Shown here: one piece after another, positions 1 through 64,000 of the stretch | How the letters are laid out: every line of letters begins with the position of its first letter | Numbering within the stretch: position 1 is the stretch's first letter | Sequence record: NC_102531.1 | Reading direction: 5' to 3' (one strand) | DNA: 64,000 nucleotides | DNA from: a phage | Program-made: the position numbers and the translations under genes | The notes under the pieces: model-generated | What the model saw: the letters and a program-made list of their open reading frames with translations, nothing else | Databases searched by the model: none | What the model was told of the DNA's origin: nothing

Positions 1-867
1 CTCTTGGAATCCACCATCGTCGTGCCCCTCTATGGTCCATTCGCGCCCAGGATTAATATTGCAATCCCCGATAGGGATCTCTACACAGATTGCAGGGTAG
101 TCTGTCAATGTTTCCAGAAACTTAGAGCGGTAAGGTTGGTGTCCCATCACCACACGGCTCTCATCAGAGCTGGTATAACCTTTCAGGATGGTCATTTTCC
201 AACCATCTTTCTCGTAGCGATACTGCGCCTCAACCTTGTCACCTTCCAGCATCTTACTGGTCATAGGGTCGGTAACGGTAAACGGAAACTTTGCATAGCG
301 TAGGCATGACGCAATAGCAGTGCGATATTTCAGAACATGCTCTTTCTTAACATGGAACTGAACTTTTACCCCGTTGTGCTCTTCAGTCTTCCGCTCGCGG
401 ATCTTGGTAACGTTTGGGATACCCTGATCCAAGAACAACAGATATGTGCTTTCAACACCGTTGTGCACACTGATCACATCGAAAGTGTCCACCATGCTGA
501 ACGGGGCCTTTGAACCTACACCTTTATTACCTACCAGAGCGTTGCTGTTGCGCTTGGTTGACTCCCCGAGGTTCATGAAAGTGTTGCGGACCATCTCTTC
601 CGACATGCCCAATCCAACGTCCTGCACAAAGAAGTATGGTTCAAGGTCTGTAGGAGAGTGAATGATGATCGGTACATCACCCCGTCCAGACTCAACATGG
701 GAGTCCACAGCATTGAAGATTGGTTCACGGCAGCTTGCCAGCACCTTATCTTCGTAAATCCCTTTAATGATTAGCCCAAAAGTCTCTTTGTTCAGAGAAA
801 TTGAGCCCCTGGTGACCTCCATATTTCCGGTTAGTACTGCTTTAGTTTCATTACTGTTTACAATCAT
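1..867 (-). CDS. HSP90/MORC-like GHKL ATPase, N-terminal ~289 aa; gene continues beyond window start
   Basis: Absent from ORF track because truncated by the window edge. Minus-strand translation from ATG 867..865 (ATGA overlap with upstream stop) is open to position 1: MIVNSNETKAV... Bergerat-fold motifs REPIFNAVDS, VQDVGLGMSEEMV, GNKGVGSKAPF. Confidence 0.5.
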   Translation of the reverse strand, partial: MIVNSNETKAVLTGNMEVTRGSISLNKETFGLIIKGIYEDKVLASCREPIFNAVDSHVESGRGDVPIIIHSPTDLEPYFFVQDVGLGMSEEMVRNTFMNLGESTKRNSNALVGNKGVGSKAPFSMVDTFDVISVHNGVESTYLLFLDQGIPNVTKIRERKTEEHNGVKVQFHVKKEHVLKYRTAIASCLRYAKFPFTVTDPMTSKMLEGDKVEAQYRYEKDGWKMTILKGYTSSDESRVVMGHQPYRSKFLETLTDYPAICVEIPIGDCNINPGREWTIEGHDDGGFQE

Positions 868-1364
868 TTATTGCGCTCCTTGTAGTAGATATGACTCCCG
901 AATTGAGCTGTCCTCTGCATCTTTTTTGCCCATTTCGGTCGTACTTTGGTTGTATGGTAGTGTGTTGCTCCACCTGTTATGTCCATAGCCATGTATGCAA
1001 CATGGTTGTTATTATAGACCTTTAGAAGCATCTTTGCAAGACTTTTAGCGTGATCCCATGAATCTTTTTCTGTCACCTTAAAAGTTTTGCCGTGGTTTGT
1101 CCACGAAAACTGGTTAGGTTGGTAGACAATCTTTCTTATAGTGTCTGGGTATTTGGGGTGAGATTTCCTGTTTAGTGTGGCAAACCCTGATGCCAGCATA
1201 CCCATCGTGCCATCCCCTCTAGCCTCCCTGTAGATATTGCATGCCAGAATGTTTTCCTTAGTATCTGAGGGCTTGCAAGTATGATATACTTTTTGTTTTG
1301 GTGCTGCAACAACAGGCAGCGATAAAAGTGCGCTCAAAATAATAGCAAAGATCTTAATTTTCAC
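864..1364 (-). CDS. secreted cell-wall hydrolase, SleB/Hydrolase_2 family (candidate signal-peptide endolysin)
   Basis: GTG start with GGAG 5 nt upstream. N-terminal signal peptide MKIKIFAIILSALLSLPVVAAP; motifs ILACNIYREARGDG...ATLNRKSHPKYPDTIRKIVYQPNQFSW and GGATHYHT match the SleB-type fold. Confidence 0.6.
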   Translation of the reverse strand: MKIKIFAIILSALLSLPVVAAPKQKVYHTCKPSDTKENILACNIYREARGDGTMGMLASGFATLNRKSHPKYPDTIRKIVYQPNQFSWTNHGKTFKVTEKDSWDHAKSLAKMLLKVYNNNHVAYMAMDITGGATHYHTTKVRPKWAKKMQRTAQFGSHIYYKERNK

Positions 1365-1384
1365 AATGACTCCAAATAGAAAAT

Positions 1385-1400
1385 CCCCGCCGAAGCGGGG
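1385..1400 (-). terminator. rho-independent terminator, UUCG-tetraloop hairpin plus U-tract
   Basis: Plus strand ccccgccgaagcgggg preceded by an A-run; on the minus transcript this is ccccgcUUCGgcgggg followed by auuuucuauuu. Sits between the 1413 and 1364 genes. Confidence 0.5.
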
Positions 1401-1412
1401 AGGTCTTAGAAA

Positions 1413-1793
1413 TTAATCGTAGTGTGCCAAAATCTCTCCATCGTTGCAAGTTCCCTCTACAAAGTTATGAAGATTCATGCACTCATCTTGATAGAAGAAT
1501 TTACCGCTTTTCAGCCGTAGGCCAAACAACTCCGCATCTCCACGATGGCAAGCCTCTACAAGTTCATAGATTTCATACGGCAACTCTCCGTCGTCATGGA
1601 AGAATCCAGCCTTATCGTTGACATAAATGAAGAAATAATCACTGCTATCGCAAGCATCCAATATTTTAAACCAGATTTCATCTACATCTTTTTCTCGGAT
1701 ATCGATCACGCAAGTGGAGCTGCATTCGTACTCCTTCTCCGGCTCCTCGGTCAATACCACCAGGTAGTTTCCCCGCTTACCTACTTTAGCCAT
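1413..1793 (-). CDS. hypothetical protein (126 aa from internal ATG)
   Basis: ORF track 1413..1841; ATG at 1793 has SD GGGGGG 4-5 nt upstream and overlaps the stop of the AAA gene. No recognisable domain. Confidence 0.45.
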   Translation of the reverse strand: MAKVGKRGNYLVVLTEEPEKEYECSSTCVIDIREKDVDEIWFKILDACDSSDYFFIYVNDKAGFFHDDGELPYEIYELVEACHRGDAELFGLRLKSGKFFYQDECMNLHNFVEGTCNDGEILAHYD

Positions 1794-1803
1794 ACAACCC
1801 CCC

Positions 1804-2988
1804 TTAAGCTTTAGCCAAAATGGCGCTAAACTCTTCACCAAACTCTTTTACAATCTTCATCAGGTTTGGGTATGCTTTGATCAGCTGAGCAACAATCTTG
1901 TCACGCCCTTTACCGATAAGCAAGGCATTTCCTAAGGCATTAGGTTTCATCATCGCCATAAAGACTGAGAATACAAAATCTCGGTTCTCGTCCTTGAAGT
2001 TTTCCCAAAGGAAATCGAGGAAGTTTGCCACGCAGCTGACAAGATCTTCGTCTGAGATACTTGCATTTTCCATCATATTACGAATAGCGATACAACCTTC
2101 AGATCCAAGAATCCACAAAATGTCTGGCTGCTTAGGACCTACGTATTCTTTGCAGCCACCTGCCATAATCCGACCGATTTCCGGTAAATTGCGTTTCTTG
2201 GTGTGGTATGTCCAGATCTCTACCGCTGCAGTGTGACCAATAGCACCTTGCAGAAGAATACGGGACATAGCGTCAGAAATAATACCGCTGTCAAAATCGT
2301 GCAAGATGTCAGATGCAGCAACCCAAGATCGTGGTGTGGCAAAAGATGGACAATTAATCTCAGCCATAGCCTCATAATTATCAATAGCTGATGGAACTCT
2401 TTTCAGATACCCAATTACAGAGGAGTGAACCCCGTTGAGGAATGCGTAGTCCTCAATAAACACCTCTGCATTGCTTGTAACCTCTACAATGATAAAGCGG
2501 TTAGCCAGAGGGGCTTCGAGCGCCGAAAGAACCGCACCATCTGTAGAACGGTTACCCGCAGCCACAAAAACAGAACCCTTAGGGAATGCATAGGTGCCGC
2601 ACTTGTGGTCAAGCATAATTTGCATTGCAACCTTTTGCAGGTAGTTATCTGCATGAGTGAGCTCATCCAGAAAGATAATTCCGCTCCAGTCAGGATCCGC
2701 AGGCCAAAATTCTGGAATTGCAAACACTGTACGTGTAGTTCCATCCGCTTCTACAGGGATAGGTAGCCCAGATAAGTCGGCAGGATCTTTATCTGACAGT
2801 CGCACGTCAACAAGGTTGTCATCTCGCTCACCGAACATATTATCAGCGATCTGCTTCATCACCTGGCTTTTACCCACACCCATTGGTCCCAAAATTAGGA
2901 CAGATCGGCTATGACGTTGGGCAAACTGAATAATAGCTGGCAACTCACGGACAGTGATTTGACCACTTTCGAATACGTTTCTTGACAT
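1804..2988 (-). CDS. MoxR-like AAA+ ATPase (AAA_5/CbbQ-type)
   Basis: 394 aa. Walker A GPMGVGKS, Walker B IIFLDELTHA, single AAA core with C-terminal extension. Family assigned from motifs only. Confidence 0.65.
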   Translation of the reverse strand: MSRNVFESGQITVRELPAIIQFAQRHSRSVLILGPMGVGKSQVMKQIADNMFGERDDNLVDVRLSDKDPADLSGLPIPVEADGTTRTVFAIPEFWPADPDWSGIIFLDELTHADNYLQKVAMQIMLDHKCGTYAFPKGSVFVAAGNRSTDGAVLSALEAPLANRFIIVEVTSNAEVFIEDYAFLNGVHSSVIGYLKRVPSAIDNYEAMAEINCPSFATPRSWVAASDILHDFDSGIISDAMSRILLQGAIGHTAAVEIWTYHTKKRNLPEIGRIMAGGCKEYVGPKQPDILWILGSEGCIAIRNMMENASISDEDLVSCVANFLDFLWENFKDENRDFVFSVFMAMMKPNALGNALLIGKGRDKIVAQLIKAYPNLMKIVKEFGEEFSAILAKA

Positions 2989-3257
2989 TAGTAAAAGTCC
3001 TCTACTTGTGTGTAAGTGTTTTCAAAGTTTTCCAAAACAGATATCACATCGAATCTGTCAATATCATACGTGACTCTCCAGTTGTACGCAACCCTTTCTG
3101 CTGTTGCCTCTTCTGGCGCTAGTCGTCTGCTGGCATAAAAGAGTGTTGGAGTACACTTTCTTGCTTGCCCTCTAACTTTCCCATAATAATATCTGTGAAT
3201 ATCTTTGTCAAAATTTAACTCTTTTTCTGCACGAAGTTCATATTGCTGGTATAACAT
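2988..3257 (-). CDS. hypothetical protein (89 aa)
   Basis: ORF track; tightly packed in the minus-strand operon; no recognisable motif. Confidence 0.45.
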   Translation of the reverse strand: MLYQQYELRAEKELNFDKDIHRYYYGKVRGQARKCTPTLFYASRRLAPEEATAERVAYNWRVTYDIDRFDVISVLENFENTYTQVEDFY

Positions 3258-3301
3258 CTCTACTACTCCTTAAGCAGCATCCTTGCCGCCATTCCTGCCC
3301 A

Positions 3302-3682
3302 CTAAAATGCAGTCCGAATCCAGACAAGGTTCTTATCTGCCCAATCATAGAGGCAAGTCATTGCACTATTGAATTGCTCACACGGAGGATAATCTTCTTC
3401 CATCTGGCGCATAGCAGAGCCTTGTGGGTAAAGCTCCCGTGCTGCAAACCACGCATCGTAGTCATCCACGGTATCGAAGTAGTATACAACATCCTCCAAC
3501 TCAGGATCGAACTTTGAACTATCAGGATCCAGTTGTTCAGGGAACTTGGAGCGTAACTTGCCAGCCACAATACTTGCCAACTCGCTAACATGCTTATTGT
3601 CCCACTCCACTAGCTTCCCGTCTTCAGTGATGCGTCCTAACCACTGATCATGAAGGTCAACTGTTGTCTTCCACTGAGCCAT
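3302..3682 (-). CDS. hypothetical protein (126 aa)
   Basis: ORF track; start immediately downstream of the 3685 gene stop; acidic; no recognisable motif. Confidence 0.5.
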   Translation of the reverse strand: MAQWKTTVDLHDQWLGRITEDGKLVEWDNKHVSELASIVAGKLRSKFPEQLDPDSSKFDPELEDVVYYFDTVDDYDAWFAARELYPQGSAMRQMEEDYPPCEQFNSAMTCLYDWADKNLVWIRTAF

Positions 3683-3684
3683 TA

Positions 3685-3942
3685 TCAGTCCACCTCTTCT
3701 TCTCGTTGTAGTTCAAGATACCCGTAGGTCTGGACATCTTGAAGGGTGTGGAACTCCCCCTCTGCCGCTAAGGCACGAACAACTTGGCACAAAACCTTAT
3801 GAGGAACTTCATCCAAACCTAGATTCAGTGCAGGAAACACCTTATCTAAGTCAACAAAATAAACGAACTGTAGCTCACCAGCTTCAAAAGGTGTATCTTC
3901 AATAAACATCTTCTCGGCATTAGTCAAGATCTGCACTTTCAT
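3685..3942 (-). CDS. hypothetical protein (85 aa)
   Basis: ORF track; start overlaps stop of upstream gene at 3942. Confidence 0.45.
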   Translation of the reverse strand: MKVQILTNAEKMFIEDTPFEAGELQFVYFVDLDKVFPALNLGLDEVPHKVLCQVVRALAAEGEFHTLQDVQTYGYLELQREEEVD

Positions 3943-4298
3943 TATTCTACCTCCTCTTCTTTTTCTTCGGCATTAGTTTCATGGCTACTCCACTCGGGAG
4001 TTTCTACCTCGACAGTAAACTCACGCACTACACGGTAATTGCCCATGAAGCGCTCTACTTCGTCAAGGCTTATGGAGAGGCCATTGGCAACCAGGTCTGC
4101 AGCACCCTCTTCTACCAGGTAGTCCAGATTGGCTTCCAGAGCCTCAGGTTCAAACCCTGTCAATGCAATCAGATAACCTTCCCCTTCATCAGGGAGGACA
4201 ATACAGCCCAATTGATTTTCTTTAAAAAGGCAGTGACCATCATTATTGATTGGGTGTTCATTGCAGTAAATAGCTGCACGATAAGTAACTTTAGACAT
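3942..4298 (-). CDS. hypothetical acidic protein; start inside a 29-bp inverted repeat
   Basis: ORF track 3942..4319; ATG at 4298 has SD AAGGAGA 8 nt upstream, giving MSKVTYRA... First codons lie inside the repeat shared with 6137..6165. Confidence 0.45.
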   Translation of the reverse strand: MSKVTYRAAIYCNEHPINNDGHCLFKENQLGCIVLPDEGEGYLIALTGFEPEALEANLDYLVEEGAADLVANGLSISLDEVERFMGNYRVVREFTVEVETPEWSSHETNAEEKEEEVE

Positions 4299-4311
4299 CG
4301 GTAAGGTCTCC

Positions 4312-4590
4312 TTAGGCAATTGTCATTTTACATTCTTGAAATTTTAACACAAGACGGTGATTGTGTCTAGTGTCTAAAAAGATTTTTTCAACCATCAGGC
4401 ACACGGTATAACCGTCCATCTTGTTGACAACAAAATCTCCAGGATGAGGGAGGATGTCTCCCGGATTGGGGAAACATAGTCCACTCAGAAAGGCATCGTC
4501 AGTGGTGGACTTAATAGATTTCCACACACTGTCTGCCTGAACATGTTCGCCGACGTAATATACATTACCACATGCCTTCATCATAGTCAA
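4312..4590 (-). CDS. hypothetical protein (92 aa)
   Basis: ORF track; start overlaps stop of the 4587..5486 gene. Confidence 0.45.
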   Translation of the reverse strand: MTMMKACGNVYYVGEHVQADSVWKSIKSTTDDAFLSGLCFPNPGDILPHPGDFVVNKMDGYTVCLMVEKIFLDTRHNHRLVLKFQECKMTIA

Positions 4591-5486
4591 ACCCTCGCAT
4601 AAATTAAACTTGTATCAGTATACTTCTTTAATGGGTAAATATCCTGTCCATAGATGCAATCATTAAACACCTCATCTACCCAAAGGCTACACTTATATCC
4701 CATCATTTCTAAAACACCCATCTCTTCTTCGGTAAACTTATCACCGCTCTTGCAAGATGTCAATACCTCATTCTGAACTCTTGCTACCTCGAAGCGGTTA
4801 TTGGCAATATCGCTATTGGCGATCAAATACTCACCTAGAGGGTGTGCGGCATTAAAGATGCACAGTGGACGGCTGACGTAATAGTCTCCGGGTGTATAAA
4901 AATTGTTGAGGTCTTTCACTAGAACATTCTTATCAGTCACTTCATTTATAACATCATGCATATCGCACATCTTTATATGTTTGAGGATTCCATCCCCCAT
5001 CACAAAATAAAAACTTGCTGAGACACTTTCGGCATAGATCTTACTAGATCCGTTGTAGTTGTATTTTACTCGGATGCTAACGGGGGTTTTTCCTGTCGCG
5101 TTAGCCATCATCCAAAGAAATGGCAGCTCATACTTCTCCTCTGAGGAAACAAAAGGTGAGGTAGCCAGAGATCGAAAACCTCCAGAGAAGTTGAAAGTTA
5201 CAGAACCGCTCCGGCGGTATGATACCGCGTATTCTACTTTTATATCGACGTACCCATTGGAATAGGTGTGTCCTTCATTATCTAAATATGTCCACTTATC
5301 AGACCCAGATACCAATCTACGCTCAATAACCTTCATCACTACAGGAATTAGTGGGTTGGTACAAACCGCTTTTGAAGTAGCTTTATCATCTAAAGCCTCG
5401 TAAATTGCAGAAAGGATGTCCCCAGCTGAAAGATTGGTTGTTATGTCCTGTTTCCACCGCGTACTAAAACTGTTAAGATTTGCCAT
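4587..5486 (-). CDS. hypothetical protein (299 aa), first gene of minus-strand early operon
   Basis: ATG at 5486 with SD AGGAG 9 nt upstream and a sigma70-like promoter further upstream. No recognisable domain. Confidence 0.55.
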   Translation of the reverse strand: MANLNSFSTRWKQDITTNLSAGDILSAIYEALDDKATSKAVCTNPLIPVVMKVIERRLVSGSDKWTYLDNEGHTYSNGYVDIKVEYAVSYRRSGSVTFNFSGGFRSLATSPFVSSEEKYELPFLWMMANATGKTPVSIRVKYNYNGSSKIYAESVSASFYFVMGDGILKHIKMCDMHDVINEVTDKNVLVKDLNNFYTPGDYYVSRPLCIFNAAHPLGEYLIANSDIANNRFEVARVQNEVLTSCKSGDKFTEEEMGVLEMMGYKCSLWVDEVFNDCIYGQDIYPLKKYTDTSLIYARV

Positions 5487-5526
5487 AAGTAAGTGCTCCT
5501 ATGTTAGTTTTCTTTCGAATGGGTGC

Positions 5527-5555
5527 ACTATATTGTGGAGTTAGAGTAAAGTCAA
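5527..5555 (-). promoter_or_regulatory. sigma70-like promoter for minus-strand operon
   Basis: Minus-strand reading: TTGACT (5555..5550), 17-nt spacer, TATAGT (5532..5527), then leader with AGGAG before ATG 5486. Confidence 0.5.
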
Positions 5556-5568
5556 CACGTTTTTGATG

Positions 5569-5597
5569 TTGACATCTGTTGAGACAATTGATACGAT
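5569..5597 (+). promoter_or_regulatory. sigma70-like promoter for plus-strand operon
   Basis: TTGACA 5569..5574, 17-nt spacer, TACGAT 5592..5597. Lies inside the TTG-initiated N-terminal extension of ORF 5563. Confidence 0.45.
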
Positions 5598-5628
5598 TTC
5601 TTCACTTACAGAGCACGAGAGACGACTC

Positions 5629-6606
5629 ATGAATCTTGAAAAATATTATACACCAGAAGAGTTAGAGCGCTTGCTCAAAAAATATAGACGCAAACAGAAT
5701 AACGCACGGAAACGAGATATAGAGTTCGACCTGTCATGGGAAGAATACCTCCTATTTGGTAAAAAACTTTTAGGAGATGGAGTATGCGACTATACCCTTA
5801 TACCTTTTGACATGCACACAGATGAAAACGGGCTGGGAAATCCTTTCTACCCATCTCTGGAGCGGATAGATGATGAAGGTCCTTATGCGGTTGATAACTG
5901 TTGTGTGGTGGGATTGAGATGCAACTCTCTAAAGGACTGTCTGGTAGATAAAAAGACTGCAGTCTTGATTAAAGACGAAACTGATCGAAAAATTGTCCAG
6001 CAGATGATGCTCCACCTGAGCGAAGAGCGTATGGAGAAATTGAAAGGTGATTATACTTTTGAAGATTTCATCTTGCAATATGGAACGGAAGAGGATAAAC
6101 TAGCACTCTTTGACGAAGAAGAGGAGGAAGATATGCTACCGATGTCTAAAGTTACTTATCGTGCACCCAAGAAGCACATTTCCGACATTGTAAACGAGCC
6201 TATCACAGAAGAGATTGAAGAAATGACGCAACAGGTGCATGAAGAGGAAAAAGAGACTCAGGAGGTCGAAGAGGAGCTTACAGAAGAGGTTCCTGCACTA
6301 CCTGATGATGTTGAGATTGCCAAAGCTTACACTTTCTATTGTCAAACGTTCTACGATGTAGGTATGAAAGTTGATCTGTCGTTCAGCCAATTTAAGAGTT
6401 CGTATATTCGCAAATGCTGTGCTTTAACTGGTGAACGTCTTGAAGCTGGACTTAAACCTCTGTTGGTGACCGACTGGAATAAAGGTTTCACTAAAGGAAA
6501 CTTTATGGTAGTATCTCCAATTATGGAGAAAGCTATGACAGATCTTATGAAGACCACCCGCATGACAATGACCGAGTTGGCAGGTATTTTCAAACACGTT
6601 AAATAA
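5629..6606 (+). CDS. HNH-like (His-Me finger) domain protein with acidic linker
   Basis: ORF track 5563..6606 (TTG start); ATG 5629 lies downstream of the promoter. Motifs CDY...DMH...SLERID...NCCVVGLRCNSLK; second half starts MSKVTYRA inside the 29-bp repeat. Confidence 0.4.
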   Translation: MNLEKYYTPEELERLLKKYRRKQNNARKRDIEFDLSWEEYLLFGKKLLGDGVCDYTLIPFDMHTDENGLGNPFYPSLERIDDEGPYAVDNCCVVGLRCNSLKDCLVDKKTAVLIKDETDRKIVQQMMLHLSEERMEKLKGDYTFEDFILQYGTEEDKLALFDEEEEEDMLPMSKVTYRAPKKHISDIVNEPITEEIEEMTQQVHEEEKETQEVEEELTEEVPALPDDVEIAKAYTFYCQTFYDVGMKVDLSFSQFKSSYIRKCCALTGERLEAGLKPLLVTDWNKGFTKGNFMVVSPIMEKAMTDLMKTTRMTMTELAGIFKHVK

Positions 6607-6639
6607 TAACAGGGGCCAATGGCCCCTTCTGGAGTTTTA

Positions 6640-8100
6640 ATGGATAGCAGAAGTTCAGAAATCATTGCCTCGCAGAAAGATGATGCCCTGAGAATGTTGC
6701 AGGCTGCACGTATGTATCTCCTTGAAAAGCTGCCGTTCTATGGCACACTACTGTCAGGGTTGCAGTTCGTAGAAAACCACACATGGTGCTCCACCATGGC
6801 AACCGACCATAAACGCATCTATTACAGTCCTGAGTTCATTATGGGATTGGCTGATGAACGCAAGGCTATTCTTAAGGCTTCTCTAACTGACGAGCAGTTT
6901 GAGATGGCTGAAGTTTTCTATTCCCCAAAATCTGTGAAAGAGGTGGCCTTCCTTCTGTCACATGAGGTGGGGCATATTATCTGTGATCACCTAGTCCGTG
7001 GTAAAAGCTTTGAGCCGGAACTGTTCAATATTGCTTGTGATCACGTTATCAACACAGGCCTTGTGGTTGACTTTAGCAAACCTCCTTGTGTTTTCTTCCC
7101 GAAGGGGAAAAGCACTACGTTCGTGAAAGGTAAGCCTTTTGGCTTCTTAGCCAGCTGCTACTGCGACATGAAGTTTCATGGATGGATTGCTGAGAACGTT
7201 TATGCAGTTCTTGATAAGCAAAGAGATCAGAATAACGGTAAAAGTAAGAACGGTAAAGGTGAGAACTCTCAAAGTGATAAGCGACAAACCGATGATCACA
7301 TGAGTGGGAACGGTGGCACCAATGATAATCTTGGAAAGGCTATGGGGTATGATCAGCCACAACCTGTAATCAGCCAATCTGATAAAGATCAGGCCATGCA
7401 GGACTCTGGTGATATGCTGGAGGCAGCAATGCAAGCGTCCGGAGGCCGTTGCCCTGAGGCGGTGCGTGAGTTTGTCAAGAACAGAGGTAAACCTGTAATC
7501 AACTATATAGACATCATTAAGCAACGCATGTTGTCTAAAAGAAAGGCCGAACTGACCTACAGAAAACCTGGTCGCCGATCTGGGTCTTTGACCAGCACAA
7601 TGCGAAAAGTTGGGGCTATAAACAAGAACCAGCACGTTATTGTTCCTGGTCGTAATCCGGAAAACACTATAGATATTGTGGTGGCTTTAGACGTTTCTGG
7701 CTCGATCTCTCAAAGAACTTTAAAGAAAATGTTCAATGAAATCACCGGATTGTGCAATCTGTATAAAGAGTTTAAGGTTACAATGTTCTGTTGGTCAACT
7801 GAGGTTGGAGAGGTTAAAGTATACACTCGCGGCAACATAGACGAGATGATCAACTATGAGGTCCACTCAACATGGGGCACAACAGCTGCTTGCGTGTTCG
7901 AGTATCTGGATGCCAACATACCTAATGCAAAAGATGTCATCGTCCTGACCGACCTATACTTTGAGCATAACTTTGAACAAAAGGTTGTTGACAACAAGTG
8001 GAAAAAGTACGATACTCTATGGGTCCTCACTGAGGGGTATAATAAAAATTATATCCCGAGCTTTGGGAAAACTGTGGAATTAATCGAGTACGCTAAGTAA
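6640..8100 (+). CDS. vWA-domain protein with N-terminal HExxH putative metallopeptidase domain (DUF2201-like)
   Basis: ORF track 6619..8100; ATG 6640 has SD GGAG 5 nt upstream. N-terminal PFYG...TMATDH...LSHEVGHIICDH...FNIACDHVIN; C-terminal MIDAS-like DVSGSIS. Long Asn/Gly/Ser/Asp-rich linker. Confidence 0.6.
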   Translation: MDSRSSEIIASQKDDALRMLQAARMYLLEKLPFYGTLLSGLQFVENHTWCSTMATDHKRIYYSPEFIMGLADERKAILKASLTDEQFEMAEVFYSPKSVKEVAFLLSHEVGHIICDHLVRGKSFEPELFNIACDHVINTGLVVDFSKPPCVFFPKGKSTTFVKGKPFGFLASCYCDMKFHGWIAENVYAVLDKQRDQNNGKSKNGKGENSQSDKRQTDDHMSGNGGTNDNLGKAMGYDQPQPVISQSDKDQAMQDSGDMLEAAMQASGGRCPEAVREFVKNRGKPVINYIDIIKQRMLSKRKAELTYRKPGRRSGSLTSTMRKVGAINKNQHVIVPGRNPENTIDIVVALDVSGSISQRTLKKMFNEITGLCNLYKEFKVTMFCWSTEVGEVKVYTRGNIDEMINYEVHSTWGTTAACVFEYLDANIPNAKDVIVLTDLYFEHNFEQKVVDNKWKKYDTLWVLTEGYNKNYIPSFGKTVELIEYAK

Positions 8101-8115
8101 GAGAGGAGGTTATTT

Positions 8116-8379
8116 ATGGCAACAGAGTTAAAATTTGCATCAAACCGTAAAACTAAGAAGTATCTGTCCTCAGTAGCTCCAGGCACTGTGGTGATGTTTG
8201 TTGATGAACTTGGGGATGTGAATACAGCACTTGTTGTAAAATCACATCCTGCAAACATATATGTTGGGGTATTTGACCTGTTCAGAAAGGTGTTTGTAGA
8301 ACTACCTCACAGTTTGGTTGTTACAGAAATGGATGCCTGCATAGAAATTCTTGGCGAAGTTATGGTGGAGGAACAATAA
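8116..8379 (+). CDS. small protein, paralog 1 of a tandem four-gene family
   Basis: 87 aa; SD GAGGAGG upstream; shares MAT..F.S..K.KK...GTVV...VK...FDL...LP...VTE.D..I.ILGE pattern with the next gene. Confidence 0.6.
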   Translation: MATELKFASNRKTKKYLSSVAPGTVVMFVDELGDVNTALVVKSHPANIYVGVFDLFRKVFVELPHSLVVTEMDACIEILGEVMVEEQ

Positions 8380-8642
8380 TGGCTACCAGCATTGTATTCA
8401 ATTCTAAGGTGAAGAACAAAAAGCGTGCAGACAGCTTTCCGTGTGGGACCGTGGTAAGTTGCGACGGAGACGGCATTCAAAACATAGTTATGATTGTCAA
8501 AACAGGAGAACATTGTGTGTGGGGGTTCGATTTAGAAAATAATGAGTTGTACGATCTGCCACCAAACATGAAAGTTACAGAGCTTGACACCAAAATTACC
8601 ATCCTTGGAGAGACAAGCTATTCAAAAGAAGGAGGAGAATAA
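8379..8642 (+). CDS. small protein, paralog 2 of tandem family
   Basis: 87 aa; TAATG stop/start overlap with paralog 1; SD GGAGGAA upstream. Confidence 0.6.
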   Translation: MATSIVFNSKVKNKKRADSFPCGTVVSCDGDGIQNIVMIVKTGEHCVWGFDLENNELYDLPPNMKVTELDTKITILGETSYSKEGGE

Positions 8643-8905
8643 TGACCACAAAAATCACTATCGCAGAACCGAAAGCTAACACTCAACCTATCGAAAAGTT
8701 TAAGTGCGGTGAGGTGGTAACATTCACACCAGATAATGAAGATGCTAAGATTTTCGCAATGGTCACAGCTGAGTGGATGTGTGACAACACCACACAGGTT
8801 CTGCGTTTTGACACCTATCTTACCGATGAAATCAGGAACGACAAGATTGTGACTGGTGTGGATACTGAGATTGTTTTCTACAAGAGCTTTTTAGAGGGTT
8901 TCTGA
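8642..8905 (+). CDS. small protein, paralog 3 of tandem family (more diverged)
   Basis: 87 aa; TAATG overlap; KFKCGEVVTF and RFDTYLTDEI...VTGVDTEIVF align to paralogs 1 and 2. Confidence 0.55.
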   Translation: MTTKITIAEPKANTQPIEKFKCGEVVTFTPDNEDAKIFAMVTAEWMCDNTTQVLRFDTYLTDEIRNDKIVTGVDTEIVFYKSFLEGF

Positions 8906-8906
8906 T

Positions 8907-9140
8907 ATGGCAAAAATTCGTAAATTATCTAGTAATCAGGTTGTGAAAGACTTTGAATCTGGAGAGATTCTTTATGTTCGTGATGCAGATGACGAAGGTG
9001 AAGATCTCGTTATGTTGGTGGGGCACGCTGAGGACGGATGCATCCAAGCTGTTTTTCTTGAAACAGCTATGGTGCACTGGATAGAGCTGGACCTGAAAGC
9101 ACGAAAACCTAAAGCAGAAATCCTGATTTACGAAGATTAA
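8907..9140 (+). CDS. small protein, paralog 4 of tandem family (diverged, 77 aa)
   Basis: Starts 2 nt after paralog 3; GEILYV...LVMLVGH...AVFLE...WIELDLK follows the same pattern. Confidence 0.45.
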   Translation: MAKIRKLSSNQVVKDFESGEILYVRDADDEGEDLVMLVGHAEDGCIQAVFLETAMVHWIELDLKARKPKAEILIYED

Positions 9141-9155
9141 TAAAAGGAGAGAGCC

Positions 9156-9605
9156 GTGTTGAGCAAACGTGAATGCGACAGCATTAGCCTGAATTCTTAT
9201 AAGAAACAATGGTTTGGGGTGGAAGTTTGCCGACTGCGGCTAGGCTCCTACCTGAACTTCGTTTATTATGAGAGCGACAGTCGTATCGTTTCTTATGAAG
9301 TGTTCTACACTAAGAACACATTCGAACTGCGCCGTAAAGTAGAGGGAGGGAGAACTACCGCCCAGAATAATTGGGAAACTATTCTGCCTCCAGATGTTAT
9401 AGGAAGCCCCCTGAATGTATCTGAAGATGAAAATCTTATGGTTCATGCTATGATGGGACTTGACAGCTTAGAGCTGGCGATCTATGATATGTCCATCGAA
9501 GCAGTTAAGCTGGACTACATCGAAAACACTTTAGAGGAAGGTATCAAGAAGTTTCTCAGTGAGAAATTAAAAGACCACTTTCATAAGGAGCTATATCTGT
9601 TATGA
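9156..9605 (+). CDS. hypothetical protein (149 aa)
   Basis: GTG start with SD AAGGAGAGAG upstream; no recognisable domain. Confidence 0.5.
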   Translation: MLSKRECDSISLNSYKKQWFGVEVCRLRLGSYLNFVYYESDSRIVSYEVFYTKNTFELRRKVEGGRTTAQNNWETILPPDVIGSPLNVSEDENLMVHAMMGLDSLELAIYDMSIEAVKLDYIENTLEEGIKKFLSEKLKDHFHKELYLL

Positions 9606-9847
9606 AGACCCGTAAAGAACGTAACAAAATTTTACCTGGAGCTCTCGAACACCTGATGAAGTGCAGATCTATTTGGCACTCTGCCAAGGAAGGGCAGAAG
9701 GTGGTTGTGGTTAGTGACAATGCCAACCCGTTTGGAGATTATACCACCATGATGGCCCCATATGTCCGTGATGGCGTTGTAGAAGTGGTCCCTTACAACG
9801 GTTTGCATGAACGGCACTTTGAAAGCACTTTGCTAGTGGAGCTATAG
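9602..9847 (+). CDS. hypothetical protein (81 aa)
   Basis: ORF track; ATGA overlap with upstream stop. Confidence 0.45.
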   Translation: MKTRKERNKILPGALEHLMKCRSIWHSAKEGQKVVVVSDNANPFGDYTTMMAPYVRDGVVEVVPYNGLHERHFESTLLVEL

Positions 9848-9849
9848 TC

Positions 9850-10416
9850 ATGGCGGTCAATGTGGCTTACAACACAGGAAAGCTTGACAGAGACATTGGG
9901 TGTCTTGTCCTTTCAGATACAGAAGAGTATTGGGGTTATGGGTTGCTGTCAGACCCACACCCGAGCAACCTTGTATCAACAGTGCTATACCGCTACGACC
10001 CTGTGCCAACGGTACACGACAAAGACATTCACGACCTTCGGATCAAGTGTCTGGAAGATCTGCTGAACAATGGTTGCAACGATCTGCAGGTAGCCAAGGA
10101 GAAGCTTACAAACATTCACAAAGAGGAAGTGATGAGTACCCTCAGTAAAAGATCAGTGCACAAAAAGATGATGCTGAACTTTGCAATGGGTATCTACATG
10201 GATGGGTATAAGGGAGGGGATCCGATCCTCAAGCTTCGCTGCCCGACACTGTGGGAAAGAGTGGTTGACAGTAAGGACGGTACTGCCCTGCTCGAACTCC
10301 ACACTGCAGGTTGGATTTGGCGGTATGTAGACGGATACCCTCTGTGGGCATGTGGACCTGGGGAATTTGTTGACAGACCTAGCGCGGTGGTGGACTTACT
10401 ATTGCAGTTTGAATAA
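9850..10416 (+). CDS. hypothetical protein (188 aa)
   Basis: ORF track; starts 3 nt after upstream stop; no recognisable domain. Confidence 0.5.
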   Translation: MAVNVAYNTGKLDRDIGCLVLSDTEEYWGYGLLSDPHPSNLVSTVLYRYDPVPTVHDKDIHDLRIKCLEDLLNNGCNDLQVAKEKLTNIHKEEVMSTLSKRSVHKKMMLNFAMGIYMDGYKGGDPILKLRCPTLWERVVDSKDGTALLELHTAGWIWRYVDGYPLWACGPGEFVDRPSAVVDLLLQFE

Positions 10417-10473
10417 AAAGGTGAGGTATAAGGTATTCATACACCTACCAACAATACAACAGGAGAGACTAAG

Positions 10474-10749
10474 ATGACGAAAGAAGAGGCCGACGTATTA
10501 GATTTTGCACTAGAGGCTACGCAGGAGGCTTTGGTGTTAGCTTGGAAAATGAACCAGCGTGCTGCAGAATGCAACCGCCGCATCAATGAGATCTTGGGCA
10601 TGTCTATGTATGATTTCACCATGCATGCCGGAGAGATTCCTGAATTAACTGCCGAGATGAATGATCTTGACGATAAAATTAATATCATTCTGAAGACAGC
10701 AGAAACAACTCACCAAACCGCCCGTAAATTTATCAACGAGAAGGTGTGA
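10474..10749 (+). CDS. hypothetical protein (91 aa)
   Basis: ORF track; SD GGAGAGA upstream; predicted helical. Confidence 0.45.
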   Translation: MTKEEADVLDFALEATQEALVLAWKMNQRAAECNRRINEILGMSMYDFTMHAGEIPELTAEMNDLDDKINIILKTAETTHQTARKFINEKV

Positions 10750-11216
10750 ATATGGACTACAGCTACTGCGGGGAAGAAGTCCCTTTTAATTACAGCAATC
10801 TTACAACGAGCAATCCATATGAGACTCGCCACGGCACGCACATCATTGCCATCGACTTTGATGGAACGTTTAATGCGAGCCCTTTCATCTTCTCCCGCCT
10901 GATCAGGGATCTGAAGAAGGAGGGGTGGACAGTCTACCTTGTGACTTTCCGATTCATTACTCAAGACAATGTAGACATTGAGTATTGGCGCAAGGAGCTC
11001 GATGTTGGTGTGTTCTACACAGGTGGTGTTCAGAAGGCAGCCTACCTGGCGCAGTTTGATATCTACCCAGATATCTGGATTGATGATTCTCCGGCATGTA
11101 TTCCGGCTAAGAATCAGTTAGAGTTTGCAATGAAGGAGATTGAGTATAAGTCTGAGGCTAAGCGGAACGGATGGCCCTTTATTATTGAAGATTACCCAGA
11201 TCCTGAACCGGAGTAA
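10746..11216 (+). CDS. HAD-superfamily-like small phosphatase/nucleotidase (tentative)
   Basis: 156 aa; HIIAIDFDGTF matches HAD motif I (DxDGT); possible motif II VYLVTFR. Weak, motif-only. Confidence 0.4.
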   Translation: MNMDYSYCGEEVPFNYSNLTTSNPYETRHGTHIIAIDFDGTFNASPFIFSRLIRDLKKEGWTVYLVTFRFITQDNVDIEYWRKELDVGVFYTGGVQKAAYLAQFDIYPDIWIDDSPACIPAKNQLEFAMKEIEYKSEAKRNGWPFIIEDYPDPEPE

Positions 11217-11221
11217 GAGCC

Positions 11222-11392
11222 ATGAGGCGAAGATATCATTACCTGATGTGGAAGTTATATCAAAATGCTGCCAAAGCCTATCATACCATGTTTGGCAATG
11301 ACGATCACTACATCATGTTACATCTCACCGCTATTGAGCATCACAATGAGTGGATTCATGCAATCGTGGCAGGTGATAAAGACTTTAAGTAA
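11222..11392 (+). CDS. small hypothetical protein (56 aa), below ORF-track cutoff
   Basis: ATG 11222 with GGAG about 9 nt upstream, read by eye: MRRRYHYLMWKLYQNAAKAYHTMFGNDDHYIMLHLTAIEHHNEWIHAIVAGDKDFK, stop 11390..11392. Confidence 0.35.
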   Translation: MRRRYHYLMWKLYQNAAKAYHTMFGNDDHYIMLHLTAIEHHNEWIHAIVAGDKDFK

Positions 11393-11442
11393 AGTATACC
11401 TCAAAAACGTATAGTGCGGCTTTCTAGACGGAGACTGATTAA

Positions 11443-11823
11443 ATGTGCAAGTGTAAATCCTATAATTGGAAAGTGAAAGGTGCCAAGCATCCAAATGTTA
11501 TCGTTGATGTGCCTAAAAATCTTCGTGACGGCAAAAAACGTGTGTGCCTTGATAAGTGTATGGCTAAGCCTATCATGAGTTTGTGGGCAGCAGGTTTGAA
11601 AACGCTAAACTGCTGCTGTGGTCATAACAAAGATATTCCAAGCATCATTATCCCAGAAGATGCAGATCCTAAAGCTTATGCCAAAATACTGACCCGCTAT
11701 CCCAGCACCTTCCTGATCGGAAAATGGTGTCACGATGAACTCCAATGGTGGATAGCCTATGGTAGTATAGGCACTACTTTTGGCTTCCCAGCTTTGTCAG
11801 AGCGCTATGTCAAAGTGTCATAA
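11443..11823 (+). CDS. Cys-rich small protein (126 aa)
   Basis: ORF track; clustered cysteines MCKCKS...CLDKC...NCCCGHNKD...WCHD suggest metal binding; family unknown. Confidence 0.5.
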   Translation: MCKCKSYNWKVKGAKHPNVIVDVPKNLRDGKKRVCLDKCMAKPIMSLWAAGLKTLNCCCGHNKDIPSIIIPEDADPKAYAKILTRYPSTFLIGKWCHDELQWWIAYGSIGTTFGFPALSERYVKVS

Positions 11824-11832
11824 TAGAATTTA

Positions 11833-11850
11833 AGGCCTCAAACGAGGCCT
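11833..11850 (+). terminator. stem-loop downstream of 11443 gene (weak terminator candidate)
   Basis: aggcctc-aaac-gaggcct hairpin right after the stop; trailing U-tract is poor. Confidence 0.3.
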
Positions 11851-11927
11851 GTGCCTTCATAAATTTCCCCACCCTGTGCGATTGCCTTCCTGAATAAAAT
11901 ACCCTCTCAGATCTCTTAAAATTAAGC

Positions 11928-11956
11928 TTGACACCACCACCAGATCTATATATAAT
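11928..11956 (+). promoter_or_regulatory. consensus sigma70 promoter
   Basis: TTGACA 11928..11933, exact 17-nt spacer, TATAAT 11951..11956; then AGGAG and ATG 11985. The ORF track's TTG start at 11928 is the -35 box. Confidence 0.6.
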
Positions 11957-11984
11957 TCTCACCAACCAAACAGAGGAGATCGTC

Positions 11985-12389
11985 ATGGATAATCTTGCAG
12001 ATGTAAATGTCGAAATTGTTAAACTAAAGTTCTTGGGCTTTCGAGACCATTCTTTAACAGCCATACTAATGGATACTCACTTCACACCAGGTAAAGAGTA
12101 CACTGCCTTCCGTTATATTTGCGGAGATCACGAATCAGCTTACAGTGTGAATACAAACCTCGGCGAGGGATATTTCATCAGAGATATCACAGATCACTTG
12201 TGGGGCATGTGGGAGTTGGTGGAGGAAGAGAATAAATCCCTTCCTAAAGAGATTTGGGTGCACACCTTCCACACAGGTAAGTTTGGAGGTACGGAACATA
12301 AGTCTATCCACTATGATGAAGAAAGTGCCATCAAACAACAAGCTGTGCTTGGTGGATCTATAGAAAAATTTGTTAAATGCGAGGACTGA
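11985..12389 (+). CDS. hypothetical protein (134 aa)
   Basis: ATG 11985 with SD AGGAG 7 nt upstream, downstream of the consensus promoter. Confidence 0.55.
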   Translation: MDNLADVNVEIVKLKFLGFRDHSLTAILMDTHFTPGKEYTAFRYICGDHESAYSVNTNLGEGYFIRDITDHLWGMWELVEEENKSLPKEIWVHTFHTGKFGGTEHKSIHYDEESAIKQQAVLGGSIEKFVKCED

Positions 12390-12392
12390 GAA

Positions 12393-12593
12393 ATGGCTGA
12401 TTTTTGTAAAGATTGCTCTGAAGAGTTGTTTGGCTTTGACTGCAAAGATTTGGAAGGTCTGATCACTGAGGATCAGTGGAAGGAAGGCTATGCAGCACCT
12501 GTTATTTGTGAAGGTTGTGGCTATACCTATGTTGACCATAAAGGTAAGCGCGTCAAGCCGTCTGAAGATGGGGCATGTTGGGAGTATTACTAA
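12393..12593 (+). CDS. small zinc-ribbon-like protein (66 aa)
   Basis: Two CxxC pairs (CKDC ... CEGC); last plus-strand gene before the convergent terminator. Confidence 0.45.
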   Translation: MADFCKDCSEELFGFDCKDLEGLITEDQWKEGYAAPVICEGCGYTYVDHKGKRVKPSEDGACWEYY

Positions 12594-12603
12594 CTATAAA
12601 AAG

Positions 12604-12627
12604 AAAGGGGCCGTTTGGCCCCTTTTT
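12604..12627. terminator. bidirectional rho-independent terminator between convergent operons
   Basis: aaaggggcc-gttt-ggccccttt hairpin flanked by A-run on one side and T-run on the other; sits between the plus gene ending 12593 and the minus gene ending 12641. Confidence 0.6.
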
Positions 12628-12640
12628 ATTTACCCCCTTG

Positions 12641-15600
12641 TTAACGAGAAAAGGTTGCGTAGGCTTCTAGACGATACTGCTGGTCACCAGGGAACATAAC
12701 ACCTATAGAGGCTGTCCCTAGAATCCTGCCTTCCTTTCCAGACTCCATTCTGAACCCTACCCATCCTGAACTCCTTGCAGCCTCGATGTTGTCGCTATAC
12801 CCGAAAGTGGCAAGATCGTCAACACCAGCCCCAAACAGCAACTGAAGCTGACTTCTCGGAAGCCCTATAATTTCAGGAATATACGCACCAAAGTACACCA
12901 TCTGCCCTACCTTAGGACCGCTGCCGTACTCCATCGGTTTGCTTGTAGAGAAAGTCTTCATACCAGAAGTACCTGCCGGATTAGGGTATGCCCCGTTTGT
13001 TGCTGTACCTATCCACATTCTCCACTGTGGTGCCATCTGTTTGACAGTAAAAGATGTTGAAGACGTTTTGCGCCCTGCATCATCTGTAACTACAAACTTT
13101 ATGGTGACATTCCCAGTAGCTTTAAATGTTACCAGTCCTGTGGTGGCATCCACTGTTGCAATGTTGGTATTACTACTTTCCCAAGTCTTTCTAATCCCGG
13201 ATACGTTGGAAGGGGTAATAGAAGGTTCCTGCATCTGCAGTTTACCCCCAACAATCCCTATGCCGTTGCCCGGATTATACAGCACACCAACCTCGTCTAT
13301 AATGTTCCCTGCTTTGAGACTATACTTCCTTGAGAAGTTGTAGGTTCCGTTATAAGTGTGTGTCCCCGAGAAGGTGACATCTGCCTTCCCGTAAGAGATG
13401 CAAACCAAAGCATACTTCCTGTCAGGCAACGTTTCTCCAGTCTCTGGGTGAGTTTTACCTACCTGGAACACACTCGGGTCAGTAGAGTCGTGACTATCAC
13501 TAACGGAGCTTGGACCGCCCATCAACTGTGACAAACAATTCCTTACCCATGTCCAGTTATTATCGCTGGAGAAGTCCACAGTCAAATCAAACACAACCCA
13601 CTCATTTGGCTTCCACACAGGTGTTGTAATGGACTTGCCTACACCACCTCCTTGGAGTGTTGCCGACTGTTCAGTGATCAGGGCCGCATAGGCCAGAGTT
13701 CCTAAACTCAAAGTCTGGCTTGCTGTCCTCACTACCTTAGAATCAGCATCTGTGAAGTTGTTGATGATCTGGAATGTGCCATAAGTGTTTTTACAGGTAA
13801 TTCTGGCGTTCAGCGTGTCAATCTTCCTCACATCTGCCATAGCAGTGTTAGACACAGAGAAGTCAGAAGCTTTAGCTGAGTTTGCCGCAACAGCAGGATC
13901 AACGTTAAGAGTTGCGTTGAACTGACAGGCAGGGGTAACCAGCAGCTTGTTATCACCTATTTGCTTCCATGAAATACTTTGGACAGGTAGATTCCATTTA
14001 ATACCTGAGAAAACTTTAGCAACCCTTGGCCCCAAAGCTCCAGTCCTGTTGTCTTTACAGCACATAGACATGGTGATCGTTGACGGAGTTGCTTGACCAA
14101 ATAATTGCTGTGCTTTTGCAGAGGACATAGTGTAGAAATTGTCCTTAACAAACTCATCAGCAGCTAAAGATCCATCAGCTCTCCACCACTGAACCTGGTA
14201 CCCTGTTTTGTCCCAACCACCGACCTGCTTCAAGTCCTCCCAGGAGATTTCTAGATCCCCAGTGGTAGGGTTGATTGCAGCAGTTCCCGGTGTTCCGGGT
14301 GACCACAATGGGATATCGAACCACGCTGGTTTAACAGATTGTACTGCGTTCGGTCCTATTGCAGCAGCAAGTTGCTGACCCATCAACACACGAGCATCTT
14401 TTACCAAGCCCCATTCAATCATGGACCCGGAGTAGCCTTCTTTCTTATAGGCCGAAGATCCGTTCAAATGGATAAGTCTGCTGCAGTCGAAACCATACGC
14501 CCCGCCACCGTTAGGATCTGCAAAGTTAGTTATGATTCTATCCCTTATATTTTTCCATGCCCTGCCTCCAATCTCATAGTCATGGTCATAACATCTCTGC
14601 AGCGTTGTCCAGCAAATGATTGCCATTCTTCTGCCACCAGTAAACCCGAAAGCGCCGTCATTCAACTCTTTCCACAGATAGCAGTTAGTTGCCCACATAG
14701 CTCTGTGGATATTGAACCAGTTTATAGACTTAGCAGAATTGTCCCACTGAGTTCCAGGTAATTCAGGCCACACCGCATTCACCAGCATATCCTCTGTGCC
14801 AGCATCGACCAGGAAGCCTCTTACCTTCCTACCCATCCCTTCTCTGTCTTTAGCAATCCAATTGCCAAACAGCCTCAGTTTTGGACCATAAACAACATCT
14901 TCAGGGTGCTCAAAAGAGACATACTTCAAGTATACCGTAGGATCACCGTAGGTGCCATCACAAACACTTTTATGCATGTTCTCACCCAGGTCTAGACGAA
15001 GTCCTGTCACCACTTTAGATGTGTCGGTGAATTTGTCTGTTAAATCAAATTCATACCACCACCATCCGCCACCAAGCATAAATTTCTTGCACCGCGCAGT
15101 GTCTGTATCTGATATTCTCTTATCCCCTGCAAAAGGTGAATCAGCAAACTGATAGTGCAGAGCAGTCTCAAATAGATGTGTTGAGGTTCCGTTTTCTGCA
15201 AGAACTTGCTTACCTATTAAGTCACACTTAATAATCATCACAACACGCTTGTAGCCGTTTGTTATCGGAACCTGCATAGATATGGATGTTCCGTCCATGT
15301 TCGATCTTAGTGCGGTCATGATGATGTAAGGATCAACAGCATTACCCAAAGTTTCAGGTCCTGGAATTATCTTGTACTTCTTGACCTGCCCCATGAATCT
15401 GTCACTGGCGTAAGTTGCAGCCTCGAAGCAAGACCCACCTCCAGGTAGTTCCCCCGGACCCCAGAAAAATGCGCCATAACAGTTATAAAACCATTTGTTA
15501 GGGTCATATTTATTCTTGAAGGTCTGAACCTCGTTGGCCTGTTTTGTCAAGAAAACCTGCGTGTCTGTGAAGATTGCAGGGTTTACTCTCGCCTGTCTTG

Positions 15601-18277
15601 GAGGGTAACCTGTAGTTTGGTTAAACCACAAATTACAAGAGTAATCCCTCATATAGTCATAATCAGAGTATTTGTTTACATCTTCGTTCCAACACATGTT
15701 TAGGTTGGTACCGCCCATGCATACAATATATTCTGCGACATACTTATCACTTCTGGTAGGAATACCTATGAACCATCTGTTAACAGGCTCATCCCAAGCT
15801 GTGCGCTCATCTTTAACGCAGATAGCAATCCAGTCATGTGTTCCTGTTTTCTTGCACACATCTCGCTTCATACCATAGTAGAACTCTTTAGTATTCGGCT
15901 CAGGTGCATTTATCAGGTAACTCCATGCCTGATTTGCATAAGTTCCATTGGTGCGTGGATCATGATCAAAGGCATACATGATGATCCTTTCCCCACCAAG
16001 ATGTTCGCCAAGAGTAACTTTGACATTCACATCGCCGTAACCATTGCGAACAACCTCCATATTATCAATAGAGATACCTCTGGGCGTGTAGGCAATTTTC
16101 AGCGAGTTATCTTCACTAGTGCCGCCAAGTGTAATCCCTATGTTGTTTGTTGTCCCGTCGACATATCTTACTGTAGCTTCCCAGCGTATTCCGAAATATC
16201 CTGCATCATGGCTGACAATTTTCAGTGTACGAGCTCCCGGGTGAGGTTTTCCAGGATCAGGCCAAGGGTCTGGGTGTTCGTGAACAGTCAACGACGTTCC
16301 GTTCTGCTCATTAACCTGCAACATTTTACCACCCTTGCCATTAGGATTGAACTCCCACAAGGCTTGTGTTTTCACAATATTGTCATACGTGGCGCGTCTT
16401 TGATCGTAGATCTCTTGGGTCACATCATAAGTTACTGATCCAGCATCCATTCTGTGGAGTCTGACCATATACGATGTATCCCCTTCTACTGCAGGCTGGG
16501 TCCCATTCAGCCCAAAGTATACAGTATCGTTAACATGGAACTGCTTGTTTCTACCAACGGTATGCCACTTGCCGTTGGACGGATACGCAGGAACTATGGT
16601 GTTCCAGTTCAAAGTCCTTGTCGTGTGAGTTCTGCCTGTGCCATGCTTGTCATGATAGGTTATTTTTACAGAGTACAGGCCACGTCTGTTAACATTTCTG
16701 TTATACTGGGTAACAACAACTTCGTTGGCCCCGCCGTGGTTCCAGTTGGTGGAGAATTGGTAATTTGCATCTGTAACAACCGTACCTGCAGCATTCACCA
16801 GTTCAATCTTGTCAATGATGAACGTAGCTCCCTCTGGCTGAGGCTTCAATTTCATCTTGACCGTGTCACCAATGTAGATATTGCTAACACTGCTAACACC
16901 ATTAACGTCGAAAATATCATCAACGCCCCAACTGTCTACTGGGACATTTTTATACCAATTCTCAGGAACCTCTGTGAACCCCTGACTATTAAGTCTGCCG
17001 CCAAACAGGTTATTAGAGCCTGTAAAACTTCCCCTTGGGATACCTGACCACCAAAGTTTACCATTAACAACAGTAAAGGTCCCTAAGAAACCTTCTCTGT
17101 GGATGCCTTGGAAATAAACACTCTCTGTCCAGCTGACTGGCAGGCGTTGCTCAACATATTTAGCTGTAGCAAGAGCTTGATAGTGGATAAAATCGGCCCT
17201 AGGACTATTGTTTGCAGATTGTGCACCAATATCATTACATAAGTTGCGAGAGAACCCACGATACTGCTTAGTGCCATTATTGAAGAAAATGCCACTTGTG
17301 CCGTACCCACGAGCCATCATTACCTCATGGGTGTAGGTGATATTCAGTTCCCGCCATGTATCATCTCCCCAAATGTTTTGACCATAAAATACGTTAACAA
17401 GCTGCTGGTCATCGGGTCTATGCATCCTCTGTGTAGCAATTACTGCCCCGTTAGGACCACACATAAACCCTTTCCACTCCTCATCTGCAGGAATGCCCCT
17501 CAAATCGTTACGAGTAATCTGCACAGGAGGCCAAACAAGGTCGTTTCTACTGTTATTTCTCAGAAAGTCGTATCCAGCAATCCAGAAACCCCTAGGACCA
17601 CCGAAAATAACAGAGTTGTCATGCACCTCACAGTTGATGCTTGGGTTTTTCCAAGGGCCTGTTTCAGGATTTTCCGATGTCTCACCAATCTTTACAGGGG
17701 TTGCATGCTGATTTTTATCTACATGCAAAGATCCGTAGGTGTTGTTACCAGATCCATACAGGTTAAGTATGCCAGTACCTTCTGCCTCTGCAATAACCCA
17801 GACAGTGTTGTTAATACCGCCCATCACCTCAATAAGGCGTTCTGGGTGGGTGTCAAGGTGCAATCCTTTAACAATCTGCTCTGGGAGTGGTGTCCACTCG
17901 TTTACGCAAACATCATTACCGCCTGCCGCAGTGGATCCGATAAGACCTGCAGTGCAGCCGATGTAGAAAAACTGGTTATCAAAAGTCCGGATCACAAACG
18001 CGCGGTCTGCTCTCCACACATGATCAACATTCCAGGCTGTTTCGCTCGGATAGTTTATAGGGCTACGATCCCCAGTGCGGCACTCTCCGAACTTGTTATA
18101 GCCAGTAATATTAAGCTGACCATCATCAAAAAGTATAGCTAAGCTATTTACATAGGATACTGTGTTGCTTGTACCATCACTGTTGTCTATTGGGTATGAC
18201 AGAACAGCAAGTTCCTTAATTCCACCCCTCTTATCGAGGAAATGACGACCAAGTTTTAGCAAAGGGATTGGAAGCAT
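12641..18277 (-). CDS. giant tail fibre/adhesin (1878 aa) with C-terminal Ig-like domain
   Basis: Single 5.6 kb ORF at the distal end of the tail-fibre block; Ig-like segment IRKTWESSNTNIATVDATTGLVTFKATGNVTIKFVVTDDAG near the C-terminus; Gly/Asn/Thr-rich. Confidence 0.55.
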   Translation of the reverse strand: MLPIPLLKLGRHFLDKRGGIKELAVLSYPIDNSDGTSNTVSYVNSLAILFDDGQLNITGYNKFGECRTGDRSPINYPSETAWNVDHVWRADRAFVIRTFDNQFFYIGCTAGLIGSTAAGGNDVCVNEWTPLPEQIVKGLHLDTHPERLIEVMGGINNTVWVIAEAEGTGILNLYGSGNNTYGSLHVDKNQHATPVKIGETSENPETGPWKNPSINCEVHDNSVIFGGPRGFWIAGYDFLRNNSRNDLVWPPVQITRNDLRGIPADEEWKGFMCGPNGAVIATQRMHRPDDQQLVNVFYGQNIWGDDTWRELNITYTHEVMMARGYGTSGIFFNNGTKQYRGFSRNLCNDIGAQSANNSPRADFIHYQALATAKYVEQRLPVSWTESVYFQGIHREGFLGTFTVVNGKLWWSGIPRGSFTGSNNLFGGRLNSQGFTEVPENWYKNVPVDSWGVDDIFDVNGVSSVSNIYIGDTVKMKLKPQPEGATFIIDKIELVNAAGTVVTDANYQFSTNWNHGGANEVVVTQYNRNVNRRGLYSVKITYHDKHGTGRTHTTRTLNWNTIVPAYPSNGKWHTVGRNKQFHVNDTVYFGLNGTQPAVEGDTSYMVRLHRMDAGSVTYDVTQEIYDQRRATYDNIVKTQALWEFNPNGKGGKMLQVNEQNGTSLTVHEHPDPWPDPGKPHPGARTLKIVSHDAGYFGIRWEATVRYVDGTTNNIGITLGGTSEDNSLKIAYTPRGISIDNMEVVRNGYGDVNVKVTLGEHLGGERIIMYAFDHDPRTNGTYANQAWSYLINAPEPNTKEFYYGMKRDVCKKTGTHDWIAICVKDERTAWDEPVNRWFIGIPTRSDKYVAEYIVCMGGTNLNMCWNEDVNKYSDYDYMRDYSCNLWFNQTTGYPPRQARVNPAIFTDTQVFLTKQANEVQTFKNKYDPNKWFYNCYGAFFWGPGELPGGGSCFEAATYASDRFMGQVKKYKIIPGPETLGNAVDPYIIMTALRSNMDGTSISMQVPITNGYKRVVMIIKCDLIGKQVLAENGTSTHLFETALHYQFADSPFAGDKRISDTDTARCKKFMLGGGWWWYEFDLTDKFTDTSKVVTGLRLDLGENMHKSVCDGTYGDPTVYLKYVSFEHPEDVVYGPKLRLFGNWIAKDREGMGRKVRGFLVDAGTEDMLVNAVWPELPGTQWDNSAKSINWFNIHRAMWATNCYLWKELNDGAFGFTGGRRMAIICWTTLQRCYDHDYEIGGRAWKNIRDRIITNFADPNGGGAYGFDCSRLIHLNGSSAYKKEGYSGSMIEWGLVKDARVLMGQQLAAAIGPNAVQSVKPAWFDIPLWSPGTPGTAAINPTTGDLEISWEDLKQVGGWDKTGYQVQWWRADGSLAADEFVKDNFYTMSSAKAQQLFGQATPSTITMSMCCKDNRTGALGPRVAKVFSGIKWNLPVQSISWKQIGDNKLLVTPACQFNATLNVDPAVAANSAKASDFSVSNTAMADVRKIDTLNARITCKNTYGTFQIINNFTDADSKVVRTASQTLSLGTLAYAALITEQSATLQGGGVGKSITTPVWKPNEWVVFDLTVDFSSDNNWTWVRNCLSQLMGGPSSVSDSHDSTDPSVFQVGKTHPETGETLPDRKYALVCISYGKADVTFSGTHTYNGTYNFSRKYSLKAGNIIDEVGVLYNPGNGIGIVGGKLQMQEPSITPSNVSGIRKTWESSNTNIATVDATTGLVTFKATGNVTIKFVVTDDAGRKTSSTSFTVKQMAPQWRMWIGTATNGAYPNPAGTSGMKTFSTSKPMEYGSGPKVGQMVYFGAYIPEIIGLPRSQLQLLFGAGVDDLATFGYSDNIEAARSSGWVGFRMESGKEGRILGTASIGVMFPGDQQYRLEAYATFSR

Positions 18278-18298
18278 TGTGTTCTCCAGATAAGAAAA

Positions 18299-18316
18299 CC
18301 GCCCCGTCAGGAGCGG
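18299..18316 (-). terminator. hairpin plus U-tract between fibre genes
   Basis: Minus transcript ccgcucc-ugac-ggggcgg followed by uuuucuuaucu; located between the 18326 stop and the 18277 start. Confidence 0.4.
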
Positions 18317-18325
18317 TTAGATATA

Positions 18326-20071
18326 TTAACGTTGTGCAATTACTACGTCTACGATATCACCAACACCACAATACGTTAATTGCAGCAAGGTAACACTGTT
18401 AGCCTTGTTGTTAATAACAGGTGTTGCCGACAGGATAGCATACTTATCGTGCAAAGTCACGTTGTGACCTACAGCATCCTGAATTACATAGATAACCGCA
18501 GTGAATGGATAAGGTTTATCTTCCGCTGATGTCCCAGGCCACTGTCCTATTGTAAAATCCCCTTTCGCGTGAACAACATACATACTGGCCTGCCCGTTAG
18601 GTGTCCATGTCCCACTGGACGCGTCAACCTCCTCTAAATCAAAATCTACCTTTCCTGCGTGGAAAGTAGGGGCAGTAATGGTTTTACCCGCCTCAATTTC
18701 TTGAGAGGTGGTTATCTTGCCACTGGAGTTAATGCCATTACAGACAAAGTTGACATTAGAGAAGTCAGGCAACCACCCAGTCACCGTGCCGGATATTTCA
18801 AGGTTGTGAACAGAGGTGGTGCCAGTCCCTGCTGCGTTTAAACTGACATCTCCATTTACCTGCAAGTTGCGGGTAACGTTGCAGTTTTCAGAGTTTGCAG
18901 TTGTTGCAGTTAAAGTGGTTGTTGTCAGCTCGGTAATTACACCTTTGTTGGCTGTAAGCCCTTCTCCTTCAAAAGTTGCACGCTCATTGACTCTTAAGGT
19001 ATTCAGAGCTATGTTTTGGATAGAGGCCGTACCTCGAATAACTACAGACCCGCCAACCTCCAAATCGCCATTTATCAATGCATCACCAGTGCTTTCAATA
19101 TAGCTAGGGTAGATCATGGTGCCATCGACAGAGTATGTTATCCCTGTAACGGTACCTGTCACCTCAAGGTTCTTAACCCTGGTGGTCCCATCTACCTGCA
19201 ATGTCGGTTCGGTTGCTGCCTTCATGGCATTACCACGAATGTACACGTAGTCAAAAAAGTTATTACCCAGGCCATCAAAATGCACATCGTTATTATTAGC
19301 CACTGGTTTCCCAGAAGTTATAGTGTCAGCTATAACCCTGTGGGTGGACACTTCATGAGGTTGCAGCTCTGTACTTCTCCAGTCTGCATGCTTAGGATCG
19401 CTCCACGCAAAAGTAAGTGTAGAAGTATTTGCCGTGAGGATTAGATTCCTAAAGCGTGCAGTAGAATCTGCCCCATTAACAGGTCCATGTAAGGTAAGGG
19501 TGCCACCAACTATAGTGTTAGCGAGTTCTGTAAGACCTTTTACCACCAAAGACCCTACAGTAACTTTCATCCCCTCCATGGCTTTAAATATGCTATCAAC
19601 ATAGTCAACAACAAACTCTGTGTTTGCTATGGACTCTGACTTATCGTCCATTGGAGGTGTAGGTACTCGTGGGTCACCTTCGAACCTCGGGCTGTTAAGT
19701 TTTGCGTAGTATTTTGCCATTACTGCAGAGTCGGTGTATAATCTCCAGTTTGGAGATTGTGAAGGATCTGCTGGCATTCTAACCGGGTTAGATTTTGATG
19801 CTGCGGGAGCGTACCACCATTGAGGGCCTGTGTCCCCTTTAAACTCATACAGCTGGTTAAAAACTGTTGTGGATGCACCATACGCCCAAGGGATCGGTGG
19901 CGTTTTAAAATAAAGGTTGTCAAGCATGGCTTTTCGTACCGTAGGGATGGTGGTCCCATCCTCTACGACAACTTCATCCACAGCGTTACCGTTGACAACC
20001 AAGTGCAAACGTTCAGAATCAACAATTACTTGATCTACCGCCTGCTCAAAGCTTGTCATGTCTTGCGCCAT
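18326..20071 (-). CDS. tail fibre protein (581 aa)
   Basis: ORF track; Thr/Gly/Asn-rich beta-repeat composition (TGTVTGITYSVDG, NLEISGTVTG) typical of fibre shafts. Confidence 0.5.
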   Translation of the reverse strand: MAQDMTSFEQAVDQVIVDSERLHLVVNGNAVDEVVVEDGTTIPTVRKAMLDNLYFKTPPIPWAYGASTTVFNQLYEFKGDTGPQWWYAPAASKSNPVRMPADPSQSPNWRLYTDSAVMAKYYAKLNSPRFEGDPRVPTPPMDDKSESIANTEFVVDYVDSIFKAMEGMKVTVGSLVVKGLTELANTIVGGTLTLHGPVNGADSTARFRNLILTANTSTLTFAWSDPKHADWRSTELQPHEVSTHRVIADTITSGKPVANNNDVHFDGLGNNFFDYVYIRGNAMKAATEPTLQVDGTTRVKNLEVTGTVTGITYSVDGTMIYPSYIESTGDALINGDLEVGGSVVIRGTASIQNIALNTLRVNERATFEGEGLTANKGVITELTTTTLTATTANSENCNVTRNLQVNGDVSLNAAGTGTTSVHNLEISGTVTGWLPDFSNVNFVCNGINSSGKITTSQEIEAGKTITAPTFHAGKVDFDLEEVDASSGTWTPNGQASMYVVHAKGDFTIGQWPGTSAEDKPYPFTAVIYVIQDAVGHNVTLHDKYAILSATPVINNKANSVTLLQLTYCGVGDIVDVVIAQR

Positions 20072-20080
20072 GATTTCTCC

Positions 20081-20347
20081 TTAAGCTTTTTGCTCTTCGT
20101 TTTTAACGTGGTCAGGGTGCTGGCAACCCCACCGGAGCGAGATGAATTTGCTAATAAGCTGGGGGCAAGCTACTGAAGGCGCGTATATCCACGCATACCA
20201 TTCAGGAAGCGTATCATTATACCCCATATGAATAAACACCCCAGTCATCACCGCCATGCCTATGTTCGACCATAGCTTAGATTGGGATACTTTCGTAGGG
20301 TCATCAGATGCCGCAACCAGTCCCCATAAAAACTGAGTTAGTTTCAT
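20081..20347 (-). CDS. small hydrophobic protein (88 aa), possible fibre chaperone or membrane protein
   Basis: ORF track; hydrophobic stretches FLWGLVAA and IGMAVMTGVFIHM; immediately downstream of the 347-aa fibre gene. Confidence 0.4.
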   Translation of the reverse strand: MKLTQFLWGLVAASDDPTKVSQSKLWSNIGMAVMTGVFIHMGYNDTLPEWYAWIYAPSVACPQLISKFISLRWGCQHPDHVKNEEQKA

Positions 20348-20358
20348 TTACCCTCTTT

Positions 20359-21402
20359 TTAAGCATAAGATATAGTGATCCATTGACCATTTACAAGTTT
20401 TTGGATAGCACCTGTCCAGTAATCACCTTGATAAGGGTGTTTATAAGCGTAGTTACCAGAGCACATCACATGTCCAGGGTAGACTCTTGACTCTCTGTAG
20501 GTGGTTTTGAAACGGTTTGCTATCCTTACATCATCAACACCTCTGCTGGGCATAGGGATAGTAAGGTTACCACTACCGTCTGCGCTGTTACCATTTACCC
20601 TACGGACCACGTTTCTTCCACCAACTGTTGCATATTGGCCCCTGACGGTTTCATCGTTACAATCAACTCTTCCACCTATTTGAGCGCTTCCGCAGGATTG
20701 TTGTCCGTTAACAGTGGCTCTTGGTATCGTAACTGCATTGGCATTTGCAGAGGAACTTTTTGCGTCGTTGCATTCAAGATTTCCTTGGATAGCCAGTCTT
20801 GCACGGTTGGCAGTTATAGCATTGAGCTTCATAGCTGAAAACACAGGCTGCCCACCAGAAGGTTGAAATCTCCAACGGAACCCGTCTATTTGGTGAGAAG
20901 GATCATCAAGATCTGTGCCGTCAGCACCACCGATGTTGTCCATAATCCAGAAATCCATCATCGTCTTGTCTGAGGTTATGGTGGTATATATTGCCGCACT
21001 GTCTGTTGACGCAGATGCAAACTCGATTCTTTGGAGACCTAAAGTTTGAGTCTGAATCATTATGTCTCCAGACTTGTCAACATATAGATCGTCCATTTCT
21101 TCAGGTGAATATACATTGAGAACTTGACGTGCAGCAGCTTTGTCTGGAACGTCTGCTAGATTATTAGTGACCCTTAAGAATCTATTATCCCATCCTGGGA
21201 CAACATCTTCTGTTAAATGCTTTAACCACGCAGAAAGCATGTGAAGTTCAAAGTTAACAACTTCACATGCCACTCTTTGTGTCATATCCCAACCTTTCAA
21301 TCTCTCTTCTTTTTTTGGTTGAGACTTATTCAATTCTCCCGTATTTTCAAGCACAACATCCTGATTGGCCCAAATATCAAGAGGGATAACTGGTTTAGTC
21401 AT
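20359..21402 (-). CDS. tail fibre protein, paralog B (347 aa)
   Basis: Shares N-terminus (M.KP..PL.IWA..D.VL.NT) and C-terminus (QKLVNGQWIT.SYA) with 22417..23457; central region diverged. Confidence 0.6.
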   Translation of the reverse strand: MTKPVIPLDIWANQDVVLENTGELNKSQPKKEERLKGWDMTQRVACEVVNFELHMLSAWLKHLTEDVVPGWDNRFLRVTNNLADVPDKAAARQVLNVYSPEEMDDLYVDKSGDIMIQTQTLGLQRIEFASASTDSAAIYTTITSDKTMMDFWIMDNIGGADGTDLDDPSHQIDGFRWRFQPSGGQPVFSAMKLNAITANRARLAIQGNLECNDAKSSSANANAVTIPRATVNGQQSCGSAQIGGRVDCNDETVRGQYATVGGRNVVRRVNGNSADGSGNLTIPMPSRGVDDVRIANRFKTTYRESRVYPGHVMCSGNYAYKHPYQGDYWTGAIQKLVNGQWITISYA

Positions 21403-21491
21403 CGCGTTCTCCTGAGAAAATTCCTTAGGACTATTTTAACACTTTAGAGAACAAAATGCAAGAACGGAGTCCTTTCCGTTCTGACCTTTGT

Positions 21492-21806
21492 TTACCTTTT
21501 ACTATGCTCTACGAGCATGTGCAAAATCTTTTGTACATCAGCTCGGATACCGGAGACATCTGTCCTGACATCCTGCTTAAGGTCGTTAATATCGGCCTCT
21601 AGCTTGCTTAACCGGGTCTCGATAACGGAATCAAGTCTATCTTTTGTAACCATACTGTTTTTCACTAAGATGAGGTCTTTCTCCAGCTCATCTAACCTCT
21701 TGGAAATGCCTTTCCATTTGGTGTGCCACTGGTTGAAAGCCCATACACAGATCGGGACAACGGTACCCATGCAGATACCGTACAATGCCGCCAAATCCAA
21801 CTCCAC
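21492..21806 (-). CDS. small membrane-anchored coiled-coil protein (104 aa)
   Basis: N-terminal hydrophobic helix LAALYGICMGTVVPICVWAF followed by heptad-like sequence; function unknown. Confidence 0.4.
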   Translation of the reverse strand: MELDLAALYGICMGTVVPICVWAFNQWHTKWKGISKRLDELEKDLILVKNSMVTKDRLDSVIETRLSKLEADINDLKQDVRTDVSGIRADVQKILHMLVEHSKR

Positions 21807-21817
21807 AACACCTCCTC

Positions 21818-22402
21818 TTAGAGGGTAGGTCGCTCCGGGAAGAAAATGTCAGGGGCTTTAGATGTATCTATTTCAAGAAGTTTTACCCTGTACATTTTCA
21901 AATCTCTGATGTTACGTTTCTGGTCATCAGTAAGATCATATTCAAGGTCAATCATGTCTTGATAGGCACCAATTCTAGCAGTAGCCCAAGCAAGTTCTGT
22001 CTCTATGACACCCTCTGCCTGTTGAACAAAGAATTCATTGTCTGTGACAAATTCATCACCAACTAAACGCAAAGCGTCGTGGTGAAGCATAATGTTTTCT
22101 GGTACCTCTTCTTTTTTGGCGATAACCACACGAAGACCTGGAGCAGGCCATAAGGCATCAGGTTCTTCTGTAGATGTCTTAAGAATTCCCTTTTCGTCAA
22201 CAAGTAGGAAGATACAACCCGGATTTTCTTGTCGTAATGTTCGTGACTGCACATACCAATCGCCATCATCATTACGTAAAAAATACCCAGTGTATGCGGT
22301 GTAATCCTCAACCTCTTGAGGGGTCAGCTCTTTGGTTTCCTTGTTGGCGTGGTATTCGCCAGATCCCGGTTGGTAAAGTTTAAACTCTTGAAGTATTTTC
22401 AT
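21818..22402 (-). CDS. tail fibre assembly chaperone (Tfa-like)
   Basis: 194 aa directly downstream of fibre paralog A; C-terminus ...QKRNIRDLKMYRVKLLEIDTSKAPDIFFPERP resembles the conserved Tfa C-terminal motif. Confidence 0.5.
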   Translation of the reverse strand: MKILQEFKLYQPGSGEYHANKETKELTPQEVEDYTAYTGYFLRNDDGDWYVQSRTLRQENPGCIFLLVDEKGILKTSTEEPDALWPAPGLRVVIAKKEEVPENIMLHHDALRLVGDEFVTDNEFFVQQAEGVIETELAWATARIGAYQDMIDLEYDLTDDQKRNIRDLKMYRVKLLEIDTSKAPDIFFPERPTL

Positions 22403-22416
22403 GCTAGTCCCCCGAT

Positions 22417-23457
22417 CTATGCATAATTAACAGTGATCCATTGACCATTTACAAGTTTTTGTAAAGGTCCTGCCCAGTAAGTTGAACCACGCATCTCTTT
22501 TTTGTCACCGAAATGCCAGCCTGTGACAACGTAGCCGTTGCGGATTGGGGATTCAGAAACGCCGTCCACAAGTCTTGCACCGATTCTGATGTCTTGCACA
22601 CCTGTCTGCGGGATGGTGATCGTTACATCACCGTTACCGTTAGCCGTCACTCCGTTCACAGAGCGAACCACATTTCTGTTACCGACAACACAGTGCTGGC
22701 TTCTTACAACCATACTGTCACAACTTGCACCACCATTAACATATACTGACCCAGCCGTCAATTGACTAGCCACATTACAGTTGGTGAATGTTGCTGTATT
22801 GCTGATAGTAAGGTTATTACACCTCATGTTATCGACAACTTCAACATTGCCTACCACTTTCAACAGCGCACGGTTAGCCGTGATCGCGTTAAGGTACATC
22901 AAAGTGAACTCTGGATTAATATCCGGCTGAGTTGGCTGGAATCTCCAACGAAACGCATCTATTGTAGATGTGCCACCATCATCAAACGACCCAATATTAT
23001 CACTTAACCCAAAGTCGAGAGTTGTCTTATCTGGGCCAATAGTTGTCTCTATCCAAGCCTTATCTGTATCGGCAGCTTTAAAGTTGATACGTTGCAAACC
23101 CAATGGGCCTGTCATTGTATCACCTGTAACTTTTACATACCTGGCGTCTGCCTCTTCCTTAGTAATAATCCCAAGGTTTCTACGGGCAACAGGGATGTTC
23201 AAAAGATCACTCAAGTTATTATCACGTACCAGATAACGGCCTTCTTGAGCGGGGATCTGCTCGTCAGCAATGTATTTTGCCCAAGTTCCGAGCATATTGA
23301 AAATATAGTTAAGTTCTTCACATGAGGGCTTTTGACCAAGATCCCAACCTTTTCTCCACAAATCATCAATCGGGCGTAGCCTGTTCTGTCTGTGGGTGTT
23401 AGGCAGAACCTGATCCTCCTCTGCCCAAATCTCTAATGGAAAACTAGGTTTTGACAT
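22417..23457 (-). CDS. tail fibre protein, paralog A (346 aa)
   Basis: See paralog B; C-terminal ...QKLVNGQWITVNYA resembles P2 gpH-type fibre tips (from memory, not searched). Confidence 0.6.
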   Translation of the reverse strand: MSKPSFPLEIWAEEDQVLPNTHRQNRLRPIDDLWRKGWDLGQKPSCEELNYIFNMLGTWAKYIADEQIPAQEGRYLVRDNNLSDLLNIPVARRNLGIITKEEADARYVKVTGDTMTGPLGLQRINFKAADTDKAWIETTIGPDKTTLDFGLSDNIGSFDDGGTSTIDAFRWRFQPTQPDINPEFTLMYLNAITANRALLKVVGNVEVVDNMRCNNLTISNTATFTNCNVASQLTAGSVYVNGGASCDSMVVRSQHCVVGNRNVVRSVNGVTANGNGDVTITIPQTGVQDIRIGARLVDGVSESPIRNGYVVTGWHFGDKKEMRGSTYWAGPLQKLVNGQWITVNYA

Positions 23458-23469
23458 TTTATCTCCTGA

Positions 23470-25542
23470 TTATGAGAAGTCTGGCGGGACAACATCTTCT
23501 ACATACCCTTTCAGAGCAACCTGCCCCATATGAAGCACGGTAGAATCTCTAGCGGTAACAGTGATGCTGTCAGACATTACTTGCGGGTATGCCCACACAT
23601 ACTGTTTTACCTCAGGATATCTATACTCTATAGTTGCCATGTTTCCGCAAATACATCTCCATAAAAATTCTTGGTAATTCCTAGTTGGGTCGTAACCATA
23701 TACCGGAGCAAGCTCTTTACTAGGAACGAACCCTGCAAGGTATTGTATTTCAGACGGTTGCCAACCTAACTTAACGATAGGTATGTTTACAGACTCTTTT
23801 GCCTTTTCAATACCTCCCTGCATCACCCAATCGTAGCACTCGGTGCAGAAGAAATCAAGAGCACCTGCTTCCTTTTTATATTGGTCAGCAAGGTTCAGCT
23901 TTTGCGTAAGCTCAGTTTCCATAATGGTTGGGAAAAACAACAAAGCTGTCATCTGAGCTGATGCAGCGTGTGCCTTTATTGCCTTTGAAATAGCCGCAAT
24001 ACGAGCGCCAAGCTTACCACGACAAAATGCTACATACTTGTCGTAAACACCGCCAGTTTTAGGATCGTCAATAGTCCCAATATCTAATGCATACTCACCT
24101 GTCTCATCATAAAACGCCTGCTTTGTAGGGTAATCATAAATACAAGGTCTACGAGTATCGGTATTGTACCACCACCACGGTTCACCAACCTGCATAATCA
24201 CTGGCAGGTTGTTTCTCATAGCGGCTGATGCAAAATTCTTAAATACTGCAGTAAGGAAATTCATACCCTCTTCAATGGTTGGAGACAGGAGGTAGCTACA
24301 AGGTGTATACCCTGTTTTAGCGTAGTTATCGTTCCAGTCTCTTTGGGTCCATTCCAACGGGCAGGCATCGCTGAAAAGCTCAAAACTTACAGACTGCATA
24401 ACGTCGAAGTTATGTCGTTTGGCATTGTACATAAAATCATCATGCCATTTATAGGCTGCAGCGTTTAGCGCTCCTGTTCTGTTTATAGACCATTGGGTTC
24501 CTGACCATGTGTAGTCATAATAATGACTCATACCAACATAATGGTTTATGGTTCCGGTATAGCCCAGACGCTTGATATTGTTCAACACCCTTAAAGGAGA
24601 TACGTTCCACATATCGTCATATGCGGTGCAGATCCCAACGTCGTGCTCTCTCACCTGAATATTGTTAAGTTGCATCATTTTCCAGCCTGTGTCTGGCTGA
24701 AGCAGATCTAGGCGCAACTCACACTCTACGTTTTCCGTTCTCGGGTCTGTGCTGTTACTTACCCAGTCTTTAGGCATGAGCGGTATTAAAATCCTTCTCA
24801 CCTGCCGAGGATCAACACCCATCATGTTGTTGTTCTGGTCCATCCCAACGCAGTCCTCAAAATCAATATGAATTTCTGCAACATTCTTATCCTCTGAGAT
24901 GCTGACAGCATATTGAGCTAAAGGAACATAGATGATTGTGCCATCAACAAGGTCTACAGTCATAATCATCTTTTCAGGGGTGGAGAAGTTGCTGGCGTTG
25001 GTTATTGACATTCTGAACCAAAGCTTGGTGTTTCTCATCTCATAATGATCATCAAATCCAATACCGAAATGGTCATACTTGTCAACTGTTTCCCAAATGC
25101 ACCCAGCCATACCCCCATATGTTCTTGACACTAAACGGTTAATACAACAGTTGTTATCTGCAACAATACAGGTACTTTCAGTCTGCTGAGTAGTTGTAAC
25201 CCAATATCTTGGGTGAAACATTCTCTCCTCAACAGTATCCCAAGATATCCTGTCAAGATTCTCATCTGAAACTATTGTACATTTCGCCCTTTGTGTCCCG
25301 ATCATCACCCCTTGGGATTTTGATGAAAACTCCATAAAGAAGCTTCTTGGCAACCTGTTGGGTAATTTGTCAACAATTTCCACCGGGATCTCAATACTGG
25401 TTGCCCCAACTGGGATAGTTACATCGCCCTCAACATGATCATAATCCCTACCCGGAACGGCAGTATCCTGAACTGTGCGGTAATGAAACCGTGCAGCCAT
25501 TGTAGAGTAATCACGGTAAGGTTTAAAAACAGCTGTTGCCAT
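23470..25542 (-). CDS. tail/baseplate-associated protein (690 aa), possible carbohydrate-active domain
   Basis: Large ORF between baseplate genes and fibre genes; Trp-rich MQVGEPWWWYN segment; no firm family call. Confidence 0.45.
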   Translation of the reverse strand: MATAVFKPYRDYSTMAARFHYRTVQDTAVPGRDYDHVEGDVTIPVGATSIEIPVEIVDKLPNRLPRSFFMEFSSKSQGVMIGTQRAKCTIVSDENLDRISWDTVEERMFHPRYWVTTTQQTESTCIVADNNCCINRLVSRTYGGMAGCIWETVDKYDHFGIGFDDHYEMRNTKLWFRMSITNASNFSTPEKMIMTVDLVDGTIIYVPLAQYAVSISEDKNVAEIHIDFEDCVGMDQNNNMMGVDPRQVRRILIPLMPKDWVSNSTDPRTENVECELRLDLLQPDTGWKMMQLNNIQVREHDVGICTAYDDMWNVSPLRVLNNIKRLGYTGTINHYVGMSHYYDYTWSGTQWSINRTGALNAAAYKWHDDFMYNAKRHNFDVMQSVSFELFSDACPLEWTQRDWNDNYAKTGYTPCSYLLSPTIEEGMNFLTAVFKNFASAAMRNNLPVIMQVGEPWWWYNTDTRRPCIYDYPTKQAFYDETGEYALDIGTIDDPKTGGVYDKYVAFCRGKLGARIAAISKAIKAHAASAQMTALLFFPTIMETELTQKLNLADQYKKEAGALDFFCTECYDWVMQGGIEKAKESVNIPIVKLGWQPSEIQYLAGFVPSKELAPVYGYDPTRNYQEFLWRCICGNMATIEYRYPEVKQYVWAYPQVMSDSITVTARDSTVLHMGQVALKGYVEDVVPPDFS

Positions 25543-26228
25543 TAACCCTCCTGTCTAGTTGCGTTTACTGTAATACTTTCACAATAAATGGTTGTGGTGT
25601 CCCAATCAGGTCTTACGTCAGGAACATACAGCAAAGTAGCCAGCCCACCAACTCCGAACTGGTTTTCTTCCCATACTGATCCGAAGCCAAGAGCTGTGGA
25701 GTCCCCTTCAAAACCAAAAGCTTGCCCTTGCGATTCTGTAAGGCGCAAATGACAAGGCAATGGCAGCATATCTAAGATCTGATCGATAGACTGCAATATG
25801 TCAAAGCAAGTTTTTCTAATGTTTATGTCAAACCTGAAGTTGTCTCCTTTCCACGTATCGAAATTGTTTCTTCCGAACAATTGTCGCAAGGTGGAGATGA
25901 CATCTTCGCGAGTCCCTCCCCTTGATGCTGCGGCCTGCTGAATAATTAGTGTGGCACGAAAATCAGCATCTGAGAGTCCATTCCTAAGAATACCAAGTTG
26001 ATTACCAACTTCGTCAAGGTATCTTCCGCTGGCATTGTTAAGCAATCTTCCTTCAGCCAAACCTACCAGCATCTTATCAACATCCTCCAACCTTTTAAGG
26101 TACACGGTTAAGAATGTGACTAAATTAACCTTCTCAGCCAGAAAATCTCCAGGCAGGTAGTCAAGACCTCCCTGAACAAAATCTGGCAGAGTGTGGATGT
26201 GGTTAACATCCGACTTAATCTCTGCCAT
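25542..26228 (-). CDS. baseplate wedge protein (P2 gpI-like, tentative)
   Basis: 228 aa immediately downstream of the baseplate J-like gene, the J-I order seen in P2/Mu-type baseplates. Confidence 0.4.
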   Translation of the reverse strand: MAEIKSDVNHIHTLPDFVQGGLDYLPGDFLAEKVNLVTFLTVYLKRLEDVDKMLVGLAEGRLLNNASGRYLDEVGNQLGILRNGLSDADFRATLIIQQAAASRGGTREDVISTLRQLFGRNNFDTWKGDNFRFDINIRKTCFDILQSIDQILDMLPLPCHLRLTESQGQAFGFEGDSTALGFGSVWEENQFGVGGLATLLYVPDVRPDWDTTTIYCESITVNATRQEG

Positions 26229-26239
26229 ATCTCGCCGCC

Positions 26240-27730
26240 TTAAATAGTTTGTTGGAAAGTTATATTACTTTCGTCGAGGTCAAACACCTCGGTCATGTTC
26301 GCAACAATATCGTTTGTAGTGTAAGCTTCATCAGAAGCTCCTACTGGTTTAACTTGAATTACCAGTCTATTAAATCTGCCTATAGACACAGCAGCAGATG
26401 CAGCACCGACCAATTGGATATTGTACAACGTATCTGCAACATCCAGTCCGTTAACAACCTGCAAAAGAGCCTCTACAATGGCATCTTTTTCGGTTGTGGA
26501 AAGCGCAGCACCGGAGTAGGTAATTCTTACATCCAGGCGGTAGGTATTTGCCTTGGAATAATAAATTCTTTCAGTTTGACCGTCAGATGTAGTGACATCG
26601 TAGAAAATATTACCATAAGTCCTGTTCGTACAGGCTATAGTTTGGTAAAGTGCTTGGCAAATGTCCTCCGTTGCACCACCAAACACAACCACTTGGAACT
26701 TGTAAGGAGGTATACCTTTAGCATCAGTTTTATCGGTGTTGTTGGAGAACACTCTCACTTTCTCAACACCTTTTACCTCGCTTACAGCGCTAAGGATTGC
26801 AGGACGGGTAGCCTTCGATGTTAACTGTTTTGTGCTGGAAGCTCTTAAGCGATACTCTGAGTCTTTTTCAACATCCCTTCCCTCATTGAATCTTTCTCGG
26901 TTGGTAAGCTTAATAAATCCACTGGGGGTAGGCGACATTGTTGTCACGGTTTCTGCCTCTCTTGACAGCTCACCAGCCTCGTTAGCGATAACATCTAGGG
27001 TGATAGTTCTTTCCCCTACAATCGGGGATACTCTGAAATCTACCCTACTATTAAGTCCAACTTGATCAAGATTCGAATTGTACCCTATCCACAACGTTCC
27101 TGTCAACATATCGATTTGAATCAAATCGTCGTTCAACAGAGTTGTATTATCGACAATGAATTGCTTAATCTCTCCGTAAAAGCTTGGCAGATCAGAAGAG
27201 TCCAGAGCCTTATCTGTTAAAACCAGACTTTTTGTTTTGATACTTCCATCTGTCTGGTTGGTAATTTGAAAGTTGTATTTCCCAATTCTTAGATCTGGAG
27301 CGTTTATCCTGTGAGCAATAAGATTCCCTGCTACCTGCACGTCGTTGCTAAGAACAAAGTTCCCACTGTCTAATGTGTAAGTTTTGGAATCGTAAATCAT
27401 GTTGTACGGCACAGTTGTGTTGATCGTCAACTGGCAGGTACCTGATGATTTAGAACGGCCTCTTCGGTAAATACCCTGTCTTCCAAGAAGTTCATCTAGG
27501 TAAATACCTTCTGCCCCATACAGCGTCTGCGATGCGTATACAGATGCTGCCATAAGAATAAGTTGATACTCTCGCTCGTTGAAGATAGTGGTCAGCTTAT
27601 CTGCAACGGAGTTACTCTGTACGTTGAAGTTTTCGCCAAAAGCACGGATCAGGCTTTGCTTAGTTTCAACGATTAGGTCATTTAGGGTTGGTATAACGAA
27701 ACCAGCCTCTGTCAATCCATACTTAGCCAC
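26240..27730 (-). CDS. baseplate J-like protein
   Basis: 496 aa; N-terminal region ...SQTLYGAEGIYLDELLGRQGIYRRGRSKSSG fits the Baseplate_J pattern (A.G..LD...G..R). Confidence 0.5.
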   Translation of the reverse strand: MAKYGLTEAGFVIPTLNDLIVETKQSLIRAFGENFNVQSNSVADKLTTIFNEREYQLILMAASVYASQTLYGAEGIYLDELLGRQGIYRRGRSKSSGTCQLTINTTVPYNMIYDSKTYTLDSGNFVLSNDVQVAGNLIAHRINAPDLRIGKYNFQITNQTDGSIKTKSLVLTDKALDSSDLPSFYGEIKQFIVDNTTLLNDDLIQIDMLTGTLWIGYNSNLDQVGLNSRVDFRVSPIVGERTITLDVIANEAGELSREAETVTTMSPTPSGFIKLTNRERFNEGRDVEKDSEYRLRASSTKQLTSKATRPAILSAVSEVKGVEKVRVFSNNTDKTDAKGIPPYKFQVVVFGGATEDICQALYQTIACTNRTYGNIFYDVTTSDGQTERIYYSKANTYRLDVRITYSGAALSTTEKDAIVEALLQVVNGLDVADTLYNIQLVGAASAAVSIGRFNRLVIQVKPVGASDEAYTTNDIVANMTEVFDLDESNITFQQTI

Positions 27731-27810
27731 GTCACTCCTCCGGTATGAAAATCTCTACAAGGTATTTTACCAAATTTTGTAACAATAGTCAATCTGAGCA
27801 TAAAAATAAA

Positions 27811-27826
27811 CCCCGCCGAAGCGGGG
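27811..27826 (-). terminator. rho-independent terminator, UUCG-tetraloop hairpin
   Basis: Exact ccccgccgaagcgggg copy (same 16-mer as at 1385), A-run on plus side; directly downstream of the 27836 stop. Confidence 0.5.
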
Positions 27827-27835
27827 CTTTAAAGG

Positions 27836-30800
27836 TTAGTCGTGAGACTCGTTCCAAGGTCCTTGGAAGCTTGAGTTAGAACGGCTTACCACAACAGTAG
27901 GACAGGATATTGCGACCCCTGTTACAGAAGACGTTGACCATGGTGTGTAGATTTCAACAACAATATCTATGGTTTGTTCACCAAGACCTGTTATCCCTAC
28001 CGCACACATGCCGTTGTTGTCGTTTCCGTACTTCTTACCTGCAAGGATTTGATGTCCGGCTATCCAAACGTTGAGCTGGGAGCTGGCAAGAGTACCATTC
28101 AGTTTAAAGAAGAATGTTACGTTCTTACCCTGACCTGAAACGTTATCTACGTATCTCCACCTCCAACGGCAAACCCTTTGCTGGGAGTTATATACTGGAG
28201 CACAATCCCCGTAAGTCCTATGTGCAACAATTGCACCTTCGAACTGGTTAGCACGGATAACAGAAGCTTCTACACGACCACGGAAGGTACCTCCGGTTGC
28301 ATCTATGGTGCCCCTAAAGCTACCATTATTGGCATAAACATCCCCACGGAAGGTACCACTAGTGGCGTTAACTGCCCCTGTGAAGTTACCAGAACTAGCG
28401 TTGATGTTGCCTTTCACCCACACATCCATAAATTGGGCGTGCCCGTTCTTGTTAATATACCAACCGTATTTATGGTACCCGTTGCCATCGTAGTTGTTTG
28501 ACGAGATTTCTTGTGCGATCTTGGCAGAGGAGATCGTGCCATTCTCTATAAAAGCGTCTTTCAAGAACGCTTGGTTGTTCTTGATTGCGAAAGCAAGGGT
28601 TGCTGTTCCATTTCCTGGGTTGTATACCGCAAAATTGTTTGCACTAACCATGAAGTAGGATTGAACTTGGCCTCCAGACCCTTCCATCCCCAACTGAATA
28701 CCTGCAACATATTTATTCCCTGCGGAGTCTACCTGTATTTTTGTGCCCCATTGAGCATTTACTTTACCCTCTAAGTCGGTTACAGCCTTAGATGTTGTAG
28801 CTACTGCAGCCCTGATCTCAGACACATCCCCAACATCATCCATGATCTCCTGCTTAGCAACAGCAAGTTCTTGACGAATAGCTGACGCTGTGCCGTTGAT
28901 AAGGTCCACAGTGGCTTTGTTGGTATCGGAAATTGTAGCATCCAGCGCTGTTTTTGTGGAGGTCAGTTTTCCATCCAAAGCATCAATCGCTTGCTTGTTG
29001 GTAGAAATCTCCCCACGTGCAGAAGTTATCTGCTCTGACAGTGCAGATGTTTTCTGATTAAGCAGGTCAGTGGTGGCCTTGTTGGTATTGGCAATCAAGG
29101 TGTTGAGGTCAGTTTTTGCGGTAGTTATCTTTCCGTCAAGGGTGGTATAGTTTTTAGATACCGTCGCGTTTGTCTGACTAATCTTTTGATCCAGAGTTTC
29201 AGATGTCCTGTTCAGAAGATCTACAGTGGCTTGGTTAGTGCTCAAGATGCTTGCGTCAAGTTCTGTTCTCTGAGTATTGATCTTACCATCCAGAGTTTTA
29301 TCTCCGGCTAAATACCCGCTCTCAACTCCATCTATCTGCTCTACCAGCTCACCTTTGGCGGCAACCAATTTCTCATCTAAAGCCTCTGTCTTTTTGTTCA
29401 GAAGATCAGTAGTTGCTTTATTGGTTGTCTCAATCAGAGATGCCAATCTTCCACTTTCAGTGTTCAGATCGTTGGTGAACTTGTTCTGTGCAGCAACAAG
29501 TTTCCTATCCAGCGCTGTGATATTGCCATTGACATCCTCAAACTTCTGAGTTGTCTCTGTAACTACCGCACCTATTCTGTCTCCAAGTTGCTGGAATGCC
29601 TCATCTACCCTACCATCCATGTATTTATTAAGCTCTGTGACACGATTTTCAACCTCTTCAATAGAGGAATCCAAAGTGCTCATCAACTCTTTATAAGTTT
29701 CTGTCTTTTTGAATTCAGCATCTATCTGAGGCATCAAATCCTCGATAGAGGTGTAGCAGCGTGCAGCGCATTCTACAAACTGAGAACTACCAAAAGCGTT
29801 TGTGGTTCTAATATACCAATAATAAACCTTATCGTTCTGCAGACCTTCAGATGTCCAAGTTGAACCAACACCCATACGAGTGGCTTTTGAAGTAACAGTT
29901 GCATCACTGGTGTCGGGCAACCTTGTCATACCAGATGTCCAAAAGTCATACTGGGTACTTACACTTGCCAAATCCCTGCTGTGTGGAATCAAGGTGATAG
30001 CAAAGTATCCCTGCTTAACCTCTACAGAAACCGGAGCCTCAGGTGCCTGAATGTTAAACTCGCAGTACGCTTCTGGAGATACACCACCTTTATAAGATGT
30101 TGCAACCACGGTTGCTGTGTATGACCCTTTGGTCAAGCCTTCTACTCGGACAAACTGCTCAACTGTTTGTGCTGTCCAAACAATCTCTCCGTTCTTTCTT
30201 ACCTGCACAATATTTTGAGCGTATGTCCCAACGTTGTCCCAAGCCAAAACACCGTGAGTTACTTCTCCAGCTTGGAGAACGGAATATCTGAAGTTTTGCG
30301 GTTGAGCTACACCAGATGGAGATATTGGAATATCTACATCGCCAGAATCCGGAAGTTGCCCTGTGGCATCATTCCACTCTTTAGCATCTTGACGAAGTTT
30401 TACCTTGACACCACCCTTTTTAGTAAACTCCCATTCAAGAACTCTCATTTCTTGGCCCACTATACCAATACTTGGGAGGTCCATTGTAACGTAACGACCA
30501 GGTTTAAATTTGAAACCTCGCATATTGCAGGTGACTTCAATAATCCTGCCAGCTCTGGCACGTCTTAGGAAGATTGCAGAAACACGCTGAGCTTGATAAG
30601 GGCTGGTAACAAAGCGATAGTCTATATCGATTATCTTTCTTTCTCCATCCTTCTCTATCCACTCTGGGACAAACACTGATGGGAAATCTGTTTCAGAATA
30701 CCCTTTGGTCGGACTAGTGAATCTGCCAGTTATTGTGTTAGATCTTTTGTCAAATGAGGCTTCCGGATAGATCTTAACCTCACCACAGACACAGTCCTCA

Positions 30801-31675
30801 CTAAGTGTCATTGTTGCTGGGCCATAGTATGCACCAACCAGCAAACCATACTTACCAGCAACATAACTAAGATCTGCACCGCAAGCTTTCAGCATTTCTG
30901 CCATAATACTTGCTGGGGCCTCATCCATGTCAAACTCACCGTTAATGGTGTAACGGCGCTCACTGGTTCCGTCTGCGTTTTTTACCGCCTCGTCGCATAT
31001 GTTGGCAGCCTCCTTAAAGGACTCCCAGTTGATGGTTTCGTCAGGACATTTAAGGTACGTTCTTAAATAGTCTAGGATCACCAAGGCAGCGTTATTGGTA
31101 TACACCTCTTTACTGATGCGAGGATCATAGCATTTTTTACCAACCTTGACGAGTGTAACGTTTGGCAACCCAAAAGGAAACTTGTTAGGGTCAAACTTGA
31201 AACTGGCACGTAGCCAACTGATCCCTCTACCTATCATGTCGGGTGACCATGATGGGCAGTGTGTACCCATGAAAGGATCAGATGTTTTTCTGTCGTTATG
31301 TAGCTCCCACGATACCAGATCTCCATACGAGGAAATAGGATTACCGTCGATAAGTATGTCTTCTATACCTTCCAGAGGATGATTAGCAAGAACAATGGCA
31401 CAATGGAGGGTTCTGTCTCTGTCCTGCTCCAAAAACGCAAGCAGTCCAGACGTGCGTGTCTTCCCATACACTACAGAGCAAGGTGCAGCAGAAGATCTGA
31501 GAAGCTTTTGTCTATCTTGCTGACTTCTGTAAGATTTGTTGCCCTCAAAAATCTTATCCAGAGTTCTGGTGGTAACAGTGTTCAGGCTGTCAGCCAGAGC
31601 TGCCTTGGATGCGTTCCAGTCATAACTTGAAGATCTTGCAGAAGCAACGATGTTATCAATCATTGCAATTGGCAT
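27836..31675 (-). CDS. tail tip/central fibre protein (1279 aa) with FN3-like segment, coiled-coil repeats and C-terminal Gly-rich repeats
   Basis: QGYFAITLIPH...YYWYIRTTNAFGSSQFVE resembles the FN3 region of lambda J; repeated TDLLN.KT..L...I heptad blocks; C-terminal (S/T)G.FRG repeats. Confidence 0.5.
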   Translation of the reverse strand: MPIAMIDNIVASARSSSYDWNASKAALADSLNTVTTRTLDKIFEGNKSYRSQQDRQKLLRSSAAPCSVVYGKTRTSGLLAFLEQDRDRTLHCAIVLANHPLEGIEDILIDGNPISSYGDLVSWELHNDRKTSDPFMGTHCPSWSPDMIGRGISWLRASFKFDPNKFPFGLPNVTLVKVGKKCYDPRISKEVYTNNAALVILDYLRTYLKCPDETINWESFKEAANICDEAVKNADGTSERRYTINGEFDMDEAPASIMAEMLKACGADLSYVAGKYGLLVGAYYGPATMTLSEDCVCGEVKIYPEASFDKRSNTITGRFTSPTKGYSETDFPSVFVPEWIEKDGERKIIDIDYRFVTSPYQAQRVSAIFLRRARAGRIIEVTCNMRGFKFKPGRYVTMDLPSIGIVGQEMRVLEWEFTKKGGVKVKLRQDAKEWNDATGQLPDSGDVDIPISPSGVAQPQNFRYSVLQAGEVTHGVLAWDNVGTYAQNIVQVRKNGEIVWTAQTVEQFVRVEGLTKGSYTATVVATSYKGGVSPEAYCEFNIQAPEAPVSVEVKQGYFAITLIPHSRDLASVSTQYDFWTSGMTRLPDTSDATVTSKATRMGVGSTWTSEGLQNDKVYYWYIRTTNAFGSSQFVECAARCYTSIEDLMPQIDAEFKKTETYKELMSTLDSSIEEVENRVTELNKYMDGRVDEAFQQLGDRIGAVVTETTQKFEDVNGNITALDRKLVAAQNKFTNDLNTESGRLASLIETTNKATTDLLNKKTEALDEKLVAAKGELVEQIDGVESGYLAGDKTLDGKINTQRTELDASILSTNQATVDLLNRTSETLDQKISQTNATVSKNYTTLDGKITTAKTDLNTLIANTNKATTDLLNQKTSALSEQITSARGEISTNKQAIDALDGKLTSTKTALDATISDTNKATVDLINGTASAIRQELAVAKQEIMDDVGDVSEIRAAVATTSKAVTDLEGKVNAQWGTKIQVDSAGNKYVAGIQLGMEGSGGQVQSYFMVSANNFAVYNPGNGTATLAFAIKNNQAFLKDAFIENGTISSAKIAQEISSNNYDGNGYHKYGWYINKNGHAQFMDVWVKGNINASSGNFTGAVNATSGTFRGDVYANNGSFRGTIDATGGTFRGRVEASVIRANQFEGAIVAHRTYGDCAPVYNSQQRVCRWRWRYVDNVSGQGKNVTFFFKLNGTLASSQLNVWIAGHQILAGKKYGNDNNGMCAVGITGLGEQTIDIVVEIYTPWSTSSVTGVAISCPTVVVSRSNSSFQGPWNESHD
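28880..29450. repeat. degenerate in-frame tandem repeats inside the 1279-aa gene
   Basis: Recurrent DNA blocks aaggtccacagtggctttgttggtatc / aagcaggtcagtggtggccttgttggtattggc / cagaagatctacagtggcttggttagtgct / cagaagatcagtagttgctttattggttgtctc. Boundaries approximate. Confidence 0.4.
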
Positions 31676-32112
31676 TAATACCTCCAGACATCAACAACGA
31701 TAGAATCTTTCATGTCGAACATAAAGACCCCTTTATCACCTTTAGCCCAAATCTGGTTGTTCCAGAACACACCAGCGGTGAGCCCGTTCAGACCTTCGAA
31801 AATGACAATATCTCCACGCTGAACCTGTTTAGGAGTATCCAGCCGAGTCATAAAGAGATCAAAAATAGTGGGCAGGTGTGTGGTTTTGAAACGGAGCATG
31901 CACCATCTTTTGCTTTCCAACTCTGTTTTATACGTTCCTTCAAAATTAGAAAGAAAATCTGTTCCGTATTGGGCATCAACACACTTAGCTGCAAAGGTGC
32001 AACAATCGTGGAATCCCCATTCAAAAGGTATGGTGGCCTCTTCGTCAAACACTTTCCACAATCTTTCTTGCCAATCCACTAAACGAGGGTGTGTGCTCAT
32101 TAAACCTCCCAA
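31675..32112 (-). CDS. tail-associated protein (145 aa) with conserved HDCC motif
   Basis: ORF track; WGFHDCCTFAAKC hints at a Cys/His active site (peptidase-like), unverified. Confidence 0.4.
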   Translation of the reverse strand: MGGLMSTHPRLVDWQERLWKVFDEEATIPFEWGFHDCCTFAAKCVDAQYGTDFLSNFEGTYKTELESKRWCMLRFKTTHLPTIFDLFMTRLDTPKQVQRGDIVIFEGLNGLTAGVFWNNQIWAKGDKGVFMFDMKDSIVVDVWRY

Positions 32113-32666
32113 ATGATCGGGCGGCTCGCCACCTGATCCACATATTTAAAAAATCTGTCGTTATCGTTTCTTGAACTGTGGCTTTCCTCCGTGTATCGAT
32201 AAGGAAAACCTCTTAACCAGCTGTTGAAGATAGAAGAGATGGATATGGACAAAGCGCTATTCTCCCCTGTCTGAATAGCCATATCTGTTATAAGGCCGTC
32301 AAACAAGCCATTAGTTGTAACAGGCAGACCATTCTCCATAGCGGTAATGTACAGTGTGGCACGACAACCAGAATACTCTGTCTTCAGCAGATCACCCACA
32401 TACTTAGGATCAAACCCGTTCAATGTTGCTACCACAGATCCGAAGTTGGTGGCATCTTTCTCAGACACAGCAGTCAATGTTGCTGATCCACCTATCCCTA
32501 TAAAATGTTGCCCCTCAATTACCACAACACCAGTGCCTGAGCACACCCTGACAGTTCCTGTCGGTAGCTCCAGCTTTGCAGCAATTAAGATCTCAACACC
32601 ATCAAGCTCCAGCTTTTCAAGAAATAAATTATCTAATGGCGCTCTGATCATCTTAGAAATCCTCAA
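32100..32666 (-). CDS. tail tip structural protein (188 aa), hypothetical
   Basis: ORF track; Gly/Thr-rich beta-type composition; position upstream of the J-like gene. Confidence 0.4.
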   Translation of the reverse strand: MRISKMIRAPLDNLFLEKLELDGVEILIAAKLELPTGTVRVCSGTGVVVIEGQHFIGIGGSATLTAVSEKDATNFGSVVATLNGFDPKYVGDLLKTEYSGCRATLYITAMENGLPVTTNGLFDGLITDMAIQTGENSALSISISSIFNSWLRGFPYRYTEESHSSRNDNDRFFKYVDQVASRPIIWEV

Positions 32667-32678
32667 AGAAGTTGATAA

Positions 32679-33242
32679 CTATATTATCACCTTTTTGCAT
32701 AGCATCGACTTTTTGCTTAATTTTATAAATATCTCTGATATGAAACCTACCCTTTGGGGATTGGTTATTATCTTCATAGTATCCCCTGCGGCAATAGGTT
32801 TTCTAAGTCTTGGAGATATGCTTATAACAGCAGACCCAACACCATCGCTGCGCACTGGAGCTGTTACCACTTTCAATTCATCATTGACAGATATTTTATC
32901 TCCAGCTCTGGCTATGTCTCTGTTCGGCTCCCACCCGACCGTCTTCAAAAAATCGTCGTTACCAGTAGGCCCAAGGGCGATTGGCTCATTAGCTGTTACC
33001 GAGTGACCATAAGTTTTAATAAGAAAGATGTTTCCATCTTTATACACCTGATCAACAAAGCTCTTAAGCTCTAGCAACTGTGACTCGCTGATATTGGAGA
33101 CCGTCAAAGTGCCTTTCCAGTTAGGTGTGGCATAGGTTACTTTTTGCGTTTTACCTGTAAACGGACTTTTAAACGTAACAATATCTGCCAGCAGCTCCAA
33201 TCTAATATCTGGAAGGTATCTAGGCCTTTCCCATAAAAACAT
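32679..33242 (-). CDS. tail tip structural protein (187 aa), hypothetical
   Basis: ORF track; first gene after the 33316 terminator. Confidence 0.4.
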   Translation of the reverse strand: MFLWERPRYLPDIRLELLADIVTFKSPFTGKTQKVTYATPNWKGTLTVSNISESQLLELKSFVDQVYKDGNIFLIKTYGHSVTANEPIALGPTGNDDFLKTVGWEPNRDIARAGDKISVNDELKVVTAPVRSDGVGSAVISISPRLRKPIAAGDTMKIITNPQRVGFISEIFIKLSKKSMLCKKVII

Positions 33243-33315
33243 TGTGCCTCCAGGTTAAACAATCATGATAGCTATTTTACCAGATTTTGAGTTAATACGC
33301 AATACAAACAAAAAG

Positions 33316-33333
33316 CCCCCGCCGAAGCGAGGG
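33316..33333 (-). terminator. rho-independent terminator, UUCG-tetraloop hairpin variant
   Basis: cccccgccgaagcgaggg (one-base variant of the 16-mer at 1385 and 27811) with A-run on plus side; downstream of the 33341 stop. Confidence 0.45.
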
Positions 33334-33340
33334 CAATACT

Positions 33341-33673
33341 TTAAAGTGCTTCCAAGGTAGATACTGATTGGTCGAACATGTTCAACCTTATCGGATCTAC
33401 AACTTTTCCGCTTTTCGAGACGATGTTTTCTGCATTCTCGTCCAAGGCCAGAACGTTGACATAAAACAATTTACTTTTCTCGCAAACTGGATAGACAACC
33501 ATGTTGCCAAACTCATCCTCGGCCTCATAAGTGTCTTCAGTTTCTGTGTAAATGAACCCGACAACCTCTACAAGAAGGGTGTTTTGCAACACCTCATTCT
33601 CGTAAAAGCCAATTTCGTCCATGAAACCGTTAAAATCCTCCCTGTCAGTAAACCCAAGGGTAAAAGTATTCAT
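33341..33673 (-). CDS. hypothetical acidic protein (110 aa), possible fibre chaperone
   Basis: ORF track; start overlaps stop of the 1481-aa gene. Confidence 0.4.
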   Translation of the reverse strand: MNTFTLGFTDREDFNGFMDEIGFYENEVLQNTLLVEVVGFIYTETEDTYEAEDEFGNMVVYPVCEKSKLFYVNVLALDENAENIVSKSGKVVDPIRLNMFDQSVSTLEAL

Positions 33674-36600
33674 TATTCAACACTCTCCATCATAAGCTGG
33701 GTATCTGTCAGTGCAGAGTTCCAAACTCTTATGTCCTTAATATGACCAAATAAGTGTCTTTCACCTGTCGCCGTTTGCCCACCAATGCGGATGAAAGCGC
33801 CTCCTGCTAGGAATTCCCAAGAAGACTGCGTTTCCGTGCTCACCAGTCCGTTAGCAAAAGAGCAGGTTTTACCGTCACCTTTTATCCTGAACCCGATTTT
33901 CAATTTACGGGCTTTAGCCATTTCGTAAACACGTCTGTTTGACCCTCCAATATCACAGTATGGATAGCCATCATCCGCAATATTTGTTGCAGAGCCAAAC
34001 CCCATGATAAATGCAGCACCAGATTGATGACCCTCTGTATCGATAACCCTAGGAGCTGCGTTAGGAGCTTTACCCCAACCTCTCCAGTTGGCATCCACCG
34101 TAGCAGCGATAGTGAATGGTCTAGGCGCTAAGTTATCCGTCATTGGGAATTTACAAAGATCTGCCGCCCTGGTTACAGATGAAGACCCTGTAGGGATAAA
34201 CGAGGACTCACAGGACCCTAACTCAAATTGAGGTATTGCAACATCAACCCAATCTCCTACGGCATGTTGAGCACCTTCTGGTGGAGCAATTTGGAACTGG
34301 CACCCGATCTTATTGTCAGAGGCCACTGCTTCAAACGTAGCAGCAATCCTTATCCAAGCAGGACCTGCTGTTTGCCATCTCTCAGCTTTTACTTTAATTC
34401 TCCCAGCTGCATCCCCTGTTGTTTTAACTTCAAGTGTTGACAGGTTAACATAAGCGTCACCTTGGAACACCGTGGTGGATCCATTGTACATGTCGAATCT
34501 TACACGCAGTCTCTGGTGGGCTTTACCACCTCTTGCAATAATAGACCCAGTACAGAATTTCTCAGCACCTGTCACATCGGCACCCCTAGTGGCTGGAACA
34601 GTGGCAAGGTTTAACGCTGTTGTTTCTACACCGGATGTGGTGTTTACTGTAAATCTTGCGCCTTTTGTGCCGTTAGTATTTGTTACAGTGCTACCGACAG
34701 TAATCGCTTGCTGTGCACCCCACTTGCTTGGGTCCTCACTGTTGAGCATGAGGTTTGTCCTTTGCCCCTCGATAAGCAACCCATCTCTTTCAAAACGTGG
34801 TTGGTTTGCTTGTGCAACAGCCATAACACCCCGCTTAGTGAAATAGGTTGCTGTGGAAGGTCTGGAGAAGACCATCTCACCTTCACCCAATGCAGGTTTT
34901 AGGTTAGAGGTTAAAGGCAACCACAAGTCAGGCATAACTGGAGCAGTTGTGTTTTCTGGGAAGCTTGTTCTCTTCCAAGGACTCCAAGCCATTCCGCTGC
35001 CAAGGTTATTGTAATACCTTTCCCATGTTCCACCAAGATACATTTTATATATCTGGATACAACCTGTTCCTTCATTAGCGGAGTTTCTAAGAACGATCAG
35101 CGTACCAGCCATCTGCTGTCCTGGTGGGTAATTTCTTTCCGCTGTGGCGTTGGCATTTGCCTCTTGATGGTAAATCCCTTCACGATCTGCCTTGTAGTCG
35201 TTAAGGTCATTAGTTCCCAACCCTTGACCACGGTGCTGAATAACTTTGTTCCACGCTCTGTGGTCTCCCTGCTCTATGGAACGAGTATACAGCTGGTCTA
35301 AACGACCTGCCATCTGGAAAGCGTAGTTTCCAGAAAATGCCACAGACAACCCGCCAACAACCATTGAACCTTCAGGTCCGTTGACGTTGCCAGCCAGTAT
35401 TTTGGATGGGTTGTTAGGCCCAAACTGGTTGTTCCAGTCTGCACCAGTATGACATACAAAACCACCCGGTGCTGAGAAAGTGCCATCTTTGTTGAAGTTG
35501 TAGAATCTATGAGCTGTGCCTACAACATCGCGAACGATAACTTGACCAGCTTCCGGAGTAGATCTGAACTCTGCCTGGCCTTGCAGTCTTGCACCATTAC
35601 CACATTTAGAGGTAAAGGTGTTGTTGATCAGATCCTCTGTTCCTTCCGATGCAGCTTGGAACCCTGCGTTAGAGAACAGTGCTTTTCTAGTGGTCTGACT
35701 ACCAGGACAAATGTAGTCAATACCGTCTGCCCAAAGCTCGACTTTGGGCATGTTCATTTTGCTCATCACTGCATAGCGTTCAGGAGTCCCCAGGTAGTGC
35801 CACATAGTTCCACCACCAGTGTAGAAACCTGATGTTCCTTTGAACTCAACCAGAGGTCTGGTGTTTGTTACATCATCACCTTTGATTGCAAGACTCAAAT
35901 CTGCAGATTCCAGAGGAGCACAGAACTTGACACCATCTTGGTTACCTGTCACGTTGCCTACCTGCCAATCAGCCTCCCTGGTTGACACTTCTATTACAGT
36001 AGCGCCAGCATATACTGTAACAGGGAATGCACGTGCCTCTACATAGAATGCAACATACTCCTGCTTACCTCTGGTTGGAGATACACATCCGAGGATTGCT
36101 TGCTCGTTTTGGTAGAAATTAATAACCCCTTGGAAAGAATCACCTCTGTCTGTCCAGCCACCAGTTCTGTAGTGACACTGTAGTGTAGCACAGTTCATTG
36201 GGTCGCCGCCAGAAGAAGATCTGGTGACAATGGTTAAATCTGTCCCGATAGTTGCTGCAAAGTTGGGGTCAGTTCTGACGATAATAGGATAATACTTACC
36301 GTCCTGCATAGCTGCAGTTCTAGGCAGGTTTACATATGGTCTAGCACCTGCTGCCAGAGGGATTCTGAATTGTGCTTGAGCATCCCCTACAGTCCTGGCA
36401 CTGGTACCACCACAAGCTATCGGTAGTGGTTCCCATTTGGCTTTCCGGTTGTTATAAACACCCCACTCAAGCGTTCCTTCACCTTGCTCGTCCATACCGC
36501 CATCCCAGATGACCATCTTGGCGGCTTTCTTGGACCCCCAGAAACCTCTTTCTGCCCCTGAACTACGGATCCACTCTCCAAGTCCCCAGTTTGTCAGCTG

Positions 36601-38118
36601 ACCAGTAAGATCCCCAACTTGCATATATTTAGGGCAGTCTAATACACCGTCTTCGCGGAAACCTAAATATCTATGAGTTTCAGATCCTTTTGCACCTTTG
36701 TGGAGGTGGATTGTCAACCAAGCCTTATTGTCGTTTCTTACCTCAGAGTAGATCCTATATCCATGCTCAAGGACACCGTCAGCGCTGTATTTGTCCCCGT
36801 TAACAATACCGGATGCTGACTTAACATCAGCAGAACTTTGAGACAGGTAAAGGTGCCCGAAGGTAGGAGAATTTCTAGACCCGAGACCGATGTGCGATCT
36901 AAAGGTATCATCGTTACGAGGTCTAACCATCGGCTGCCATGCAGTCCACTGATTTGTGTTGGCCTGATAGGTTCTCAAATACCAAACATCTACGTTAGAG
37001 AATGGGTAGTATTCCTGACGACAACCTGTACCGCCGTTAGCATTGTTCTGCCAAACAATCAAGTGACCAGCACCAGAACCTGCAGGGTAACCATTTGCCT
37101 CAGTTGCATAAGCAGTCATCGGCTGGTAGTATACACCATCCTGATTACCAGTCAAGTTATTGATATTGAAATTTGGCTCAAGGGCTGCACGTTGCTTATA
37201 GAAAGCACCGATATTGATACGGACTCCAGCGGCATCTCTAGCCCCTGTGCCGCCTTGCTCTATAGCAAGAGGTTGCCACGAAGCTGTTTGTTGGTTCCAC
37301 ATACCCCAACGGCCTGTTGCATCAAGCTGCAAGTACCCTGCCGTATTTAAATCATCTCCAGCACGGATAACTGTTCTTGTTGGGTTGTTTGCCTCTAGGC
37401 GTTTAAATTCATCACGAAGTGCTATTCTTTTCGTTGTTGCTACACCGTTGGTTACTGCAATGGTGTACATGGCTCCGGTGGTAGCGCCACGGAAAATACC
37501 ATCAACAGTTGTAGTATCACGGCGAGATACCACACCGTTCAGAAATTTTTCACCAGCTGCTACAGAAGGGTAGTTGGTGGTTCTTCCCTCTTCAATAACT
37601 GCAGGGCCAACAAAGTTATCAAGGTGAATAACATCGCCTACGGTGTGCACTGTACCAAAATCTACACGCTGTGCAAGTGCTTTAGCATCGTTAGCTGTCT
37701 GAACAGTAACATCCATTACATCCTGGACAGACTGCCCTTCGGCTGTCATGATCATAGATGCGCCAATGGTAGATTCCAGCTCCTCCCTTAGGGACGGGTC
37801 AGTATATACCATCCATGCAGCGTCAGTAATCCCACCATCAGCGTACGGTGAAGACAGTGCAGGAACAGTGTGCGGAAATTCGCCTTTCCAACGCAGGTAG
37901 AGGTCTTCCTCTTCGAAGTAGGCAAAATCCATTGGGCCGTTTAACTTACCACCTTCCTTAAAGGAGATTACATGAGAAACAGTCCCATCCACATGGACAA
38001 CATCGCCAATTTTTACACGACGGGTCAGGTCTGGTTGCTGAACAACCAGGTAATCATCCTCTGTCACTGCGGTAGTGGCAGGAAGAGATTCAATTCTGAC
38101 AACTTTAATATCAGCCAT
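33673..38118 (-). CDS. tail fibre/tailspike (1481 aa) with conserved N-terminal anchor module and internal duplications
   Basis: N-terminal ~85 aa (DDYLVVQQPDLTRRVKIGDVV...FKEGG...DFAY) homologous to the N-terminus of the 222-aa protein at 40754; internal repeats GGTGARDAAGVRINIGAF / GGTSARTVGDAQAQFRIPLAAG. Confidence 0.55.
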   Translation of the reverse strand: MADIKVVRIESLPATTAVTEDDYLVVQQPDLTRRVKIGDVVHVDGTVSHVISFKEGGKLNGPMDFAYFEEEDLYLRWKGEFPHTVPALSSPYADGGITDAAWMVYTDPSLREELESTIGASMIMTAEGQSVQDVMDVTVQTANDAKALAQRVDFGTVHTVGDVIHLDNFVGPAVIEEGRTTNYPSVAAGEKFLNGVVSRRDTTTVDGIFRGATTGAMYTIAVTNGVATTKRIALRDEFKRLEANNPTRTVIRAGDDLNTAGYLQLDATGRWGMWNQQTASWQPLAIEQGGTGARDAAGVRINIGAFYKQRAALEPNFNINNLTGNQDGVYYQPMTAYATEANGYPAGSGAGHLIVWQNNANGGTGCRQEYYPFSNVDVWYLRTYQANTNQWTAWQPMVRPRNDDTFRSHIGLGSRNSPTFGHLYLSQSSADVKSASGIVNGDKYSADGVLEHGYRIYSEVRNDNKAWLTIHLHKGAKGSETHRYLGFREDGVLDCPKYMQVGDLTGQLTNWGLGEWIRSSGAERGFWGSKKAAKMVIWDGGMDEQGEGTLEWGVYNNRKAKWEPLPIACGGTSARTVGDAQAQFRIPLAAGARPYVNLPRTAAMQDGKYYPIIVRTDPNFAATIGTDLTIVTRSSSGGDPMNCATLQCHYRTGGWTDRGDSFQGVINFYQNEQAILGCVSPTRGKQEYVAFYVEARAFPVTVYAGATVIEVSTREADWQVGNVTGNQDGVKFCAPLESADLSLAIKGDDVTNTRPLVEFKGTSGFYTGGGTMWHYLGTPERYAVMSKMNMPKVELWADGIDYICPGSQTTRKALFSNAGFQAASEGTEDLINNTFTSKCGNGARLQGQAEFRSTPEAGQVIVRDVVGTAHRFYNFNKDGTFSAPGGFVCHTGADWNNQFGPNNPSKILAGNVNGPEGSMVVGGLSVAFSGNYAFQMAGRLDQLYTRSIEQGDHRAWNKVIQHRGQGLGTNDLNDYKADREGIYHQEANANATAERNYPPGQQMAGTLIVLRNSANEGTGCIQIYKMYLGGTWERYYNNLGSGMAWSPWKRTSFPENTTAPVMPDLWLPLTSNLKPALGEGEMVFSRPSTATYFTKRGVMAVAQANQPRFERDGLLIEGQRTNLMLNSEDPSKWGAQQAITVGSTVTNTNGTKGARFTVNTTSGVETTALNLATVPATRGADVTGAEKFCTGSIIARGGKAHQRLRVRFDMYNGSTTVFQGDAYVNLSTLEVKTTGDAAGRIKVKAERWQTAGPAWIRIAATFEAVASDNKIGCQFQIAPPEGAQHAVGDWVDVAIPQFELGSCESSFIPTGSSSVTRAADLCKFPMTDNLAPRPFTIAATVDANWRGWGKAPNAAPRVIDTEGHQSGAAFIMGFGSATNIADDGYPYCDIGGSNRRVYEMAKARKLKIGFRIKGDGKTCSFANGLVSTETQSSWEFLAGGAFIRIGGQTATGERHLFGHIKDIRVWNSALTDTQLMMESVE

Positions 38119-38154
38119 TCTTTCTCCTGAAAGGGGGCAAACAGCCCCCCTATG

Positions 38155-40752
38155 TTAAAGGTACAATCCACGGTATTGAGCATAAAGGCCCAGACCGCGA
38201 AGGATTTCGCCAGAGTGATAGCCAACCGGATCAGAAACTGCCCAGCAGCCGTTTAAAATATTATCCCCATTAATGAAGTGGTGCTTTTGCAGTAGCTTCA
38301 CACAGGCTTCTACAACAATATCTATTTGAGGTATTGTCTCTGAATACCCGCACAGACCTAGCCAGCAGCAACCTGCAAGCCATTCACCTACCACCCACAT
38401 CCTGTCCCCTCTGTCTTGATAAGAGTATCCCCCAGAGGTGTTAAAGTCTGTAGGCAGATTTCCTGAATGAGATGACTGGAATCTGTTGAGGAACCATGCC
38501 CATTTCTGGCAGAACAGGAATAGTCTTTCATCAACAGGTTCTTTATGTTTCTTGAGCTCATATATTGTGCGGCACGCAGCAACAAAAGATCTTGACTGTA
38601 GTTTAGAGTTATCTACCATCTCCCACCAACCAGTCAACCCTTCATTGCCTCTCTGCCATACATAACGCGAGGCAACTGGACCTTCTGTCTTAAATGTATT
38701 GTTATACCAGACTTGAGCGTCATACAGAAAGCCTATTGTATTTGACAATCTATGGCGATCTATGTTTTCTGCACCCATGCAGTAGACTGCTGGGTATTGC
38801 ATGCCAGGGTAGGGCCAATTTGGCCTTTCCTCCAAGAGATAGTTTTCCTTATCTATCACCTTTCCGGCAGGGAACACACCGGGTGTGTGCCTGTATGCAC
38901 CTTGCTTGTAGTTTCTGACATAGCAATCGCCAACCTTAGCGGTTGATTCTGTCTTGCTTGCCATCCATACGCTAAACCAGATTAGATAAGCATCCCTATC
39001 TGCAATATAAAATTGCGGCAGTGTGTTGACGCAATACAGATCAAACAAGCCATTACCTATCTGCCTGTCGCTTAGGCTGAAATCTACAGAGGTGAGCCCC
39101 TTAGGATTAGCAAAGAAAGGTTTAATCTCTTCTTCGGCGTGATGAGGCTGTGTCGGATCTAGTTTGAAATCTCCTAGAGTAAGAGTTTCTGTTATCCATT
39201 GTCCATTAGTGGCATATAGATCAGCATACCATAACCACCTGTCTTTGTCAAGAAATTTGACCCTTACCATCTCATCATCTGATCGATAAGTTACTGAGTT
39301 TAAAGAAATCTCTCTTCCAAAATTGAAAGTTACTTTACCTCTTGCTATATTACAACGGGTGAAGTTGTCAGAGTGGTTGTAAATGTCGGTATCATACTGC
39401 ATACTAACACTAGCACCACCGCTTACGGCAATGTTTTCCTCTTTAGGTAAGAGATACGGATTACCGTCTTTACCAACTACCTCTACGAAATCAGTAACCT
39501 TGGCAACTATTTCTGTTACCTCTGCACCTCCAAAAGGGACACCTATCCTGTACTGTTTTTTGTTATTGTTGCCATCATTAAGGATGAAATGCGGCTGGAA
39601 CAGAACACCTTCTCCTCCGAAATTCATAACAATTTCAGCATCTCTGCCTATTTTGTATGTAGTCCCTTTTTGAATTATTTCGCAAGGCTGGCGTGCGTTC
39701 ATTCTAAAATTGATATACCCGTCACTGTCCCTGCTCATGACAGGAACTGTTCCTGCAACAAGACAAGTACCATCTGTGAACGGTGCCTTAATCAACGTGG
39801 TCTTTCTAAACAGTTTGTCGTAGGCGTTTATATCACTGAAATTAAGCAACTTGTTGTAAGACTGTTCAAACGCGGTGTAATACTTTTCCTCACCTGTCAA
39901 GGTGTAGAGTTGATAACAAGCGTCACACCACATCTCTTCCCCGTCCAACTCCGGGGCTTGATTATCTGCAATCACGTTTATAGGATTTACAATTACAGGG
40001 GATCCTGCAGGTATCACCGATCCACCCTGCTCTTGAGGTAATCTTACACAATAGGTCACCTTGTGGCTGCCTGTAACACCCTTATCTTGTAATTGGATTG
40101 TGCCGAACTCTACAGACGTATGACCACTGTCGGCTATGCTACCGTTAGCCCAATAGCGGTTACCATCCCATGCTATGTACCACTCAACCCACCAACTTAA
40201 TCCGGATGTTGTCCAATCTGGGTTAGCATCTGTGCCACCGTAAACATCAGAGTCTACAGTGTTTCTTCCTAACACACCGTTATACGCTTGGAATGCCTTG
40301 TCCAGATATTCCCCCCATGTCGGAGATCCGGCTGGGATTTTTCCTCTACCGTTGGTAAAAGACACCACCACATCTTTAAACCCACCGTGTGATGGAACCC
40401 CATCTGTGGATAGAGGGTAGTGGGACAATCTTTGCATTTTACTTTCTACGGCATATGCACCCAGAAGATGACTATTGTAAGCTTCCCAAGCATCTTTTGC
40501 CCTATCCAGATAGAAATCGCTTTTCGATGCCCTATATGCTTCAATGTATCCCAGAATCAACACAGCTTGGGACTCATGCATTGCCCAATCATTATTTATC
40601 TTATTACCTGCCCACCCTGCAGCTATAAGACCATCAGGGTTTACTAGCTTATTTTGTGTAGGGGTGTTGGTAATACCTGTGTTGTTATCGAGGCACTTCC
40701 TGTGCCCCTCAATCATCTGAAATACGTTATCAATGTTGTGTTGAATACGCAT
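38155..40752 (-). CDS. tail-associated protein (865 aa) with putative polysaccharide-degrading domain
   Basis: Follows the 222-aa anchor protein by 2 nt. N-terminal GLIAAGWAGNKINNDWAMHESQAVLILGYIEAYRASKSDFYLDRAKDAWEAY loosely resembles (alpha/alpha)6-barrel glycosidases. Confidence 0.45.
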   Translation of the reverse strand: MRIQHNIDNVFQMIEGHRKCLDNNTGITNTPTQNKLVNPDGLIAAGWAGNKINNDWAMHESQAVLILGYIEAYRASKSDFYLDRAKDAWEAYNSHLLGAYAVESKMQRLSHYPLSTDGVPSHGGFKDVVVSFTNGRGKIPAGSPTWGEYLDKAFQAYNGVLGRNTVDSDVYGGTDANPDWTTSGLSWWVEWYIAWDGNRYWANGSIADSGHTSVEFGTIQLQDKGVTGSHKVTYCVRLPQEQGGSVIPAGSPVIVNPINVIADNQAPELDGEEMWCDACYQLYTLTGEEKYYTAFEQSYNKLLNFSDINAYDKLFRKTTLIKAPFTDGTCLVAGTVPVMSRDSDGYINFRMNARQPCEIIQKGTTYKIGRDAEIVMNFGGEGVLFQPHFILNDGNNNKKQYRIGVPFGGAEVTEIVAKVTDFVEVVGKDGNPYLLPKEENIAVSGGASVSMQYDTDIYNHSDNFTRCNIARGKVTFNFGREISLNSVTYRSDDEMVRVKFLDKDRWLWYADLYATNGQWITETLTLGDFKLDPTQPHHAEEEIKPFFANPKGLTSVDFSLSDRQIGNGLFDLYCVNTLPQFYIADRDAYLIWFSVWMASKTESTAKVGDCYVRNYKQGAYRHTPGVFPAGKVIDKENYLLEERPNWPYPGMQYPAVYCMGAENIDRHRLSNTIGFLYDAQVWYNNTFKTEGPVASRYVWQRGNEGLTGWWEMVDNSKLQSRSFVAACRTIYELKKHKEPVDERLFLFCQKWAWFLNRFQSSHSGNLPTDFNTSGGYSYQDRGDRMWVVGEWLAGCCWLGLCGYSETIPQIDIVVEACVKLLQKHHFINGDNILNGCWAVSDPVGYHSGEILRGLGLYAQYRGLYL

Positions 40753-40753
40753 C

Positions 40754-41422
40754 TTAGATAGCTCCTGCGATAATCAGTGCCCCGTACCAAGTTAACCCGT
40801 TGTCGTAGGTTTCCAACTTGAAAATGTCTGTTGCACCAGCTGTAAATGTTAGGATAGGATCTCTTCCGTAGGACCATTTAACATTACCAGGCCAATAGAC
40901 TTTGTTGCCGCCAGAGGTCTGAGTAATGCATACGGTTATAGTTCTCGCCACCCCTTCAAGACCTTCTGTTTGATTTTCAAAAGAGATTGTGGTATTTGAA
41001 GTTAGTCGAACCTTAAAGGTATCCGCAACTTCAAGATCCATATCAAGCTGACCACCGATAGATCCGTAATCAACTATTCTGCCAGAAGAAGTTGCAGCAA
41101 GCTCACCAAAAACAGACCAGGCATTTGCAGACACACCCCCAGCACCCTCTACAGTGGAGTCTGGGAGGATTATTTTAGGATAATCCCCGTTCCACGTGTA
41201 GTAGCGCTTAGTTTCTGGATCATAAGCAAAGTCCTTCTTGCTCTTAAGATAACCACCCTCTGTGAAATAGACTATTTTAGTAATGCTGAGATCGTTGACA
41301 ACATCATCAATCTTAGCCTTTCTTGTCCCATCAGTCTGGTTGACAACCAAGAAGTCATCACTCAGGACTGTTTCTGCATCTTCAAGATCTGGAATTGGTA
41401 TTGTAGGATAAGCTACAGCCAT
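40754..41422 (-). CDS. tail fibre anchor/adaptor protein (222 aa) carrying the shared N-terminal module
   Basis: N-terminus DDFLVVNQTDGTRKAKIDDVV...FTEGGYLKSKKDFAY aligns with the N-terminus of the 1481-aa protein. Confidence 0.5.
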   Translation of the reverse strand: MAVAYPTIPIPDLEDAETVLSDDFLVVNQTDGTRKAKIDDVVNDLSITKIVYFTEGGYLKSKKDFAYDPETKRYYTWNGDYPKIILPDSTVEGAGGVSANAWSVFGELAATSSGRIVDYGSIGGQLDMDLEVADTFKVRLTSNTTISFENQTEGLEGVARTITVCITQTSGGNKVYWPGNVKWSYGRDPILTFTAGATDIFKLETYDNGLTWYGALIIAGAI

Positions 41423-41431
41423 GATTTCTCC

Positions 41432-42148
41432 TTAGTTAACATCAATAGCACGACCAGACTGGTTGGCAATAGCCTCATCATTGGAGGTAGCAATAACACC
41501 AGAGTATTCGCGCTCATCTGGAGCAAGCGTCCAGGTATTGCGGTTAATGGTTTGTTCTGCCTCAGTCATCAGCAGATCTTTATCCTGAGTCAACAGAGAG
41601 CCTACAGGGATCGGGTTTTCCATCTCAGGACCAGCATACTGGTTCCACCATGTGGCATCTCCGGTTCTAGGCAATCTGAAGTTGATCAGGTAGTACAGTT
41701 TATTAGCCCACTTAATCCAACCTTCATCATCACAGAGAGAGGTTGTCCCAGAATCAGGCTGTGGGTAGGTAAACTGATCAAGACCTACAAAAGCCAGCCT
41801 TACAATCTCGTTCTCTTTGGTAACAACCTCAAAGAACGCTTGGTATGTTCTCGATCTTCGATCCATGGTAGACTGGAAGTTTACGATGTTTAGTACATCC
41901 GGCTCTTGTCTTGCCACTTCCATAATCTTGTTATCAAGAACAGTCTTCATGACCTTCTTACTGAGAAAGTCCATATAAGGGAAGCCAAACAACTCGTCAA
42001 AGTACCAGCTCCCCTTCCACGTATTAAACCTCATCCACAAGCGCTGGCGTAGACTTACCTGGTTTGAATCTATCAACTCAAGACCTTTGTCTATCGCCAA
42101 ATCGCCTGTCTGTGGGTCCATCAATATATCACTATAAAGCGTAGCCAT
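41432..42148 (-). CDS. baseplate protein (238 aa), hypothetical
   Basis: ORF track; located between the spike gene and the fibre anchor gene. Confidence 0.4.
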   Translation of the reverse strand: MATLYSDILMDPQTGDLAIDKGLELIDSNQVSLRQRLWMRFNTWKGSWYFDELFGFPYMDFLSKKVMKTVLDNKIMEVARQEPDVLNIVNFQSTMDRRSRTYQAFFEVVTKENEIVRLAFVGLDQFTYPQPDSGTTSLCDDEGWIKWANKLYYLINFRLPRTGDATWWNQYAGPEMENPIPVGSLLTQDKDLLMTEAEQTINRNTWTLAPDEREYSGVIATSNDEAIANQSGRAIDVN

Positions 42149-42160
42149 GAAAGCCCTCTA

Positions 42161-42838
42161 TTAGTGCGGTCCACTTGTCTCGCCATCAGGGCAAGAGTGG
42201 GTATGACCTTTATATTCTGCATAGAATGAATCCAAATCCACACCAGCAGCAGTTATAATTCTACCAGATGGGTCTATTGTGGCACCATTCATTCTGATAT
42301 TTCCATCCACAGCAGCTCGCAAATTGGCAGCACCGTTAGTGAAAGAAAACTCCCCGCTGCTGTCGCACCGTAATGTCCCACCCGGTGTTTGAAGCTCAAA
42401 ATCTCCAGAAGGTGTCAGTTTAAAATAGACCTTATCATTCCATAACTCTACGTTATCAGGATCGATCTGTAAAGCGTTTGAGTCTGAATGAACAGAGGTT
42501 ATTGCCCACCCAGGAAACAGGCCGTGAGTTTGTTGATCGTCGTTATTGTTTTCATTTCTCTCTGAAAACTGCAATCCTACAACATCACCAGCTTTAATAG
42601 GAAGTGTTAACCTTGCCTTTCCACTGTTTGCAGACATCACCTGAATTGGAACGTCATAGATAAGAGGGTATCTCTCCACATCTCCGTCATCAAACGTGGT
42701 TTCAGCTATTGGCTGCACGGCTGCAGAAGGGATACTGTAGTCTACACTGACAACTCTGGCCCTGATACTGGTGTGGTAGTCCCTCATTATTTTTTCTATA
42801 AAGGATCTTACAGCAGCATCTTTCCTATTTATTGCCAT
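42161..42838 (-). CDS. baseplate central spike protein (gpV-like, tentative)
   Basis: 225 aa; C-terminal YKGHTHSCPDGETSGPH (HxH apex) resembles the tip of P2 gpV-type spikes. Confidence 0.45.
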   Translation of the reverse strand: MAINRKDAAVRSFIEKIMRDYHTSIRARVVSVDYSIPSAAVQPIAETTFDDGDVERYPLIYDVPIQVMSANSGKARLTLPIKAGDVVGLQFSERNENNNDDQQTHGLFPGWAITSVHSDSNALQIDPDNVELWNDKVYFKLTPSGDFELQTPGGTLRCDSSGEFSFTNGAANLRAAVDGNIRMNGATIDPSGRIITAAGVDLDSFYAEYKGHTHSCPDGETSGPH

Positions 42839-43842
42839 TATACCTCCTCAGTTTTGTCAACAACCCCACCGACTGTTTCCCCAAGGCCAAGCTCTGTGAT
42901 GTAATCACCTCCTTCTATGGTTCCTTTATGATGCACCGTGATCACCTTATAGAAGCCTGTATATTGCTTGCTTTTAAGATAAATAGTGGACTCTGGGAGG
43001 ATAGCTCCGTTAAGGCATGTGGTTACAGTAAGGCCAACATCCTCTCTCGGGTTTTTCTTTTTCTTTTTAGATGTCGAACCACCTTTGGCAGCAGCTTTAG
43101 CTTTTCGTTTTTTAGCAGGTTCTGGATTTTTAGGGGTAGGAGATCCGTGCATCCCAGACTCTGCACTTATTTCAAACACAGAGTCTTTGAACCTTTTTCC
43201 AACCTTGGTCCAATACAAAGCCCCATCCTGAACGCTAAATGTGGAGTTGGTCAGCCTTGCAAACCTGCGGAGGTTCTCTGCAGTGTTTCCAGAGAAAGCC
43301 ATAGAGTATTGCAAAGTCTGGTTTCCAAAACCAACAACCCTACCTTTTGGCAAGTTCATATCCTTCAGCAGGTCATTAAGCACAGAGTTCAGAGGTGTGC
43401 CTTTCTGATAAGATCTTGTGCTTTGGCACTTAATGATGTTCTCAGTGCCATCCCCGAAGATGAACTTAGTTTTTCTGGTCGGACCTTCCCATCTGTCTTC
43501 AACAAACTCCACAGTTCCGGAGAATATTAACTGGTTCTCATTATCATAGCCAGCTTCAAACATAACTGCAAGGGCATCAGCCTGATGCATATCCAAATAG
43601 TTAACTGTATCGTCAGACAGGTTGTAAACTGTCACATAACCTTTGTTTGGCTCTTTGGTATTGTCCTTTTGTATGTCAAACTCTATATTGGCAGCACCAG
43701 TGTCCGAGCTAACTTCATAAACTCCGGAATCACTCTCCCCTTTCTTTTCAACAGATTTTGGGATATTGGTTTTTGATTTACCGCCATGTTCTACAGGACG
43801 ACCAAACAATAATCGCCATGTTCTACGTCTGTACTCTGCCAT
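42838..43842 (-). CDS. baseplate hub-like protein (334 aa)
   Basis: ORF track; Lys-rich patch KKRKAKAAAKGGSTSKKKKK; position between tape measure and spike. Confidence 0.4.
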   Translation of the reverse strand: MAEYRRRTWRLLFGRPVEHGGKSKTNIPKSVEKKGESDSGVYEVSSDTGAANIEFDIQKDNTKEPNKGYVTVYNLSDDTVNYLDMHQADALAVMFEAGYDNENQLIFSGTVEFVEDRWEGPTRKTKFIFGDGTENIIKCQSTRSYQKGTPLNSVLNDLLKDMNLPKGRVVGFGNQTLQYSMAFSGNTAENLRRFARLTNSTFSVQDGALYWTKVGKRFKDSVFEISAESGMHGSPTPKNPEPAKKRKAKAAAKGGSTSKKKKKNPREDVGLTVTTCLNGAILPESTIYLKSKQYTGFYKVITVHHKGTIEGGDYITELGLGETVGGVVDKTEEV

Positions 43843-44222
43843 TATTCTAACCCTTGCTGTTCCTTGTAAAGATCAACCGGGGTGCCGTATACAAGTTGTA
43901 GCTCAGATCTCGCCCCAAGGTTATATCTTCCAACCCTGCCCCAATATTGATCGTCTTTAAACGACAGCGCCATCAGTCTACCTTTCGGTAAATCATCTCG
44001 GTAATGCAGTCCGTCTAAAATATCTTGACAAGCTGTTACTTTTCTGGTTACTAAAGGGCTGTCACCTACTGGACCAAGAGATAACCACCAGGACTCATCC
44101 CTCTCATTCCATTGCATACGCATTTCATACGTTTCATTGTCTAAAACAACACGCATGGTTTGATCAGGAAAGCCGTCAATGTCCCACACAAAGGTAATTA
44201 TGCACCAATCTTTAAGCTCCAT
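43842..44222 (-). CDS. hypothetical tail protein (126 aa)
   Basis: ORF track; start overlaps downstream gene stop. Confidence 0.4.
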   Translation of the reverse strand: MELKDWCIITFVWDIDGFPDQTMRVVLDNETYEMRMQWNERDESWWLSLGPVGDSPLVTRKVTACQDILDGLHYRDDLPKGRLMALSFKDDQYWGRVGRYNLGARSELQLVYGTPVDLYKEQQGLE

Positions 44223-44234
44223 TATACGCTCTCC

Positions 44235-45146
44235 TTATTTCCCGTTAACTTTGTTGTAGTTTCCCTGCTCAGAGGGGACTATGGTAGAAGGTCTTCCATA
44301 TTCCTGATAATACCAATCCGCAGCCGATTTGGTAACACCGTTTTCATCTGTCCACATCATAGATTTGTATGGCTGCCACTCCTCTGCAGCGTTTGTGGAT
44401 GCAGTGTCTGCGAATGCTCCTGTGTCCCTCTTGTTACCCACGTTACTGCCATTCTTACAGTCGTTGACAGCACCTTTTTGCTGGGTTTTGCCTACTTTCT
44501 TAGGATTGCTGTATACAGTTGCATTAACAACCTTATTCAAGTAGAATGTGCGGAACTCTGTAAGCTCTACATCAAACACCATTGCAGCGCCTTCACCAAC
44601 AGACTTGTTGGCAGAAAGACTGGTTATGATGTAGTTCTCAAGAAGTCTCTCCTCGGTAACCAAAGAAACCAACTGTCGCTTATTGATAATCTCAGTCAAA
44701 GCCTCCAATGCAGCGCCTGGTCGCATAGATGCTGCAGGGTTTTTAGAGTCAGTATTCCTATCAATGTAGTTTTGCTCATAAATTATGTGTGGAGATGTAT
44801 TTACCCTACCAGTAAAAGAAAATACACCATCTTTAATTACAGCGTGGTCTGACAGGGTAGATTTATCTTCCACCGCAAACCCAGTCTTATCAACAGAATG
44901 TTTGAAAGAGTAATTCTCAACCTGATCGAAGATAATGGCAAGATCGTTAGTAAAGTTTTTACCCTTCATCTCCGTATTGCGACCGCCATAGTTAAGACCG
45001 CTGACAAACATAGTGTACTTTACATCGCTTTCAGTTTGCTGCTCTGCCTTTTCAGCCTTTGGAGATTTAACCTCTTGAGGCTTGTACAGGTCTTTTTCAT
45101 CAACTATATTGCTTGGCATAACCTCTCCAGGACACTCCGATACCAT
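44235..45146 (-). CDS. tail protein downstream of tape measure (303 aa)
   Basis: ORF track; first gene after the 45197 terminator. Confidence 0.4.
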   Translation of the reverse strand: MVSECPGEVMPSNIVDEKDLYKPQEVKSPKAEKAEQQTESDVKYTMFVSGLNYGGRNTEMKGKNFTNDLAIIFDQVENYSFKHSVDKTGFAVEDKSTLSDHAVIKDGVFSFTGRVNTSPHIIYEQNYIDRNTDSKNPAASMRPGAALEALTEIINKRQLVSLVTEERLLENYIITSLSANKSVGEGAAMVFDVELTEFRTFYLNKVVNATVYSNPKKVGKTQQKGAVNDCKNGSNVGNKRDTGAFADTASTNAAEEWQPYKSMMWTDENGVTKSAADWYYQEYGRPSTIVPSEQGNYNKVNGK

Positions 45147-45196
45147 CTAGATATTGTATCATAAAATAGCCGTTTTTACAACACCGATAAAATAAA

Positions 45197-45214
45197 GGGG
45201 GGCCGGAGCCCCCC
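45197..45214 (-). terminator. rho-independent terminator after tape measure gene
   Basis: ggggggc-cgga-gcccccc hairpin with A-run on plus side (U-tract on minus transcript), 12 nt downstream of the 45226 stop. Confidence 0.5.
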
Positions 45215-45225
45215 TGCACAGTTTA

Positions 45226-47562
45226 TTACCAAAGGTCGGTAGACATGAAGTTGATATCTTTATTGTTCTCCCACTCAAGTTTTGCATCAAATATTTTGTT
45301 AAACTCACCCTCATCTATTGAAATCGTGATTTTCCCATCACTGATCTCTAAAGGTAGCATTTCCATAGTTCTTAATTGAGAAGCAAAACCAGGTCCACCC
45401 GGCAACGGAAGAGTCCCGCCCGGTAAGGTGTCCAAAGGATTAACAAGCCCGTTACCTCCCGATATGATATCTTTGCGAATCATATCGCTGATAGTATCCA
45501 GCTGCTGATTTCTTTCACTTAGTGGGTTGTAACGGTCATTAAATAATTCCCCGGCGCTTAGTATTGTACCGATAATGCCCAGCTTACCGAGCAGACCAAC
45601 TTTGCCACCAGGTGTCTTGAGGCCACCTCCACCTTTTCCTGCCGGAGCTCCACCACCAGATCCTTCTGTAGTAGCGGCACCCGCTGCTCCAGCTGCACCC
45701 CTTAGAAAGTTAAGGAATTTAAAGGTTTTTACAAGCATAGATGCCATGACAAAACCTTTTGTTAGGGCGTTGACGACCAGCATGATGGCAGCAGCAAACC
45801 CTGCCCATTTAGCGTAGCTAAAGGTGTCATGAAGCTCTTCAGAATATTCCTTCGTCTTGGCTGTTATGAACCCCCATTTAATCCCCCATTCAAGGAAAAA
45901 CATGCGGATCTTGACTATAGTGTTGTTTAGTTCACCAACTACCCAGTTAAGGCCTCTCACAAACCCGCTAACAAAATCACCAGAGGCATCCCACACAAAT
46001 TGCAGAGTCTCACCAGTGCGGATTAGTGTATAATAGAACTCTGTTAGTTCGTCAGACCAACGGGTGAACAGTTTCTGACGAGTCAGTTCGATAAAGGTTT
46101 TCAGTCTGTTTTCTGCCAGCACGTTAGACTTCTGCATTCTTTCATAACCAGCTGCAGATGCCTCGTTCATGTACTTAGCCACATACTTCATGATCTTGGC
46201 TGTTTTAACCTCGCCTTTCTTCATCATATCCATGAACTGATCCATGGAGAGTTCAGAAAGACCAAAAGCCTCTTTGGTGGCCTTGATAAAAGGTTCGTAT
46301 GCACCAGGCAATGCTTCAGCAAGCTGTTGCTTCAGTTCCTCGGACATTACTTGTCCCTTGCCAAGCATCTGTTGGATTGCCATAATACCGCGCTGGTATT
46401 TTACCTCATCGGCACCATAAGCAGCAGCATACTGGGAGTATGCAGAAAACAGCTCATGCACTTCCTGATTTGTCATCTGGTTTTTGGCGTTTACCGACAT
46501 CTGGGCGTAACCTTGAAGACCAGATTTGAGATCAAAACCAAGACGCATAGCCTCTTGCTGGACAAACGCAACCTCACTGTTGGCTTTGTTTGGATCTCCA
46601 GTAACAGCAGTAAGAGCAGCACTTGCCCCCTCCATCATGTGACCGGATCTGTTAACCGCAGCAAATCCAGAAAAAGCTGTATACGCAGCTGTTGCATTAA
46701 TAACAGATCTACGTAAGTCTCTCATGGCATCGCCTAGTGTAAGCGTTTGGCTGGTGGCGCTTTTAAACCCAGACTGCAGCGCTGACAGGTGGGCGTTAAA
46801 GGTTGACTTCTTCATCTCCCCGCGAGCAAACCTGGACTCTAACTCTGAGTATCCTGGCAAGCTTCCACGGAATCCGGCCCCATACTTGGCAGAAAGTCTT
46901 ATCGCGGAGTTGTAGAGGTGGGTTCTCCTTGCCTCACGATCCGACATAAGCCTATTATCCATACCAGCTTTACTGTCTCTTCTTAGCTGTCTATGATAAC
47001 GATTCATAGCGGCTGTCTGAGCTTTCACAAGGTTAGGGTCGGAAGCCACACCACCCATATTAGGGTTACCGGGGATATATTTGAAAGATTTGGCATTAGC
47101 CAAAACTCTTGCCTTAGGTGCCTTATAACCACCGTAAGACACTGGTGCAGATTTGGCAGCCTTTTTGGCCTCTTTAGCTTGCTGCTGGTAGAACTTACGC
47201 ATCCTAGCCATTTCTGGATTTTTAGCGGTAAGATTACCTACAGCTTGTTTACGTCTCGCATTCTCCCTACGTTCTATTGCAGCCCTTACTGCAGCCTCTT
47301 TCTTGGCCTGTGCTACGCTCTCTCTGTGCAGTTTAGCATTTGCCTGAGATTGCTGTCTGGCAACCCTCTGCATTGTCTGCTGGGTTTTAACAGCTACCGC
47401 CTGCCATCTACTCATGGGGTTGGCTGAGTTAAAATCCTCGCCCAGTTTCCTGAACTCCCTCCCAATACTGCGAATTTTCTCTACAGCTTTTTTGTAGGAG
47501 GAGTTCTCTATCTCAAAGCCAATCTTGTTGACTGTTGTGGCAACTATTTTGTTTGTAGCCAT
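45226..47562 (-). CDS. tail tape measure protein
   Basis: 778 aa; long helical Ala/Gln/Lys-rich sequence; Gly-rich C-terminal region GAAGAAGAATTEGSGGGAPAGKGGGGLKTPGG; follows the chaperone pair. Confidence 0.65.
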   Translation of the reverse strand: MATNKIVATTVNKIGFEIENSSYKKAVEKIRSIGREFRKLGEDFNSANPMSRWQAVAVKTQQTMQRVARQQSQANAKLHRESVAQAKKEAAVRAAIERRENARRKQAVGNLTAKNPEMARMRKFYQQQAKEAKKAAKSAPVSYGGYKAPKARVLANAKSFKYIPGNPNMGGVASDPNLVKAQTAAMNRYHRQLRRDSKAGMDNRLMSDREARRTHLYNSAIRLSAKYGAGFRGSLPGYSELESRFARGEMKKSTFNAHLSALQSGFKSATSQTLTLGDAMRDLRRSVINATAAYTAFSGFAAVNRSGHMMEGASAALTAVTGDPNKANSEVAFVQQEAMRLGFDLKSGLQGYAQMSVNAKNQMTNQEVHELFSAYSQYAAAYGADEVKYQRGIMAIQQMLGKGQVMSEELKQQLAEALPGAYEPFIKATKEAFGLSELSMDQFMDMMKKGEVKTAKIMKYVAKYMNEASAAGYERMQKSNVLAENRLKTFIELTRQKLFTRWSDELTEFYYTLIRTGETLQFVWDASGDFVSGFVRGLNWVVGELNNTIVKIRMFFLEWGIKWGFITAKTKEYSEELHDTFSYAKWAGFAAAIMLVVNALTKGFVMASMLVKTFKFLNFLRGAAGAAGAATTEGSGGGAPAGKGGGGLKTPGGKVGLLGKLGIIGTILSAGELFNDRYNPLSERNQQLDTISDMIRKDIISGGNGLVNPLDTLPGGTLPLPGGPGFASQLRTMEMLPLEISDGKITISIDEGEFNKIFDAKLEWENNKDINFMSTDLW

Positions 47563-47583
47563 GGTTTCCTCATAATAAAAAGG

Positions 47584-47613
47584 GCCAGATCCCAGAAAAG
47601 GAATCCGGCCCTT
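47584..47613 (-). promoter_or_regulatory. stem-loop plus U-tract ~20 nt upstream of tape-measure start (possible attenuator)
   Basis: Minus transcript gggccgga...ucuggccc (8-bp stem with one G-U) then uuuuuauuaugaggaaacc AUG. Confidence 0.35.
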
Positions 47614-47616
47614 AGA

Positions 47617-47865
47617 TTATCCTCTCCTGCGCTTAGCTTTCGCAGCAGCTGCGGCAGCCTTCTGCTCCCGCTCCATTTCCCTGTTTTGGACGGTATCTAG
47701 GAATTCTTCGATATCAAGATACTCACAGAGCTTCAGGAAATACGCCATATCTGCAAGATTTAGCGATTCAAAATTTTCCCCTTTGAAATTCTTGAGCACC
47801 CTGCACCAAAGAAAGTCGAACCAGTTGAGTGAACTGTTCTTGGCTGCCCACTCACTGGCCCTCAC
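47617..47865 (-). CDS. tail assembly chaperone, downstream (-1 frame) segment; possible GT-type frameshift extension
   Basis: 82 aa from GTG; its frame is -1 relative to the 47877..48350 ORF and stays open for at least 25 codons upstream across that ORF's stop. Confidence 0.4.
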   Translation of the reverse strand: MRASEWAAKNSSLNWFDFLWCRVLKNFKGENFESLNLADMAYFLKLCEYLDIEEFLDTVQNREMEREQKAAAAAAKAKRRRG

Positions 47866-47876
47866 AACAACCTTGC

Positions 47877-48350
47877 TTATTCCTGCTCTTCCGGAGTCTG
47901 ATCCAGGTTGTTCACCTGCTGAATCATACCCATCTGCTGTAACATCTCCAGAAGGCTTCCTAAACCGTCTTGTGTGAAAAAACAGCCGTAGTTAACCTCC
48001 AGAACCTTACCTGCCAGCTTAATCATCCCCAGCAGATGCCCTGCAAACACAACATCCGGGTTAAGCTTATCCACACCATCTACGGTAATATCTTCGAACA
48101 AGATTTTAAATAGCTCTTCAATAGAGTTATCATCAAGTTCTTGGAACAGGTAAGCCAGAGCTGTAGGAAGGACCTCTGCCATGTTCTGACCGCCTGAGAT
48201 AATAGATCCACCGATAGCACCTAGCGGGACAGCCACAATCTTACCGATTTTAGGCATGTTTTTCATTGCTTTCATCGGTCCCCAGTGGGTGATCACAAAG
48301 TTGTGCCCTGCTAAATCAATCTCTGTTGTAGGTCTAAAGTTTATAGCCAT
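47877..48350 (-). CDS. tail assembly chaperone (G-like)
   Basis: 157 aa between tube and tape measure, the canonical chaperone position. Confidence 0.5.
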   Translation of the reverse strand: MAINFRPTTEIDLAGHNFVITHWGPMKAMKNMPKIGKIVAVPLGAIGGSIISGGQNMAEVLPTALAYLFQELDDNSIEELFKILFEDITVDGVDKLNPDVVFAGHLLGMIKLAGKVLEVNYGCFFTQDGLGSLLEMLQQMGMIQQVNNLDQTPEEQE

Positions 48351-48474
48351 TTTATAGCATCCTTATTAGTCATGTTGTGCACCATATTTGTGTATTTTAC
48401 CATGATTATGGTGCATTGTCAATTTAACCTTTCAAGCAATTCAAGAACGTGTGTCAAAACCATAAAAGCAAAAA

Positions 48475-48494
48475 GCCCCACCCGAAGGTGAGGC
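48475..48494 (-). terminator. rho-independent terminator, UUCG tetraloop, after tube gene
   Basis: gccccacc-cgaa-ggtgaggc with A-run on plus side; on minus transcript gccucacc-UUCG-gguggggc then cuuuuugcuuuuau. Confidence 0.5.
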
Positions 48495-48512
48495 TTATGC
48501 TAAAGTGTGCCC

Positions 48513-48986
48513 TTAGATAATACCTGCAAGACCTGCGAGGCCAGTAAGAGCACCAGTGATGTTATCACGGTTGAGCCATGCATCCAGAATACCGATATCC
48601 CAGTCCAGCTGACCTACTTCGGTTCCGTAAGTCAGGTCAGGCTGTTTCTGGATCCAACCAATTGTGGAAATACCAGGGCCCTGGCTACCTTCCAGCAGAA
48701 CCGGGAAGAATACCAGGCCAGTAATCGATGCCTGTTTCTGCCAGTCAGAAAGGTAAGCGTTCCATACAGAAGTGTTCTGCAAAGATACAGTCATAACACC
48801 AGATTGGTTACGAGACAGGGCAGCAGACATTTCGCCATCCACACCAACGTGAGGGTAGATGTTGTCTTCGTTTCTTGAAACAACGATCTTGGTGTCAGCA
48901 GCGAAGCCAGTGACACGCTGCTGCATCAGATACAGTTTGACCTTTTTAGGGTCATACGCATAAGGAGTTAAAATTTGAGTTTCCAT
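48513..48986 (-). CDS. tail tube protein
   Basis: 157 aa immediately downstream of the sheath-sized gene and upstream of the chaperones. Confidence 0.5.
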   Translation of the reverse strand: METQILTPYAYDPKKVKLYLMQQRVTGFAADTKIVVSRNEDNIYPHVGVDGEMSAALSRNQSGVMTVSLQNTSVWNAYLSDWQKQASITGLVFFPVLLEGSQGPGISTIGWIQKQPDLTYGTEVGQLDWDIGILDAWLNRDNITGALTGLAGLAGII

Positions 48987-48996
48987 CTAGTCTTCC

Positions 48997-50373
48997 TTAT
49001 TCAGTCATTGCAACAGCATTGGTGGATTTAGAACCAACTTTGTCCAGAAGAACGTTGATCCGGATACGAACGAAGTGCAGGGCGTTGTTATACACCAGTT
49101 CTACTTTCACACCTTCCAGAACACGAGCAGCCAACTGATTGGTTGGGATTTCTGCACGTTTAGGAACTGTGATGATCGGGTCGTAGAATACATTATTGTC
49201 TTCGTCGAAACCTGTCAGGATCGCACCATTCTTAATGCCAGTGTTGATTGGGTTGTTCATCAGGACAGACTTGATAACCGGAAGATCATCATCAGACATC
49301 TTCATGCTTAAACCCATGTTGGAGCGACGATGCATGTACCCAAACATAGATTCTTCAGATCTGAACTTGATCCAGTGTGCAAAACGAATAGCGTCTGCAT
49401 ACTGACCTGAAGCACACTTACCTTCCCAGAAAGCGCCAACACCGTTAATCATTCTGTAGAAGTTAACGTGGTTTTCCCAAATAGCCATACGCTGAGTTAA
49501 AGTCAGAGACGGTGCAATCACACCTGGCATCTGTTTTAAGTGCAAGCTGTCGCCGTAAGACGGATCGTTGGATGCCATAGCACCTATGATACCACCCTCC
49601 GGGAAGTCCTTATCTGCACGAGGATCGTACATGCCGACACTGTCATATTGTGCAGCTTTCAGTTTGGTGGCGATGTTATTATCTTTACCAGTCACATCTT
49701 CTGCAGTAGAGTAGACATGCAGCTTGTAGTTAGCCTGAGCCCACTTAGCACATGCTTCGATGTCGGTGTGGTCTTCATGGCACAGGAAGTACCAATTGTC
49801 ACGCTCAGCATTGATCTTATCAACTACTGTAGAAGGTTTTTCAGCATTGGCGATATTTTTGATTGTATAGTTACCAGTATGATAACCAACGGTACAGTCA
49901 CCAGTGATGGTGAGAACACCTTCAGCAGCCTCTACAGTGATATCGTTCAAGCTGTCATCTGCTTCAATTTTAGTCTTCATTGACTCTGCAATCTGAGTTG
50001 CACCTGTTCCACCAGAGATAGGCACTATCAAAGAAGTATTGTAGCTACCTTTTGCAATAGTCATTACGACATCGGTATCAGCTGCGGCAGCAATACCTTT
50101 AAAATCTACAGTGGTCTTTTCTTTGGCCTGTCTGCCGATCATAACGTATTGTGGAGGGAATACACCACCAAAAGCTTTTGCTGCAAACTCATACGCTGCA
50201 GAGCCTTGTGCGAAACCATCTTCCACCATCTGATCCAGCTCTGCATATACGCGAGCTCGCTCAGTAAAGTTGTTGTGGATAGCGATGAACAGGGGAGTTT
50301 CGAAACCTACAGTGTCAATAGGCTGGGTTCCGAGGTTAACTGTAACATCTACCACTTTATCTAAATATGGCAT
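48997..50373 (-). CDS. tail sheath protein
   Basis: 458 aa; sheath-tube-chaperone-tape measure order as in P2/Mu-type contractile tails. Confidence 0.5.
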   Translation of the reverse strand: MPYLDKVVDVTVNLGTQPIDTVGFETPLFIAIHNNFTERARVYAELDQMVEDGFAQGSAAYEFAAKAFGGVFPPQYVMIGRQAKEKTTVDFKGIAAAADTDVVMTIAKGSYNTSLIVPISGGTGATQIAESMKTKIEADDSLNDITVEAAEGVLTITGDCTVGYHTGNYTIKNIANAEKPSTVVDKINAERDNWYFLCHEDHTDIEACAKWAQANYKLHVYSTAEDVTGKDNNIATKLKAAQYDSVGMYDPRADKDFPEGGIIGAMASNDPSYGDSLHLKQMPGVIAPSLTLTQRMAIWENHVNFYRMINGVGAFWEGKCASGQYADAIRFAHWIKFRSEESMFGYMHRRSNMGLSMKMSDDDLPVIKSVLMNNPINTGIKNGAILTGFDEDNNVFYDPIITVPKRAEIPTNQLAARVLEGVKVELVYNNALHFVRIRINVLLDKVGSKSTNAVAMTE

Positions 50374-50445
50374 TTGTTTCCTCTTAATATCTGTGCACGG
50401 ATATCAAACACGCAGTGTAATCATTACACTACACAATTATAACGA

Positions 50446-50997
50446 TTACTGACCACTGTCTGTAACCGCTTTACCAGAATTGGGTGAAGGGAAGTGTGTG
50501 GTTATTTCAGCCTTAATTCCCTCAAGATCCTCAAAAGCCCCAATGTCTGTTTCAACAAACCTTACGTTAAATGTCAGCATCACAGTGGCTCTATTTTCAT
50601 ACGTCTGCTTATTCAACGGCACTCTTTGAGGTGAGATTGTTGAATTGTTAGAGTAGGCAAAGCACGATCCCAGAGGGAAATACTTGTCATAAAACATTGG
50701 AAGGTTTATTGCTTGCAATACTCTGCTAAGTGCAGCATATGCCCTGCCACGATAAGCTGTTAGCAGATAGGTAACAGTGTAGCTGTGGGTGACGTAAGCA
50801 TTACCCTCCGCATCTTGAAACTCATTATCTTCCCAAGTGGTGGGATTGATCGCCAAGGTTTGTAAGAGTACAAACTCACCTTCCGGCTTCGGTATGGTAG
50901 AGCTTTCTGCCAGAACTACAGTTCTTCCTGTGGCAACCTTGACAAGCTTAGCAATGGCTGTTTCAAGATCAGAAAAAACTTTTTCGAAAGCTTCCAT
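50446..50997 (-). CDS. neck/tail completion protein (183 aa), hypothetical
   Basis: ORF track; between head genes and sheath. Confidence 0.4.
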   Translation of the reverse strand: MEAFEKVFSDLETAIAKLVKVATGRTVVLAESSTIPKPEGEFVLLQTLAINPTTWEDNEFQDAEGNAYVTHSYTVTYLLTAYRGRAYAALSRVLQAINLPMFYDKYFPLGSCFAYSNNSTISPQRVPLNKQTYENRATVMLTFNVRFVETDIGAFEDLEGIKAEITTHFPSPNSGKAVTDSGQ

Positions 50998-51422
50998 CAG
51001 TTTTCTCCTTCAGGCTCTTCTACCACAAAAAATCTATATCTCCCACCACCAGAGGTAACATATGCATCGCATTTTAAAACGGTAAACCATTTCAAGTCAC
51101 CACGGATGTTAGGAAGTTGAATTTGATCAGCCATTGCATATGTTCCTTCATCCGGACTATACAACTTGGTTGAGGAGTAAACTGTAAAAGCCTCGTACTG
51201 TCTGTCACCTTCAGGGTTTATTTGAGAGGAGTAATCTTTGGCTGCCCTTCCTGTCAACGGCTGCACAACACACTCTAAGACATCAAACTCTTCATACTCA
51301 AGTTCTAACCCCTCGTTGGCAAAAGGGCCACCAACTGTTTTGTTATACACTCTGTGGCGACCTTTGAATGTTTTACGAGGTATTAGTCTGTTCTTTCCTA
51401 TCAGCTTATAACCTGCTGCCAC
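50997..51422 (-). CDS. head-tail joining protein (141 aa), hypothetical
   Basis: ORF track; start overlaps downstream stop. Confidence 0.4.
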   Translation of the reverse strand: MAAGYKLIGKNRLIPRKTFKGRHRVYNKTVGGPFANEGLELEYEEFDVLECVVQPLTGRAAKDYSSQINPEGDRQYEAFTVYSSTKLYSPDEGTYAMADQIQLPNIRGDLKWFTVLKCDAYVTSGGGRYRFFVVEEPEGEN

Positions 51423-51437
51423 TCAACCCCCTTATTT

Positions 51438-51908
51438 TTACTGTCCGATTTTAAAGGTTGCAGATTCAAGCAGCACATCGTAATGCCGCATAGCCTCGTT
51501 GAAGCCTTTCTCTTGTGCCCACTGCTCGCTAACAGTAGGATTACTAAACTGCCCAGCCTCAATAACAAACTGGATAGCTTTGGCCCCTGTGTCCCCCATC
51601 TGCTTAAGAATAGCCTCTGCACTTGATCCTCTAGCCATAGCTCTCAACAATTTTTCTGTCAAGGTCTGTAATTGAGTGCTGTGAAATGCAAAGGCTGTCT
51701 CCATGAAATTGCGAACAGGCAGCCCGTTCCAACCGAAGTTGTGAATGGCTGCCAATGTTGCCATATTTAAGCCTGACGGGTGAGGTTCGTCATAAAAGCC
51801 GTAGGTTATTGTTTTACTTTCAAGTCTCACAAGTTCTTTGTAGAAGCGATCTAAACGCTTTAGGTTGAACCTTGTTTGACATTTAACCTTTAGCATTATA
51901 TCCCTCAC
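51438..51908 (-). CDS. head-tail connector protein (156 aa), hypothetical
   Basis: ORF track. Confidence 0.4.
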   Translation of the reverse strand: MRDIMLKVKCQTRFNLKRLDRFYKELVRLESKTITYGFYDEPHPSGLNMATLAAIHNFGWNGLPVRNFMETAFAFHSTQLQTLTEKLLRAMARGSSAEAILKQMGDTGAKAIQFVIEAGQFSNPTVSEQWAQEKGFNEAMRHYDVLLESATFKIGQ

Positions 51909-51949
51909 TAATGTATTTTACCACAAAGATACATCAAAAGCAACAATTT

Positions 51950-52570
51950 TTAAAAACTGCGTTTGCGTCTTGGGTGTCGAGGAGGTTGGTTATTTAGACC
52001 ACTGATAGGTGTAATCCCCTGGACATCGAACGGTCCGTTGCTGTTTTCATTAAATTTAACCCGAATTCCTTCGTCTACACGAACACCACCAATGATAATC
52101 ATTCTGCTGTAAGCATCTAGCTCAGAATCTACATAGTCTGGGTGTGCCAGCAGCCAATCAAGGAAATCCTTCCATTGGGCGTAGGAAGATCCACCACGAA
52201 TCTCTATGGTCTCATCACCTATTTTTTCCAGACGGGAAGTTATACTTGCATTACCACTGGACACTTCCTGCATCATCAGCCACCGCACAAGCTGCACAAG
52301 CACATTGTACTTAAGCAGAGGTAGCTTATCAGGGTCTGCTGGATAATTTAGTTTCAGCTTCTCCATGTCAAGGAATGTTTTAATTACCTCGTCAGGGAGG
52401 GTTTCCTCATCAACATTGCCAAGCAACAACCTCATAATATTAATAAGGGGTTGGTCTGGATCAGGTTCCGGAGGTACAGGGTCTTCTTTTGGTGGTTCTT
52501 CTGGGGTATCAACTACACCATCATGGTTAGGCGGGGACTGGATAATCTCTTCATCTTCATACCATGCCAT
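51950..52570 (-). CDS. head completion protein (206 aa from internal ATG), hypothetical
   Basis: ORF track 51950..52627 begins at a TTG; ATG 52570 (MAWYEDEE...) has GAGG 9 nt upstream. Pro/Glu-rich N-terminal linker. Confidence 0.4.
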   Translation of the reverse strand: MAWYEDEEIIQSPPNHDGVVDTPEEPPKEDPVPPEPDPDQPLINIMRLLLGNVDEETLPDEVIKTFLDMEKLKLNYPADPDKLPLLKYNVLVQLVRWLMMQEVSSGNASITSRLEKIGDETIEIRGGSSYAQWKDFLDWLLAHPDYVDSELDAYSRMIIIGGVRVDEGIRVKFNENSNGPFDVQGITPISGLNNQPPRHPRRKRSF

Positions 52571-52629
52571 TTGAAAATACCTCGTAAAAATAAAGCCCCA
52601 TTCCTGATTTGGAAGGGGCCTTAACAAAA

Positions 52630-53478
52630 TTATGCCAGTGCAGCCTCAAAATCTTTCATCATATTTTGGAAAGTTTTTGCCTTACTTAAGGTAACACCGT
52701 ACTCTTTGGCGAAGGTTTGGAGTGCATCTTTTGAACCACTTTTGTCATCTTCGTTGTTAAGAGCTGCGGCCTGCTGTAGTATGGCATCAACATCACTGCG
52801 AGAAGATCTTGATTCTTGTGCCTGTTCAGGATCCTGCTCAGTGCCTTCCTCCGGTGCAGTCGGGCCTTGGGATTCTTCACCACCACCACCAGGTTCAGTA
52901 GGACCTACAGGCGGCTCCGGCTCTGGTTCAGGCGGTGGAGCTATCGTAGAGACCAGTCCAAGATTTACAACCTGAGAACGTTTCTTAGGCCACTCAATGG
53001 TGAAAGTTTGGGTATCTTCTTCATAAACAATGCTGCATTGCTCATCGTTTATGGTCACTTTTTTAGGCATCCCTACAGGGTCCCATAGATGGCCCTCTGC
53101 CACGGAAACTTGGAAAGCCGCATCTACCTCTTTAAACACTGACGGGGTGAGTGTGATATTGACATCCCCGCTTTGCAGTGTTAAAGTGCTTTCATCAAGG
53201 TTCTCTGTGAAGAACAGAAGAATAACACCCATACGGATAGTTGAAATACCAGTATCAATTGGCAGTCCTGTATGTTTTGCAATCTTCTCGAAGAAGTCTA
53301 CAATCGTTCTGCACGGATAGTGAACACTGCCGATAACGAATTCTGTTGGTGGCAGAAGGGCTGATAAGCCAACATTGATTTCTGGGTTATATTGTGCTAA
53401 AAATTGATAAAAACTTAACTGATTGTTGAAAACTCTTAATAGAGGATCATACTCAACTGGGTAGACGGTTCGCTTCAC
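52630..53478 (-). CDS. hypothetical head-associated protein (282 aa) with Pro/Glu-rich linker
   Basis: ORF track; PPPEPEPEPPVGPTEPGGGGEE linker; first gene after the capsid terminator. Confidence 0.45.
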   Translation of the reverse strand: MKRTVYPVEYDPLLRVFNNQLSFYQFLAQYNPEINVGLSALLPPTEFVIGSVHYPCRTIVDFFEKIAKHTGLPIDTGISTIRMGVILLFFTENLDESTLTLQSGDVNITLTPSVFKEVDAAFQVSVAEGHLWDPVGMPKKVTINDEQCSIVYEEDTQTFTIEWPKKRSQVVNLGLVSTIAPPPEPEPEPPVGPTEPGGGGEESQGPTAPEEGTEQDPEQAQESRSSRSDVDAILQQAAALNNEDDKSGSKDALQTFAKEYGVTLSKAKTFQNMMKDFEAALA

Positions 53479-53511
53479 GGGACACTCCTGTTAAACCCTA
53501 ATAAATAAAAA

Positions 53512-53535
53512 GGGGAGGGGGAGAACCCCCTCCCC
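53512..53535 (-). terminator. strong rho-independent terminator after major capsid gene
   Basis: ggggaggggg-agaa-ccccctcccc perfect 10-bp stem with A-run on plus side (uuuuuauuuauu on minus transcript). Confidence 0.6.
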
Positions 53536-53559
53536 ATATGGGATGAATCACCGTAGTGA

Positions 53560-54561
53560 TTATTCACTTTTCAGAGTTGCTTTAACAACCAGCTCTGGAC
53601 GGGTGTTAACTGCCAGCATAGAGGTTTCAGATTCGATTTTCTGTTCTCTCAGGTAGGCAGAGTGTTTATACCACATATACAGTTCTTGTGCTGGGGTATT
53701 TGCATCTTCCACAGTGTCAGCTGGAGCAAAGTGCAGCTGGAACATCTGATCGATACCCATAGGCATCAGGCGAGCCTCACCGTCCGGAATGTTACCAGAG
53801 ATGTCTTCGATGAAGGTCATGCCTTTGTGTTCGAACACACGGTAAATGCTCTGTTCGCCACCTGCACCCAGACGACGACGCAGCGGTTCCTGAGAAGAGC
53901 TGTAGTAGGTGTAAGCCAGCTCTACCAGCGGATGATGAACCAGTGCAGAGAAGAATTTCGGAGAGCACAGCGCGATGATGTTGTAAGCACCAGCGTTGTC
54001 GCCAGCCTGAAGAGCAATGTGCAGACGTGCATCTTCGATTACTTCCATCGGGTCCTGTGCTGCATTTTTAGGATCGATTTCGATAGATTTCTGGGAAACG
54101 CCCCACAGTTTGTAATAGTCATACTGACAGGTTGCATCACCAGGTGCATAGGATTTACCCAGAACTGCAGCAAAAAGAGCTTTTTCACGTAGGGTTTCGT
54201 GGCTCAGACGAATACGACGAACTACACGAGTAACCACGTCTTGCACAGTTTTCGGTGCATCCGGAGTGAAGTAGCGACGGAAGTTCTGAACGTCCGCAGC
54301 AGTGATTCCCTTATCCAGCGGGAAGAACGGGATGTTCAGGTTTTTGATCTGTGCACGTTCGCTATCAACGTAGTTACGTTCACCACCACGACGACGAGCG
54401 GCGATATCACCAACCACTTCATCAACACGTTCGATCTGTGCGATTGTTGAGGTGCCAAGATGGGTTTCAAACAGATCCATACCAGTGATCAGGCGATATT
54501 GGCGCGGAACCAGTTCAAGAGTAGCACCTAAATCAACAATACCAAAATCATCTTTACGCAT
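53560..54561 (-). CDS. major capsid protein (lambda gpE-like fold)
   Basis: ORF track 53560..54573 (TTG start); ATG 54561 has GGAG 6 nt upstream. ~333 aa, followed by a strong terminator and preceded by a decoration gene. Confidence 0.6.
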   Translation of the reverse strand: MRKDDFGIVDLGATLELVPRQYRLITGMDLFETHLGTSTIAQIERVDEVVGDIAARRRGGERNYVDSERAQIKNLNIPFFPLDKGITAADVQNFRRYFTPDAPKTVQDVVTRVVRRIRLSHETLREKALFAAVLGKSYAPGDATCQYDYYKLWGVSQKSIEIDPKNAAQDPMEVIEDARLHIALQAGDNAGAYNIIALCSPKFFSALVHHPLVELAYTYYSSSQEPLRRRLGAGGEQSIYRVFEHKGMTFIEDISGNIPDGEARLMPMGIDQMFQLHFAPADTVEDANTPAQELYMWYKHSAYLREQKIESETSMLAVNTRPELVVKATLKSE

Positions 54562-54608
54562 TATTTTCTCCAAATAACTTTAAAATTTTGTTTCCCAAAG
54601 ATCTAGGA

Positions 54609-54983
54609 TTATTCCTGAACTTTGTTGCCTTTGGCTTCGAGAGCTTCCAGAACTGCAGCAGGTGCAGCCGTGCCGCCAGCCACTTTAAGATGTTTTTTAG
54701 CGAAAGTAACGCCACGAACAGCAACAACCAGTTTATACTTCTCGCCAACTTTCAGAGGCTCTGCCAGATTAACTTTACCAGAATCGTCAGGCAGAAGAGC
54801 GCGGTCAACCAGTACACCAAAGGTATCTGAGCCATCTTGATTAGCCAGAGTGCCAGTTTTGGTAACTACTGCGCCAGCAACGTGATCAGCAGTAAGGGTA
54901 ATTTCAATCTCTTTAAAGTTGAAACCTGCATCGCTTGCATCTACTTTGCCGAGCACGATATCAGAATATTGAGTGGTGATCAT
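54609..54983 (-). CDS. head decoration protein (lambda gpD-like)
   Basis: 124 aa, Gly/Ala/Val-rich beta-type protein immediately upstream of the capsid gene; SD AGGGGA 6 nt upstream. Confidence 0.5.
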   Translation of the reverse strand: MITTQYSDIVLGKVDASDAGFNFKEIEITLTADHVAGAVVTKTGTLANQDGSDTFGVLVDRALLPDDSGKVNLAEPLKVGEKYKLVVAVRGVTFAKKHLKVAGGTAAPAAVLEALEAKGNKVQE

Positions 54984-55004
54984 TATTTTCCCCTATTACG
55001 CAAA

Positions 55005-55985
55005 TTATTTATTAGATTCTTTACGTGCACGAGCCAGAGCTTTAGCGACGTTTTCAGCAATAATATCTTCAGCAGATTTAGCAATGTCATCTACTACGAC
55101 ATCACCATCTTTGCCTTGCTCGGTAGTTGCGAACTCATCTTTAGCTTTTTCAACCTCAGCTTCCAGTTCAGCAATACGAGCTTGGGCTTTTTCCAGCAAT
55201 GCAACAACAGAAGCATTAGCTTTGTCCAGCATGAATTCGACCAGAGTTGTGTGATCTTCTTCAGTAGCGAAGCTTAACGCTTGAGCTTTTTCCAGCATTT
55301 TAGCTTTTTCAACTTCTACCTGAGCCTTGATGATTTCTTCAGCTTTTTCATTGGTAGCCTTCAGTTCTTCGAACTGTTTCAGCAGGTCCAGGTACTCTTG
55401 AGACTTGGTTACGTCTTCCACCGGATTCTCCTCGGTATTTGCGGATTTATCAACATTGTCCACAGCATCAGTAACAACCTCTTCTGTGGTTTCCTGTGCC
55501 GCTTTAATAAGTTTCCCTTCTTCATCGAAGAGATCAGCGGTCATCTGCTCAAAAACTTGTTGGGTTTTTAACAGGGTGTATTGGTCAACAATACTTAAAT
55601 CTTTACCTTCTTTAGCAGCTTTGTGAATGGTTACGTTGTCACAACGTTCTTCTAACCACCGCACACAAGCCTCTGCATCAGCCTGCGCCCACTCCCAATC
55701 TGGGTGTTCTTTTGCCCAAGCTTCTTCTTCAATCTCGAACCCGAGCAGGTGAGCCAGTGCCTTAGCATCGTCATACCACATATCGAAGAAACGACGAAGG
55801 TATTCTTCAAAGCTAAGTTCAACAGTAACTTGGCGAAGAGCCTTAACAATATCCTCTGTCAACTGCTCAGGCTGAAGATCGCTCTTCATTAAAAGAGATA
55901 CAGGTCGATTGTTAGCGCTATAGCCTTGCGCCTTATGGCACAGGGCAATCCCTTTCTCTTTAATAGTGATTGTTTTTTCAGACAT
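55005..55985 (-). CDS. scaffolding protein
   Basis: 326 aa, very acidic, C-terminal half with coiled-coil character; between portal region and decoration/capsid genes. Confidence 0.5.
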   Translation of the reverse strand: MSEKTITIKEKGIALCHKAQGYSANNRPVSLLMKSDLQPEQLTEDIVKALRQVTVELSFEEYLRRFFDMWYDDAKALAHLLGFEIEEEAWAKEHPDWEWAQADAEACVRWLEERCDNVTIHKAAKEGKDLSIVDQYTLLKTQQVFEQMTADLFDEEGKLIKAAQETTEEVVTDAVDNVDKSANTEENPVEDVTKSQEYLDLLKQFEELKATNEKAEEIIKAQVEVEKAKMLEKAQALSFATEEDHTTLVEFMLDKANASVVALLEKAQARIAELEAEVEKAKDEFATTEQGKDGDVVVDDIAKSAEDIIAENVAKALARARKESNK

Positions 55986-56404
55986 TACTCATTGCCCTCT
56001 TCTACAACACTGATCCCGAAGTTTACGTTGGTGATCTCTCCAGTTTCTTCATCAACATTACCAGTTGCCTGAATGCTTAGGCCACCAACAATGCCAGCCT
56101 TCTTAGCTTCCCATAACTCAGGATTATTGTATTTAACTTTAGCAACCCAAGAGCCAGCCTTGATGACCTGCTCAGTGCCAATTACTACAACATCAAACTC
56201 TTCTTGAATCCACGTCTTTTCAATAGTGAAAGCATCTGTAGAGGTCAAGTGAAAAAGGTTTTCAGAAACTAGGCCTGCGGCGTATGCTGCGTCCCAGTTA
56301 TCTTTAGCCTTTTTGATGGTGTCTTTACTCATCCACTCACCGTGAGCATCTTTAGTGTCAGGTTCGTAGATGATTTCGTAGGAAATCATTTCTTCCTGTG
56401 GCAT
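55985..56404 (-). CDS. hypothetical head morphogenesis protein (139 aa from internal ATG)
   Basis: ORF track 55985..56560 would overlap the portal gene by 89 nt; ATG 56404 has GGGGAA 6 nt upstream. Function unknown. Confidence 0.35.
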   Translation of the reverse strand: MPQEEMISYEIIYEPDTKDAHGEWMSKDTIKKAKDNWDAAYAAGLVSENLFHLTSTDAFTIEKTWIQEEFDVVVIGTEQVIKAGSWVAKVKYNNPELWEAKKAGIVGGLSIQATGNVDEETGEITNVNFGISVVEEGNE

Positions 56405-56471
56405 CTTATTCCCCATGTGGATTATTTTATCACGCCAAAGGAGGTTTTGCAACCCCCTGTGTTGATAATTT

Positions 56472-58028
56472 TTAATTTTCCATGTTGGATATGGAATTAT
56501 CTCTGGTTGATGACATCTTAGAAGTGCCGTTGCCAGTGGATCCTGCAGCCATTCCATCACCAGCCCTACTAATGTCCTGGCCCAAGAGCTTCATCAGCTC
56601 TTCCTGATCCATGTCCTCGTCAAATCTTTCATCAAACCCGCCTACTTCAAGAATCTTATTAATTACCGCAGGAGTTTTTGGCAAGTAACCTACAGCACCG
56701 ATCCTCTGGACAAACTTGGAGAAGCTCTCCATATCCACTTCTTCAATCAGACCAGGTTTCAGTTTAGGCATATCATCATCTTCAAGGATGATACCATTCA
56801 ATGCCAGAAGCTGTGGAATAAGATCTTTATTGAAGGCCTCAGTGATAATATCTATATCACGCTGAACAAAATGACCATGGATAGACTGTTTTGACTCAGA
56901 CAGAGAGAAGGATCCAACGTTATCGTTACCGAGGTTAATAAAGCCAGCACCGAAACGGTCAAGAATCGCCTTCTTACGGGCATCAATCAAATCTTTAGTG
57001 GAATACTGCTTACCCATACCGTCAACCCCCTTCAGGGTCATGGAGTAAAGCTCTTTACCAGACTTATCTCTATCAGACGGAAGTATAAAGAAACTTTGCT
57101 CACCACTATGGGCGTTTGCTGCGTCAAGCATAAGGTCTGCAACCATCCTCCCTTCCATTGAATTCGGGTCAATGCTGGCCTTGTTCAAAATATTGGAAGG
57201 AATTTTCAGCTCAAGCACACCACCAAGGTCTTTGGAACAGCCAACAACCTCAAGGTTTTCAATCAGAACTTTCTCACGGAAAGATCTGTAGCAACCTATC
57301 ATCGGTGACACACCTGCGGGGTTAGATTCTGTTCCTGACAGGGTCATGAGCATAAGCTTTTTAGCAGGGATGAAAATTTCAGGCTCATTAAAGCCTTTTG
57401 AAGGCATTGCAGCAAGAGGTCCAGCCCAGCGTGCATTCTGAGTGTTTAGAAATGCATTAGGTGATTGATAAATACCTGTCAGTGTTCTACTATTCTTGTC
57501 AAAGACAAACGGCTCTGATCTGGACAAACTGGCCTGAGGTCGGAATGCAATTTTATCAATAAGAAGCATCCCGGCATATTTACCTTCTTTCTCTCTGCGG
57601 TATACTTTCTCAAACAGTGAAAAACCATACTCGTTAAAGGTAGCCGCGCTTCTTGCAATATCTCGAAGAGTTTGTTGGTTTGCCAAATTACGCAAAGAAT
57701 ACTCTATAAGCTCGGCAGCTTTCTTAGAGTCTTCACTTTTAACATTATAAAGGATCTTAAAATCATTGAATGCTTTCGTGATGAAAACATATTTTGTATC
57801 TAAGGCAGTAGCAACTGTGGAATCACATTTCATAGTCTCCACTGTAGCAATCAGTTGAGGCCAACGCAATTCCTCAACCATCATAGATTGCGATTCTGCC
57901 ATAATTTGGGAAAGTGCGCCAGAACCGATCTCACTCATACGAACATTATGAGTTGGTGCGCCTGCGTTCCCAGATTTATTCACAGTTTTGGCTGTGGCGT
58001 TGTGTTTCCTGCGGTTCTTTTTGGACAC
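56472..58028 (-). CDS. portal protein
   Basis: 518 aa between terminase and scaffold/capsid genes; basic N-terminus and acidic C-terminus; positional call. Confidence 0.55.
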   Translation of the reverse strand: MSKKNRRKHNATAKTVNKSGNAGAPTHNVRMSEIGSGALSQIMAESQSMMVEELRWPQLIATVETMKCDSTVATALDTKYVFITKAFNDFKILYNVKSEDSKKAAELIEYSLRNLANQQTLRDIARSAATFNEYGFSLFEKVYRREKEGKYAGMLLIDKIAFRPQASLSRSEPFVFDKNSRTLTGIYQSPNAFLNTQNARWAGPLAAMPSKGFNEPEIFIPAKKLMLMTLSGTESNPAGVSPMIGCYRSFREKVLIENLEVVGCSKDLGGVLELKIPSNILNKASIDPNSMEGRMVADLMLDAANAHSGEQSFFILPSDRDKSGKELYSMTLKGVDGMGKQYSTKDLIDARKKAILDRFGAGFINLGNDNVGSFSLSESKQSIHGHFVQRDIDIITEAFNKDLIPQLLALNGIILEDDDMPKLKPGLIEEVDMESFSKFVQRIGAVGYLPKTPAVINKILEVGGFDERFDEDMDQEELMKLLGQDISRAGDGMAAGSTGNGTSKMSSTRDNSISNMEN

Positions 58029-58060
58029 AAGCTTTACCCCTCAAAACAGTATAACAAAAT

Positions 58061-58080
58061 AGCCCTCGTGTTAGAGGGCT
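58061..58080 (-). terminator. hairpin plus U-rich tract between terminase and portal
   Basis: agccctc-gtgtta-gagggct on plus; on minus transcript followed by auuuuguuauacuguuuu. Confidence 0.35.
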
Positions 58081-58130
58081 AGTATCTCCGATTACTCTAT
58101 TCTACCACATCTAATTAAGATTGGCAACAC

Positions 58131-59255
58131 TTAGATAAAACGCTTGAACATAGAAGGTGATGAGATTGATGGAATCACACAAGGAAGTGCTACCTCCTCT
58201 TTCTCCAGGAAATTAATCGCAGAAGCTACACAGTCAGCCCAGTCGTCTTTTCTGTTAAATGTTGATCTTTCCCCGTTGAATTTTTCAAGTTCGGTCAGAA
58301 ATGCTTCCAGAGTATCAGGATGGAAACTGGATTTTACAATCCTTACCATTCCTTGTTGGGCAAGATTGGCAAAAGGTGAGAACCTTGTCAGTTTAGACTT
58401 GTTGGAAGGCATTGGGTCTTCTTCAACCCTAAACCCTTCGGCAAGCAAGGATCTGGAGGAGGTTAAGAACTCACTCTTACCTGCCTGACCGGGGTCCACA
58501 GAGAATACGATTATACAATCATCACCATCAAACTGCGCCTGTTTCCTGATGATCACATCTCGTTCACCAGCCTTTTTACAGAACTTACCTTCCAGACCTG
58601 TGGAATACCTCCCGTCATCCACGTTCTCAGGACAATAATCCCCGGACAGGTAATAAAAGCCGTCGCTATCTTTACTTACCTTAACACTGGCGGTAAAGTC
58701 AGGAAATTTATTACCGGAAGTTCTCTCGGTTCCTGCTTTATCCCATGCCCTGCAAGACACTGATCCAAGGGGTACTCTATCGGCATCACGAAGGAAAGAT
58801 CTTTGAAAATAGTTTGCACCCTCAGGCTTTGCAAACCAGTTACCATGGAGAAGCTGAGCTTTTTCAAGCTCGGGCAGACCTTCAAGGAAAGCAAGGTATT
58901 CTGGGTTGTCTCTCAAGCAGACAGGATTATCGAATATTGTTGCGCCTATAAACGAGAATGACAACGGTCTCGGCTTGATCTCTACACCCAGTCCGTTAAC
59001 AGTGGTGTATTTCTCTATCAACTCTTCTTTAGAGTCTCCCCAGATAAATTCACCGTCGCGTCGGATAAAATATCTTTTCTTACCGCATTTCTCCGGATCT
59101 GGATACCCCTCATCGTCCAACCACCACCTAACCAGTTTGGCAAGCATGTGTTCTGAATCGGGGTTACAGCTGATAACCATTCTTGATGGATACTTTGACT
59201 GAGATCGCAGACGAGACATCAGGTAGTCTATCTGCTCCCATTCGAATTGTGTCGT
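58131..59255 (-). CDS. terminase large subunit, C-terminal part (exon 2 or second half of split gene)
   Basis: ORF track 58131..59219; frame stays open upstream to 59255 (..TTQFEWEQIDYLMSRLRSQSKYPSRMVISCNPD..), as expected directly after a Walker B motif. 5' boundary unresolved. Confidence 0.55.
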   Translation of the reverse strand, partial: TTQFEWEQIDYLMSRLRSQSKYPSRMVISCNPDSEHMLAKLVRWWLDDEGYPDPEKCGKKRYFIRRDGEFIWGDSKEELIEKYTTVNGLGVEIKPRPLSFSFIGATIFDNPVCLRDNPEYLAFLEGLPELEKAQLLHGNWFAKPEGANYFQRSFLRDADRVPLGSVSCRAWDKAGTERTSGNKFPDFTASVKVSKDSDGFYYLSGDYCPENVDDGRYSTGLEGKFCKKAGERDVIIRKQAQFDGDDCIIVFSVDPGQAGKSEFLTSSRSLLAEGFRVEEDPMPSNKSKLTRFSPFANLAQQGMVRIVKSSFHPDTLEAFLTELEKFNGERSTFNRKDDWADCVASAINFLEKEEVALPCVIPSISSPSMFKRFI

Positions 59256-60131
59256 TTATGTTCGGGCAAGGTCGCTAGTCTTGCCCCGCCATTTTCAGGC
59301 AGCTGCATGTCTCCATGCAGACCAGACTATATCTTATGAATGTGTAAATACTCTGCCGCTCTAAGAATAGTTTCCTCATCTTCTTGGAAGAAACCTAAAG
59401 CTCTGTTGCATTTATCACAAAGCAACCCTCTTACAGCACCAGTTTTATGGTCATGATCAACACAAAAGAAATCTCTGTACCCTTGCATCCTATACTCATT
59501 AAGAGATATTCTACAAATGGCACACTTATGATCTTGATCTGAGAGTAGACGATAGTATTCATCTTTTGTTATGTGAAATTTCTTCTCAATCTGATAAAAC
59601 TTTTCACACATCTTACACCTGTTCGTAACCAGATATACTTTACCATAGTCACGTTTTGTGTAAAAACTATCAGCGAGCATACTTTCATGACAAGATTTGC
59701 ATTCAAAAAGTTCACCTTTCTTCAGCAAGTCTTGAATAAACAATGCTGCGTCATCTCTCTTAACCATATTTTTATTTTTACGAGATCCACCCTTCCTGTA
59801 GTACATATAGCATTCCTTGCATGTACCTGAGTATCCATCCTTGCTCTTAGATGATAAAAAGAAATCATCAATAGGCAGAACTCTTTGGCAATCCATACAT
59901 TTTTAGTATTACACATTCACCCTCCCGTTTCGAATCGCTTGATTCTACGTCTTTCGACTAGTCGTTGAACGTTCATCCTCTCGGATGCTTCGCTGCGGAT
60001 TATCTAAATTAACACACTGTTACCCTACCTTCGATCTCTCTTCGAAGCCTCTATTATGTTACCATAACAGGTTGGTGGTGTCAATAATAAAGATTTCCCC
60101 GCAATTAGGGAGGTTTTACGAGAGCTACAAA
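59256..60131 (-). mobile_element. intervening sequence splitting the large terminase gene (putative group I intron or free-standing homing-endonuclease insertion)
   Basis: ~0.9 kb between the stop after Walker B (60132) and resumption of terminase-like frame; contains HNH ORF flanked by ORF-free, GC-richer segments. Splice sites not determined. Confidence 0.5.
59327..59896 (-). CDS. HNH homing endonuclease (endonuclease VII-like)
   Basis: 189 aa; Cys clusters CKECY, CKSCH, CKMCE plus FFCVDHDHKTGAVRGLLCDKCNRALG, a classic EndoVII/HNH zinc-finger motif. Confidence 0.65.
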   Translation of the reverse strand: MDCQRVLPIDDFFLSSKSKDGYSGTCKECYMYYRKGGSRKNKNMVKRDDAALFIQDLLKKGELFECKSCHESMLADSFYTKRDYGKVYLVTNRCKMCEKFYQIEKKFHITKDEYYRLLSDQDHKCAICRISLNEYRMQGYRDFFCVDHDHKTGAVRGLLCDKCNRALGFFQEDEETILRAAEYLHIHKI

Positions 60132-60560
60132 TTAACCCTCATCGAAGCAAACCATGGTGTACTCAAGACCCTGATGGTTAAGCTTATCTTGCACATACTC
60201 CATATGGCAGTATTTTACAACAGCTCCCTTTTTGCTTCTATCCCACTTACCAGTGTTCGGATCAAACCGTGGAAAAATGAACTTATGATCCTTCTCTCTG
60301 AACTTTGGCTTAATGTTTTCAGGCAGATCACTATAAATAGCTACTGCTTTAGGCCATAGTCCACCCTCACCTTCCAACTGTGGGGTTGTTCTTCGGAACA
60401 TAACCACAGAGCTGTGTGGGTCATCAATAATTTTAAGTGGCATCAACTGCAAGAGGAACGACTTGCCAGACCCTGCGGCACCGCCGATTACCAAGATATC
60501 TGCATCGTTTTCGAGGATCATCTTCTGCTTTTCAGAACACGGTCCGTAAATCTTAGACAT
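60132..60560 (-). CDS. terminase large subunit, N-terminal ATPase part (exon 1)
   Basis: 142 aa; Walker A VIGGAAGSGKSFLL; ends ...EYTMVCFDEG (Walker B) immediately before a stop codon. Confidence 0.6.
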   Translation of the reverse strand: MSKIYGPCSEKQKMILENDADILVIGGAAGSGKSFLLQLMPLKIIDDPHSSVVMFRRTTPQLEGEGGLWPKAVAIYSDLPENIKPKFREKDHKFIFPRFDPNTGKWDRSKKGAVVKYCHMEYVQDKLNHQGLEYTMVCFDEG

Positions 60561-60847
60561 TAACCTCTCTCCTTTGGAAACAGTGTTCTAATATAGTCTT
60601 GCAAAATGATCAATTTAGCTCTATCATTGCTACAAGACAGATTATTATCCCTCATAATGCCAGAATTCACTGCATCTGGCGCACCTTTCTTCAAAGGCAT
60701 AGCTTTAGCAGGTGGTTTCATGGCACCTTCTGGGGGTTTAACAATCAACCTTCCTACATCCGGAGGGTCAATCTTGTATTCTCTCTCAACGCTGGTTGCA
60801 CACCCACATAATAACAAGCACGCAATAAACAGTGTGGCAACTCTCAT
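60560..60847 (-). CDS. o-spanin (Rz1-like outer-membrane lipoprotein)
   Basis: 95 aa; signal with lipobox-like FIACLLLCGC; Pro-rich mature part; conserved Cys near C-terminus; overlaps i-spanin by 4 nt. Confidence 0.55.
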   Translation of the reverse strand: MRVATLFIACLLLCGCATSVEREYKIDPPDVGRLIVKPPEGAMKPPAKAMPLKKGAPDAVNSGIMRDNNLSCSNDRAKLIILQDYIRTLFPKERG

Positions 60848-61242
60848 CGATCCTCCTGATTGATACTCTCATTATAAATATCTATAAGCTGATCAGGAAG
60901 TGTTGACTTCTTACCTTCAGGTGATTGGAGGTAGATAATCTGCTTTTCTCTACCTGCCCTCTCAGCTATATTTAATTTATCCTGTAGATCAGAAAGGGAT
61001 TTTTCAAGGTTTTTAACCTCCTCTGCGTGGCCCATTTTAATTTTGTCGGCCTGCTTTTGTTGATGATCAAGGATCCGTTCCCACTTCAACTCTGTTGCTA
61101 ACACACCTTCTTGGTAGGCTTCATTAAGCTTAGAGTTAAACCAATACACGGCCCCAAGATAAGCTGTACCTATAGCCGCTGCAAAAACTAAACCTTTTAT
61201 GATCCCTCTATACCTACTCAGCCATGTTAAACCTGAAATCAT
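60844..61242 (-). CDS. i-spanin (Rz-like inner-membrane protein)
   Basis: 132 aa; N-terminal TM helix GLVFAAAIGTAYLGAVYWF followed by coiled-coil periplasmic region; directly upstream of the o-spanin. Confidence 0.55.
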   Translation of the reverse strand: MISGLTWLSRYRGIIKGLVFAAAIGTAYLGAVYWFNSKLNEAYQEGVLATELKWERILDHQQKQADKIKMGHAEEVKNLEKSLSDLQDKLNIAERAGREKQIIYLQSPEGKKSTLPDQLIDIYNESINQEDR

Positions 61243-61266
61243 TTTAAGGCTCCAGAAACGAAAAAA

Positions 61267-61296
61267 CCCCGCAGCTATACAGCTAACGGGGCGGGT
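61267..61296 (-). terminator. GC-rich hairpin plus U-tract downstream of the 61348 gene
   Basis: On minus transcript ccccg...cgggg stem followed by uuuuuucguuu; exact pairing ambiguous. Confidence 0.35.
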
Positions 61297-61347
61297 TAAA
61301 ATTTAGTAACCTAAATAGATCGAAACTAACTAAAAGGAGACTAATAC

Positions 61348-61617
61348 TTATCGAGGCACTCGGTGGATGATTCTAACAGTAACTGCGTTTTCATTCATCA
61401 AGTATGCATCTACATCTCTGTAAATATAAAACTTCTGCTCACTATCAACAACACAAGCTACCGCCCCTTCAGAGTTGTCTTCAAAAAAGACCACCACTGC
61501 ATCGCAGCTGAGTTCATGATATGACTCTCGAAGATTTACAGACAGAGGATTGAAATCGTCACGAAAATCTACGGTATGGGTTGGATTTACACGCTCTACA
61601 ATTTTAAGTGTATACAT
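61348..61617 (-). CDS. hypothetical protein (89 aa)
   Basis: ORF track; between tRNA cluster and spanins; no TM segment. Confidence 0.45.
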   Translation of the reverse strand: MYTLKIVERVNPTHTVDFRDDFNPLSVNLRESYHELSCDAVVVFFEDNSEGAVACVVDSEQKFYIYRDVDAYLMNENAVTVRIIHRVPR

Positions 61618-61663
61618 TTTAAAGGTTCCTTTTGTTTATATATGTTTAAAGTATAACTGAAAG

Positions 61664-61740
61664 TGGTCTCCACGGAGTGATTCGAACACTCGACCTCCTG
61701 ATCCCAAATCAGGCGCTCTACCAAGCTGAGCTACGCGGAG
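61664..61740 (-). tRNA. tRNA-Pro (anticodon TGG)
   Basis: Manual cloverleaf on reverse complement: acceptor CTCCGCG/CGTGGAG, D-stem GCTC/GAGC, anticodon loop TTTGGGA, T-loop TTCGAAT, CCA encoded. Confidence 0.7.
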
Positions 61741-61751
61741 TATTTACTATT

Positions 61752-61826
61752 TGGTGGCCCTGGGTGGAATTGAACCACCGTCTGGCGATTATGAGTCGCT
61801 TGCTTGAACCTTCCAGCTACAGGGCC
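61752..61826 (-). tRNA. tRNA with CAT anticodon (Met, or Ile if lysidine-modified)
   Basis: Acceptor GGCCCTG/CAGGGCC, anticodon loop CTCATAA, T-arm GGTGG-TTCAATT-CCACC, CCA encoded. Confidence 0.65.
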
Positions 61827-61827
61827 T

Positions 61828-61903
61828 TGGTGCTGATGGCAGGACTTGAACCTACAACCTATTGATTACAAATCAATTGCACTACCGATTGTGCTACATC
61901 AGC
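61828..61903 (-). tRNA. tRNA-Thr (anticodon TGT)
   Basis: Acceptor GCTGATG/CATCAGC, D-stem GCAC/GTGC, anticodon stem ATTGA/TCAAT with loop TTTGTAA, T-loop TTCAAGT, CCA encoded. Confidence 0.7.
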
Positions 61904-61910
61904 AAAAAGG

Positions 61911-62007
61911 TGCTAGGTGATGGAATCGAACCACCTATGTATTCAACGACTACCTCGTCTATTTTCAGGATTAAAAATCCTCGCCCTTGCCAAAGGGCTT
62001 ACCTAGC
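61911..62007 (-). tRNA. atypical 97-nt tRNA-like element (perfect acceptor and T arm, expanded core; identity unresolved, possibly anticodon TTT)
   Basis: Acceptor GCTAGGT/ACCTAGC 7/7, D-arm GCCC-TTTGGCAA-GGGC, T-arm GGTGG-TTCGATT-CCATC; only plausible anticodon loop is TTTTTAA, followed by a 30-nt region with hairpin GACGA-GGTAG-TCGTT. No CCA. Confidence 0.35.
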
Positions 62008-62105
62008 TCAGTATGTTGACCATGTTGCTAGTCGGCGATGACGACTGTAACATTTGATAATCCGGTTCTGCTTCCGGCTTTCGCTTAATTACAAGGTCAA
62101 CAATG

Positions 62106-62196
62106 TGGCGGAGAGTAATGGAATCGAACCATCATCGAGTCATACCCAACGGGACGGTTTTCAAGACCGCTTGAGCACCATTGCTCCCTACCCTCC
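62106..62196 (-). tRNA. tRNA-Ser (anticodon TGA), long variable arm
   Basis: Acceptor GGAGGGT/ACTCTCC, anticodon stem GCGGT/ACCGT with loop CTTGAAA, ~20-nt variable arm, T-loop TTCGATT, CCA encoded. Confidence 0.7.
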
Positions 62197-62310
62197 TTTA
62201 TAAATTATACTGATAATGACACTGATTTTCGAGCAGTTAGTGACTAGTATAAACGACGATAAATATCAATGCCATTATCTGTATTATTTATGCATCTAAA
62301 AATATAAATT

Positions 62311-62397
62311 TGGTGGGGAGTGGTGGAGTCGAACCACCCGAGTCGCAATGACAATAGATTTACAGTCTACACCGCTACCTCTACGGGATAACTCCCC
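62311..62397 (-). tRNA. tRNA-Tyr (anticodon GTA), long variable arm
   Basis: Acceptor GGGGAGT/ACTCCCC, anticodon arm GTAGA-CTGTAAA-TCTAT, variable arm ~15 nt, T-arm GGTGG-TTCGACT-CCACC, CCA encoded. Confidence 0.7.
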
Positions 62398-62401
62398 AAT
62401 T

Positions 62402-62476
62402 TGGCACCCCGTACTGGACTCGAACCAGTGTCAACGGCTTAGAAGGCCGCTGCTTTATCCACTAAGCTAACAGGGC
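62402..62476 (-). tRNA. tRNA-Arg (anticodon TCT)
   Basis: Acceptor GCCCTGT/ACGGGGT (two G-U), D-arm GCTT-AGTGGAT-AAGC, anticodon arm GCGGC-CTTCTAA-GCCGT, T-arm ACTGG-TTCGAGT-CCAGT, CCA encoded. Confidence 0.7.
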
Positions 62477-62572
62477 ACTGGGTGGCTTTCTTTTACACCT
62501 TAGCCGCCAGAAAAGGTGGGAGACCATGTTTACAATATTACACTGTTAAGCAAAGTTTGTCAAGAAAATATT

Positions 62573-62911
62573 TTAGCTATTGCCAACAGGCTGTATTTCT
62601 GTAGTAAATGGCATAAAAGGTGCTGGTTTTTCAGCCTCTTCCACTACCACCTCTTCCTCTTCACCAAACATCTCATCATATTCTTCCTGCATTCGGTCTG
62701 CCTTATCAAGAACATACTCTGCAATGCTTTGACGAATATTTTGTTTGGTTTTCGGGTCCAACATCAGCTCTCTTAAAACTTTGTGAGCTTCTGGAACCAT
62801 CGCTATAAAAGATTCCTTCATATCAAGGATGTTCTTCTCTAGCTGAATGGCGTTGGACTCCTCTTTCAGAGGTCTGCCTCTACGGCGACGCTTTTTAGTT
62901 GTATCCGCCAT
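62573..62911 (-). CDS. small basic protein (113 aa from internal ATG), possible DNA-binding
   Basis: ORF track 62573..63031; ATG 62911 gives MADTTKKRRRRGRPLKEES... with acidic C-terminal tail; the longer start would run into a GC-rich structured region. Confidence 0.4.
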   Translation of the reverse strand: MADTTKKRRRRGRPLKEESNAIQLEKNILDMKESFIAMVPEAHKVLRELMLDPKTKQNIRQSIAEYVLDKADRMQEEYDEMFGEEEEVVVEEAEKPAPFMPFTTEIQPVGNS

Positions 62912-63257
62912 GTTTCCTCCATTATCACGTGATAGGTGGATTTTATCATAGCAAATACTGATTGTCAAGTTCGCCGCAGGGTGGTATTCCCTGCGACTTG
63001 TCCAGCGTCCTGGACCAGCAAGACCCAACAAGTGGGTTACCAGAGGCCTATTACCCGCGCTTCGGCTCGACCTTGTTACAGGTTGGCTGGGGTCACATCG
63101 TCATGTGCTGGCTGCCCCTACCATTTTAAGTGTGGTGCACTATCAAGCCCTCTAAGGGGAACTCAGTCTTCTCTGAACCCTGTTTCAAAGCATCCAGAGA
63201 TAAAGCCATCAAATTCATCTTTAAATTGGATATTCATCATGATACACGAAAACAACC

Positions 63258-63500
63258 TCATTGTAAAGCACAAATAAATAAAACATACTTAATTTGTTTG
63301 TTATCAGGCTCAGGGTAGAAGTAGAAGATCTTGCTATCACCGATCTGAACACCACCATCCCAACAACATAGCCCATAACCTGTATTCATACAAGCTAAGT
63401 CGTTGGCAAAATCTATTGCATCATCCAGTGCACGAAATTCACCTTCATCTTCTAAATAATCCTCATTCATGGAACGAAAAACGAGCTTAACCTTAAACAT
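63258..63500 (-). CDS. hypothetical protein (80 aa)
   Basis: ORF track; no recognisable motif. Confidence 0.4.
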   Translation of the reverse strand: MFKVKLVFRSMNEDYLEDEGEFRALDDAIDFANDLACMNTGYGLCCWDGGVQIGDSKIFYFYPEPDNKQIKYVLFICALQ

Positions 63501-63576
63501 AGCATTACCTGTAGACCTCGTAAGTTAAAATTGTATAACATCATATTGCAGATCTTATCAGGTAACATTATTTTTG

Positions 63577-63765
63577 TCAACAGATTCCGGCCTTATCTCG
63601 CCTGTCTGCGTATTCTTTAATCGCAACCTCATCTGCATTAGTGACTAAATCTTCAAAGTAATTCTCAAGCTCCTCGTCAATGTCAGGAGACCAGCTCTTT
63701 TTCCTGTCAGTGTGAATCGCAGACTTGTTAAACTTATTACAGTTCTTTGCTACCGGATTGTTCAT
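63577..63765 (-). CDS. hypothetical protein (62 aa)
   Basis: ORF track; SD GAGGGGG 5 nt upstream; starts 9 nt after the stop of the partial gene. Confidence 0.4.
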   Translation of the reverse strand: MNNPVAKNCNKFNKSAIHTDRKKSWSPDIDEELENYFEDLVTNADEVAIKEYADRRDKAGIC

Positions 63766-63776
63766 TAATCACCCCC

Positions 63777-64000
63777 TCATCGTTCACAGTAAATCTTATT
63801 TAACATTACCTCATCATTTGCAGAAAGGATATCTAGATATGCATCACCAAATCTACCTGCAACAACCTCTGCATGATACATCACTTCGTTAATATCGTCA
63901 AGAGTGATAACCGGATGACCGTATCTCTCTGAGTATTGTCTCAGAGTGCGATGTAGAGAGTCGTCATCATAGGAAGACTTTTTAATATCACAAACACGAC
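63777..64000 (-). CDS. hypothetical protein, C-terminal fragment (gene enters from beyond window end)
   Basis: Minus-strand frame open from position 64000 down to TGA at 63779..63777: ...RVCDIKKSSYDDDSLHRTLRQYSERYGHPVITLDDINEVMYHAEVVAGRFGDAYLDILSANDEVMLNKIYCER. Confidence 0.4.
   Translation of the reverse strand, partial: RVCDIKKSSYDDDSLHRTLRQYSERYGHPVITLDDINEVMYHAEVVAGRFGDAYLDILSANDEVMLNKIYCER

Follow-up and report, generated by a model that had tools for sequence, protein, structure and literature searches.

The short tail fibre locus of rV5-like phages, recovered here at 20359-23457 of a window of phage DNA (NC_102531.1; the whole stretch analysed, 64,000 nucleotides), is best explained, at a probability we put at roughly 0.6, as an ancestral fibre gene (paralog A) accompanied by a fibre-only duplicate (paralog B), the products of which would both be late virion fibres, served by one Tfa chaperone and binding the LPS core. 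The gene pair, a feature of rV5-like E. coli phages, is real, under selection and already known; it is not new. Nucleotide identity of the window to about 110 Vequintavirus genomes is 98-99%, and its source is an rV5-like coliphage (Vequintavirus). Gene order and gene sizes match those of rV5: the order gp33 - gp32 - gp31 - gp30 - gp29 is the short-tail-fibre locus, and both paralogs occur at full length in about 115 phage records. Kropinski et al. described the rV5 pair gp30/gp33 with gp32 in 2013, giving 42.3% identity, and proposed at that time the idea of two LPS chemotypes (PMC3606486); Maffei et al. (2021; PMC8594841, S5D Fig) reported for Vequintavirus [quoted passage not shown], together with the homology to Mu GpS/GpU and the single copy in phi92-like phages (PMC8594841). 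The window genes are the same genes as rV5 gp30, gp33 and gp32, at 99% protein identity and without biological difference, and because the locus has been in the literature since 2013 it offers no new biology as such. Four features were not found in either publication (PMC3606486, PMC8594841): (i) the position of B in place of a gene for a 157-residue membrane protein, (ii) the hairpin and late-promoter motif belonging to B and kept across lineages, for which the rV5 paper gives promoter P030 only, (iii) a segment-by-segment map of A/B divergence and (iv) the covariation of the fibre tip with Tfa. The additions made here are modest, namely a swappable unit formed by the Tfa gene and the final ~60 fibre residues, the status of B as a fibre-only duplicate in place of a membrane-protein gene, and its own late signals.

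Paralog A (346 aa; 22417..23457, minus strand; rV5 gp33, 343/346 residues identical) combines a Vequintavirinae N-terminal baseplate anchor with a Mu GpS-like C-terminal tip. Paralog B (347 aa; 20359..21402, minus strand; rV5 gp30, 343/347 identical) is a duplicate specific to its lineage, has diverged in the anchor and in the tip loop, and lacks a chaperone gene of its own. Both are covered end to end by PHROG 4465, "tail fiber protein" (A, E 1.7e-171, residues 1-346; B, E 3.7e-165, residues 1-347; profile positions 1-342 of 342 in each case), and BLASTP aligns them with 154/356 positions identical (43%, E 8e-95). By these comparisons they qualify as true paralogs and as the same kind of fibre; the initial annotation had likewise proposed tail fibre paralogs. 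Searches for the family in the protein database returned 8 matches with a single-sequence query and 77 with a profile. In PDB sequence searches with A, the phiTE short tail fibre (9cuy_c) aligns with residues 1-108 (E 1.6e-19) and Mu fibre protein S (5yvq) with residues 286-343 (E 1.8e-6); residues 1-83 of B match 9cuy_c more weakly (E 2e-8), and Mu S was not matched by B at E <= 1. For the AF2 models of both proteins, 5yvq_A is the one PDB entry with a significant fold match (A, E 1.2e-6; B, E 6.3e-8; probability 1.00 for each), although, because the models are monomers of low to moderate confidence, with pLDDT of 68 and 61, respectively, these matches to the Mu fibre are supportive only. B lacks no part of the fibre between anchor and tip, and it retains the 27 alignment columns that do not vary among 13 members of the family.

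Purifying selection on both genes is strong: across 10-12 genomes A has a dN/dS of 0.021 and B one of 0.067, and neither reading frame contains an internal stop. Selection and intact reading frames together rule out a decaying pseudogene for both copies, which was part of the outcome that the initial annotation had named as fatal to its proposal.

The distribution of divergence along the two proteins is not the one first described, of conserved termini and divergent centres. Residues 119-204 are the most similar part (60%, with 50-63% across the centre in a sliding-window profile), the anchor (residues 1-70) is 40% identical, and two troughs occur, one at about residues 205-250 (18%) and the other in the tip loop at residues 291-334 (33%). 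The sole conserved "terminus" comprises the last 12 residues (A, PLQKLVNGQWITVNYA; B, AIQKLVNGQWITISYA), of which 10/12 are identical (83%); the shared C-terminal tail motif reported earlier is present in both. At the nucleotide level, a 72-nt direct repeat (family D1, unstranded; 20351..20422 and its partner at 22409-22480, 81% identical) covers the 3' ends of B and A, and BLASTN of A against B retrieves only a 63-nt stretch at 84%, within this repeat, and one stretch of 30 nt. The similar centres and last 12 residues speak for the proposal that A and B co-assemble into heterotrimeric fibres, and one chaperone could nucleate mixed trimers; yet the A-B alignment contains four indel sites, the trough at residues 205-250 lies in the distal part of the fibre, and the two genes belong to different transcription units (see below), so that we consider co-assembly highly improbable. 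We know of no heterotrimeric fibre of the Mu S kind, which also counts against it.

Directly downstream of A lies the gene for the tail fibre assembly chaperone Tfa (194 aa; 21818..22402, minus strand; rV5 gp32), the Tfa-like product noted earlier and the sole chaperone in the locus (Pfam Caudo_TAP, E 8.4e-12; PHROG 136, E 2.1e-36; dN/dS 0.055); Mu GpU was not matched by it in the PDB sequence search. What follows B is an 88-residue membrane protein without similarity to Tfa in Pfam or PHROG. Only the fibre gene is doubled and the chaperone is single, so the duplicated cassette first envisaged is not what is present. The comparison with related phages for cassette swapping, suggested at the same time, revealed that tip and Tfa are exchanged together: between Av-05 and 18-1-2 the fibre body is 97% identical, the tip 45% and Tfa 33-35%. 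In relatives, the Tfa gene moves as one module with the final ~60 residues of the fibre.

The tips of A and B also evolve in concert, having the same extreme C-terminus within each genome and, in lineage L020, the whole tip in common. There A and B are 44% identical in the body, 87% in the tip and 95% over residues 291-334. The two proteins end in NYA/SYA in the window and in lineage L021 and in QTL/QTL in L020, which has a different Tfa; between the window and L021, the B tips share 93% identity. We infer from this covariation, seen in three lineages only, that B depends on the single Tfa, which would trimerise both A and B through their shared C-terminal end. The chaperone of Mu stays on its fibre tip. 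A more specific version, to which we give limited credence, holds that the single Tfa recognises the ~12 shared C-terminal residues of both fibres and that B docks at a second site, giving two rings or branches of LPS-core-binding fibres as against one in phi92. Because one Tfa would then read the shared C-terminal ~12 residues, tips and chaperone would be forced to evolve in concert.

Between the chaperone gene and B lies the gene for a protein of 104 aa that has one transmembrane helix, at its N-terminus, and a coiled coil (rV5 gp31; 21492..21806, minus strand; PHROG 5345, E 1.5e-48; dN/dS 0.031), and directly after B that of the 88-aa membrane protein (rV5 gp29; 20081..20347, minus strand; PHROG 1322, E 2.7e-32; dN/dS 0.010), a conserved neighbour. 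Homologues of gp31, also of 104 aa, occur in the single-copy phages Av-05, PVP-SE1, GAP31, 4MG, KB57 and 18-1-2, in which the order is short tail fibre - Tfa - 104 aa - 157 aa (four transmembrane segments) - ~88 aa - fibre; homologues of gp29, of 87-91 aa, stand at the same position in phages that have no B. Since the 88-aa gene is in place in these single-copy phages, it is an old neighbour, and synteny rules it out as an accessory of B. Of the claim that a small hydrophobic gene accompanies B, the presence of such a gene holds and the accessory role falls. In synteny with the six phages, B occupies the exact slot of the 157-aa, four-transmembrane gene and has replaced it. The 157-aa protein is encoded in 108 records, of which the 40 listed include no rV5-like phage, and the counts by organism are too small to accommodate the ~115 rV5-like genomes. 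The 104-, 157- and 88-aa membrane proteins gave no informative match in Pfam, NCBIfam or PHROGs, and the holin and spanin of the Rosemountvirus "birk", encoded after a fibre whose tip is related, have no similarity to them. The sole hint is a weak match of the 113-aa counterpart in phi92-like phages to a PHROG Rz-like spanin family (E 5e-4).

Comparison with the single-copy fibres gives an anchor identity of 63% for A versus 47% for B. The centres of A and B are 60% identical to each other versus 43-45% to the single-copy fibres, and the A/B body identity is 42-46% in all three two-copy lineages. A is the ancestral copy, being nearer to the single fibre of the sister genera, carrying the Mu S-like tip and being followed by the sole Tfa. 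B, in turn, arose by duplication of no more than the fibre gene, and is older than the split of the three sampled two-copy lineages.

The gap of 89 bp between the 104-aa gene and B (21403-21491) contains a terminator-like hairpin and a late-promoter motif; this gap with its two elements, and the 104-aa gene at 21492-21806, had been left out of the initial annotation. The hairpin (21461..21482, minus strand; identified by a terminator scan) would close the upstream unit and is followed by the invariant TTGCATTTT; compensatory changes keep its stem in the divergent lineage L021, and its tail is invariant in five lineages. The late-promoter motif TGTTAAAATA (21432..21441, minus strand), ~30 nt upstream of B, corresponds to the putative late promoter P030 of rV5, which reads identically at 21418-21454 on the minus strand (Kropinski Table S4, PMC3606486), and is invariant in the five-lineage alignment. 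The window contains five occurrences of TGKTAAAATA, all on the minus strand, versus 0.4 expected. A second terminator-like hairpin from the same scan, at 18297-18318, follows the gene for a 581-aa fibre protein (rV5 gp28; 18326..20071, minus strand; PHROG 4549, E 1.6e-251), with which the unit that starts at B ends. B thus has a hairpin and late-promoter motif of its own in front of it and heads a separate unit with gp29 and gp28. A shares a transcription unit with the gene upstream of it, encoding a 690-aa fibre protein with an N4 gp65-like TIM-barrel (rV5 gp34; 23470..25542, minus strand; Pfam TIM-barrel_NCTSP, E 4.1e-80), a protein detected in rV5 virions by mass spectrometry (PMC3606486). 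Both short fibres would be produced late in infection.

Among known systems, phage Mu GpS/GpU (PDB 5yvq, 9ki1) resembles the locus in the distal fold of both paralogs, with a sequence match for the tip of A only, and in a Caudo_TAP chaperone gene placed directly downstream of a fibre gene, here that of A. It differs in that inversion of the G segment switches Mu between S/U and S'/U', whereas the window fibres are fixed on one strand with late signals upstream of each; in that one chaperone stands here for two fibres; and in the N-terminal anchor, here of the Vequintavirinae type and not that of Mu. The inverted repeats found are three in number, short and imperfect, none flanking a gene set, and the neighbouring genes gave no invertase match. 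A Mu/P1-type invertible host-range segment is ruled out by these repeats, the single strand and the lack of an invertase, in agreement with the earlier reading. Also related are phi92 gp147 and the phiTE short tail fibre, which have a homologous N-terminal anchor, are encoded beside the wedge genes, and point downward on the wedge protein: gp147, a single-copy homologue, is fibre III in a published low-resolution fit, and residues 3-92 of the phiTE fibre are modelled on wedge protein 1 (PDB 9cuy). The phi92-like tip is 57% identical to that of A and the phi92-like fibre body only 22%. These phages differ in having a single copy, that of phiTE being 554 aa long with a coiled coil and Ig-like domains. 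With T4 gp12, from which the name "short tail fibre" derives, the locus shares the proposed role, with LPS core as terminal receptor. T4 differs in its chaperone, gp57A, and in fibres folded under the baseplate, as against the pre-deployed, downward fibres of the phi92/phiTE homologues. Similarity of the rV5 fibre to gp12 (1PDI) by HHpred was reported by Kropinski (PMC3606486); in our searches neither the sequence matches of A and B in the PDB at E <= 1 nor the fold matches listed included T4 gp12.

The reading of A and B as two virion fibres must be weighed against published virion data. Cryo-EM of two Vequintavirus phages, Bas49 and Bas54, shows a single Mu-like short-fibre density, and its resolution of 7-9.5 A is too low to assign this to A or B. 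The rV5 mass-spectrometry Table S5 comprises 19 proteins (PMC3606486); gp30, gp32 and gp33 are not among the entries consulted, and the count leaves no room for them in the remainder. Table S3 of that paper marks "MS evidence" for gp34 and not for gp32 or gp33, unlike its text, where gp30, gp32 and gp33 are stated as detected (PMC3606486). Because text and tables disagree, we do not take the rV5 proteomics as proof of presence in the virion. One could suppose that only one paralog is the virion short fibre and that the other is, for example, a branch on the gp28 or gp34 fibre or a non-structural late protein. Such a division of roles would account for the one short-fibre density near the baseplate, for the absence of both paralogs from the mass-spectrometry entries consulted, for the place of B as first gene of a separate unit with gp29 and the gp28 fibre, and for the drift of its anchor from the family norm. 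B is nonetheless complete from anchor to tip with all 27 invariant columns, its model matches the Mu fibre, and mass-spectrometry data of only 19 proteins are shallow; we consider this division improbable.

If A and B are both on the virion, their target would be the LPS core, the terminal receptor of these phages. These phages require waaC and waaG (PMC8594841), and the phiWec phages require waaG, waaF and waaY. The core epitopes or core types that A and B bind are probably not the same, a difference that would broaden the host range, and B would dock at a site other than that of A, as is suggested by the divergence of its anchor. The two alternative receptor specificities put forward by the initial annotation are plausible. 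Allelic variation across the genus is almost nil, and the tips are nearly the same in L020, observations that speak against distinct specificities. Maffei et al. stressed the invariance of both paralogs throughout the genus and considered that the two may serve a single, conserved receptor in the LPS core (PMC8594841). A and B might share one wedge site and one LPS-core receptor; the duplication would then add dosage, robustness or a random A/B mix on the particle, and no second specificity. The one short-fibre density per wedge region in the two phages imaged, the homology of both anchors to that of phiTE, the invariance between genomes that a conserved receptor predicts (PMC8594841) and the 87% identical tips of L020 are all in keeping with such redundancy. 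In the lineage of the window, however, the tip loop is only 33% and the anchor only 40% identical between the copies, and their divergence is kept under strong purifying selection in two separate lineages (that of the window and L021), where a copy that served dosage alone should have remained alike or been lost. We regard a shared site and receptor as a serious but minority possibility, and favour two late virion fibres with distinct attachments.

Should it prove true, "one chaperone, two fibres, two docking sites" would be an arrangement without earlier description. Few coliphages of broad host range are isolated as often as the rV5-like phages, which are considered for therapy and as agents to control E. 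coli O157; engineering of their host range depends on which short fibre touches which part of the LPS core, and on whether one chaperone serves both.

Every gene of the fibre locus lies on the minus strand, in keeping with the initial annotation's view that no inversion is involved, and positions 18000-26500 are 98-99% identical in nucleotide sequence to ~110 genomes of rV5-like coliphages (genus Vequintavirus), including CarlMeissner/Bas48 and rV5_ev146. Under rV5 gene names and in order of transcription, the locus comprises gp36, baseplate J-like (27730-26240); gp35 (26228-25542); gp34, a 690-residue fibre with an N4 gp65-like TIM barrel (25542-23470); gp33, the 346-residue short tail fibre here called A (23457-22417; 343/346 residues identical to rV5 gp33); gp32, the tail fibre assembly chaperone Tfa (22402-21818); and gp31, 104 residues with one transmembrane helix and a coiled coil (21806-21492). 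Beyond an 89-bp gap follow gp30, the 347-residue short tail fibre B (21402-20359; 343/347 identical to rV5 gp30), gp29, of 88 residues (20347-20081), gp28, a 581-residue fibre (20071-18326), and gp27 (1878 residues). The Tfa-like chaperone first noticed after A matches Caudo_TAP (E 8.4e-12), and the small protein after B, described as hydrophobic, is a membrane protein of PHROG 1322. Seventeen records named "Campylobacter phage" (e.g. MG065635.1, MG065661.1, MG065682.1) are also ~98% identical to this interval, with Campylobacter jejuni in the host field of 15; they look like mislabelled records or coliphage carry-over in those preparations.

A and B are paralogs, as originally proposed: they share 43% identity over their full length (E 8e-95), and PHROG 4465 ("tail fiber protein") matches both end to end. 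Their portrayal as proteins with conserved termini and divergent centres did not survive alignment. By segments of A, identity to B is 40% in the anchor (residues 1-70), 35% at 71-118, 60% at 119-204, 18% at 205-250, 55% at 251-290, 33% at 291-334 and 83% at 335-346. Conservation is therefore highest in the centre, the conserved end consists of the last dozen residues only, and divergence is located in the anchor, one distal-shaft stretch and the tip loop. In DNA, the two genes resemble each other over one long stretch only, a direct repeat of 72 nt across both 3' ends (81% identical).

Both proteins show homology to the phiTE short tail fibre over their first ~100 residues (PDB 9cuy; E 1.6e-19 for A, 2e-8 for B); residues 3-92 of the phiTE fibre make up a globular joint that sits on wedge protein 1 (PMC11972413). 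In sequence, the last 60 residues of A give a match to Mu fibre protein S (5yvq; E 1.8e-6); the same search gave no such match for those of B. AlphaFold2 monomer models, built from an alignment of 34 sequences, reach only moderate confidence (mean pLDDT 67.9 for A, 60.8 for B), and the one PDB structure that either model matches significantly in fold is 5yvq_A, the Mu fibre-chaperone complex (probability 1.00; E 1.2e-6 for A, 6.3e-8 for B). Taken together, the anchor homology and the tip matches therefore describe fibres that combine a Vequintavirinae anchor with a distal part like that of Mu. This fibre type agrees with published work in which phi92 gp147 was fitted as downward fibre III (PMC13450770), and with the "TC1" short fibre of the Vequintavirus phages Bas49 and Bas54, whose cryo-EM resolved three fibres near the baseplate, one of them short, with short-fibre density at 7.3-9.5 A, a resolution too low to tell the paralogs apart (PMC12143355).

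Six relatives with a single short tail fibre gene, Av-05 and 18-1-2 (Avunavirus), PVP-SE1, GAP31 and 4MG (Seunavirus) and KB57 (Mydovirus), have a common gene order: fibre, Tfa, 104 residues, 157 residues, ~88 residues, and a fibre of ~585 residues. The 157-residue protein has four transmembrane helices (PHROG 7451); in Vequintavirus its gene is missing and B occupies that position. Searched by tblastn, this protein matched 108 phage records, with no rV5-like phage among the 40 matches listed; the organism counts for all 108 (16 "Escherichia", no "Campylobacter") leave no room for ~115 rV5-like genomes. Since the 104- and 88-residue genes are present in the single-copy order, they are old neighbours of the chaperone and not accessories of B, as the small hydrophobic gene had been taken to be; nor was a cassette duplicated, the fibre gene alone having been copied without its chaperone.

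This set of small membrane-protein genes (104 residues, one helix and coiled coil; 157 residues, four helices; ~88 residues) sits inside the Vequintavirinae tail-fibre module between Tfa and the next fibre gene (21492-21806 and 20081-20347 here; 7686-8755 in the PVP-SE1 locus, L008; likewise in comparison loci L007 and L010-L013). A 113-residue phi92-like counterpart weakly matches an Rz-like spanin PHROG (E 5e-4). In L020 (Logan SRR24653873), which is a divergent lineage with two copies, the 88-residue protein has a homologue of 118 residues (7076-7432), with an extra acidic, Tyr/Ser/Asp-rich C-terminal tail (…RYSGTGYSRYSDDRYSDNKYSDF…). In KB57 (KT934943; locus L011, 6001-7046) the annotated short-fibre start, at 6117, is internal and the first ~35 anchor residues lie in another frame, either through a frameshift in the record or through real truncation.

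Two further two-copy lineages, L021 and L020, were taken from public assemblies; their B-slot proteins are 78% and 48% identical, respectively, to B. Fibre bodies cluster by slot (74-86% mutual identity in the A-slot, 52-75% in the B-slot), and A and B bodies are 42-46% identical in each of the three lineages, which dates the duplication to before they split. A's anchor is 63% identical to those of single-copy fibres vs 47% for B's, and the A and B centres are 60% identical to each other vs 43-45% to single-copy fibres, a pattern that fits a duplication in this lineage, after which B's anchor and tip changed. Across 10-13 Vequintavirus loci with ample synonymous divergence (mean dS ~0.17), Nei-Gojobori dN/dS is 0.021 for A, 0.067 for B, 0.055 for Tfa, 0.031 for gp31 and 0.010 for gp29, with no internal stops. 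Both fibre genes are full-length in ~115 phage records. Decay of one paralog into a pseudogene, the initial annotation's alternative, is thus ruled out at the sequence level by low dN/dS and intact frames.

In these comparisons the last ~60 fibre residues behave as a mobile module travelling with the chaperone. Between Av-05 and 18-1-2, fibre bodies are 97% identical, tips 45% and Tfa proteins 33-35%; a phi92-like fibre compared with those of A, PVP-SE1 and Av-05 gives 22% in the body and 57-69% in the tip. Fibre tips of Rosemountvirus, small myophages that also carry homologous Tfa genes, are 58% identical to A's. One of them, the 52-kb Salmonella phage birk (locus L025, 1352-3745), has this identity over the last ~58 residues, and downstream of its fibre gene come two Tfa genes and a holin-endolysin-spanin cassette, in that order. 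One and the same tip-plus-Tfa module thus circulates among myophage groups that are unrelated. Within genomes, the paralogs' ends evolve in concert: A and B end in VNYA/ISYA here and in L021, and in IQTL/VQTL in L020, where they are 87% identical in the tip, 95% over residues 291-334 and 44% in the bodies, and where Tfa is only 44-52% identical to that of the window. The common L020 tip is 75% identical in nucleotides between paralogs, so conversion was not recent. From the three lineages we infer that one Tfa may serve both fibres through their common C-terminal end.

The 104- and 157-residue genes overlap in single-copy relatives; here the 89-bp gap upstream of B holds a hairpin (21482-21461, minus strand), an invariant TTGCATTTT and a late-promoter motif, TGTTAAAATA (21441-21432, minus strand), and is identical to the putative rV5 late promoter P030. 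TGKTAAAATA has five occurrences in the window vs 0.4 expected, every one of them on the gene strand, with one copy upstream of gp36. The four further exact copies of TGGTAAAATA (27763-27772, 33273-33282, 48393-48402, 51914-51923) are all on the minus strand; as putative promoters on the structural-gene strand, the five mark the window's predicted late transcription units. In a divergent lineage, changes in the hairpin stem compensate for one another so that it still pairs, and the promoter motif does not vary across five lineages; B thus heads a predicted late unit of its own, gp30-gp29-gp28, ending at a hairpin at 18318-18297, and the predicted unit before it has A as its fourth gene.

Both rV5 gp30 (347 aa) and gp33 were described by Kropinski et al. 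2013 (PMC3606486). The main text of that paper places gp30, gp32 and gp33 among proteins found in total phage proteomics, at odds with its tables: the "MS evidence" mark in Table S3 is on gp34, not on gp32 or gp33, and in the mass-spectrometry Table S5 (19 proteins) none of the three appears in parts 1, 3 or 4, part 2 having by count no room for them. Maffei et al. described the Vequintavirus paralogs as homologues of the one locus in phi92-like phages and, ultimately, of Mu GpS/GpU, and reported that their alleles do not vary considerably; following the LL12 study (PMC7229145), they assigned the terminal receptor to the first outer-core glucose of the LPS core. According to a later study, Vequintavirus phages require nfrA/nfrB, waaG, waaF and waaY (PMC12548472). 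The paired short tail fibre locus is real, if ordinary, and has been described before, and the idea that its paralogs have two specificities was in print in 2013. Against that idea, neither paralog varies across the genus, and the two have a common tip in L020; in its favour, the tip loop and the anchor have diverged and purifying selection has preserved this divergence in two lineages, and it is plausible that A and B would have two separate specificities.

What the first reader, a model, noticed from the sequence alone, without database searches (positions are those of the whole stretch)
33673..41422. Shared N-terminal anchor module on two tail proteins, next to a putative depolymerase
The first ~85 residues of the 1481-aa fibre and of the 222-aa protein are clearly homologous. 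The 222-aa protein is followed at a 2-nt gap by an 865-aa protein with a possible glycosidase-like domain. This suggests a modular system in which different distal fibres or enzymes dock via a common adaptor, as in multi-tailspike phages.
Basis: partly seen in the sequence, partly recalled or inferred. Interest (0 to 1): 0.45.

Follow-up and report, generated by a model that had tools for sequence, protein, structure and literature searches.

The report
Adaptor-plus-enzyme tail fibre cassette in rV5-like phage
In this rV5-like E. coli phage, a small tail protein and a long tail fibre carry the same attachment module, and the small protein most likely holds a large sugar-enzyme-like protein on the tail; the phage group and its multi-fibre tail are already well known.

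Summary
The 222-aa and 1481-aa proteins share about 105 N-terminal residues (38% identity, E=2e-18). Both pass Pfam Tail_spike_N, and no other ORF in the window has the module. The 865-aa gene starts 1 nt (not 2) after the 222-aa stop.

The window is a Vequintavirus, about 94-95% identical to many sequenced phages. The three genes are rV5 gp43, gp42 and gp41, all reported in virions.

New here: the C-terminal ~110 aa of the 222-aa protein is a domain that sits in a small protein directly upstream of an 865-like protein in 11 phage lineages. The small protein's N-terminus varies; in a T7-like podovirus it is the T7 fibre N-domain. The 865 family mostly lacks an anchor of its own.

So the 222-aa protein is most likely an adaptor for the 865-aa protein, while the 1481-aa fibre has the same anchor fused directly. 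Binding is inferred, not shown. This is a new member of a known kind (branched receptor-binding complexes), of moderate interest.

The parts
40754..41422 (-). 222-aa protein (orthologue of rV5 gp43, PVP-SE1 gp51 and, in shorter form, phi92 gp140): proposed adaptor made of an anchor module plus a docking domain
   Evidence: ORF; translation; PHROG 7760 'tail fiber protein' 7.8e-120; identical or nearly identical in about 118 phage records; rV5 gp43 detected in virions (PMC3606486)
41288..41422 (-). N-terminal ~45-aa leader motif of the 222-aa protein (aa 1-45), shared with the 1481-aa fibre
   Evidence: An HMM of this motif finds the 222-aa and 1481-aa proteins, PVP-SE1 gp51/gp49, phi92 gp140 and EndoN92 gp143 (E=6.7e-8), and SeKF_13 proteins. 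phAPEC8 and phi92 adaptors keep only this leader plus the C-domain
41108..41287 (-). PF18668 Tail_spike_N domain of the 222-aa protein (aa ~46-105)
   Evidence: Pfam 2.1e-10, 41 bits against cut-off 25; PDB sequence hits to CBA120 TSP1/3/4, G7C gp63.1 and 9occ gp13 N-terminal regions
40757..41089 (-). C-terminal ~110-aa beta-sandwich domain (aa ~112-222): proposed docking domain for the 865-aa protein
38155..40752 (-). 865-aa protein (rV5 gp42 / PVP-SE1 gp50 / phi92 gp141 family): (alpha/alpha)6 barrel with glycoside-hydrolase-like fold and beta-domain insertions, no anchor of its own
33673..38118 (-). 1481-aa lateral tail fibre (rV5 gp41 position)
   Evidence: PHROG 6578 'tail fiber protein'. 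aa 1-1050 are 87-89% identical across Vequintaviruses; the C-terminal ~430 aa is allelic
37804..38118 (-). Anchor module of the 1481-aa fibre (aa 1-105): leader plus PF18668
   Evidence: BLASTP against the 222-aa protein, E=2e-18; Pfam PF18668 1.3e-9, 38.5 bits; PDB hits 9occ_G 3.3e-10 and others
33676..34971 (-). Exchangeable distal receptor-binding part of the 1481-aa fibre (aa ~1050-1481)
   Evidence: NCBIfam GTA_spike_fiber 1.5e-20; PDB 6tb9 RcGTA head spike fibre 1.6e-8; 38-45% identity to side tail fibre tips of lambdoid, T1-like and T5-like coliphages
33341..33673 (-). 110-aa ORF whose start overlaps the fibre stop; function unknown (possible fibre accessory protein)
   Evidence: PHROG 1361, unknown function, 2e-26; no Pfam or NCBIfam match; followed by a terminator-like hairpin at 33315-33334
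41432..42148 (-). 238-aa baseplate protein directly upstream (position of phi92 gp139, the sheath initiator): context, and a possible neighbour of the anchor site
   Evidence: PHROG 4233 and weak baseplate wedge PHROG 120; synteny with phi92 gp139; gp139 role from PMC13450770

Best explanation
This is the proximal part of the lateral-fibre locus of an rV5-like myovirus. Two proteins carry the same N-terminal virion-anchor module, made of a ~45-aa leader plus a Tail_spike_N domain.

In the 1481-aa protein the anchor is fused directly to a long fibre with an exchangeable distal receptor-binding tip.

In the 222-aa protein the anchor is followed only by a ~110-aa beta-sandwich domain. I propose that this domain docks the product of the next, probably translationally coupled gene. 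That product is the 865-aa protein, which has no anchor and is built around an (alpha/alpha)6 glycoside-hydrolase-like barrel.

The 222/865 pair would then be a two-gene 'adaptor plus cargo' receptor-binding unit that places a glycan-binding or glycan-cleaving protein on the baseplate next to the long fibre.

Shown: the homology, the domain content, the fold, the gene-pair conservation, and virion presence (from the literature).

Inferred: physical binding of the 865-aa protein to the C-domain, attachment of the anchor to the baseplate periphery, and any enzymatic activity.
For: 1. The anchor homology is significant and unique within the window.

2. The C-domain of the 222-aa protein and the 865 family have nearly the same spread in the phage collection: 535 against 524 records, with matching genus counts.

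3. In 11 lineages a small protein ending in this C-domain sits directly upstream of, abutting or overlapping, a full-length 865-family gene. Ten of the large proteins were scored with the family HMM (843-1382 bits; the window protein seeds the model); phi92 gp141 is assigned from annotation, position and size. The lineages are Vequintavirus, Seunavirus, Phapecoctavirus, Justusliebigvirus phi92 gp140/gp141, Rosemountvirus, Vibrio phage D531, Kolesnikvirus, Seoulvirus, Crifsvirus, the T7-like Aghbyvirus ISAO8 and an SU10-like podovirus contig. The genomic contexts differ (baseplate, neck, or the T7 gp17 position).

4. The small protein's N-terminus changes with virion type. In ISAO8 it is the T7 tail-fibre N-domain (PF03906, 1e-8), and the pair occupies the gp17 slot between the internal core genes and the holin.

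5. 865-family members start at their conserved N-terminus with no anchor domain in all but 3 of the long hits.

7. The 1-nt gap with an internal AGGAG suggests coupled translation.

8. rV5 gp41, gp42 and gp43 were all detected in virions (PMC3606486).

9. The (alpha/alpha)6 GH-like fold is strongly supported. The barrel segments are the most conserved part of the family, and E60, D270, E272, D277 and E849 are acidic in at least 90% of members.
Against: No direct evidence of binding; I could not run a complex prediction.

In 4 of 15 loci examined, the C-domain protein is followed by something other than an 865-like protein. The domain is therefore not specific to this cargo.

The three natural 865-family proteins with ~270-aa N-terminal extensions show no significant profile similarity to the C-domain (hhalign probability 1.8%). 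There is therefore no clean fusion ('Rosetta stone') evidence.

The Vequintavirus 865 subgroup has replaced 9 of about 38 family-conserved polar or aromatic residues. Catalytic competence here is uncertain.

The Pa223 capsid spike and the Solidus tailspike also match the 222-aa model. The C-domain could be a distal knob rather than a dock.
Confidence: 0.6

Rival explanations
1. The 222-aa protein is an independent short spike whose C-terminal beta-sandwich is a distal receptor-binding knob. The 865-aa protein attaches to the tail by its own, unrecognised means. Adjacency reflects only a shared tail-module history.
Against: The pair is conserved in 11 lineages with non-syntenic contexts and is tightly abutting or overlapping. 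In the T7-like ISAO8, only the small protein carries the T7 fibre N-domain, and the 930-aa protein would have no way to join the particle. No anchor domain is detectable in the 865 family.
Confidence: 0.2
2. The 865-aa protein is catalytically inactive. It would be a lectin-like or purely structural arm of the fibre network that uses the (alpha/alpha)6 barrel only to bind glycan or as a scaffold, so it is not a depolymerase.
Confidence: 0.35
3. The 865-aa protein is an assembly chaperone for the small protein or for neighbouring fibres, as tail fibre assembly genes usually follow their fibre gene, and it is not a functional virion component.
For: It lies immediately downstream of a fibre-like gene with probable translational coupling.
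Against: rV5 gp42 was detected in purified virions. Its size (865-1157 aa) and its enzyme-like fold are unlike known fibre chaperones. A canonical Caudo_TAP chaperone gene exists elsewhere in the window.
Confidence: 0.05

Closest known systems
rV5 gp43/gp42/gp41 and their PVP-SE1 (gp51/gp50/gp49) and phi92 (gp140/gp141, gp143) counterparts: the 'nanosized Swiss army knife' multivalent adsorption apparatus
   Same: Direct orthologues with the same gene order after the sheath-initiator gene. The PVP-SE1 record already annotates gp49 as a fusion protein similar to rV5 gp43 at its N-terminus. phi92 gp141 is listed as a 'glycosidase' (PMC5380687). BASEL annotates the 865-aa orthologue as a 'lateral tail fiber protein with glycosidase domains'.
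   Different: I found no publication that assigns gp43/gp140 as the adaptor of gp42/gp141. The 2026 phi92 cryo-EM paper leaves fibres I and II unresolved, and a full-text search pairing phi92 with gp141 did not return it. The distal part of the window's 1481-aa fibre is a different allele from rV5 gp41 (1272 aa with a K1F-type chaperone domain).
CBA120 branched tailspike complex (TSP2/TSP4 with XD docking domains related to T4 gp10), and G7C gp63.1/gp66
   Different: Here the adaptor is a minimal 222-aa protein with no receptor-binding or enzymatic part of its own. The cargo is an (alpha/alpha)6 barrel protein, not a beta-helix tailspike. Sequence-level relatedness of the docking domain to gp10/XD domains was not detected.
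K1E / K1-5 / SP6 gp37-type adaptors and the KP32-type 'anchor-branch' receptor-binding proteins of T7-like podoviruses (from my own knowledge of that literature)
   Same: In the Aghbyvirus ISAO8 version of the cassette, the small protein has the T7 fibre N-domain and the enzyme-like protein follows it. This is the arrangement of a particle-binding adaptor that carries a separately encoded enzyme.
   Different: The docking domain is a different sequence family; distant homologues carry PF26209 Phage_phiTE_241_C. Only one cargo gene follows. The cargo fold differs from endosialidases, lyases and beta-helix spikes.
(alpha/alpha)6-barrel glycoside hydrolases (GH8, GH76, GH88, GH105/YteR) and AGE-family epimerases
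   Different: Sequence identity is only 8-13%. No family HMM matches. The barrel is interrupted by about 130-aa and about 285-aa beta-rich insertions. Catalytic residues are not identified.

Membership tests
Pfam PF18668 Tail_spike_N (TSP1/Gp66 N-terminal domain) | HMM match above the curated gathering score | tested here: met
   222-aa protein: 41.0 bits; 1481-aa protein: 38.5 bits; cut-off 25. PVP-SE1 gp49: 60.1 bits
Pfam PF18668 Tail_spike_N (TSP1/Gp66 N-terminal domain) | Located near the N-terminus of a tail spike or fibre, upstream of the receptor-binding part | tested here: met
   Residues 51-105 and 46-103. PDB sequence matches fall in the N-terminal regions of CBA120 TSP1/3/4 and G7C gp63.1
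Pfam PF18668 Tail_spike_N (TSP1/Gp66 N-terminal domain) | Trimeric assembly and attachment to the virion | not testable with these tools
   The monomer AF2 model of this half has pLDDT below 50. No multimer prediction was available
Branched receptor-binding-protein adaptors (T4 gp10-like / CBA120 XD docking domains; K1-5 gp37 type) | A particle-binding N-terminal domain on the adaptor | tested here: met
   PF18668 in the window protein. PF03906 T7 tail-fibre N-domain in the ISAO8 counterpart
Branched receptor-binding-protein adaptors (T4 gp10-like / CBA120 XD docking domains; K1-5 gp37 type) | A docking domain homologous to T4 gp10 / XD domains | tested here: inconclusive
Branched receptor-binding-protein adaptors (T4 gp10-like / CBA120 XD docking domains; K1-5 gp37 type) | A second, separately encoded receptor-binding protein without its own virion anchor, encoded next to the adaptor | tested here: met
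   The 865-aa gene starts 1 nt downstream. The pair is conserved in 11 lineages. No anchor domain is found in the 865 family
Branched receptor-binding-protein adaptors (T4 gp10-like / CBA120 XD docking domains; K1-5 gp37 type) | Physical complex between adaptor and cargo | not testable with these tools
   This needs a multimer prediction, a pull-down or cryo-EM
(alpha/alpha)6-barrel glycoside hydrolases (GH8/GH76/GH88/GH105) | (alpha/alpha)6 barrel fold | tested here: met
(alpha/alpha)6-barrel glycoside hydrolases (GH8/GH76/GH88/GH105) | Sequence membership of a curated GH family | tested here: not met
   No Pfam or NCBIfam family at E<=0.01. No PDB sequence hit at E<=1. The ISAO8 homologue has only a sub-threshold GH76 match (20.9 bits against a cut-off of 25.9)
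(alpha/alpha)6-barrel glycoside hydrolases (GH8/GH76/GH88/GH105) | Catalytic acid/base residues in the barrel centre | tested here: inconclusive
   Family-conserved acidic residues E60, D270, E272, D277 and E849 lie in barrel segments. Nine other conserved positions are replaced in the Vequintavirus subgroup
(alpha/alpha)6-barrel glycoside hydrolases (GH8/GH76/GH88/GH105) | Hydrolytic activity on a glycan | not testable with these tools
   This needs a biochemical assay
Classical tailspike depolymerases (trimeric parallel beta-helix) | Right-handed parallel beta-helix catalytic domain | tested here: not met
Sialidase (label 'sialidase domain protein' on the 222-aa orthologue in BASEL records) | Sialidase / BNR beta-propeller or endosialidase domain | tested here: not met
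Vequintavirus (rV5-like) lateral tail fibre locus | Nucleotide identity and synteny with rV5-like phages | tested here: met
   The 7750-nt region is 90-95% identical over 100% of its length to dozens of Vequintaviruses, with the same gene order

The most novel reading that the evidence does not exclude
The 222/865 pair is a portable two-gene receptor-binding cassette: a small adaptor with an exchangeable virion anchor and a conserved docking domain, plus an anchorless (alpha/alpha)6 glycosidase-like cargo. It has moved between unrelated tail architectures (rV5-like, Felix-O1-like, jumbo and small myoviruses, T7-like and SU10-like podoviruses). In rV5/phi92-type phages it would account for fibre density that current cryo-EM studies have not assigned, such as the arm of fibre I or fibre II of phi92. 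Its target would be a conserved enterobacterial surface glycan.
Probability: 0.4. Interest if true: 0.5.

Novelty: new member of a known kind. Interest (0 to 1): 0.35.

Why it matters
rV5-like and phi92-like phages are among the most often isolated broad-host-range coliphages and are candidates for therapy. Published work says it is still unclear which genes build which of their fibres (PMC8594841; PMC13450770).

A specific, testable assignment (gp43/gp140 as the adaptor for gp42/gp141) would help interpret the existing low-resolution fibre maps. A swappable 'anchor + dock + enzyme' cassette found in many tail types would also be a useful part for engineering receptor-binding proteins.

The family's (alpha/alpha)6 fold would add a non-beta-helix class to virion-associated carbohydrate-active proteins. 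The gain is incremental: branched receptor-binding complexes and shared N-terminal anchors are established concepts.

Tried and rejected
1. Fusion ('Rosetta stone') evidence. Three 865-family proteins (P0029, P0040, P0037) have ~270-aa N-terminal extensions ending in a motif reminiscent of the C-domain. HMM (E=0.001 in a 100-sequence space) and hhalign (probability 1.8%) do not support homology, so I dropped this as evidence.

2. 'Sialidase domain' for the 222-aa protein, as annotated in BASEL records. No search here supports it.

3. A single gene split by a frameshift. Rejected: separate, abutting or overlapping genes are the rule in all 11 lineages, and the 865 family has a conserved N-terminus of its own.

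4. Other fibre genes in the window sharing the anchor. BLAST finds none. Pfam scans of 16 other structural ORFs show no PF18668.

5. phiTE as a structural precedent, followed because PF26209 is named after phiTE_241. The phiTE cryo-EM paper does not mention that protein by number, and I could extract no relevant description.

6. Bas63 and Sf14 (Felix-O1-like) cryo-EM papers. I found no description of an 865-like protein.

7. Word-indexed protein searches returned few homologues (6, 4 and 8 hits). The exhaustive HMMER scan and tblastn against phage genomes were needed.

8. The stem-loop between the 865-aa and 1481-aa genes as a terminator. It is not convincing: z=-1.3 and only three U residues follow it.

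9. Schwarzer et al. 2012 (PMC3457257) could not be read. What I say about it comes from citing papers and from my own recollection.
Full report
**What the window is**

The region 33673-41422 is 90-95% identical over its full length to dozens of Vequintavirus (rV5-like) E. coli myoviruses, for example Escherichia phage JeffSchatz/Bas55 at 94.9%. All genes are on the minus strand. In the direction of transcription the order is:
- tape measure, tube initiator, plug, hub and spike;
- a 238-aa baseplate protein at the position of the phi92 gp139 sheath initiator;
- the 222-aa, 865-aa, 1481-aa and 110-aa genes;
- further baseplate and fibre genes.

Through the PVP-SE1 annotation, the three genes correspond to rV5 gp43, gp42 and gp41. 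The rV5 proteome paper reports all three in virions (PMC3606486).

**Checking the observation**

The 222-aa and 1481-aa proteins align over residues 8-105 and 7-105, with 38% identity and E=2e-18. In a six-frame database of the whole window, each N-terminus finds only itself and the other. Both exceed the Pfam gathering score for PF18668, Tail_spike_N. By sequence, both match the N-terminal regions of solved tailspikes or fibres, including G7C gp63.1 and 9occ gp13; the 222-aa protein also matches CBA120 TSP1, TSP3 and TSP4.

The module has two parts:
- a ~45-aa leader;
- the PF18668 domain (about residues 46-105).

phi92 and phAPEC8 keep only the leader in their 157-aa counterparts. An HMM of the leader also finds the N-terminus of the phi92 endosialidase gp143 (E=6.7e-8).

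The gap between the 222-aa stop and the 865-aa start is 1 nt (TAA G ATG), and an AGGAG lies inside the end of the upstream gene.

**The 865-aa protein**

It matches no Pfam, NCBIfam or PDB sequence. An exhaustive HMMER scan of 1.84 billion representatives finds only 92 clusters.

An AlphaFold2 model built on 38 family members is confident (pLDDT 88.3, pTM 0.83). It shows paired helices at 59-96, 269-305 and 663-862, separated by beta-rich insertions at about 126-254 and about 329-613.

The barrel segments are the most conserved part of the family. E60, D270, E272, D277 and E849 are acidic in at least 90% of members. However, the Vequintavirus subgroup has replaced nine other family-conserved polar or aromatic residues.

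A carbohydrate-active fold is therefore established. Membership of a GH family, and activity, are not. It is not a beta-helix tailspike.

**The key finding: a conserved gene pair**

tblastn shows that the C-terminal ~110 residues of the 222-aa protein form a widespread domain. It is found in 535 phage records, and their genus composition nearly mirrors that of the 865 family (524 records).

I inspected 15 loci. In 11 lineages, a small protein (157-269 aa) ending in this domain lies directly upstream of, abutting or overlapping, an 865-family gene. Ten of the large proteins are confirmed by the family HMM; the nine outside the window score 843-1382 bits. phi92 gp141 is assigned from its annotated similarity to PVP-SE1 gp50, its position and its size. 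The lineages are:
- this Vequintavirus;
- PVP-SE1 (gp51/gp50);
- phAPEC8;
- phi92 (gp140/gp141);
- Rosemountvirus SPLA2;
- Vibrio phage D531;
- Kolesnikvirus SeKF_13;
- Seoulvirus SPLA1a;
- Crifsvirus ECO319P1;
- the T7-like Aghbyvirus ISAO8;
- an SU10-like podovirus contig.

The genomic context differs between lineages: baseplate module, neck module, or the T7 gp17 slot. So does the N-terminus of the small protein. In ISAO8 it is the T7 tail-fibre N-terminal domain (PF03906, 1e-8), and the 930-aa protein that follows has no particle-binding domain.

In four other loci the C-domain protein precedes a different structural protein: a crAss-like contig, a short contig, a Pseudomonas jumbo phage and a Microcystis phage.

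**Structure of the 222-aa protein**

The AlphaFold model is unreliable for residues 1-113 (pLDDT below 50). This is expected for an intertwined trimer with a shallow alignment. It is confident for the C-domain, which is a beta-sandwich.

From my own knowledge of the TSP4-N structural work, those TSP4 fragments are the anchor plus the docking (XD) domains. This is suggestive of a docking domain but modest. The BASEL label 'sialidase domain protein' is not supported by any search here.

**Most likely mechanism**

Two proteins use one type of anchor. The 1481-aa fibre carries it fused to a long shaft. Residues 1-1050 are 87-89% identical among Vequintaviruses. The distal ~430 aa are exchangeable. 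They contain a GTA head-spike-fibre domain and are 38-45% identical to side-tail-fibre tips of lambdoid, T1-like and T5-like coliphages.

The 222-aa protein is a minimal adaptor: an anchor plus a docking domain. I propose that it recruits the probably translationally coupled 865-aa glycosidase-like protein.

Shown:
- the homologies, the folds and the gene-pair conservation;
- virion presence of all three proteins (from the literature).

Inferred:
- the physical gp43-gp42 complex;
- the anchor's binding site on the baseplate;
- whether the two anchors occupy two sites or compete for one;
- enzymatic activity and substrate.

One further hint: the first 45 residues of the two paralogues within a phage are as similar, or more similar, to each other than to their orthologues in other genera. 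The figures are 45.5% against 43.2% and 40.9% in this window, and 54.5% within PVP-SE1. This fits co-evolution with a common docking site, but the sample is very small.

**Comparison with what is known**

The multivalent 'Swiss army knife' fibre apparatus of phi92 and rV5-like phages is well described (PMC8594841; PMC5380687). The PVP-SE1 record already flags the N-terminal similarity between gp49 and rV5 gp43. gp141/gp42 orthologues are already called glycosidase-like.

Branched receptor-binding complexes with adaptors (CBA120, G7C, K1-5/SP6, KP32-type) are an established principle. That statement rests on my own knowledge and on the remark that branched structures combining distinct receptor-binding proteins are well described (PMC11990801).

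I did not find in the searchable literature an assignment of the small protein as the adaptor of the 865-like protein, nor recognition of the pair as a cassette shared by many tail types. The BASEL paper says it is unclear which genes build which fibre. The 2026 phi92 structure leaves fibres I and II unresolved, and a full-text search pairing phi92 with gp141 did not return that paper. A Salmonella phage S144 study notes an 865-like ORF17 with a predicted hydrolase fold and unknown role (PMC7432712).

**Verdict**

The locus itself is a well-sampled, already annotated part of a known phage group. The added value is the cross-lineage adaptor-cargo inference and the fold assignment. I rate it a new member of a known kind, with interest 0.35.

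Noticed in passing
window 61664-62476 (-): Cluster of seven tRNA genes (Pro, Met, Thr, Ser, Tyr, Arg). It includes a 99-nt tRNA-like call at 61909-62007 that ARAGORN reports with a four-base anticodon 'atcc' and no assigned amino acid.
   Followed up: no
window 38131-38151 (-): An 8-bp G/C-rich stem-loop lies between the 865-aa stop codon and the RBS of the 1481-aa fibre gene. MFE of the 54-nt segment folded is -17.4 kcal/mol, z-score only -1.3, and only three U residues follow. It is not a convincing terminator; it may be an attenuator or a stabilising element.
   Followed up: partly
window 33315-33334 (-) and 33341-33673 (-): A strong terminator-like hairpin (7 of 8 pairs are GC, followed by a T-run) lies just after a 110-aa acidic ORF. 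That ORF's start overlaps the fibre's stop codon. It belongs to PHROG 1361 (unknown function) and may be a fibre accessory protein.
   Followed up: partly
window 23470-25542 (-): The 690-aa fibre protein has the N4 gp65-type 'non-contractile tail sheath protein' TIM-barrel and N-terminal domains (PF23845 4e-80, PF23844 7e-13). This matches the published N4-glycan-receptor-binding fibre of Vequintaviruses (bioRxiv 10.64898/2026.04.02.716166).
   Followed up: partly
window 27836-31675 (-): A 1279-aa protein with lambda J-type domains (Ig_J_second 1.4e-30, Phage_Tail_Tip 1.2e-38) is encoded inside a myovirus baseplate/fibre locus.
   Followed up: no
window 33676-34971 (-): The distal ~430 aa of the 1481-aa fibre are allelic among Vequintaviruses. 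rV5 itself has a 1272-aa version with a K1F-type chaperone domain. These residues are 38-45% identical to side-tail-fibre tips of lambdoid, T1-like and T5-like coliphages, which indicates cross-family exchange of receptor-binding tips.
   Followed up: partly
GenBank MG065635-MG065689 (hits H2, H13, H14, H16-H19): Unannotated records named 'Campylobacter phage' with host Campylobacter jejuni are about 94% identical to this E. coli rV5-like locus. The host labels look doubtful.
   Followed up: no
P0069 (293-aa metagenomic protein): The first ~195 residues are the N-terminus of an 865-like protein. An adaptor-type C-domain follows directly (HMM E=6e-19). This is either a misassembly or chimera, or real domain shuffling between the two partners.
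   Followed up: partly
L008, L010, L013, L014: Distant homologues of the adaptor C-domain (precomputed Pfam PF26209 Phage_phiTE_241_C in L008 and L010) precede structural proteins that are not 865-like. They occur in a crAss-like contig, a short contig, a Pseudomonas jumbo phage and a Microcystis phage. The domain may therefore be a general dock with several cargo types.
   Followed up: partly

Follow-up and report, generated by a model that had tools for sequence, protein, structure and literature searches.

The gene for the large terminase subunit (terL) of an rV5-like E. coli phage (genus Vequintavirus; sequence record NC_102531.1) is broken directly after the Walker B motif by a segment with an endonuclease reading frame. 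The question raised by this locus is whether the segment is an intron, or whether terL has been split into two separately translated genes. The analysed stretch is 64,000 nt of NC_102531.1 (the window), the locus spans positions 58131-60560 with terL on the minus strand, and the phage is about 98% identical to phages HdK5, inoa and JES2013. The interruption is very probably an 882-nt self-splicing group I intron with its own homing-endonuclease gene; its anatomy, its family membership by covariance model, its boundaries as fixed by natural alleles and the catalytic motifs of the endonuclease are all present in the sequence. The result is correct but ordinary, as this selfish element has previously been described for rV5-like phages: the rV5 paper (Kropinski et al. 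2013, Virol J 10:76) has a section entitled "Introns in terminase", the BASEL phage records enter the terL exons as a join, and Fang et al. (2018, Mob DNA 9:27) include the JES-2013 copy among the intron-encoded DHHRN endonucleases. The sequence-only reading of the locus, which had proposed either a group I intron with a homing endonuclease or a gene split by a free-standing one, was made unaware that the intron had previously been reported, and annotated, in these phages.

terL exons and predicted spliced product

As described initially, the N-terminal terminase frame (ORF 60132..60560, minus strand) stops at a TAA directly after MVCFDEG, and the terminase frame is open again from 59255 to 58131. 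Exon 1 (Table 1) contains Walker A (GAAGSGKS) and Walker B (VCFDE), ends with GAT GAG GGT (DEG), and represents the first half of the Pfam profile Terminase_6N (positions 2-104); exon 2 supplies what remains of the ATPase domain (Terminase_6N positions 111-211, the second half of the profile) and the RNase H-like nuclease domain (Terminase_6C). The joined exons give a single continuous Terminase_6N match of 72.2 bits, whereas the halves alone reach 25.6 and 31.7 bits. The interruption of terL is not a product of chance, because the joined exons match continuously and the intervening RNA fits the group I model (see below).

Precise excision restores the reading frame, and the ligated exons (1548 nt) encode 515 aa, which is the length of the published rV5 TerL; the predicted splice junction is GGU/ACA (GATGAGGGT joined to ACACAATTC). 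Alignment with the uninterrupted terL genes of the sister phages AlexBoehm and Murica, which had been suggested as a check, located the insertion site between GGT and ACA. Exon 1 is colinear with both of these genes, and the 1548-nt intron-less terL corresponds to the predicted ligated exons, with the same junction peptide. The spliced TerL differs from the AlexBoehm and Murica proteins by 1-2 aa in 508 compared residues (AlexBoehm, 1/508). The intron-less target sequence at the insertion site is ...GATGAGGGCACGCAGTTC..., with silent variants nearby at -1, +3 and +6.

Table 1. Features of the interrupted terL locus in the analysed window of NC_102531.1.
Feature	Position	Strand	Description and basis
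terL exon 1	60135..60560	-	142 codons, last GGT; ORF list and sequence
Group I intron, 882 nt	59253..60134	-	RF00028 match; boundaries fixed by intron-less alleles
P1 hairpin	60120..60140	-	8/8 standard pairs (script)
P5 and three-way extension	60003..60093	-	Script and MFE fold
P5a	60084-60078/60015-60009	-	Script and MFE fold
P5b, GUAA loop	60070-60063/60058-60051	-	Script and MFE fold
P5c	60047-60042/60034-60029	-	Script and MFE fold
Sigma-70 promoter-like site	60056..60084	-	TTGACA-17-TAACAT with extended -10 TG, inside P5a/P5b
P7 5' strand GACUA	59959..59963	-	Pairs with UAGUC 59329-59325, 5/5 (script)
P7.1	59958-59949	-	GUC/GAC, GAAA loop
P7.2	59945-59932	-	GAAUC/GAUUC
P3 3' strand GGGAGG	59921..59926	-	Pairs with CCUCCC 60113-60108, 6/6 Watson-Crick (script)
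P8	59336..59920	-	12-bp stem, 59920-59909 with 59347-59336, 12/12 standard pairs (script)
Endo VII-motif (DHHRN) homing-endonuclease gene	59327..59916	-	Pfam PF02945
A5 run	59900..59904	-	Allele alignment, ORF comparison
3' peripheral helices P9-P9.2 and tail	59253..59324	-	cmscan alignment, script, MFE fold
P9, GAGA loop	59320-59303	-	
P9.1	59302-59286	-	
P9.2	59286-59264	-	Followed by 3' tail to terminal G 59253
terL exon 2	58131..59252	-	373 codons and stop; begins ACA CAA TTC (TQF)
Vacant site of second terL group I intron	58935..58936	-	Alignment

Intron family and structure

The intron starts with UAA, an in-frame stop codon, and ends on a terminal G. The proposed search with Rfam intron models returned a full-length match to RF00028 (model positions 1-253; 44.3 bits; E 1.2e-9 local, 5e-8 over the whole window) that includes the core helices P3-P8 and their junctions. 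The score lies under the gathering score of RF00028 (50) because of a 581-nt insert in P8; natural ORF-less alleles with identical core score 84 bits. RF00028 was the only model found in 58900-60400 at E up to 1, with no group II model match, and the whole-window Rfam search gave only tRNAs besides RF00028. Two other types of element were considered and rejected: a group II intron (no domain-model match, and the ORF encodes an endonuclease, not a reverse transcriptase) and an intein (the first codon of the insert is an in-frame stop, and the endonuclease is encoded in another frame).

All helices were confirmed by script, and the unconstrained MFE fold gives them back. P1 is formed by exon GAGGGU and intron UA paired with the internal guide UAGCUCUC, and the splice-site U60135 forms a U·G wobble with G60125; U was found at -1 in all of the intron-containing alleles examined (10/10), and C in both intron-less alleles read base by base (2/2). 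The guide bases U6-G7-U8 are able to pair with ACA of exon 2, for a P10 of 3 bp only. The guanosine-binding helix P7 is present, as is the terminal G, and the core strings UUCAACGACUA and AAGAUAUAGUC are common to T4 nrdB/td-type introns; blastn also finds the intron similar to those of T4 nrdB and td. P7.1 and P7.2 are located between P7 and P3, as is characteristic for subgroup IA, and P2 is absent; the intron is IA-like (putatively IA2-like). The loop of P8 contains the endonuclease ORF, and the ORF-less alleles have an 18-nt hairpin in place of the whole P8 element.

The predicted helices are also maintained among alleles: P5b shows a compensatory change (U-A to C-G) as well as G·U to G-C, one-sided changes in P5a of phage slur12 keep the pairing, and loop changes in P6a and P7.1 keep the GNRA pattern. 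These structure-preserving changes are given one by one because the copies of this intron (intron 1) are about 98% identical. Two changes, which may affect folding, are private to the intron in NC_102531.1: intron position 110 has G in place of U, and an A-run has the deletion that is described below.

Intron states among related phages

Close relatives show three states of the locus: terL without intron, with a 319-nt intron that lacks the ORF, or with an ORF-containing intron of 882/883 nt. The ORF-less allele forms a complete ribozyme core and interrupts terL at the identical nucleotide; the alternative of a free-standing endonuclease that splits terL was thus dismissed. The group I intron with homing endonuclease is the part of the sequence-only reading that held, on the full-length RF00028 match, the canonical splice sites and the colinear intron-less sister genes. 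Without splicing, the two terminase halves would have to be translated separately and assemble afterwards, as reported for NrdA of Aeromonas phage Aeh1, which is split by mobE. Exon 2 does have an ATG (59219), and split functional genes of such kind occur in phages according to a passage in PMC7344957. However, the ATG has no properly spaced ribosome-binding site, and a start there would remove TQFEWEQIDYL, a segment conserved in the intron-less alleles; furthermore, the break is inside the ATPase fold, and a complete group I ribozyme core lies between the halves. Separate translation is, hence, considered extremely improbable.

A plain deletion of the ORF from the ORF-containing allele was rejected as the origin of the ORF-less one: the whole of P8 differs (GAAUGUGUAA.../...UUACACAUUC vs the 18-nt AAGC...GCUU hairpin). 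A second terL group I intron is absent in NC_102531.1 (vacant site, Table 1). rV5 and HdK5 have it as a 979-nt element that encodes an HNH_3 endonuclease (HNH_3/HTH in rV5), and RudolfGeigy has an ORF-less copy (RF00028, 95.6 bits). Phages that are about 94-98% identical at the locus therefore represent a series of coexisting states (no intron, ORF-less, ORF-containing, frameshifted in NC_102531.1, and the second intron in zero or one copy). The locus is a handy natural series for the study of the homing cycle, with nothing conceptually new. The main value of the analysis is in annotation: in many GenBank records of rV5-like phages the locus is still represented by two "terminase" genes and a "recombination endonuclease VII", and one spliced terL with an intron-encoded homing endonuclease would be the better annotation.

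Proposed mechanism

For the expression of TerL, transcription would run through exon 1, intron and exon 2, and the in-frame UAA as first intron codon would halt translation of unspliced RNA. The intron is predicted to fold as a subgroup-IA-type ribozyme (P1, P3-P9.2, P7.1/P7.2) and would leave the transcript through the usual guanosine-initiated transesterification in two steps. Splicing of ...GAU GAG GGU to ACA CAA UUC... would generate the mRNA for the 515-aa TerL with an unbroken Walker B region (VCFDEG-TQFEWEQ). The gene in the P8 loop is predicted to encode an Endo VII-motif endonuclease (DHHRN, beta-beta-alpha-metal) with two N-terminal CxxC...CxxC modules. During mixed infection, this putative enzyme would be expected to cleave intron-less terL near the insertion site, and the cut allele would then acquire the intron through recombinational repair (homing).

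Homing-endonuclease gene and its frameshift

The ORF in the intron (59327..59896, minus strand) had been assigned to the EndoVII type by inspection, and this assignment was confirmed with Pfam Endonuclease_7 (E 1.6e-21; 76 bits, cut-off 23.6); the ORF also falls in the PHROG 'endonuclease VII' families and is similar to the Hpy99I and T4 Endo VII structures. The catalytic motif is CAIC...VDHDH...VRG...CDKCN, and the definition of the DHHRN family (CxxC, D-H-(D)-H, conserved R, CxxC-N) was taken from PMC6083498. The GC content of the ORF is 33-36%, compared to about 40-49% in the flanks and exons, so that the flanks are indeed GC-richer, as had been observed, and free of ORFs. Among the matches sampled, no close relatives of the endonuclease in other genes or phages were found outside of the 29 Vequintavirus terL copies; all other records have identities of less than 60%, with about 30-47% among the matches listed and about 30-37% for the nearest relatives listed outside the Vequintavirus terL intron.

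GGGAGG of the P3 3' strand doubles as Shine-Dalgarno sequence for the ancestral start codon (ATG 59916-59914), and the stop codon UAG falls within P7. Translation of the endonuclease from the folded precursor is predicted to be low, because the Shine-Dalgarno sequence is in the P3 3' strand and the start codon in the P8 stem.

The gene is not intact in NC_102531.1. The A-run has one base more in all database copies (29/29 matches span 75 nt for a 74-nt query; 0/29 at 100% identity), and it is A6 in the four ORF-containing copies that were read base by base, each an 883-nt intron with a 196-aa ORF. The one-base deletion, unique in 30 copies, shifts the endonuclease frame after codon 5 and leaves an intron of 882 nt; the Shine-Dalgarno-linked ATG 59916 is out of frame, maybe due to a sequencing error, and the remaining open frame (59896..59327) comprises 189 aa.

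If the deletion is real, the intron would splice and at the same time be decaying in this phage, with the endonuclease either not made or made without its first zinc-binding cysteine, and with no self-homing; this would represent the degeneration stage of the homing cycle, heading to the ORF-less or intron-less state. The shorter A-run and the high frequency of ORF-less and intron-less alleles in the same phage group point in this direction, as does the leftover ATG 59896, which has no Shine-Dalgarno sequence and from which Cys7 of the first CxxC pair is lost. On the other hand, one-base errors in homopolymers are a frequent artefact of sequencing and assembly, and the ORF-less alleles have a different P8 stem sequence, hence do not represent a simple deletion of this ORF. 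The remainder of the endonuclease ORF is intact (100% identical to the phage inoa protein once repaired), and therefore the lesion, if real, is very recent. We assign slightly less than an even chance to decay of the element in this phage. Unless the deletion is a sequencing error, the intron would still splice but has probably been left without a homing enzyme of its own. A further, rather unlikely possibility is that the A5/A6 run following codon 4 works as a slippery tract that switches the endonuclease on and off.

Promoter-like site in the P5 extension

A -35-like motif inside the intron had been noted for its match to the context of a promoter at 11928, and this match extends to an exact repeat: the 12-mer TTGACACCACCA has exactly two copies in the window, at 11928 (plus strand) and at 60084..60073 (minus strand), and the former lies within a perfect TTGACA-17-TATAAT promoter. 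The site in the intron (Table 1) precedes the endonuclease start codon by about 130 nt and ranks first among the sigma-70 matches in 3.5 kb (10/12 matches and the extended -10 TG). There are 16 such sites in the window versus 2.7 in shuffles, i.e. an about 6-fold enrichment, and at least three of the 16 coincide with promoters predicted for rV5; the rV5 promoter table has TTGACA...GGTAACAT and TTGACA...TGGTAAAAT promoters (Kropinski et al. 2013).

The bases of the motif also make the 5' strand of P5a, and the promoter role is putative. TTGACA...TGGTAACAT may be a mere by-product of P5a/P5b that is unused, with the endonuclease made solely from read-through terL transcripts, and we regard the chances of this as evenly balanced. 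The P5a 5' strand is itself TTGACAC, and TAACAT covers the loop and 3' strand of P5b; in slur12, the hexamer is TTAATA with the pairing still kept; and the rV5 authors list no promoter here, though their search covered only regions upstream of genes. Against a by-product stand the rank of the site in the 3.5 kb and the enrichment of such sites with its overlap with predicted rV5 promoters; the slur12 intron, furthermore, is ORF-less, and a promoter there would be unneeded. Phage T4 expresses the endonuclease genes of its introns from promoters that lie within these introns.

With a working promoter at this site (60084-60056), the RNA would be missing P1 along with the 5' strands of P3, P4 and P5 and would hence be unspliceable, and since this internal transcript would lack the 5' strand of P3, the ribosome-binding site of the endonuclease gene would be exposed. 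Such a switch between 'ribozyme' and 'endonuclease mRNA' is a rather unlikely possibility.

Comparison with known systems

Among the closest known systems is rV5 (NC_011041, terL entered as a join of three pieces), with the same gene, the same insertion nucleotide for intron 1 (between GGT and ACA), the same intron core and a spliced TerL of 515 aa as well; the ORF-less intron of phage naswa differs from the rV5 copy at 4/319 positions. In contrast to NC_102531.1, intron 1 of rV5 is ORF-less, with the 18-nt hairpin as P8, and rV5 has the second intron. The same intron with the endonuclease gene is found in JES2013, APECc02, inoa, HdK5 and the BASEL phages DrSchubert, WalterGehring, HeinrichReichert and MaxBurger (95-98.6% DNA identity over the locus); the BASEL records have a 'putative homing endonuclease' along with the terL join.

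Pectobacterium phage CB7 (Certrevirus, Vequintavirinae) also has an endonuclease-bearing group I intron in the Walker B region of the homologous TerL (RF00028, 35.2 bits), for which splicing was shown by RT-PCR and sequencing (Buttimer et al. 2020). The CB7 intron is inserted 6 nt upstream (between VD and EGTQF, compared to DEG and TQF here), with its HNH ORF upstream of P7; as a different element at another site, it was rejected as direct experimental proof for the rV5-type intron. The first phage large-terminase intron to be reported, a group I intron, was that of Lactobacillus phage LL-H (Mikkonen & Alatossava 1995), which the rV5 paper names as precedent; LL-H is an unrelated siphovirus of a Gram-positive host.

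The endonuclease shares its C-terminal Endo VII catalytic motif (CxxC, DHDH, R, CxxC-N) with F-CphI and the DHHRN family, and the rV5-type enzyme has been grouped in an endonuclease clade with intron-encoded members (Fang et al. 2018). F-CphI is free-standing, adjoins the psbA intron of cyanophage S-PM2 and is biochemically characterised, whereas the rV5-type enzyme is intron-encoded and putative.

With the T4 introns in nrdB, td and nrdD/sunY, the terL intron has the core strings and the P9 hairpin in common (blastn), as well as a peripheral loop that harbours an endonuclease ORF, and a stop codon in frame after the 5' splice site. The T4 introns belong to subgroup IA2, and their enzymes are of the GIY-YIG (I-TevI, I-TevII) or classical HNH type (I-TevIII). 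Unlike these, the terL intron resides in another host gene, has no P2, and carries in P8 the ORF for an endonuclease with the Endo VII motif.

Interruption of the large terminase gene

The minus strand has an ORF at 60560..60132, ending in ...MVCFDEG before a TAA stop codon, and a second ORF, of 189 aa, at 59896..59327; the terminase frame is open again from 59255 to 58131. The first terminase piece matches positions 2-104 of the Pfam profile Terminase_6N, and the last matches positions 111-211 and Terminase_6C; for the middle ORF the Pfam match is Endonuclease_7 (E 1.6e-21), and its GC content is 33-36%, versus ~40-49% in the exons and ORF-free flanks. The sequence-only reading had described a terminase gene interrupted after MVCFDEG, an EndoVII-type endonuclease between its halves, GC-richer ORF-free flanks, and a motif shared with a promoter at 11928. 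The motif is an exact 12-mer, TTGACACCACCA, which the window contains exactly twice (11928, +; 60084..60073, -); as frames, profile matches, GC content and 12-mer all check out, each of these factual statements is confirmed. The finding is real, and its main interpretation, a group I intron with a homing endonuclease, is right. Coliphages of the rV5-like group (genus Vequintavirus; e.g. HdK5, inoa, APECc02, JES2013) share 98-98.6% identity with this locus; no database record is identical to it.

From the structure, exon 1 is predicted to end with ...GAT GAG GGT (60135) and exon 2 to start with ACA CAA TTC (59252); the intron between these boundaries (intron 1) has 882 nt, and its first codon is an in-frame UAA. 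The ligated exons (1548 nt) encode 515 aa, and the joined protein gives a single continuous Terminase_6N match (72.2 bits). Comparison with uninterrupted relatives, suggested in the sequence-only reading, places the insertion site at GGT/ACA, with AlexBoehm and Murica colinear: in these intron-less sisters terL is annotated as exactly 1548 nt, predicted TerL shows 1 or 2 differences from theirs over 508 comparable residues, and the junction peptide VCFDEG-TQFEWEQ is common to all three. The spliced TerL of rV5 (515 aa in Table S3 of the rV5 paper) was reproduced with the same junction. We infer that the intron of the window is spliced.

Three silent differences flank the site (60135, 59250, 59247), the intron-less sequences reading GGC ACG CAG versus GGT/ACA CAA in the window. 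All ten intron-containing alleles examined have U at -1 but differ from one another at +3 and +6. The cluster of silent differences could reflect the P1 U·G requirement, co-conversion, or resistance of the empty site to the endonuclease.

Structure of the group I intron

The Rfam search proposed in the earlier reading returned RF00028 at 60144..59303 (-), over all 253 model positions, with 44.3 bits (E-value 1.2e-9 locally, 5e-8 over the whole window). The score falls below the gathering score of 50 solely because of the penalty for 581 nt inserted into the loop of P8; natural ORF-less alleles of intron 1 (319 nt; naswa, RudolfGeigy, rV5), with the core unchanged, reach 84 bits. These matches, together with the helices, each of which was placed and then verified by script, bear out the group I assignment. 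P2 is absent from the helix set, and the last intron base is G at 59253. A P10 of 3 bp could form between ACA of exon 2 and U6-G7-U8 of the guide. When the ORF-less allele was folded without constraints (MFE), the listed helices were recovered apart from P7, which crosses P3.

Helices of intron 1 in the window
Helix	Coordinates	Strand	Remark
P1	60140-60133 / 60127-60120	-	splice-site U60135 with G60125 = U·G
P3	60113-60108 / 59926-59921	-	script check
P4	60103-60098 / 59999-59994	-	script check
P5	60093-60091 / 60005-60003	-	three-way extension P5a/b/c
P6	59993-59992 / 59970-59969	-	script check
P6a	59987-59983 / 59978-59974	-	GAGA loop
P7	59963-59959 / 59329-59325	-	script check
P7.1	59958-59949	-	with P7.2, mark of subgroup IA
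P7.2	59945-59932	-	with P7.1, mark of subgroup IA
P8	59920-59909 / 59347-59336	-	12-bp stem enclosing the ORF
P9, P9.1, P9.2	59320-59264	-	script check

Variation among ten alleles respects this structure: P5b shows a compensatory change from U-A to C-G as well as a G·U pair turned into G-C, tetraloop changes in P6a and P7.1 retain the GNRA pattern, and two one-sided changes in P5a of slur12 preserve pairing.

Intron-encoded endonuclease

The ORF has a catalytic motif of the Endo VII type (CAIC, VDHDH, R, CDKCN) and, in its N-terminal part, two CxxC...CxxC modules; its product resembles T4 Endo VII and, across residues 57-192, the restriction enzyme Hpy99I. Beyond 29 Vequintavirus copies, all other records have <60% identity (about 30-47% among the matches listed). 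In relatives the protein has 196 aa and starts at an ATG (59916) five bases past GGGAGGG; this Shine-Dalgarno sequence is the P3 3' strand, the start codon lies within the P8 stem, and the stop codon UAG within P7.

The window has a run of five A's (A5; 59904-59900, -); this run is one base longer in 29 of 29 database copies, and A6 in the four read base by base. As a result there is a frameshift after codon 5 of the endonuclease gene: the Shine-Dalgarno-linked ATG is out of frame, and the remaining ATG (59896) lacks a Shine-Dalgarno sequence and, as a start, would omit Cys7. With the frame repaired, the protein matches the inoa copy at 100% identity; the A5 run reflects either a sequencing error in the homopolymer or an inactivation that happened very recently. 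The intact protein would presumably be active and promote homing.

Promoter-like sites and neighboring features

Within 3.5 kb, no site matches sigma-70 better than 60084-60056 (TTGACA-17-TAACAT, extended -10 TG). Sixteen such sites occur in the window versus 2.7 in shuffles, and at least three of the 16 fall on predicted promoters of rV5, a set that includes -10 regions like GGTAACAT and TGGTAAAAT. The same bases double as P5a and P5b, and the ORF-less slur12 allele has TTAATA as its hexamer and still pairs, which leaves promoter function plausible but unproven. If the promoter is real, a transcript from it would lack the P3 5' strand, unmasking the endonuclease ribosome-binding site.

The terL/portal gene gap contains a promoter-like TTGCCA-17-TAGAAT with TG and a terminator-like feature (58099-58127 (-) and 58060-58081 (-)), the latter a strong hairpin, TAGCCCTC...GAGGGCTA, just ahead of a T-run. 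A 99-nt tRNA-like gene (61909-62007 (-)) lies in a tRNA cluster (Pro, Met, Thr, ?, Ser, Tyr, Arg); it has a four-base anticodon 'atcc' (ARAGORN), scores only 35.5 bits (Rfam tRNA), and is annotated as tRNA-OTHER in relatives.

Distribution and comparison with known introns

By approximate counts over roughly 113 E. coli Vequintavirus records, the insertion site is empty in about 66, intron 1 carries the endonuclease ORF in 29, and it is ORF-less (319 nt) in about 18-23. Simple deletion is ruled out as origin of the ORF-less/ORF-containing difference, as the entire P8 element is replaced. Some phages have a second group I terL intron, inserted at the position of window 58936/58935 (-); it is 979 nt long and encodes an HNH_3/HTH endonuclease in rV5 and HdK5, and is ORF-less in RudolfGeigy (95.6 bits on RF00028). 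This site is vacant in the window. Eighteen 'Campylobacter phage' GenBank records (MG0656xx, e.g. MG065677, MG065662) match the terL locus (window 58000-60700), with about 98% identity among the matches listed; they seem to be coliphages, either carried along or wrongly labelled.

This element has been described before: the rV5 paper (Kropinski et al. 2013, PMC3606486) contains a section headed "Introns in terminase" and an entry "TerL (spliced), 515 aa", terL is a join of three parts in NC_011041, and in BASEL records the exons are joined and the ORF bears the name "putative homing endonuclease". The Endo VII-motif "DHHRN" homing-endonuclease family was defined by Fang et al. 2018 (PMC6083498), who give the JES-2013 protein as intron-encoded. 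Specific to the window are the frameshifted endonuclease gene, the absent second intron, and one private base change within the P5 extension.

In the related Pectobacterium phage CB7, terL intron splicing was shown by RT-PCR (Buttimer et al. 2020, PMC7344957). The CB7 intron (372-1350 of sequence L011) is distinct from intron 1 and interrupts terL 6 nt upstream of the rV5 site (VD/EGTQF); two unrelated introns thus target the same TerL Walker B codons. The core of intron 1 resembles the T4 nrdB and td introns, the phiKZ introns, and many other phage introns (blastn).
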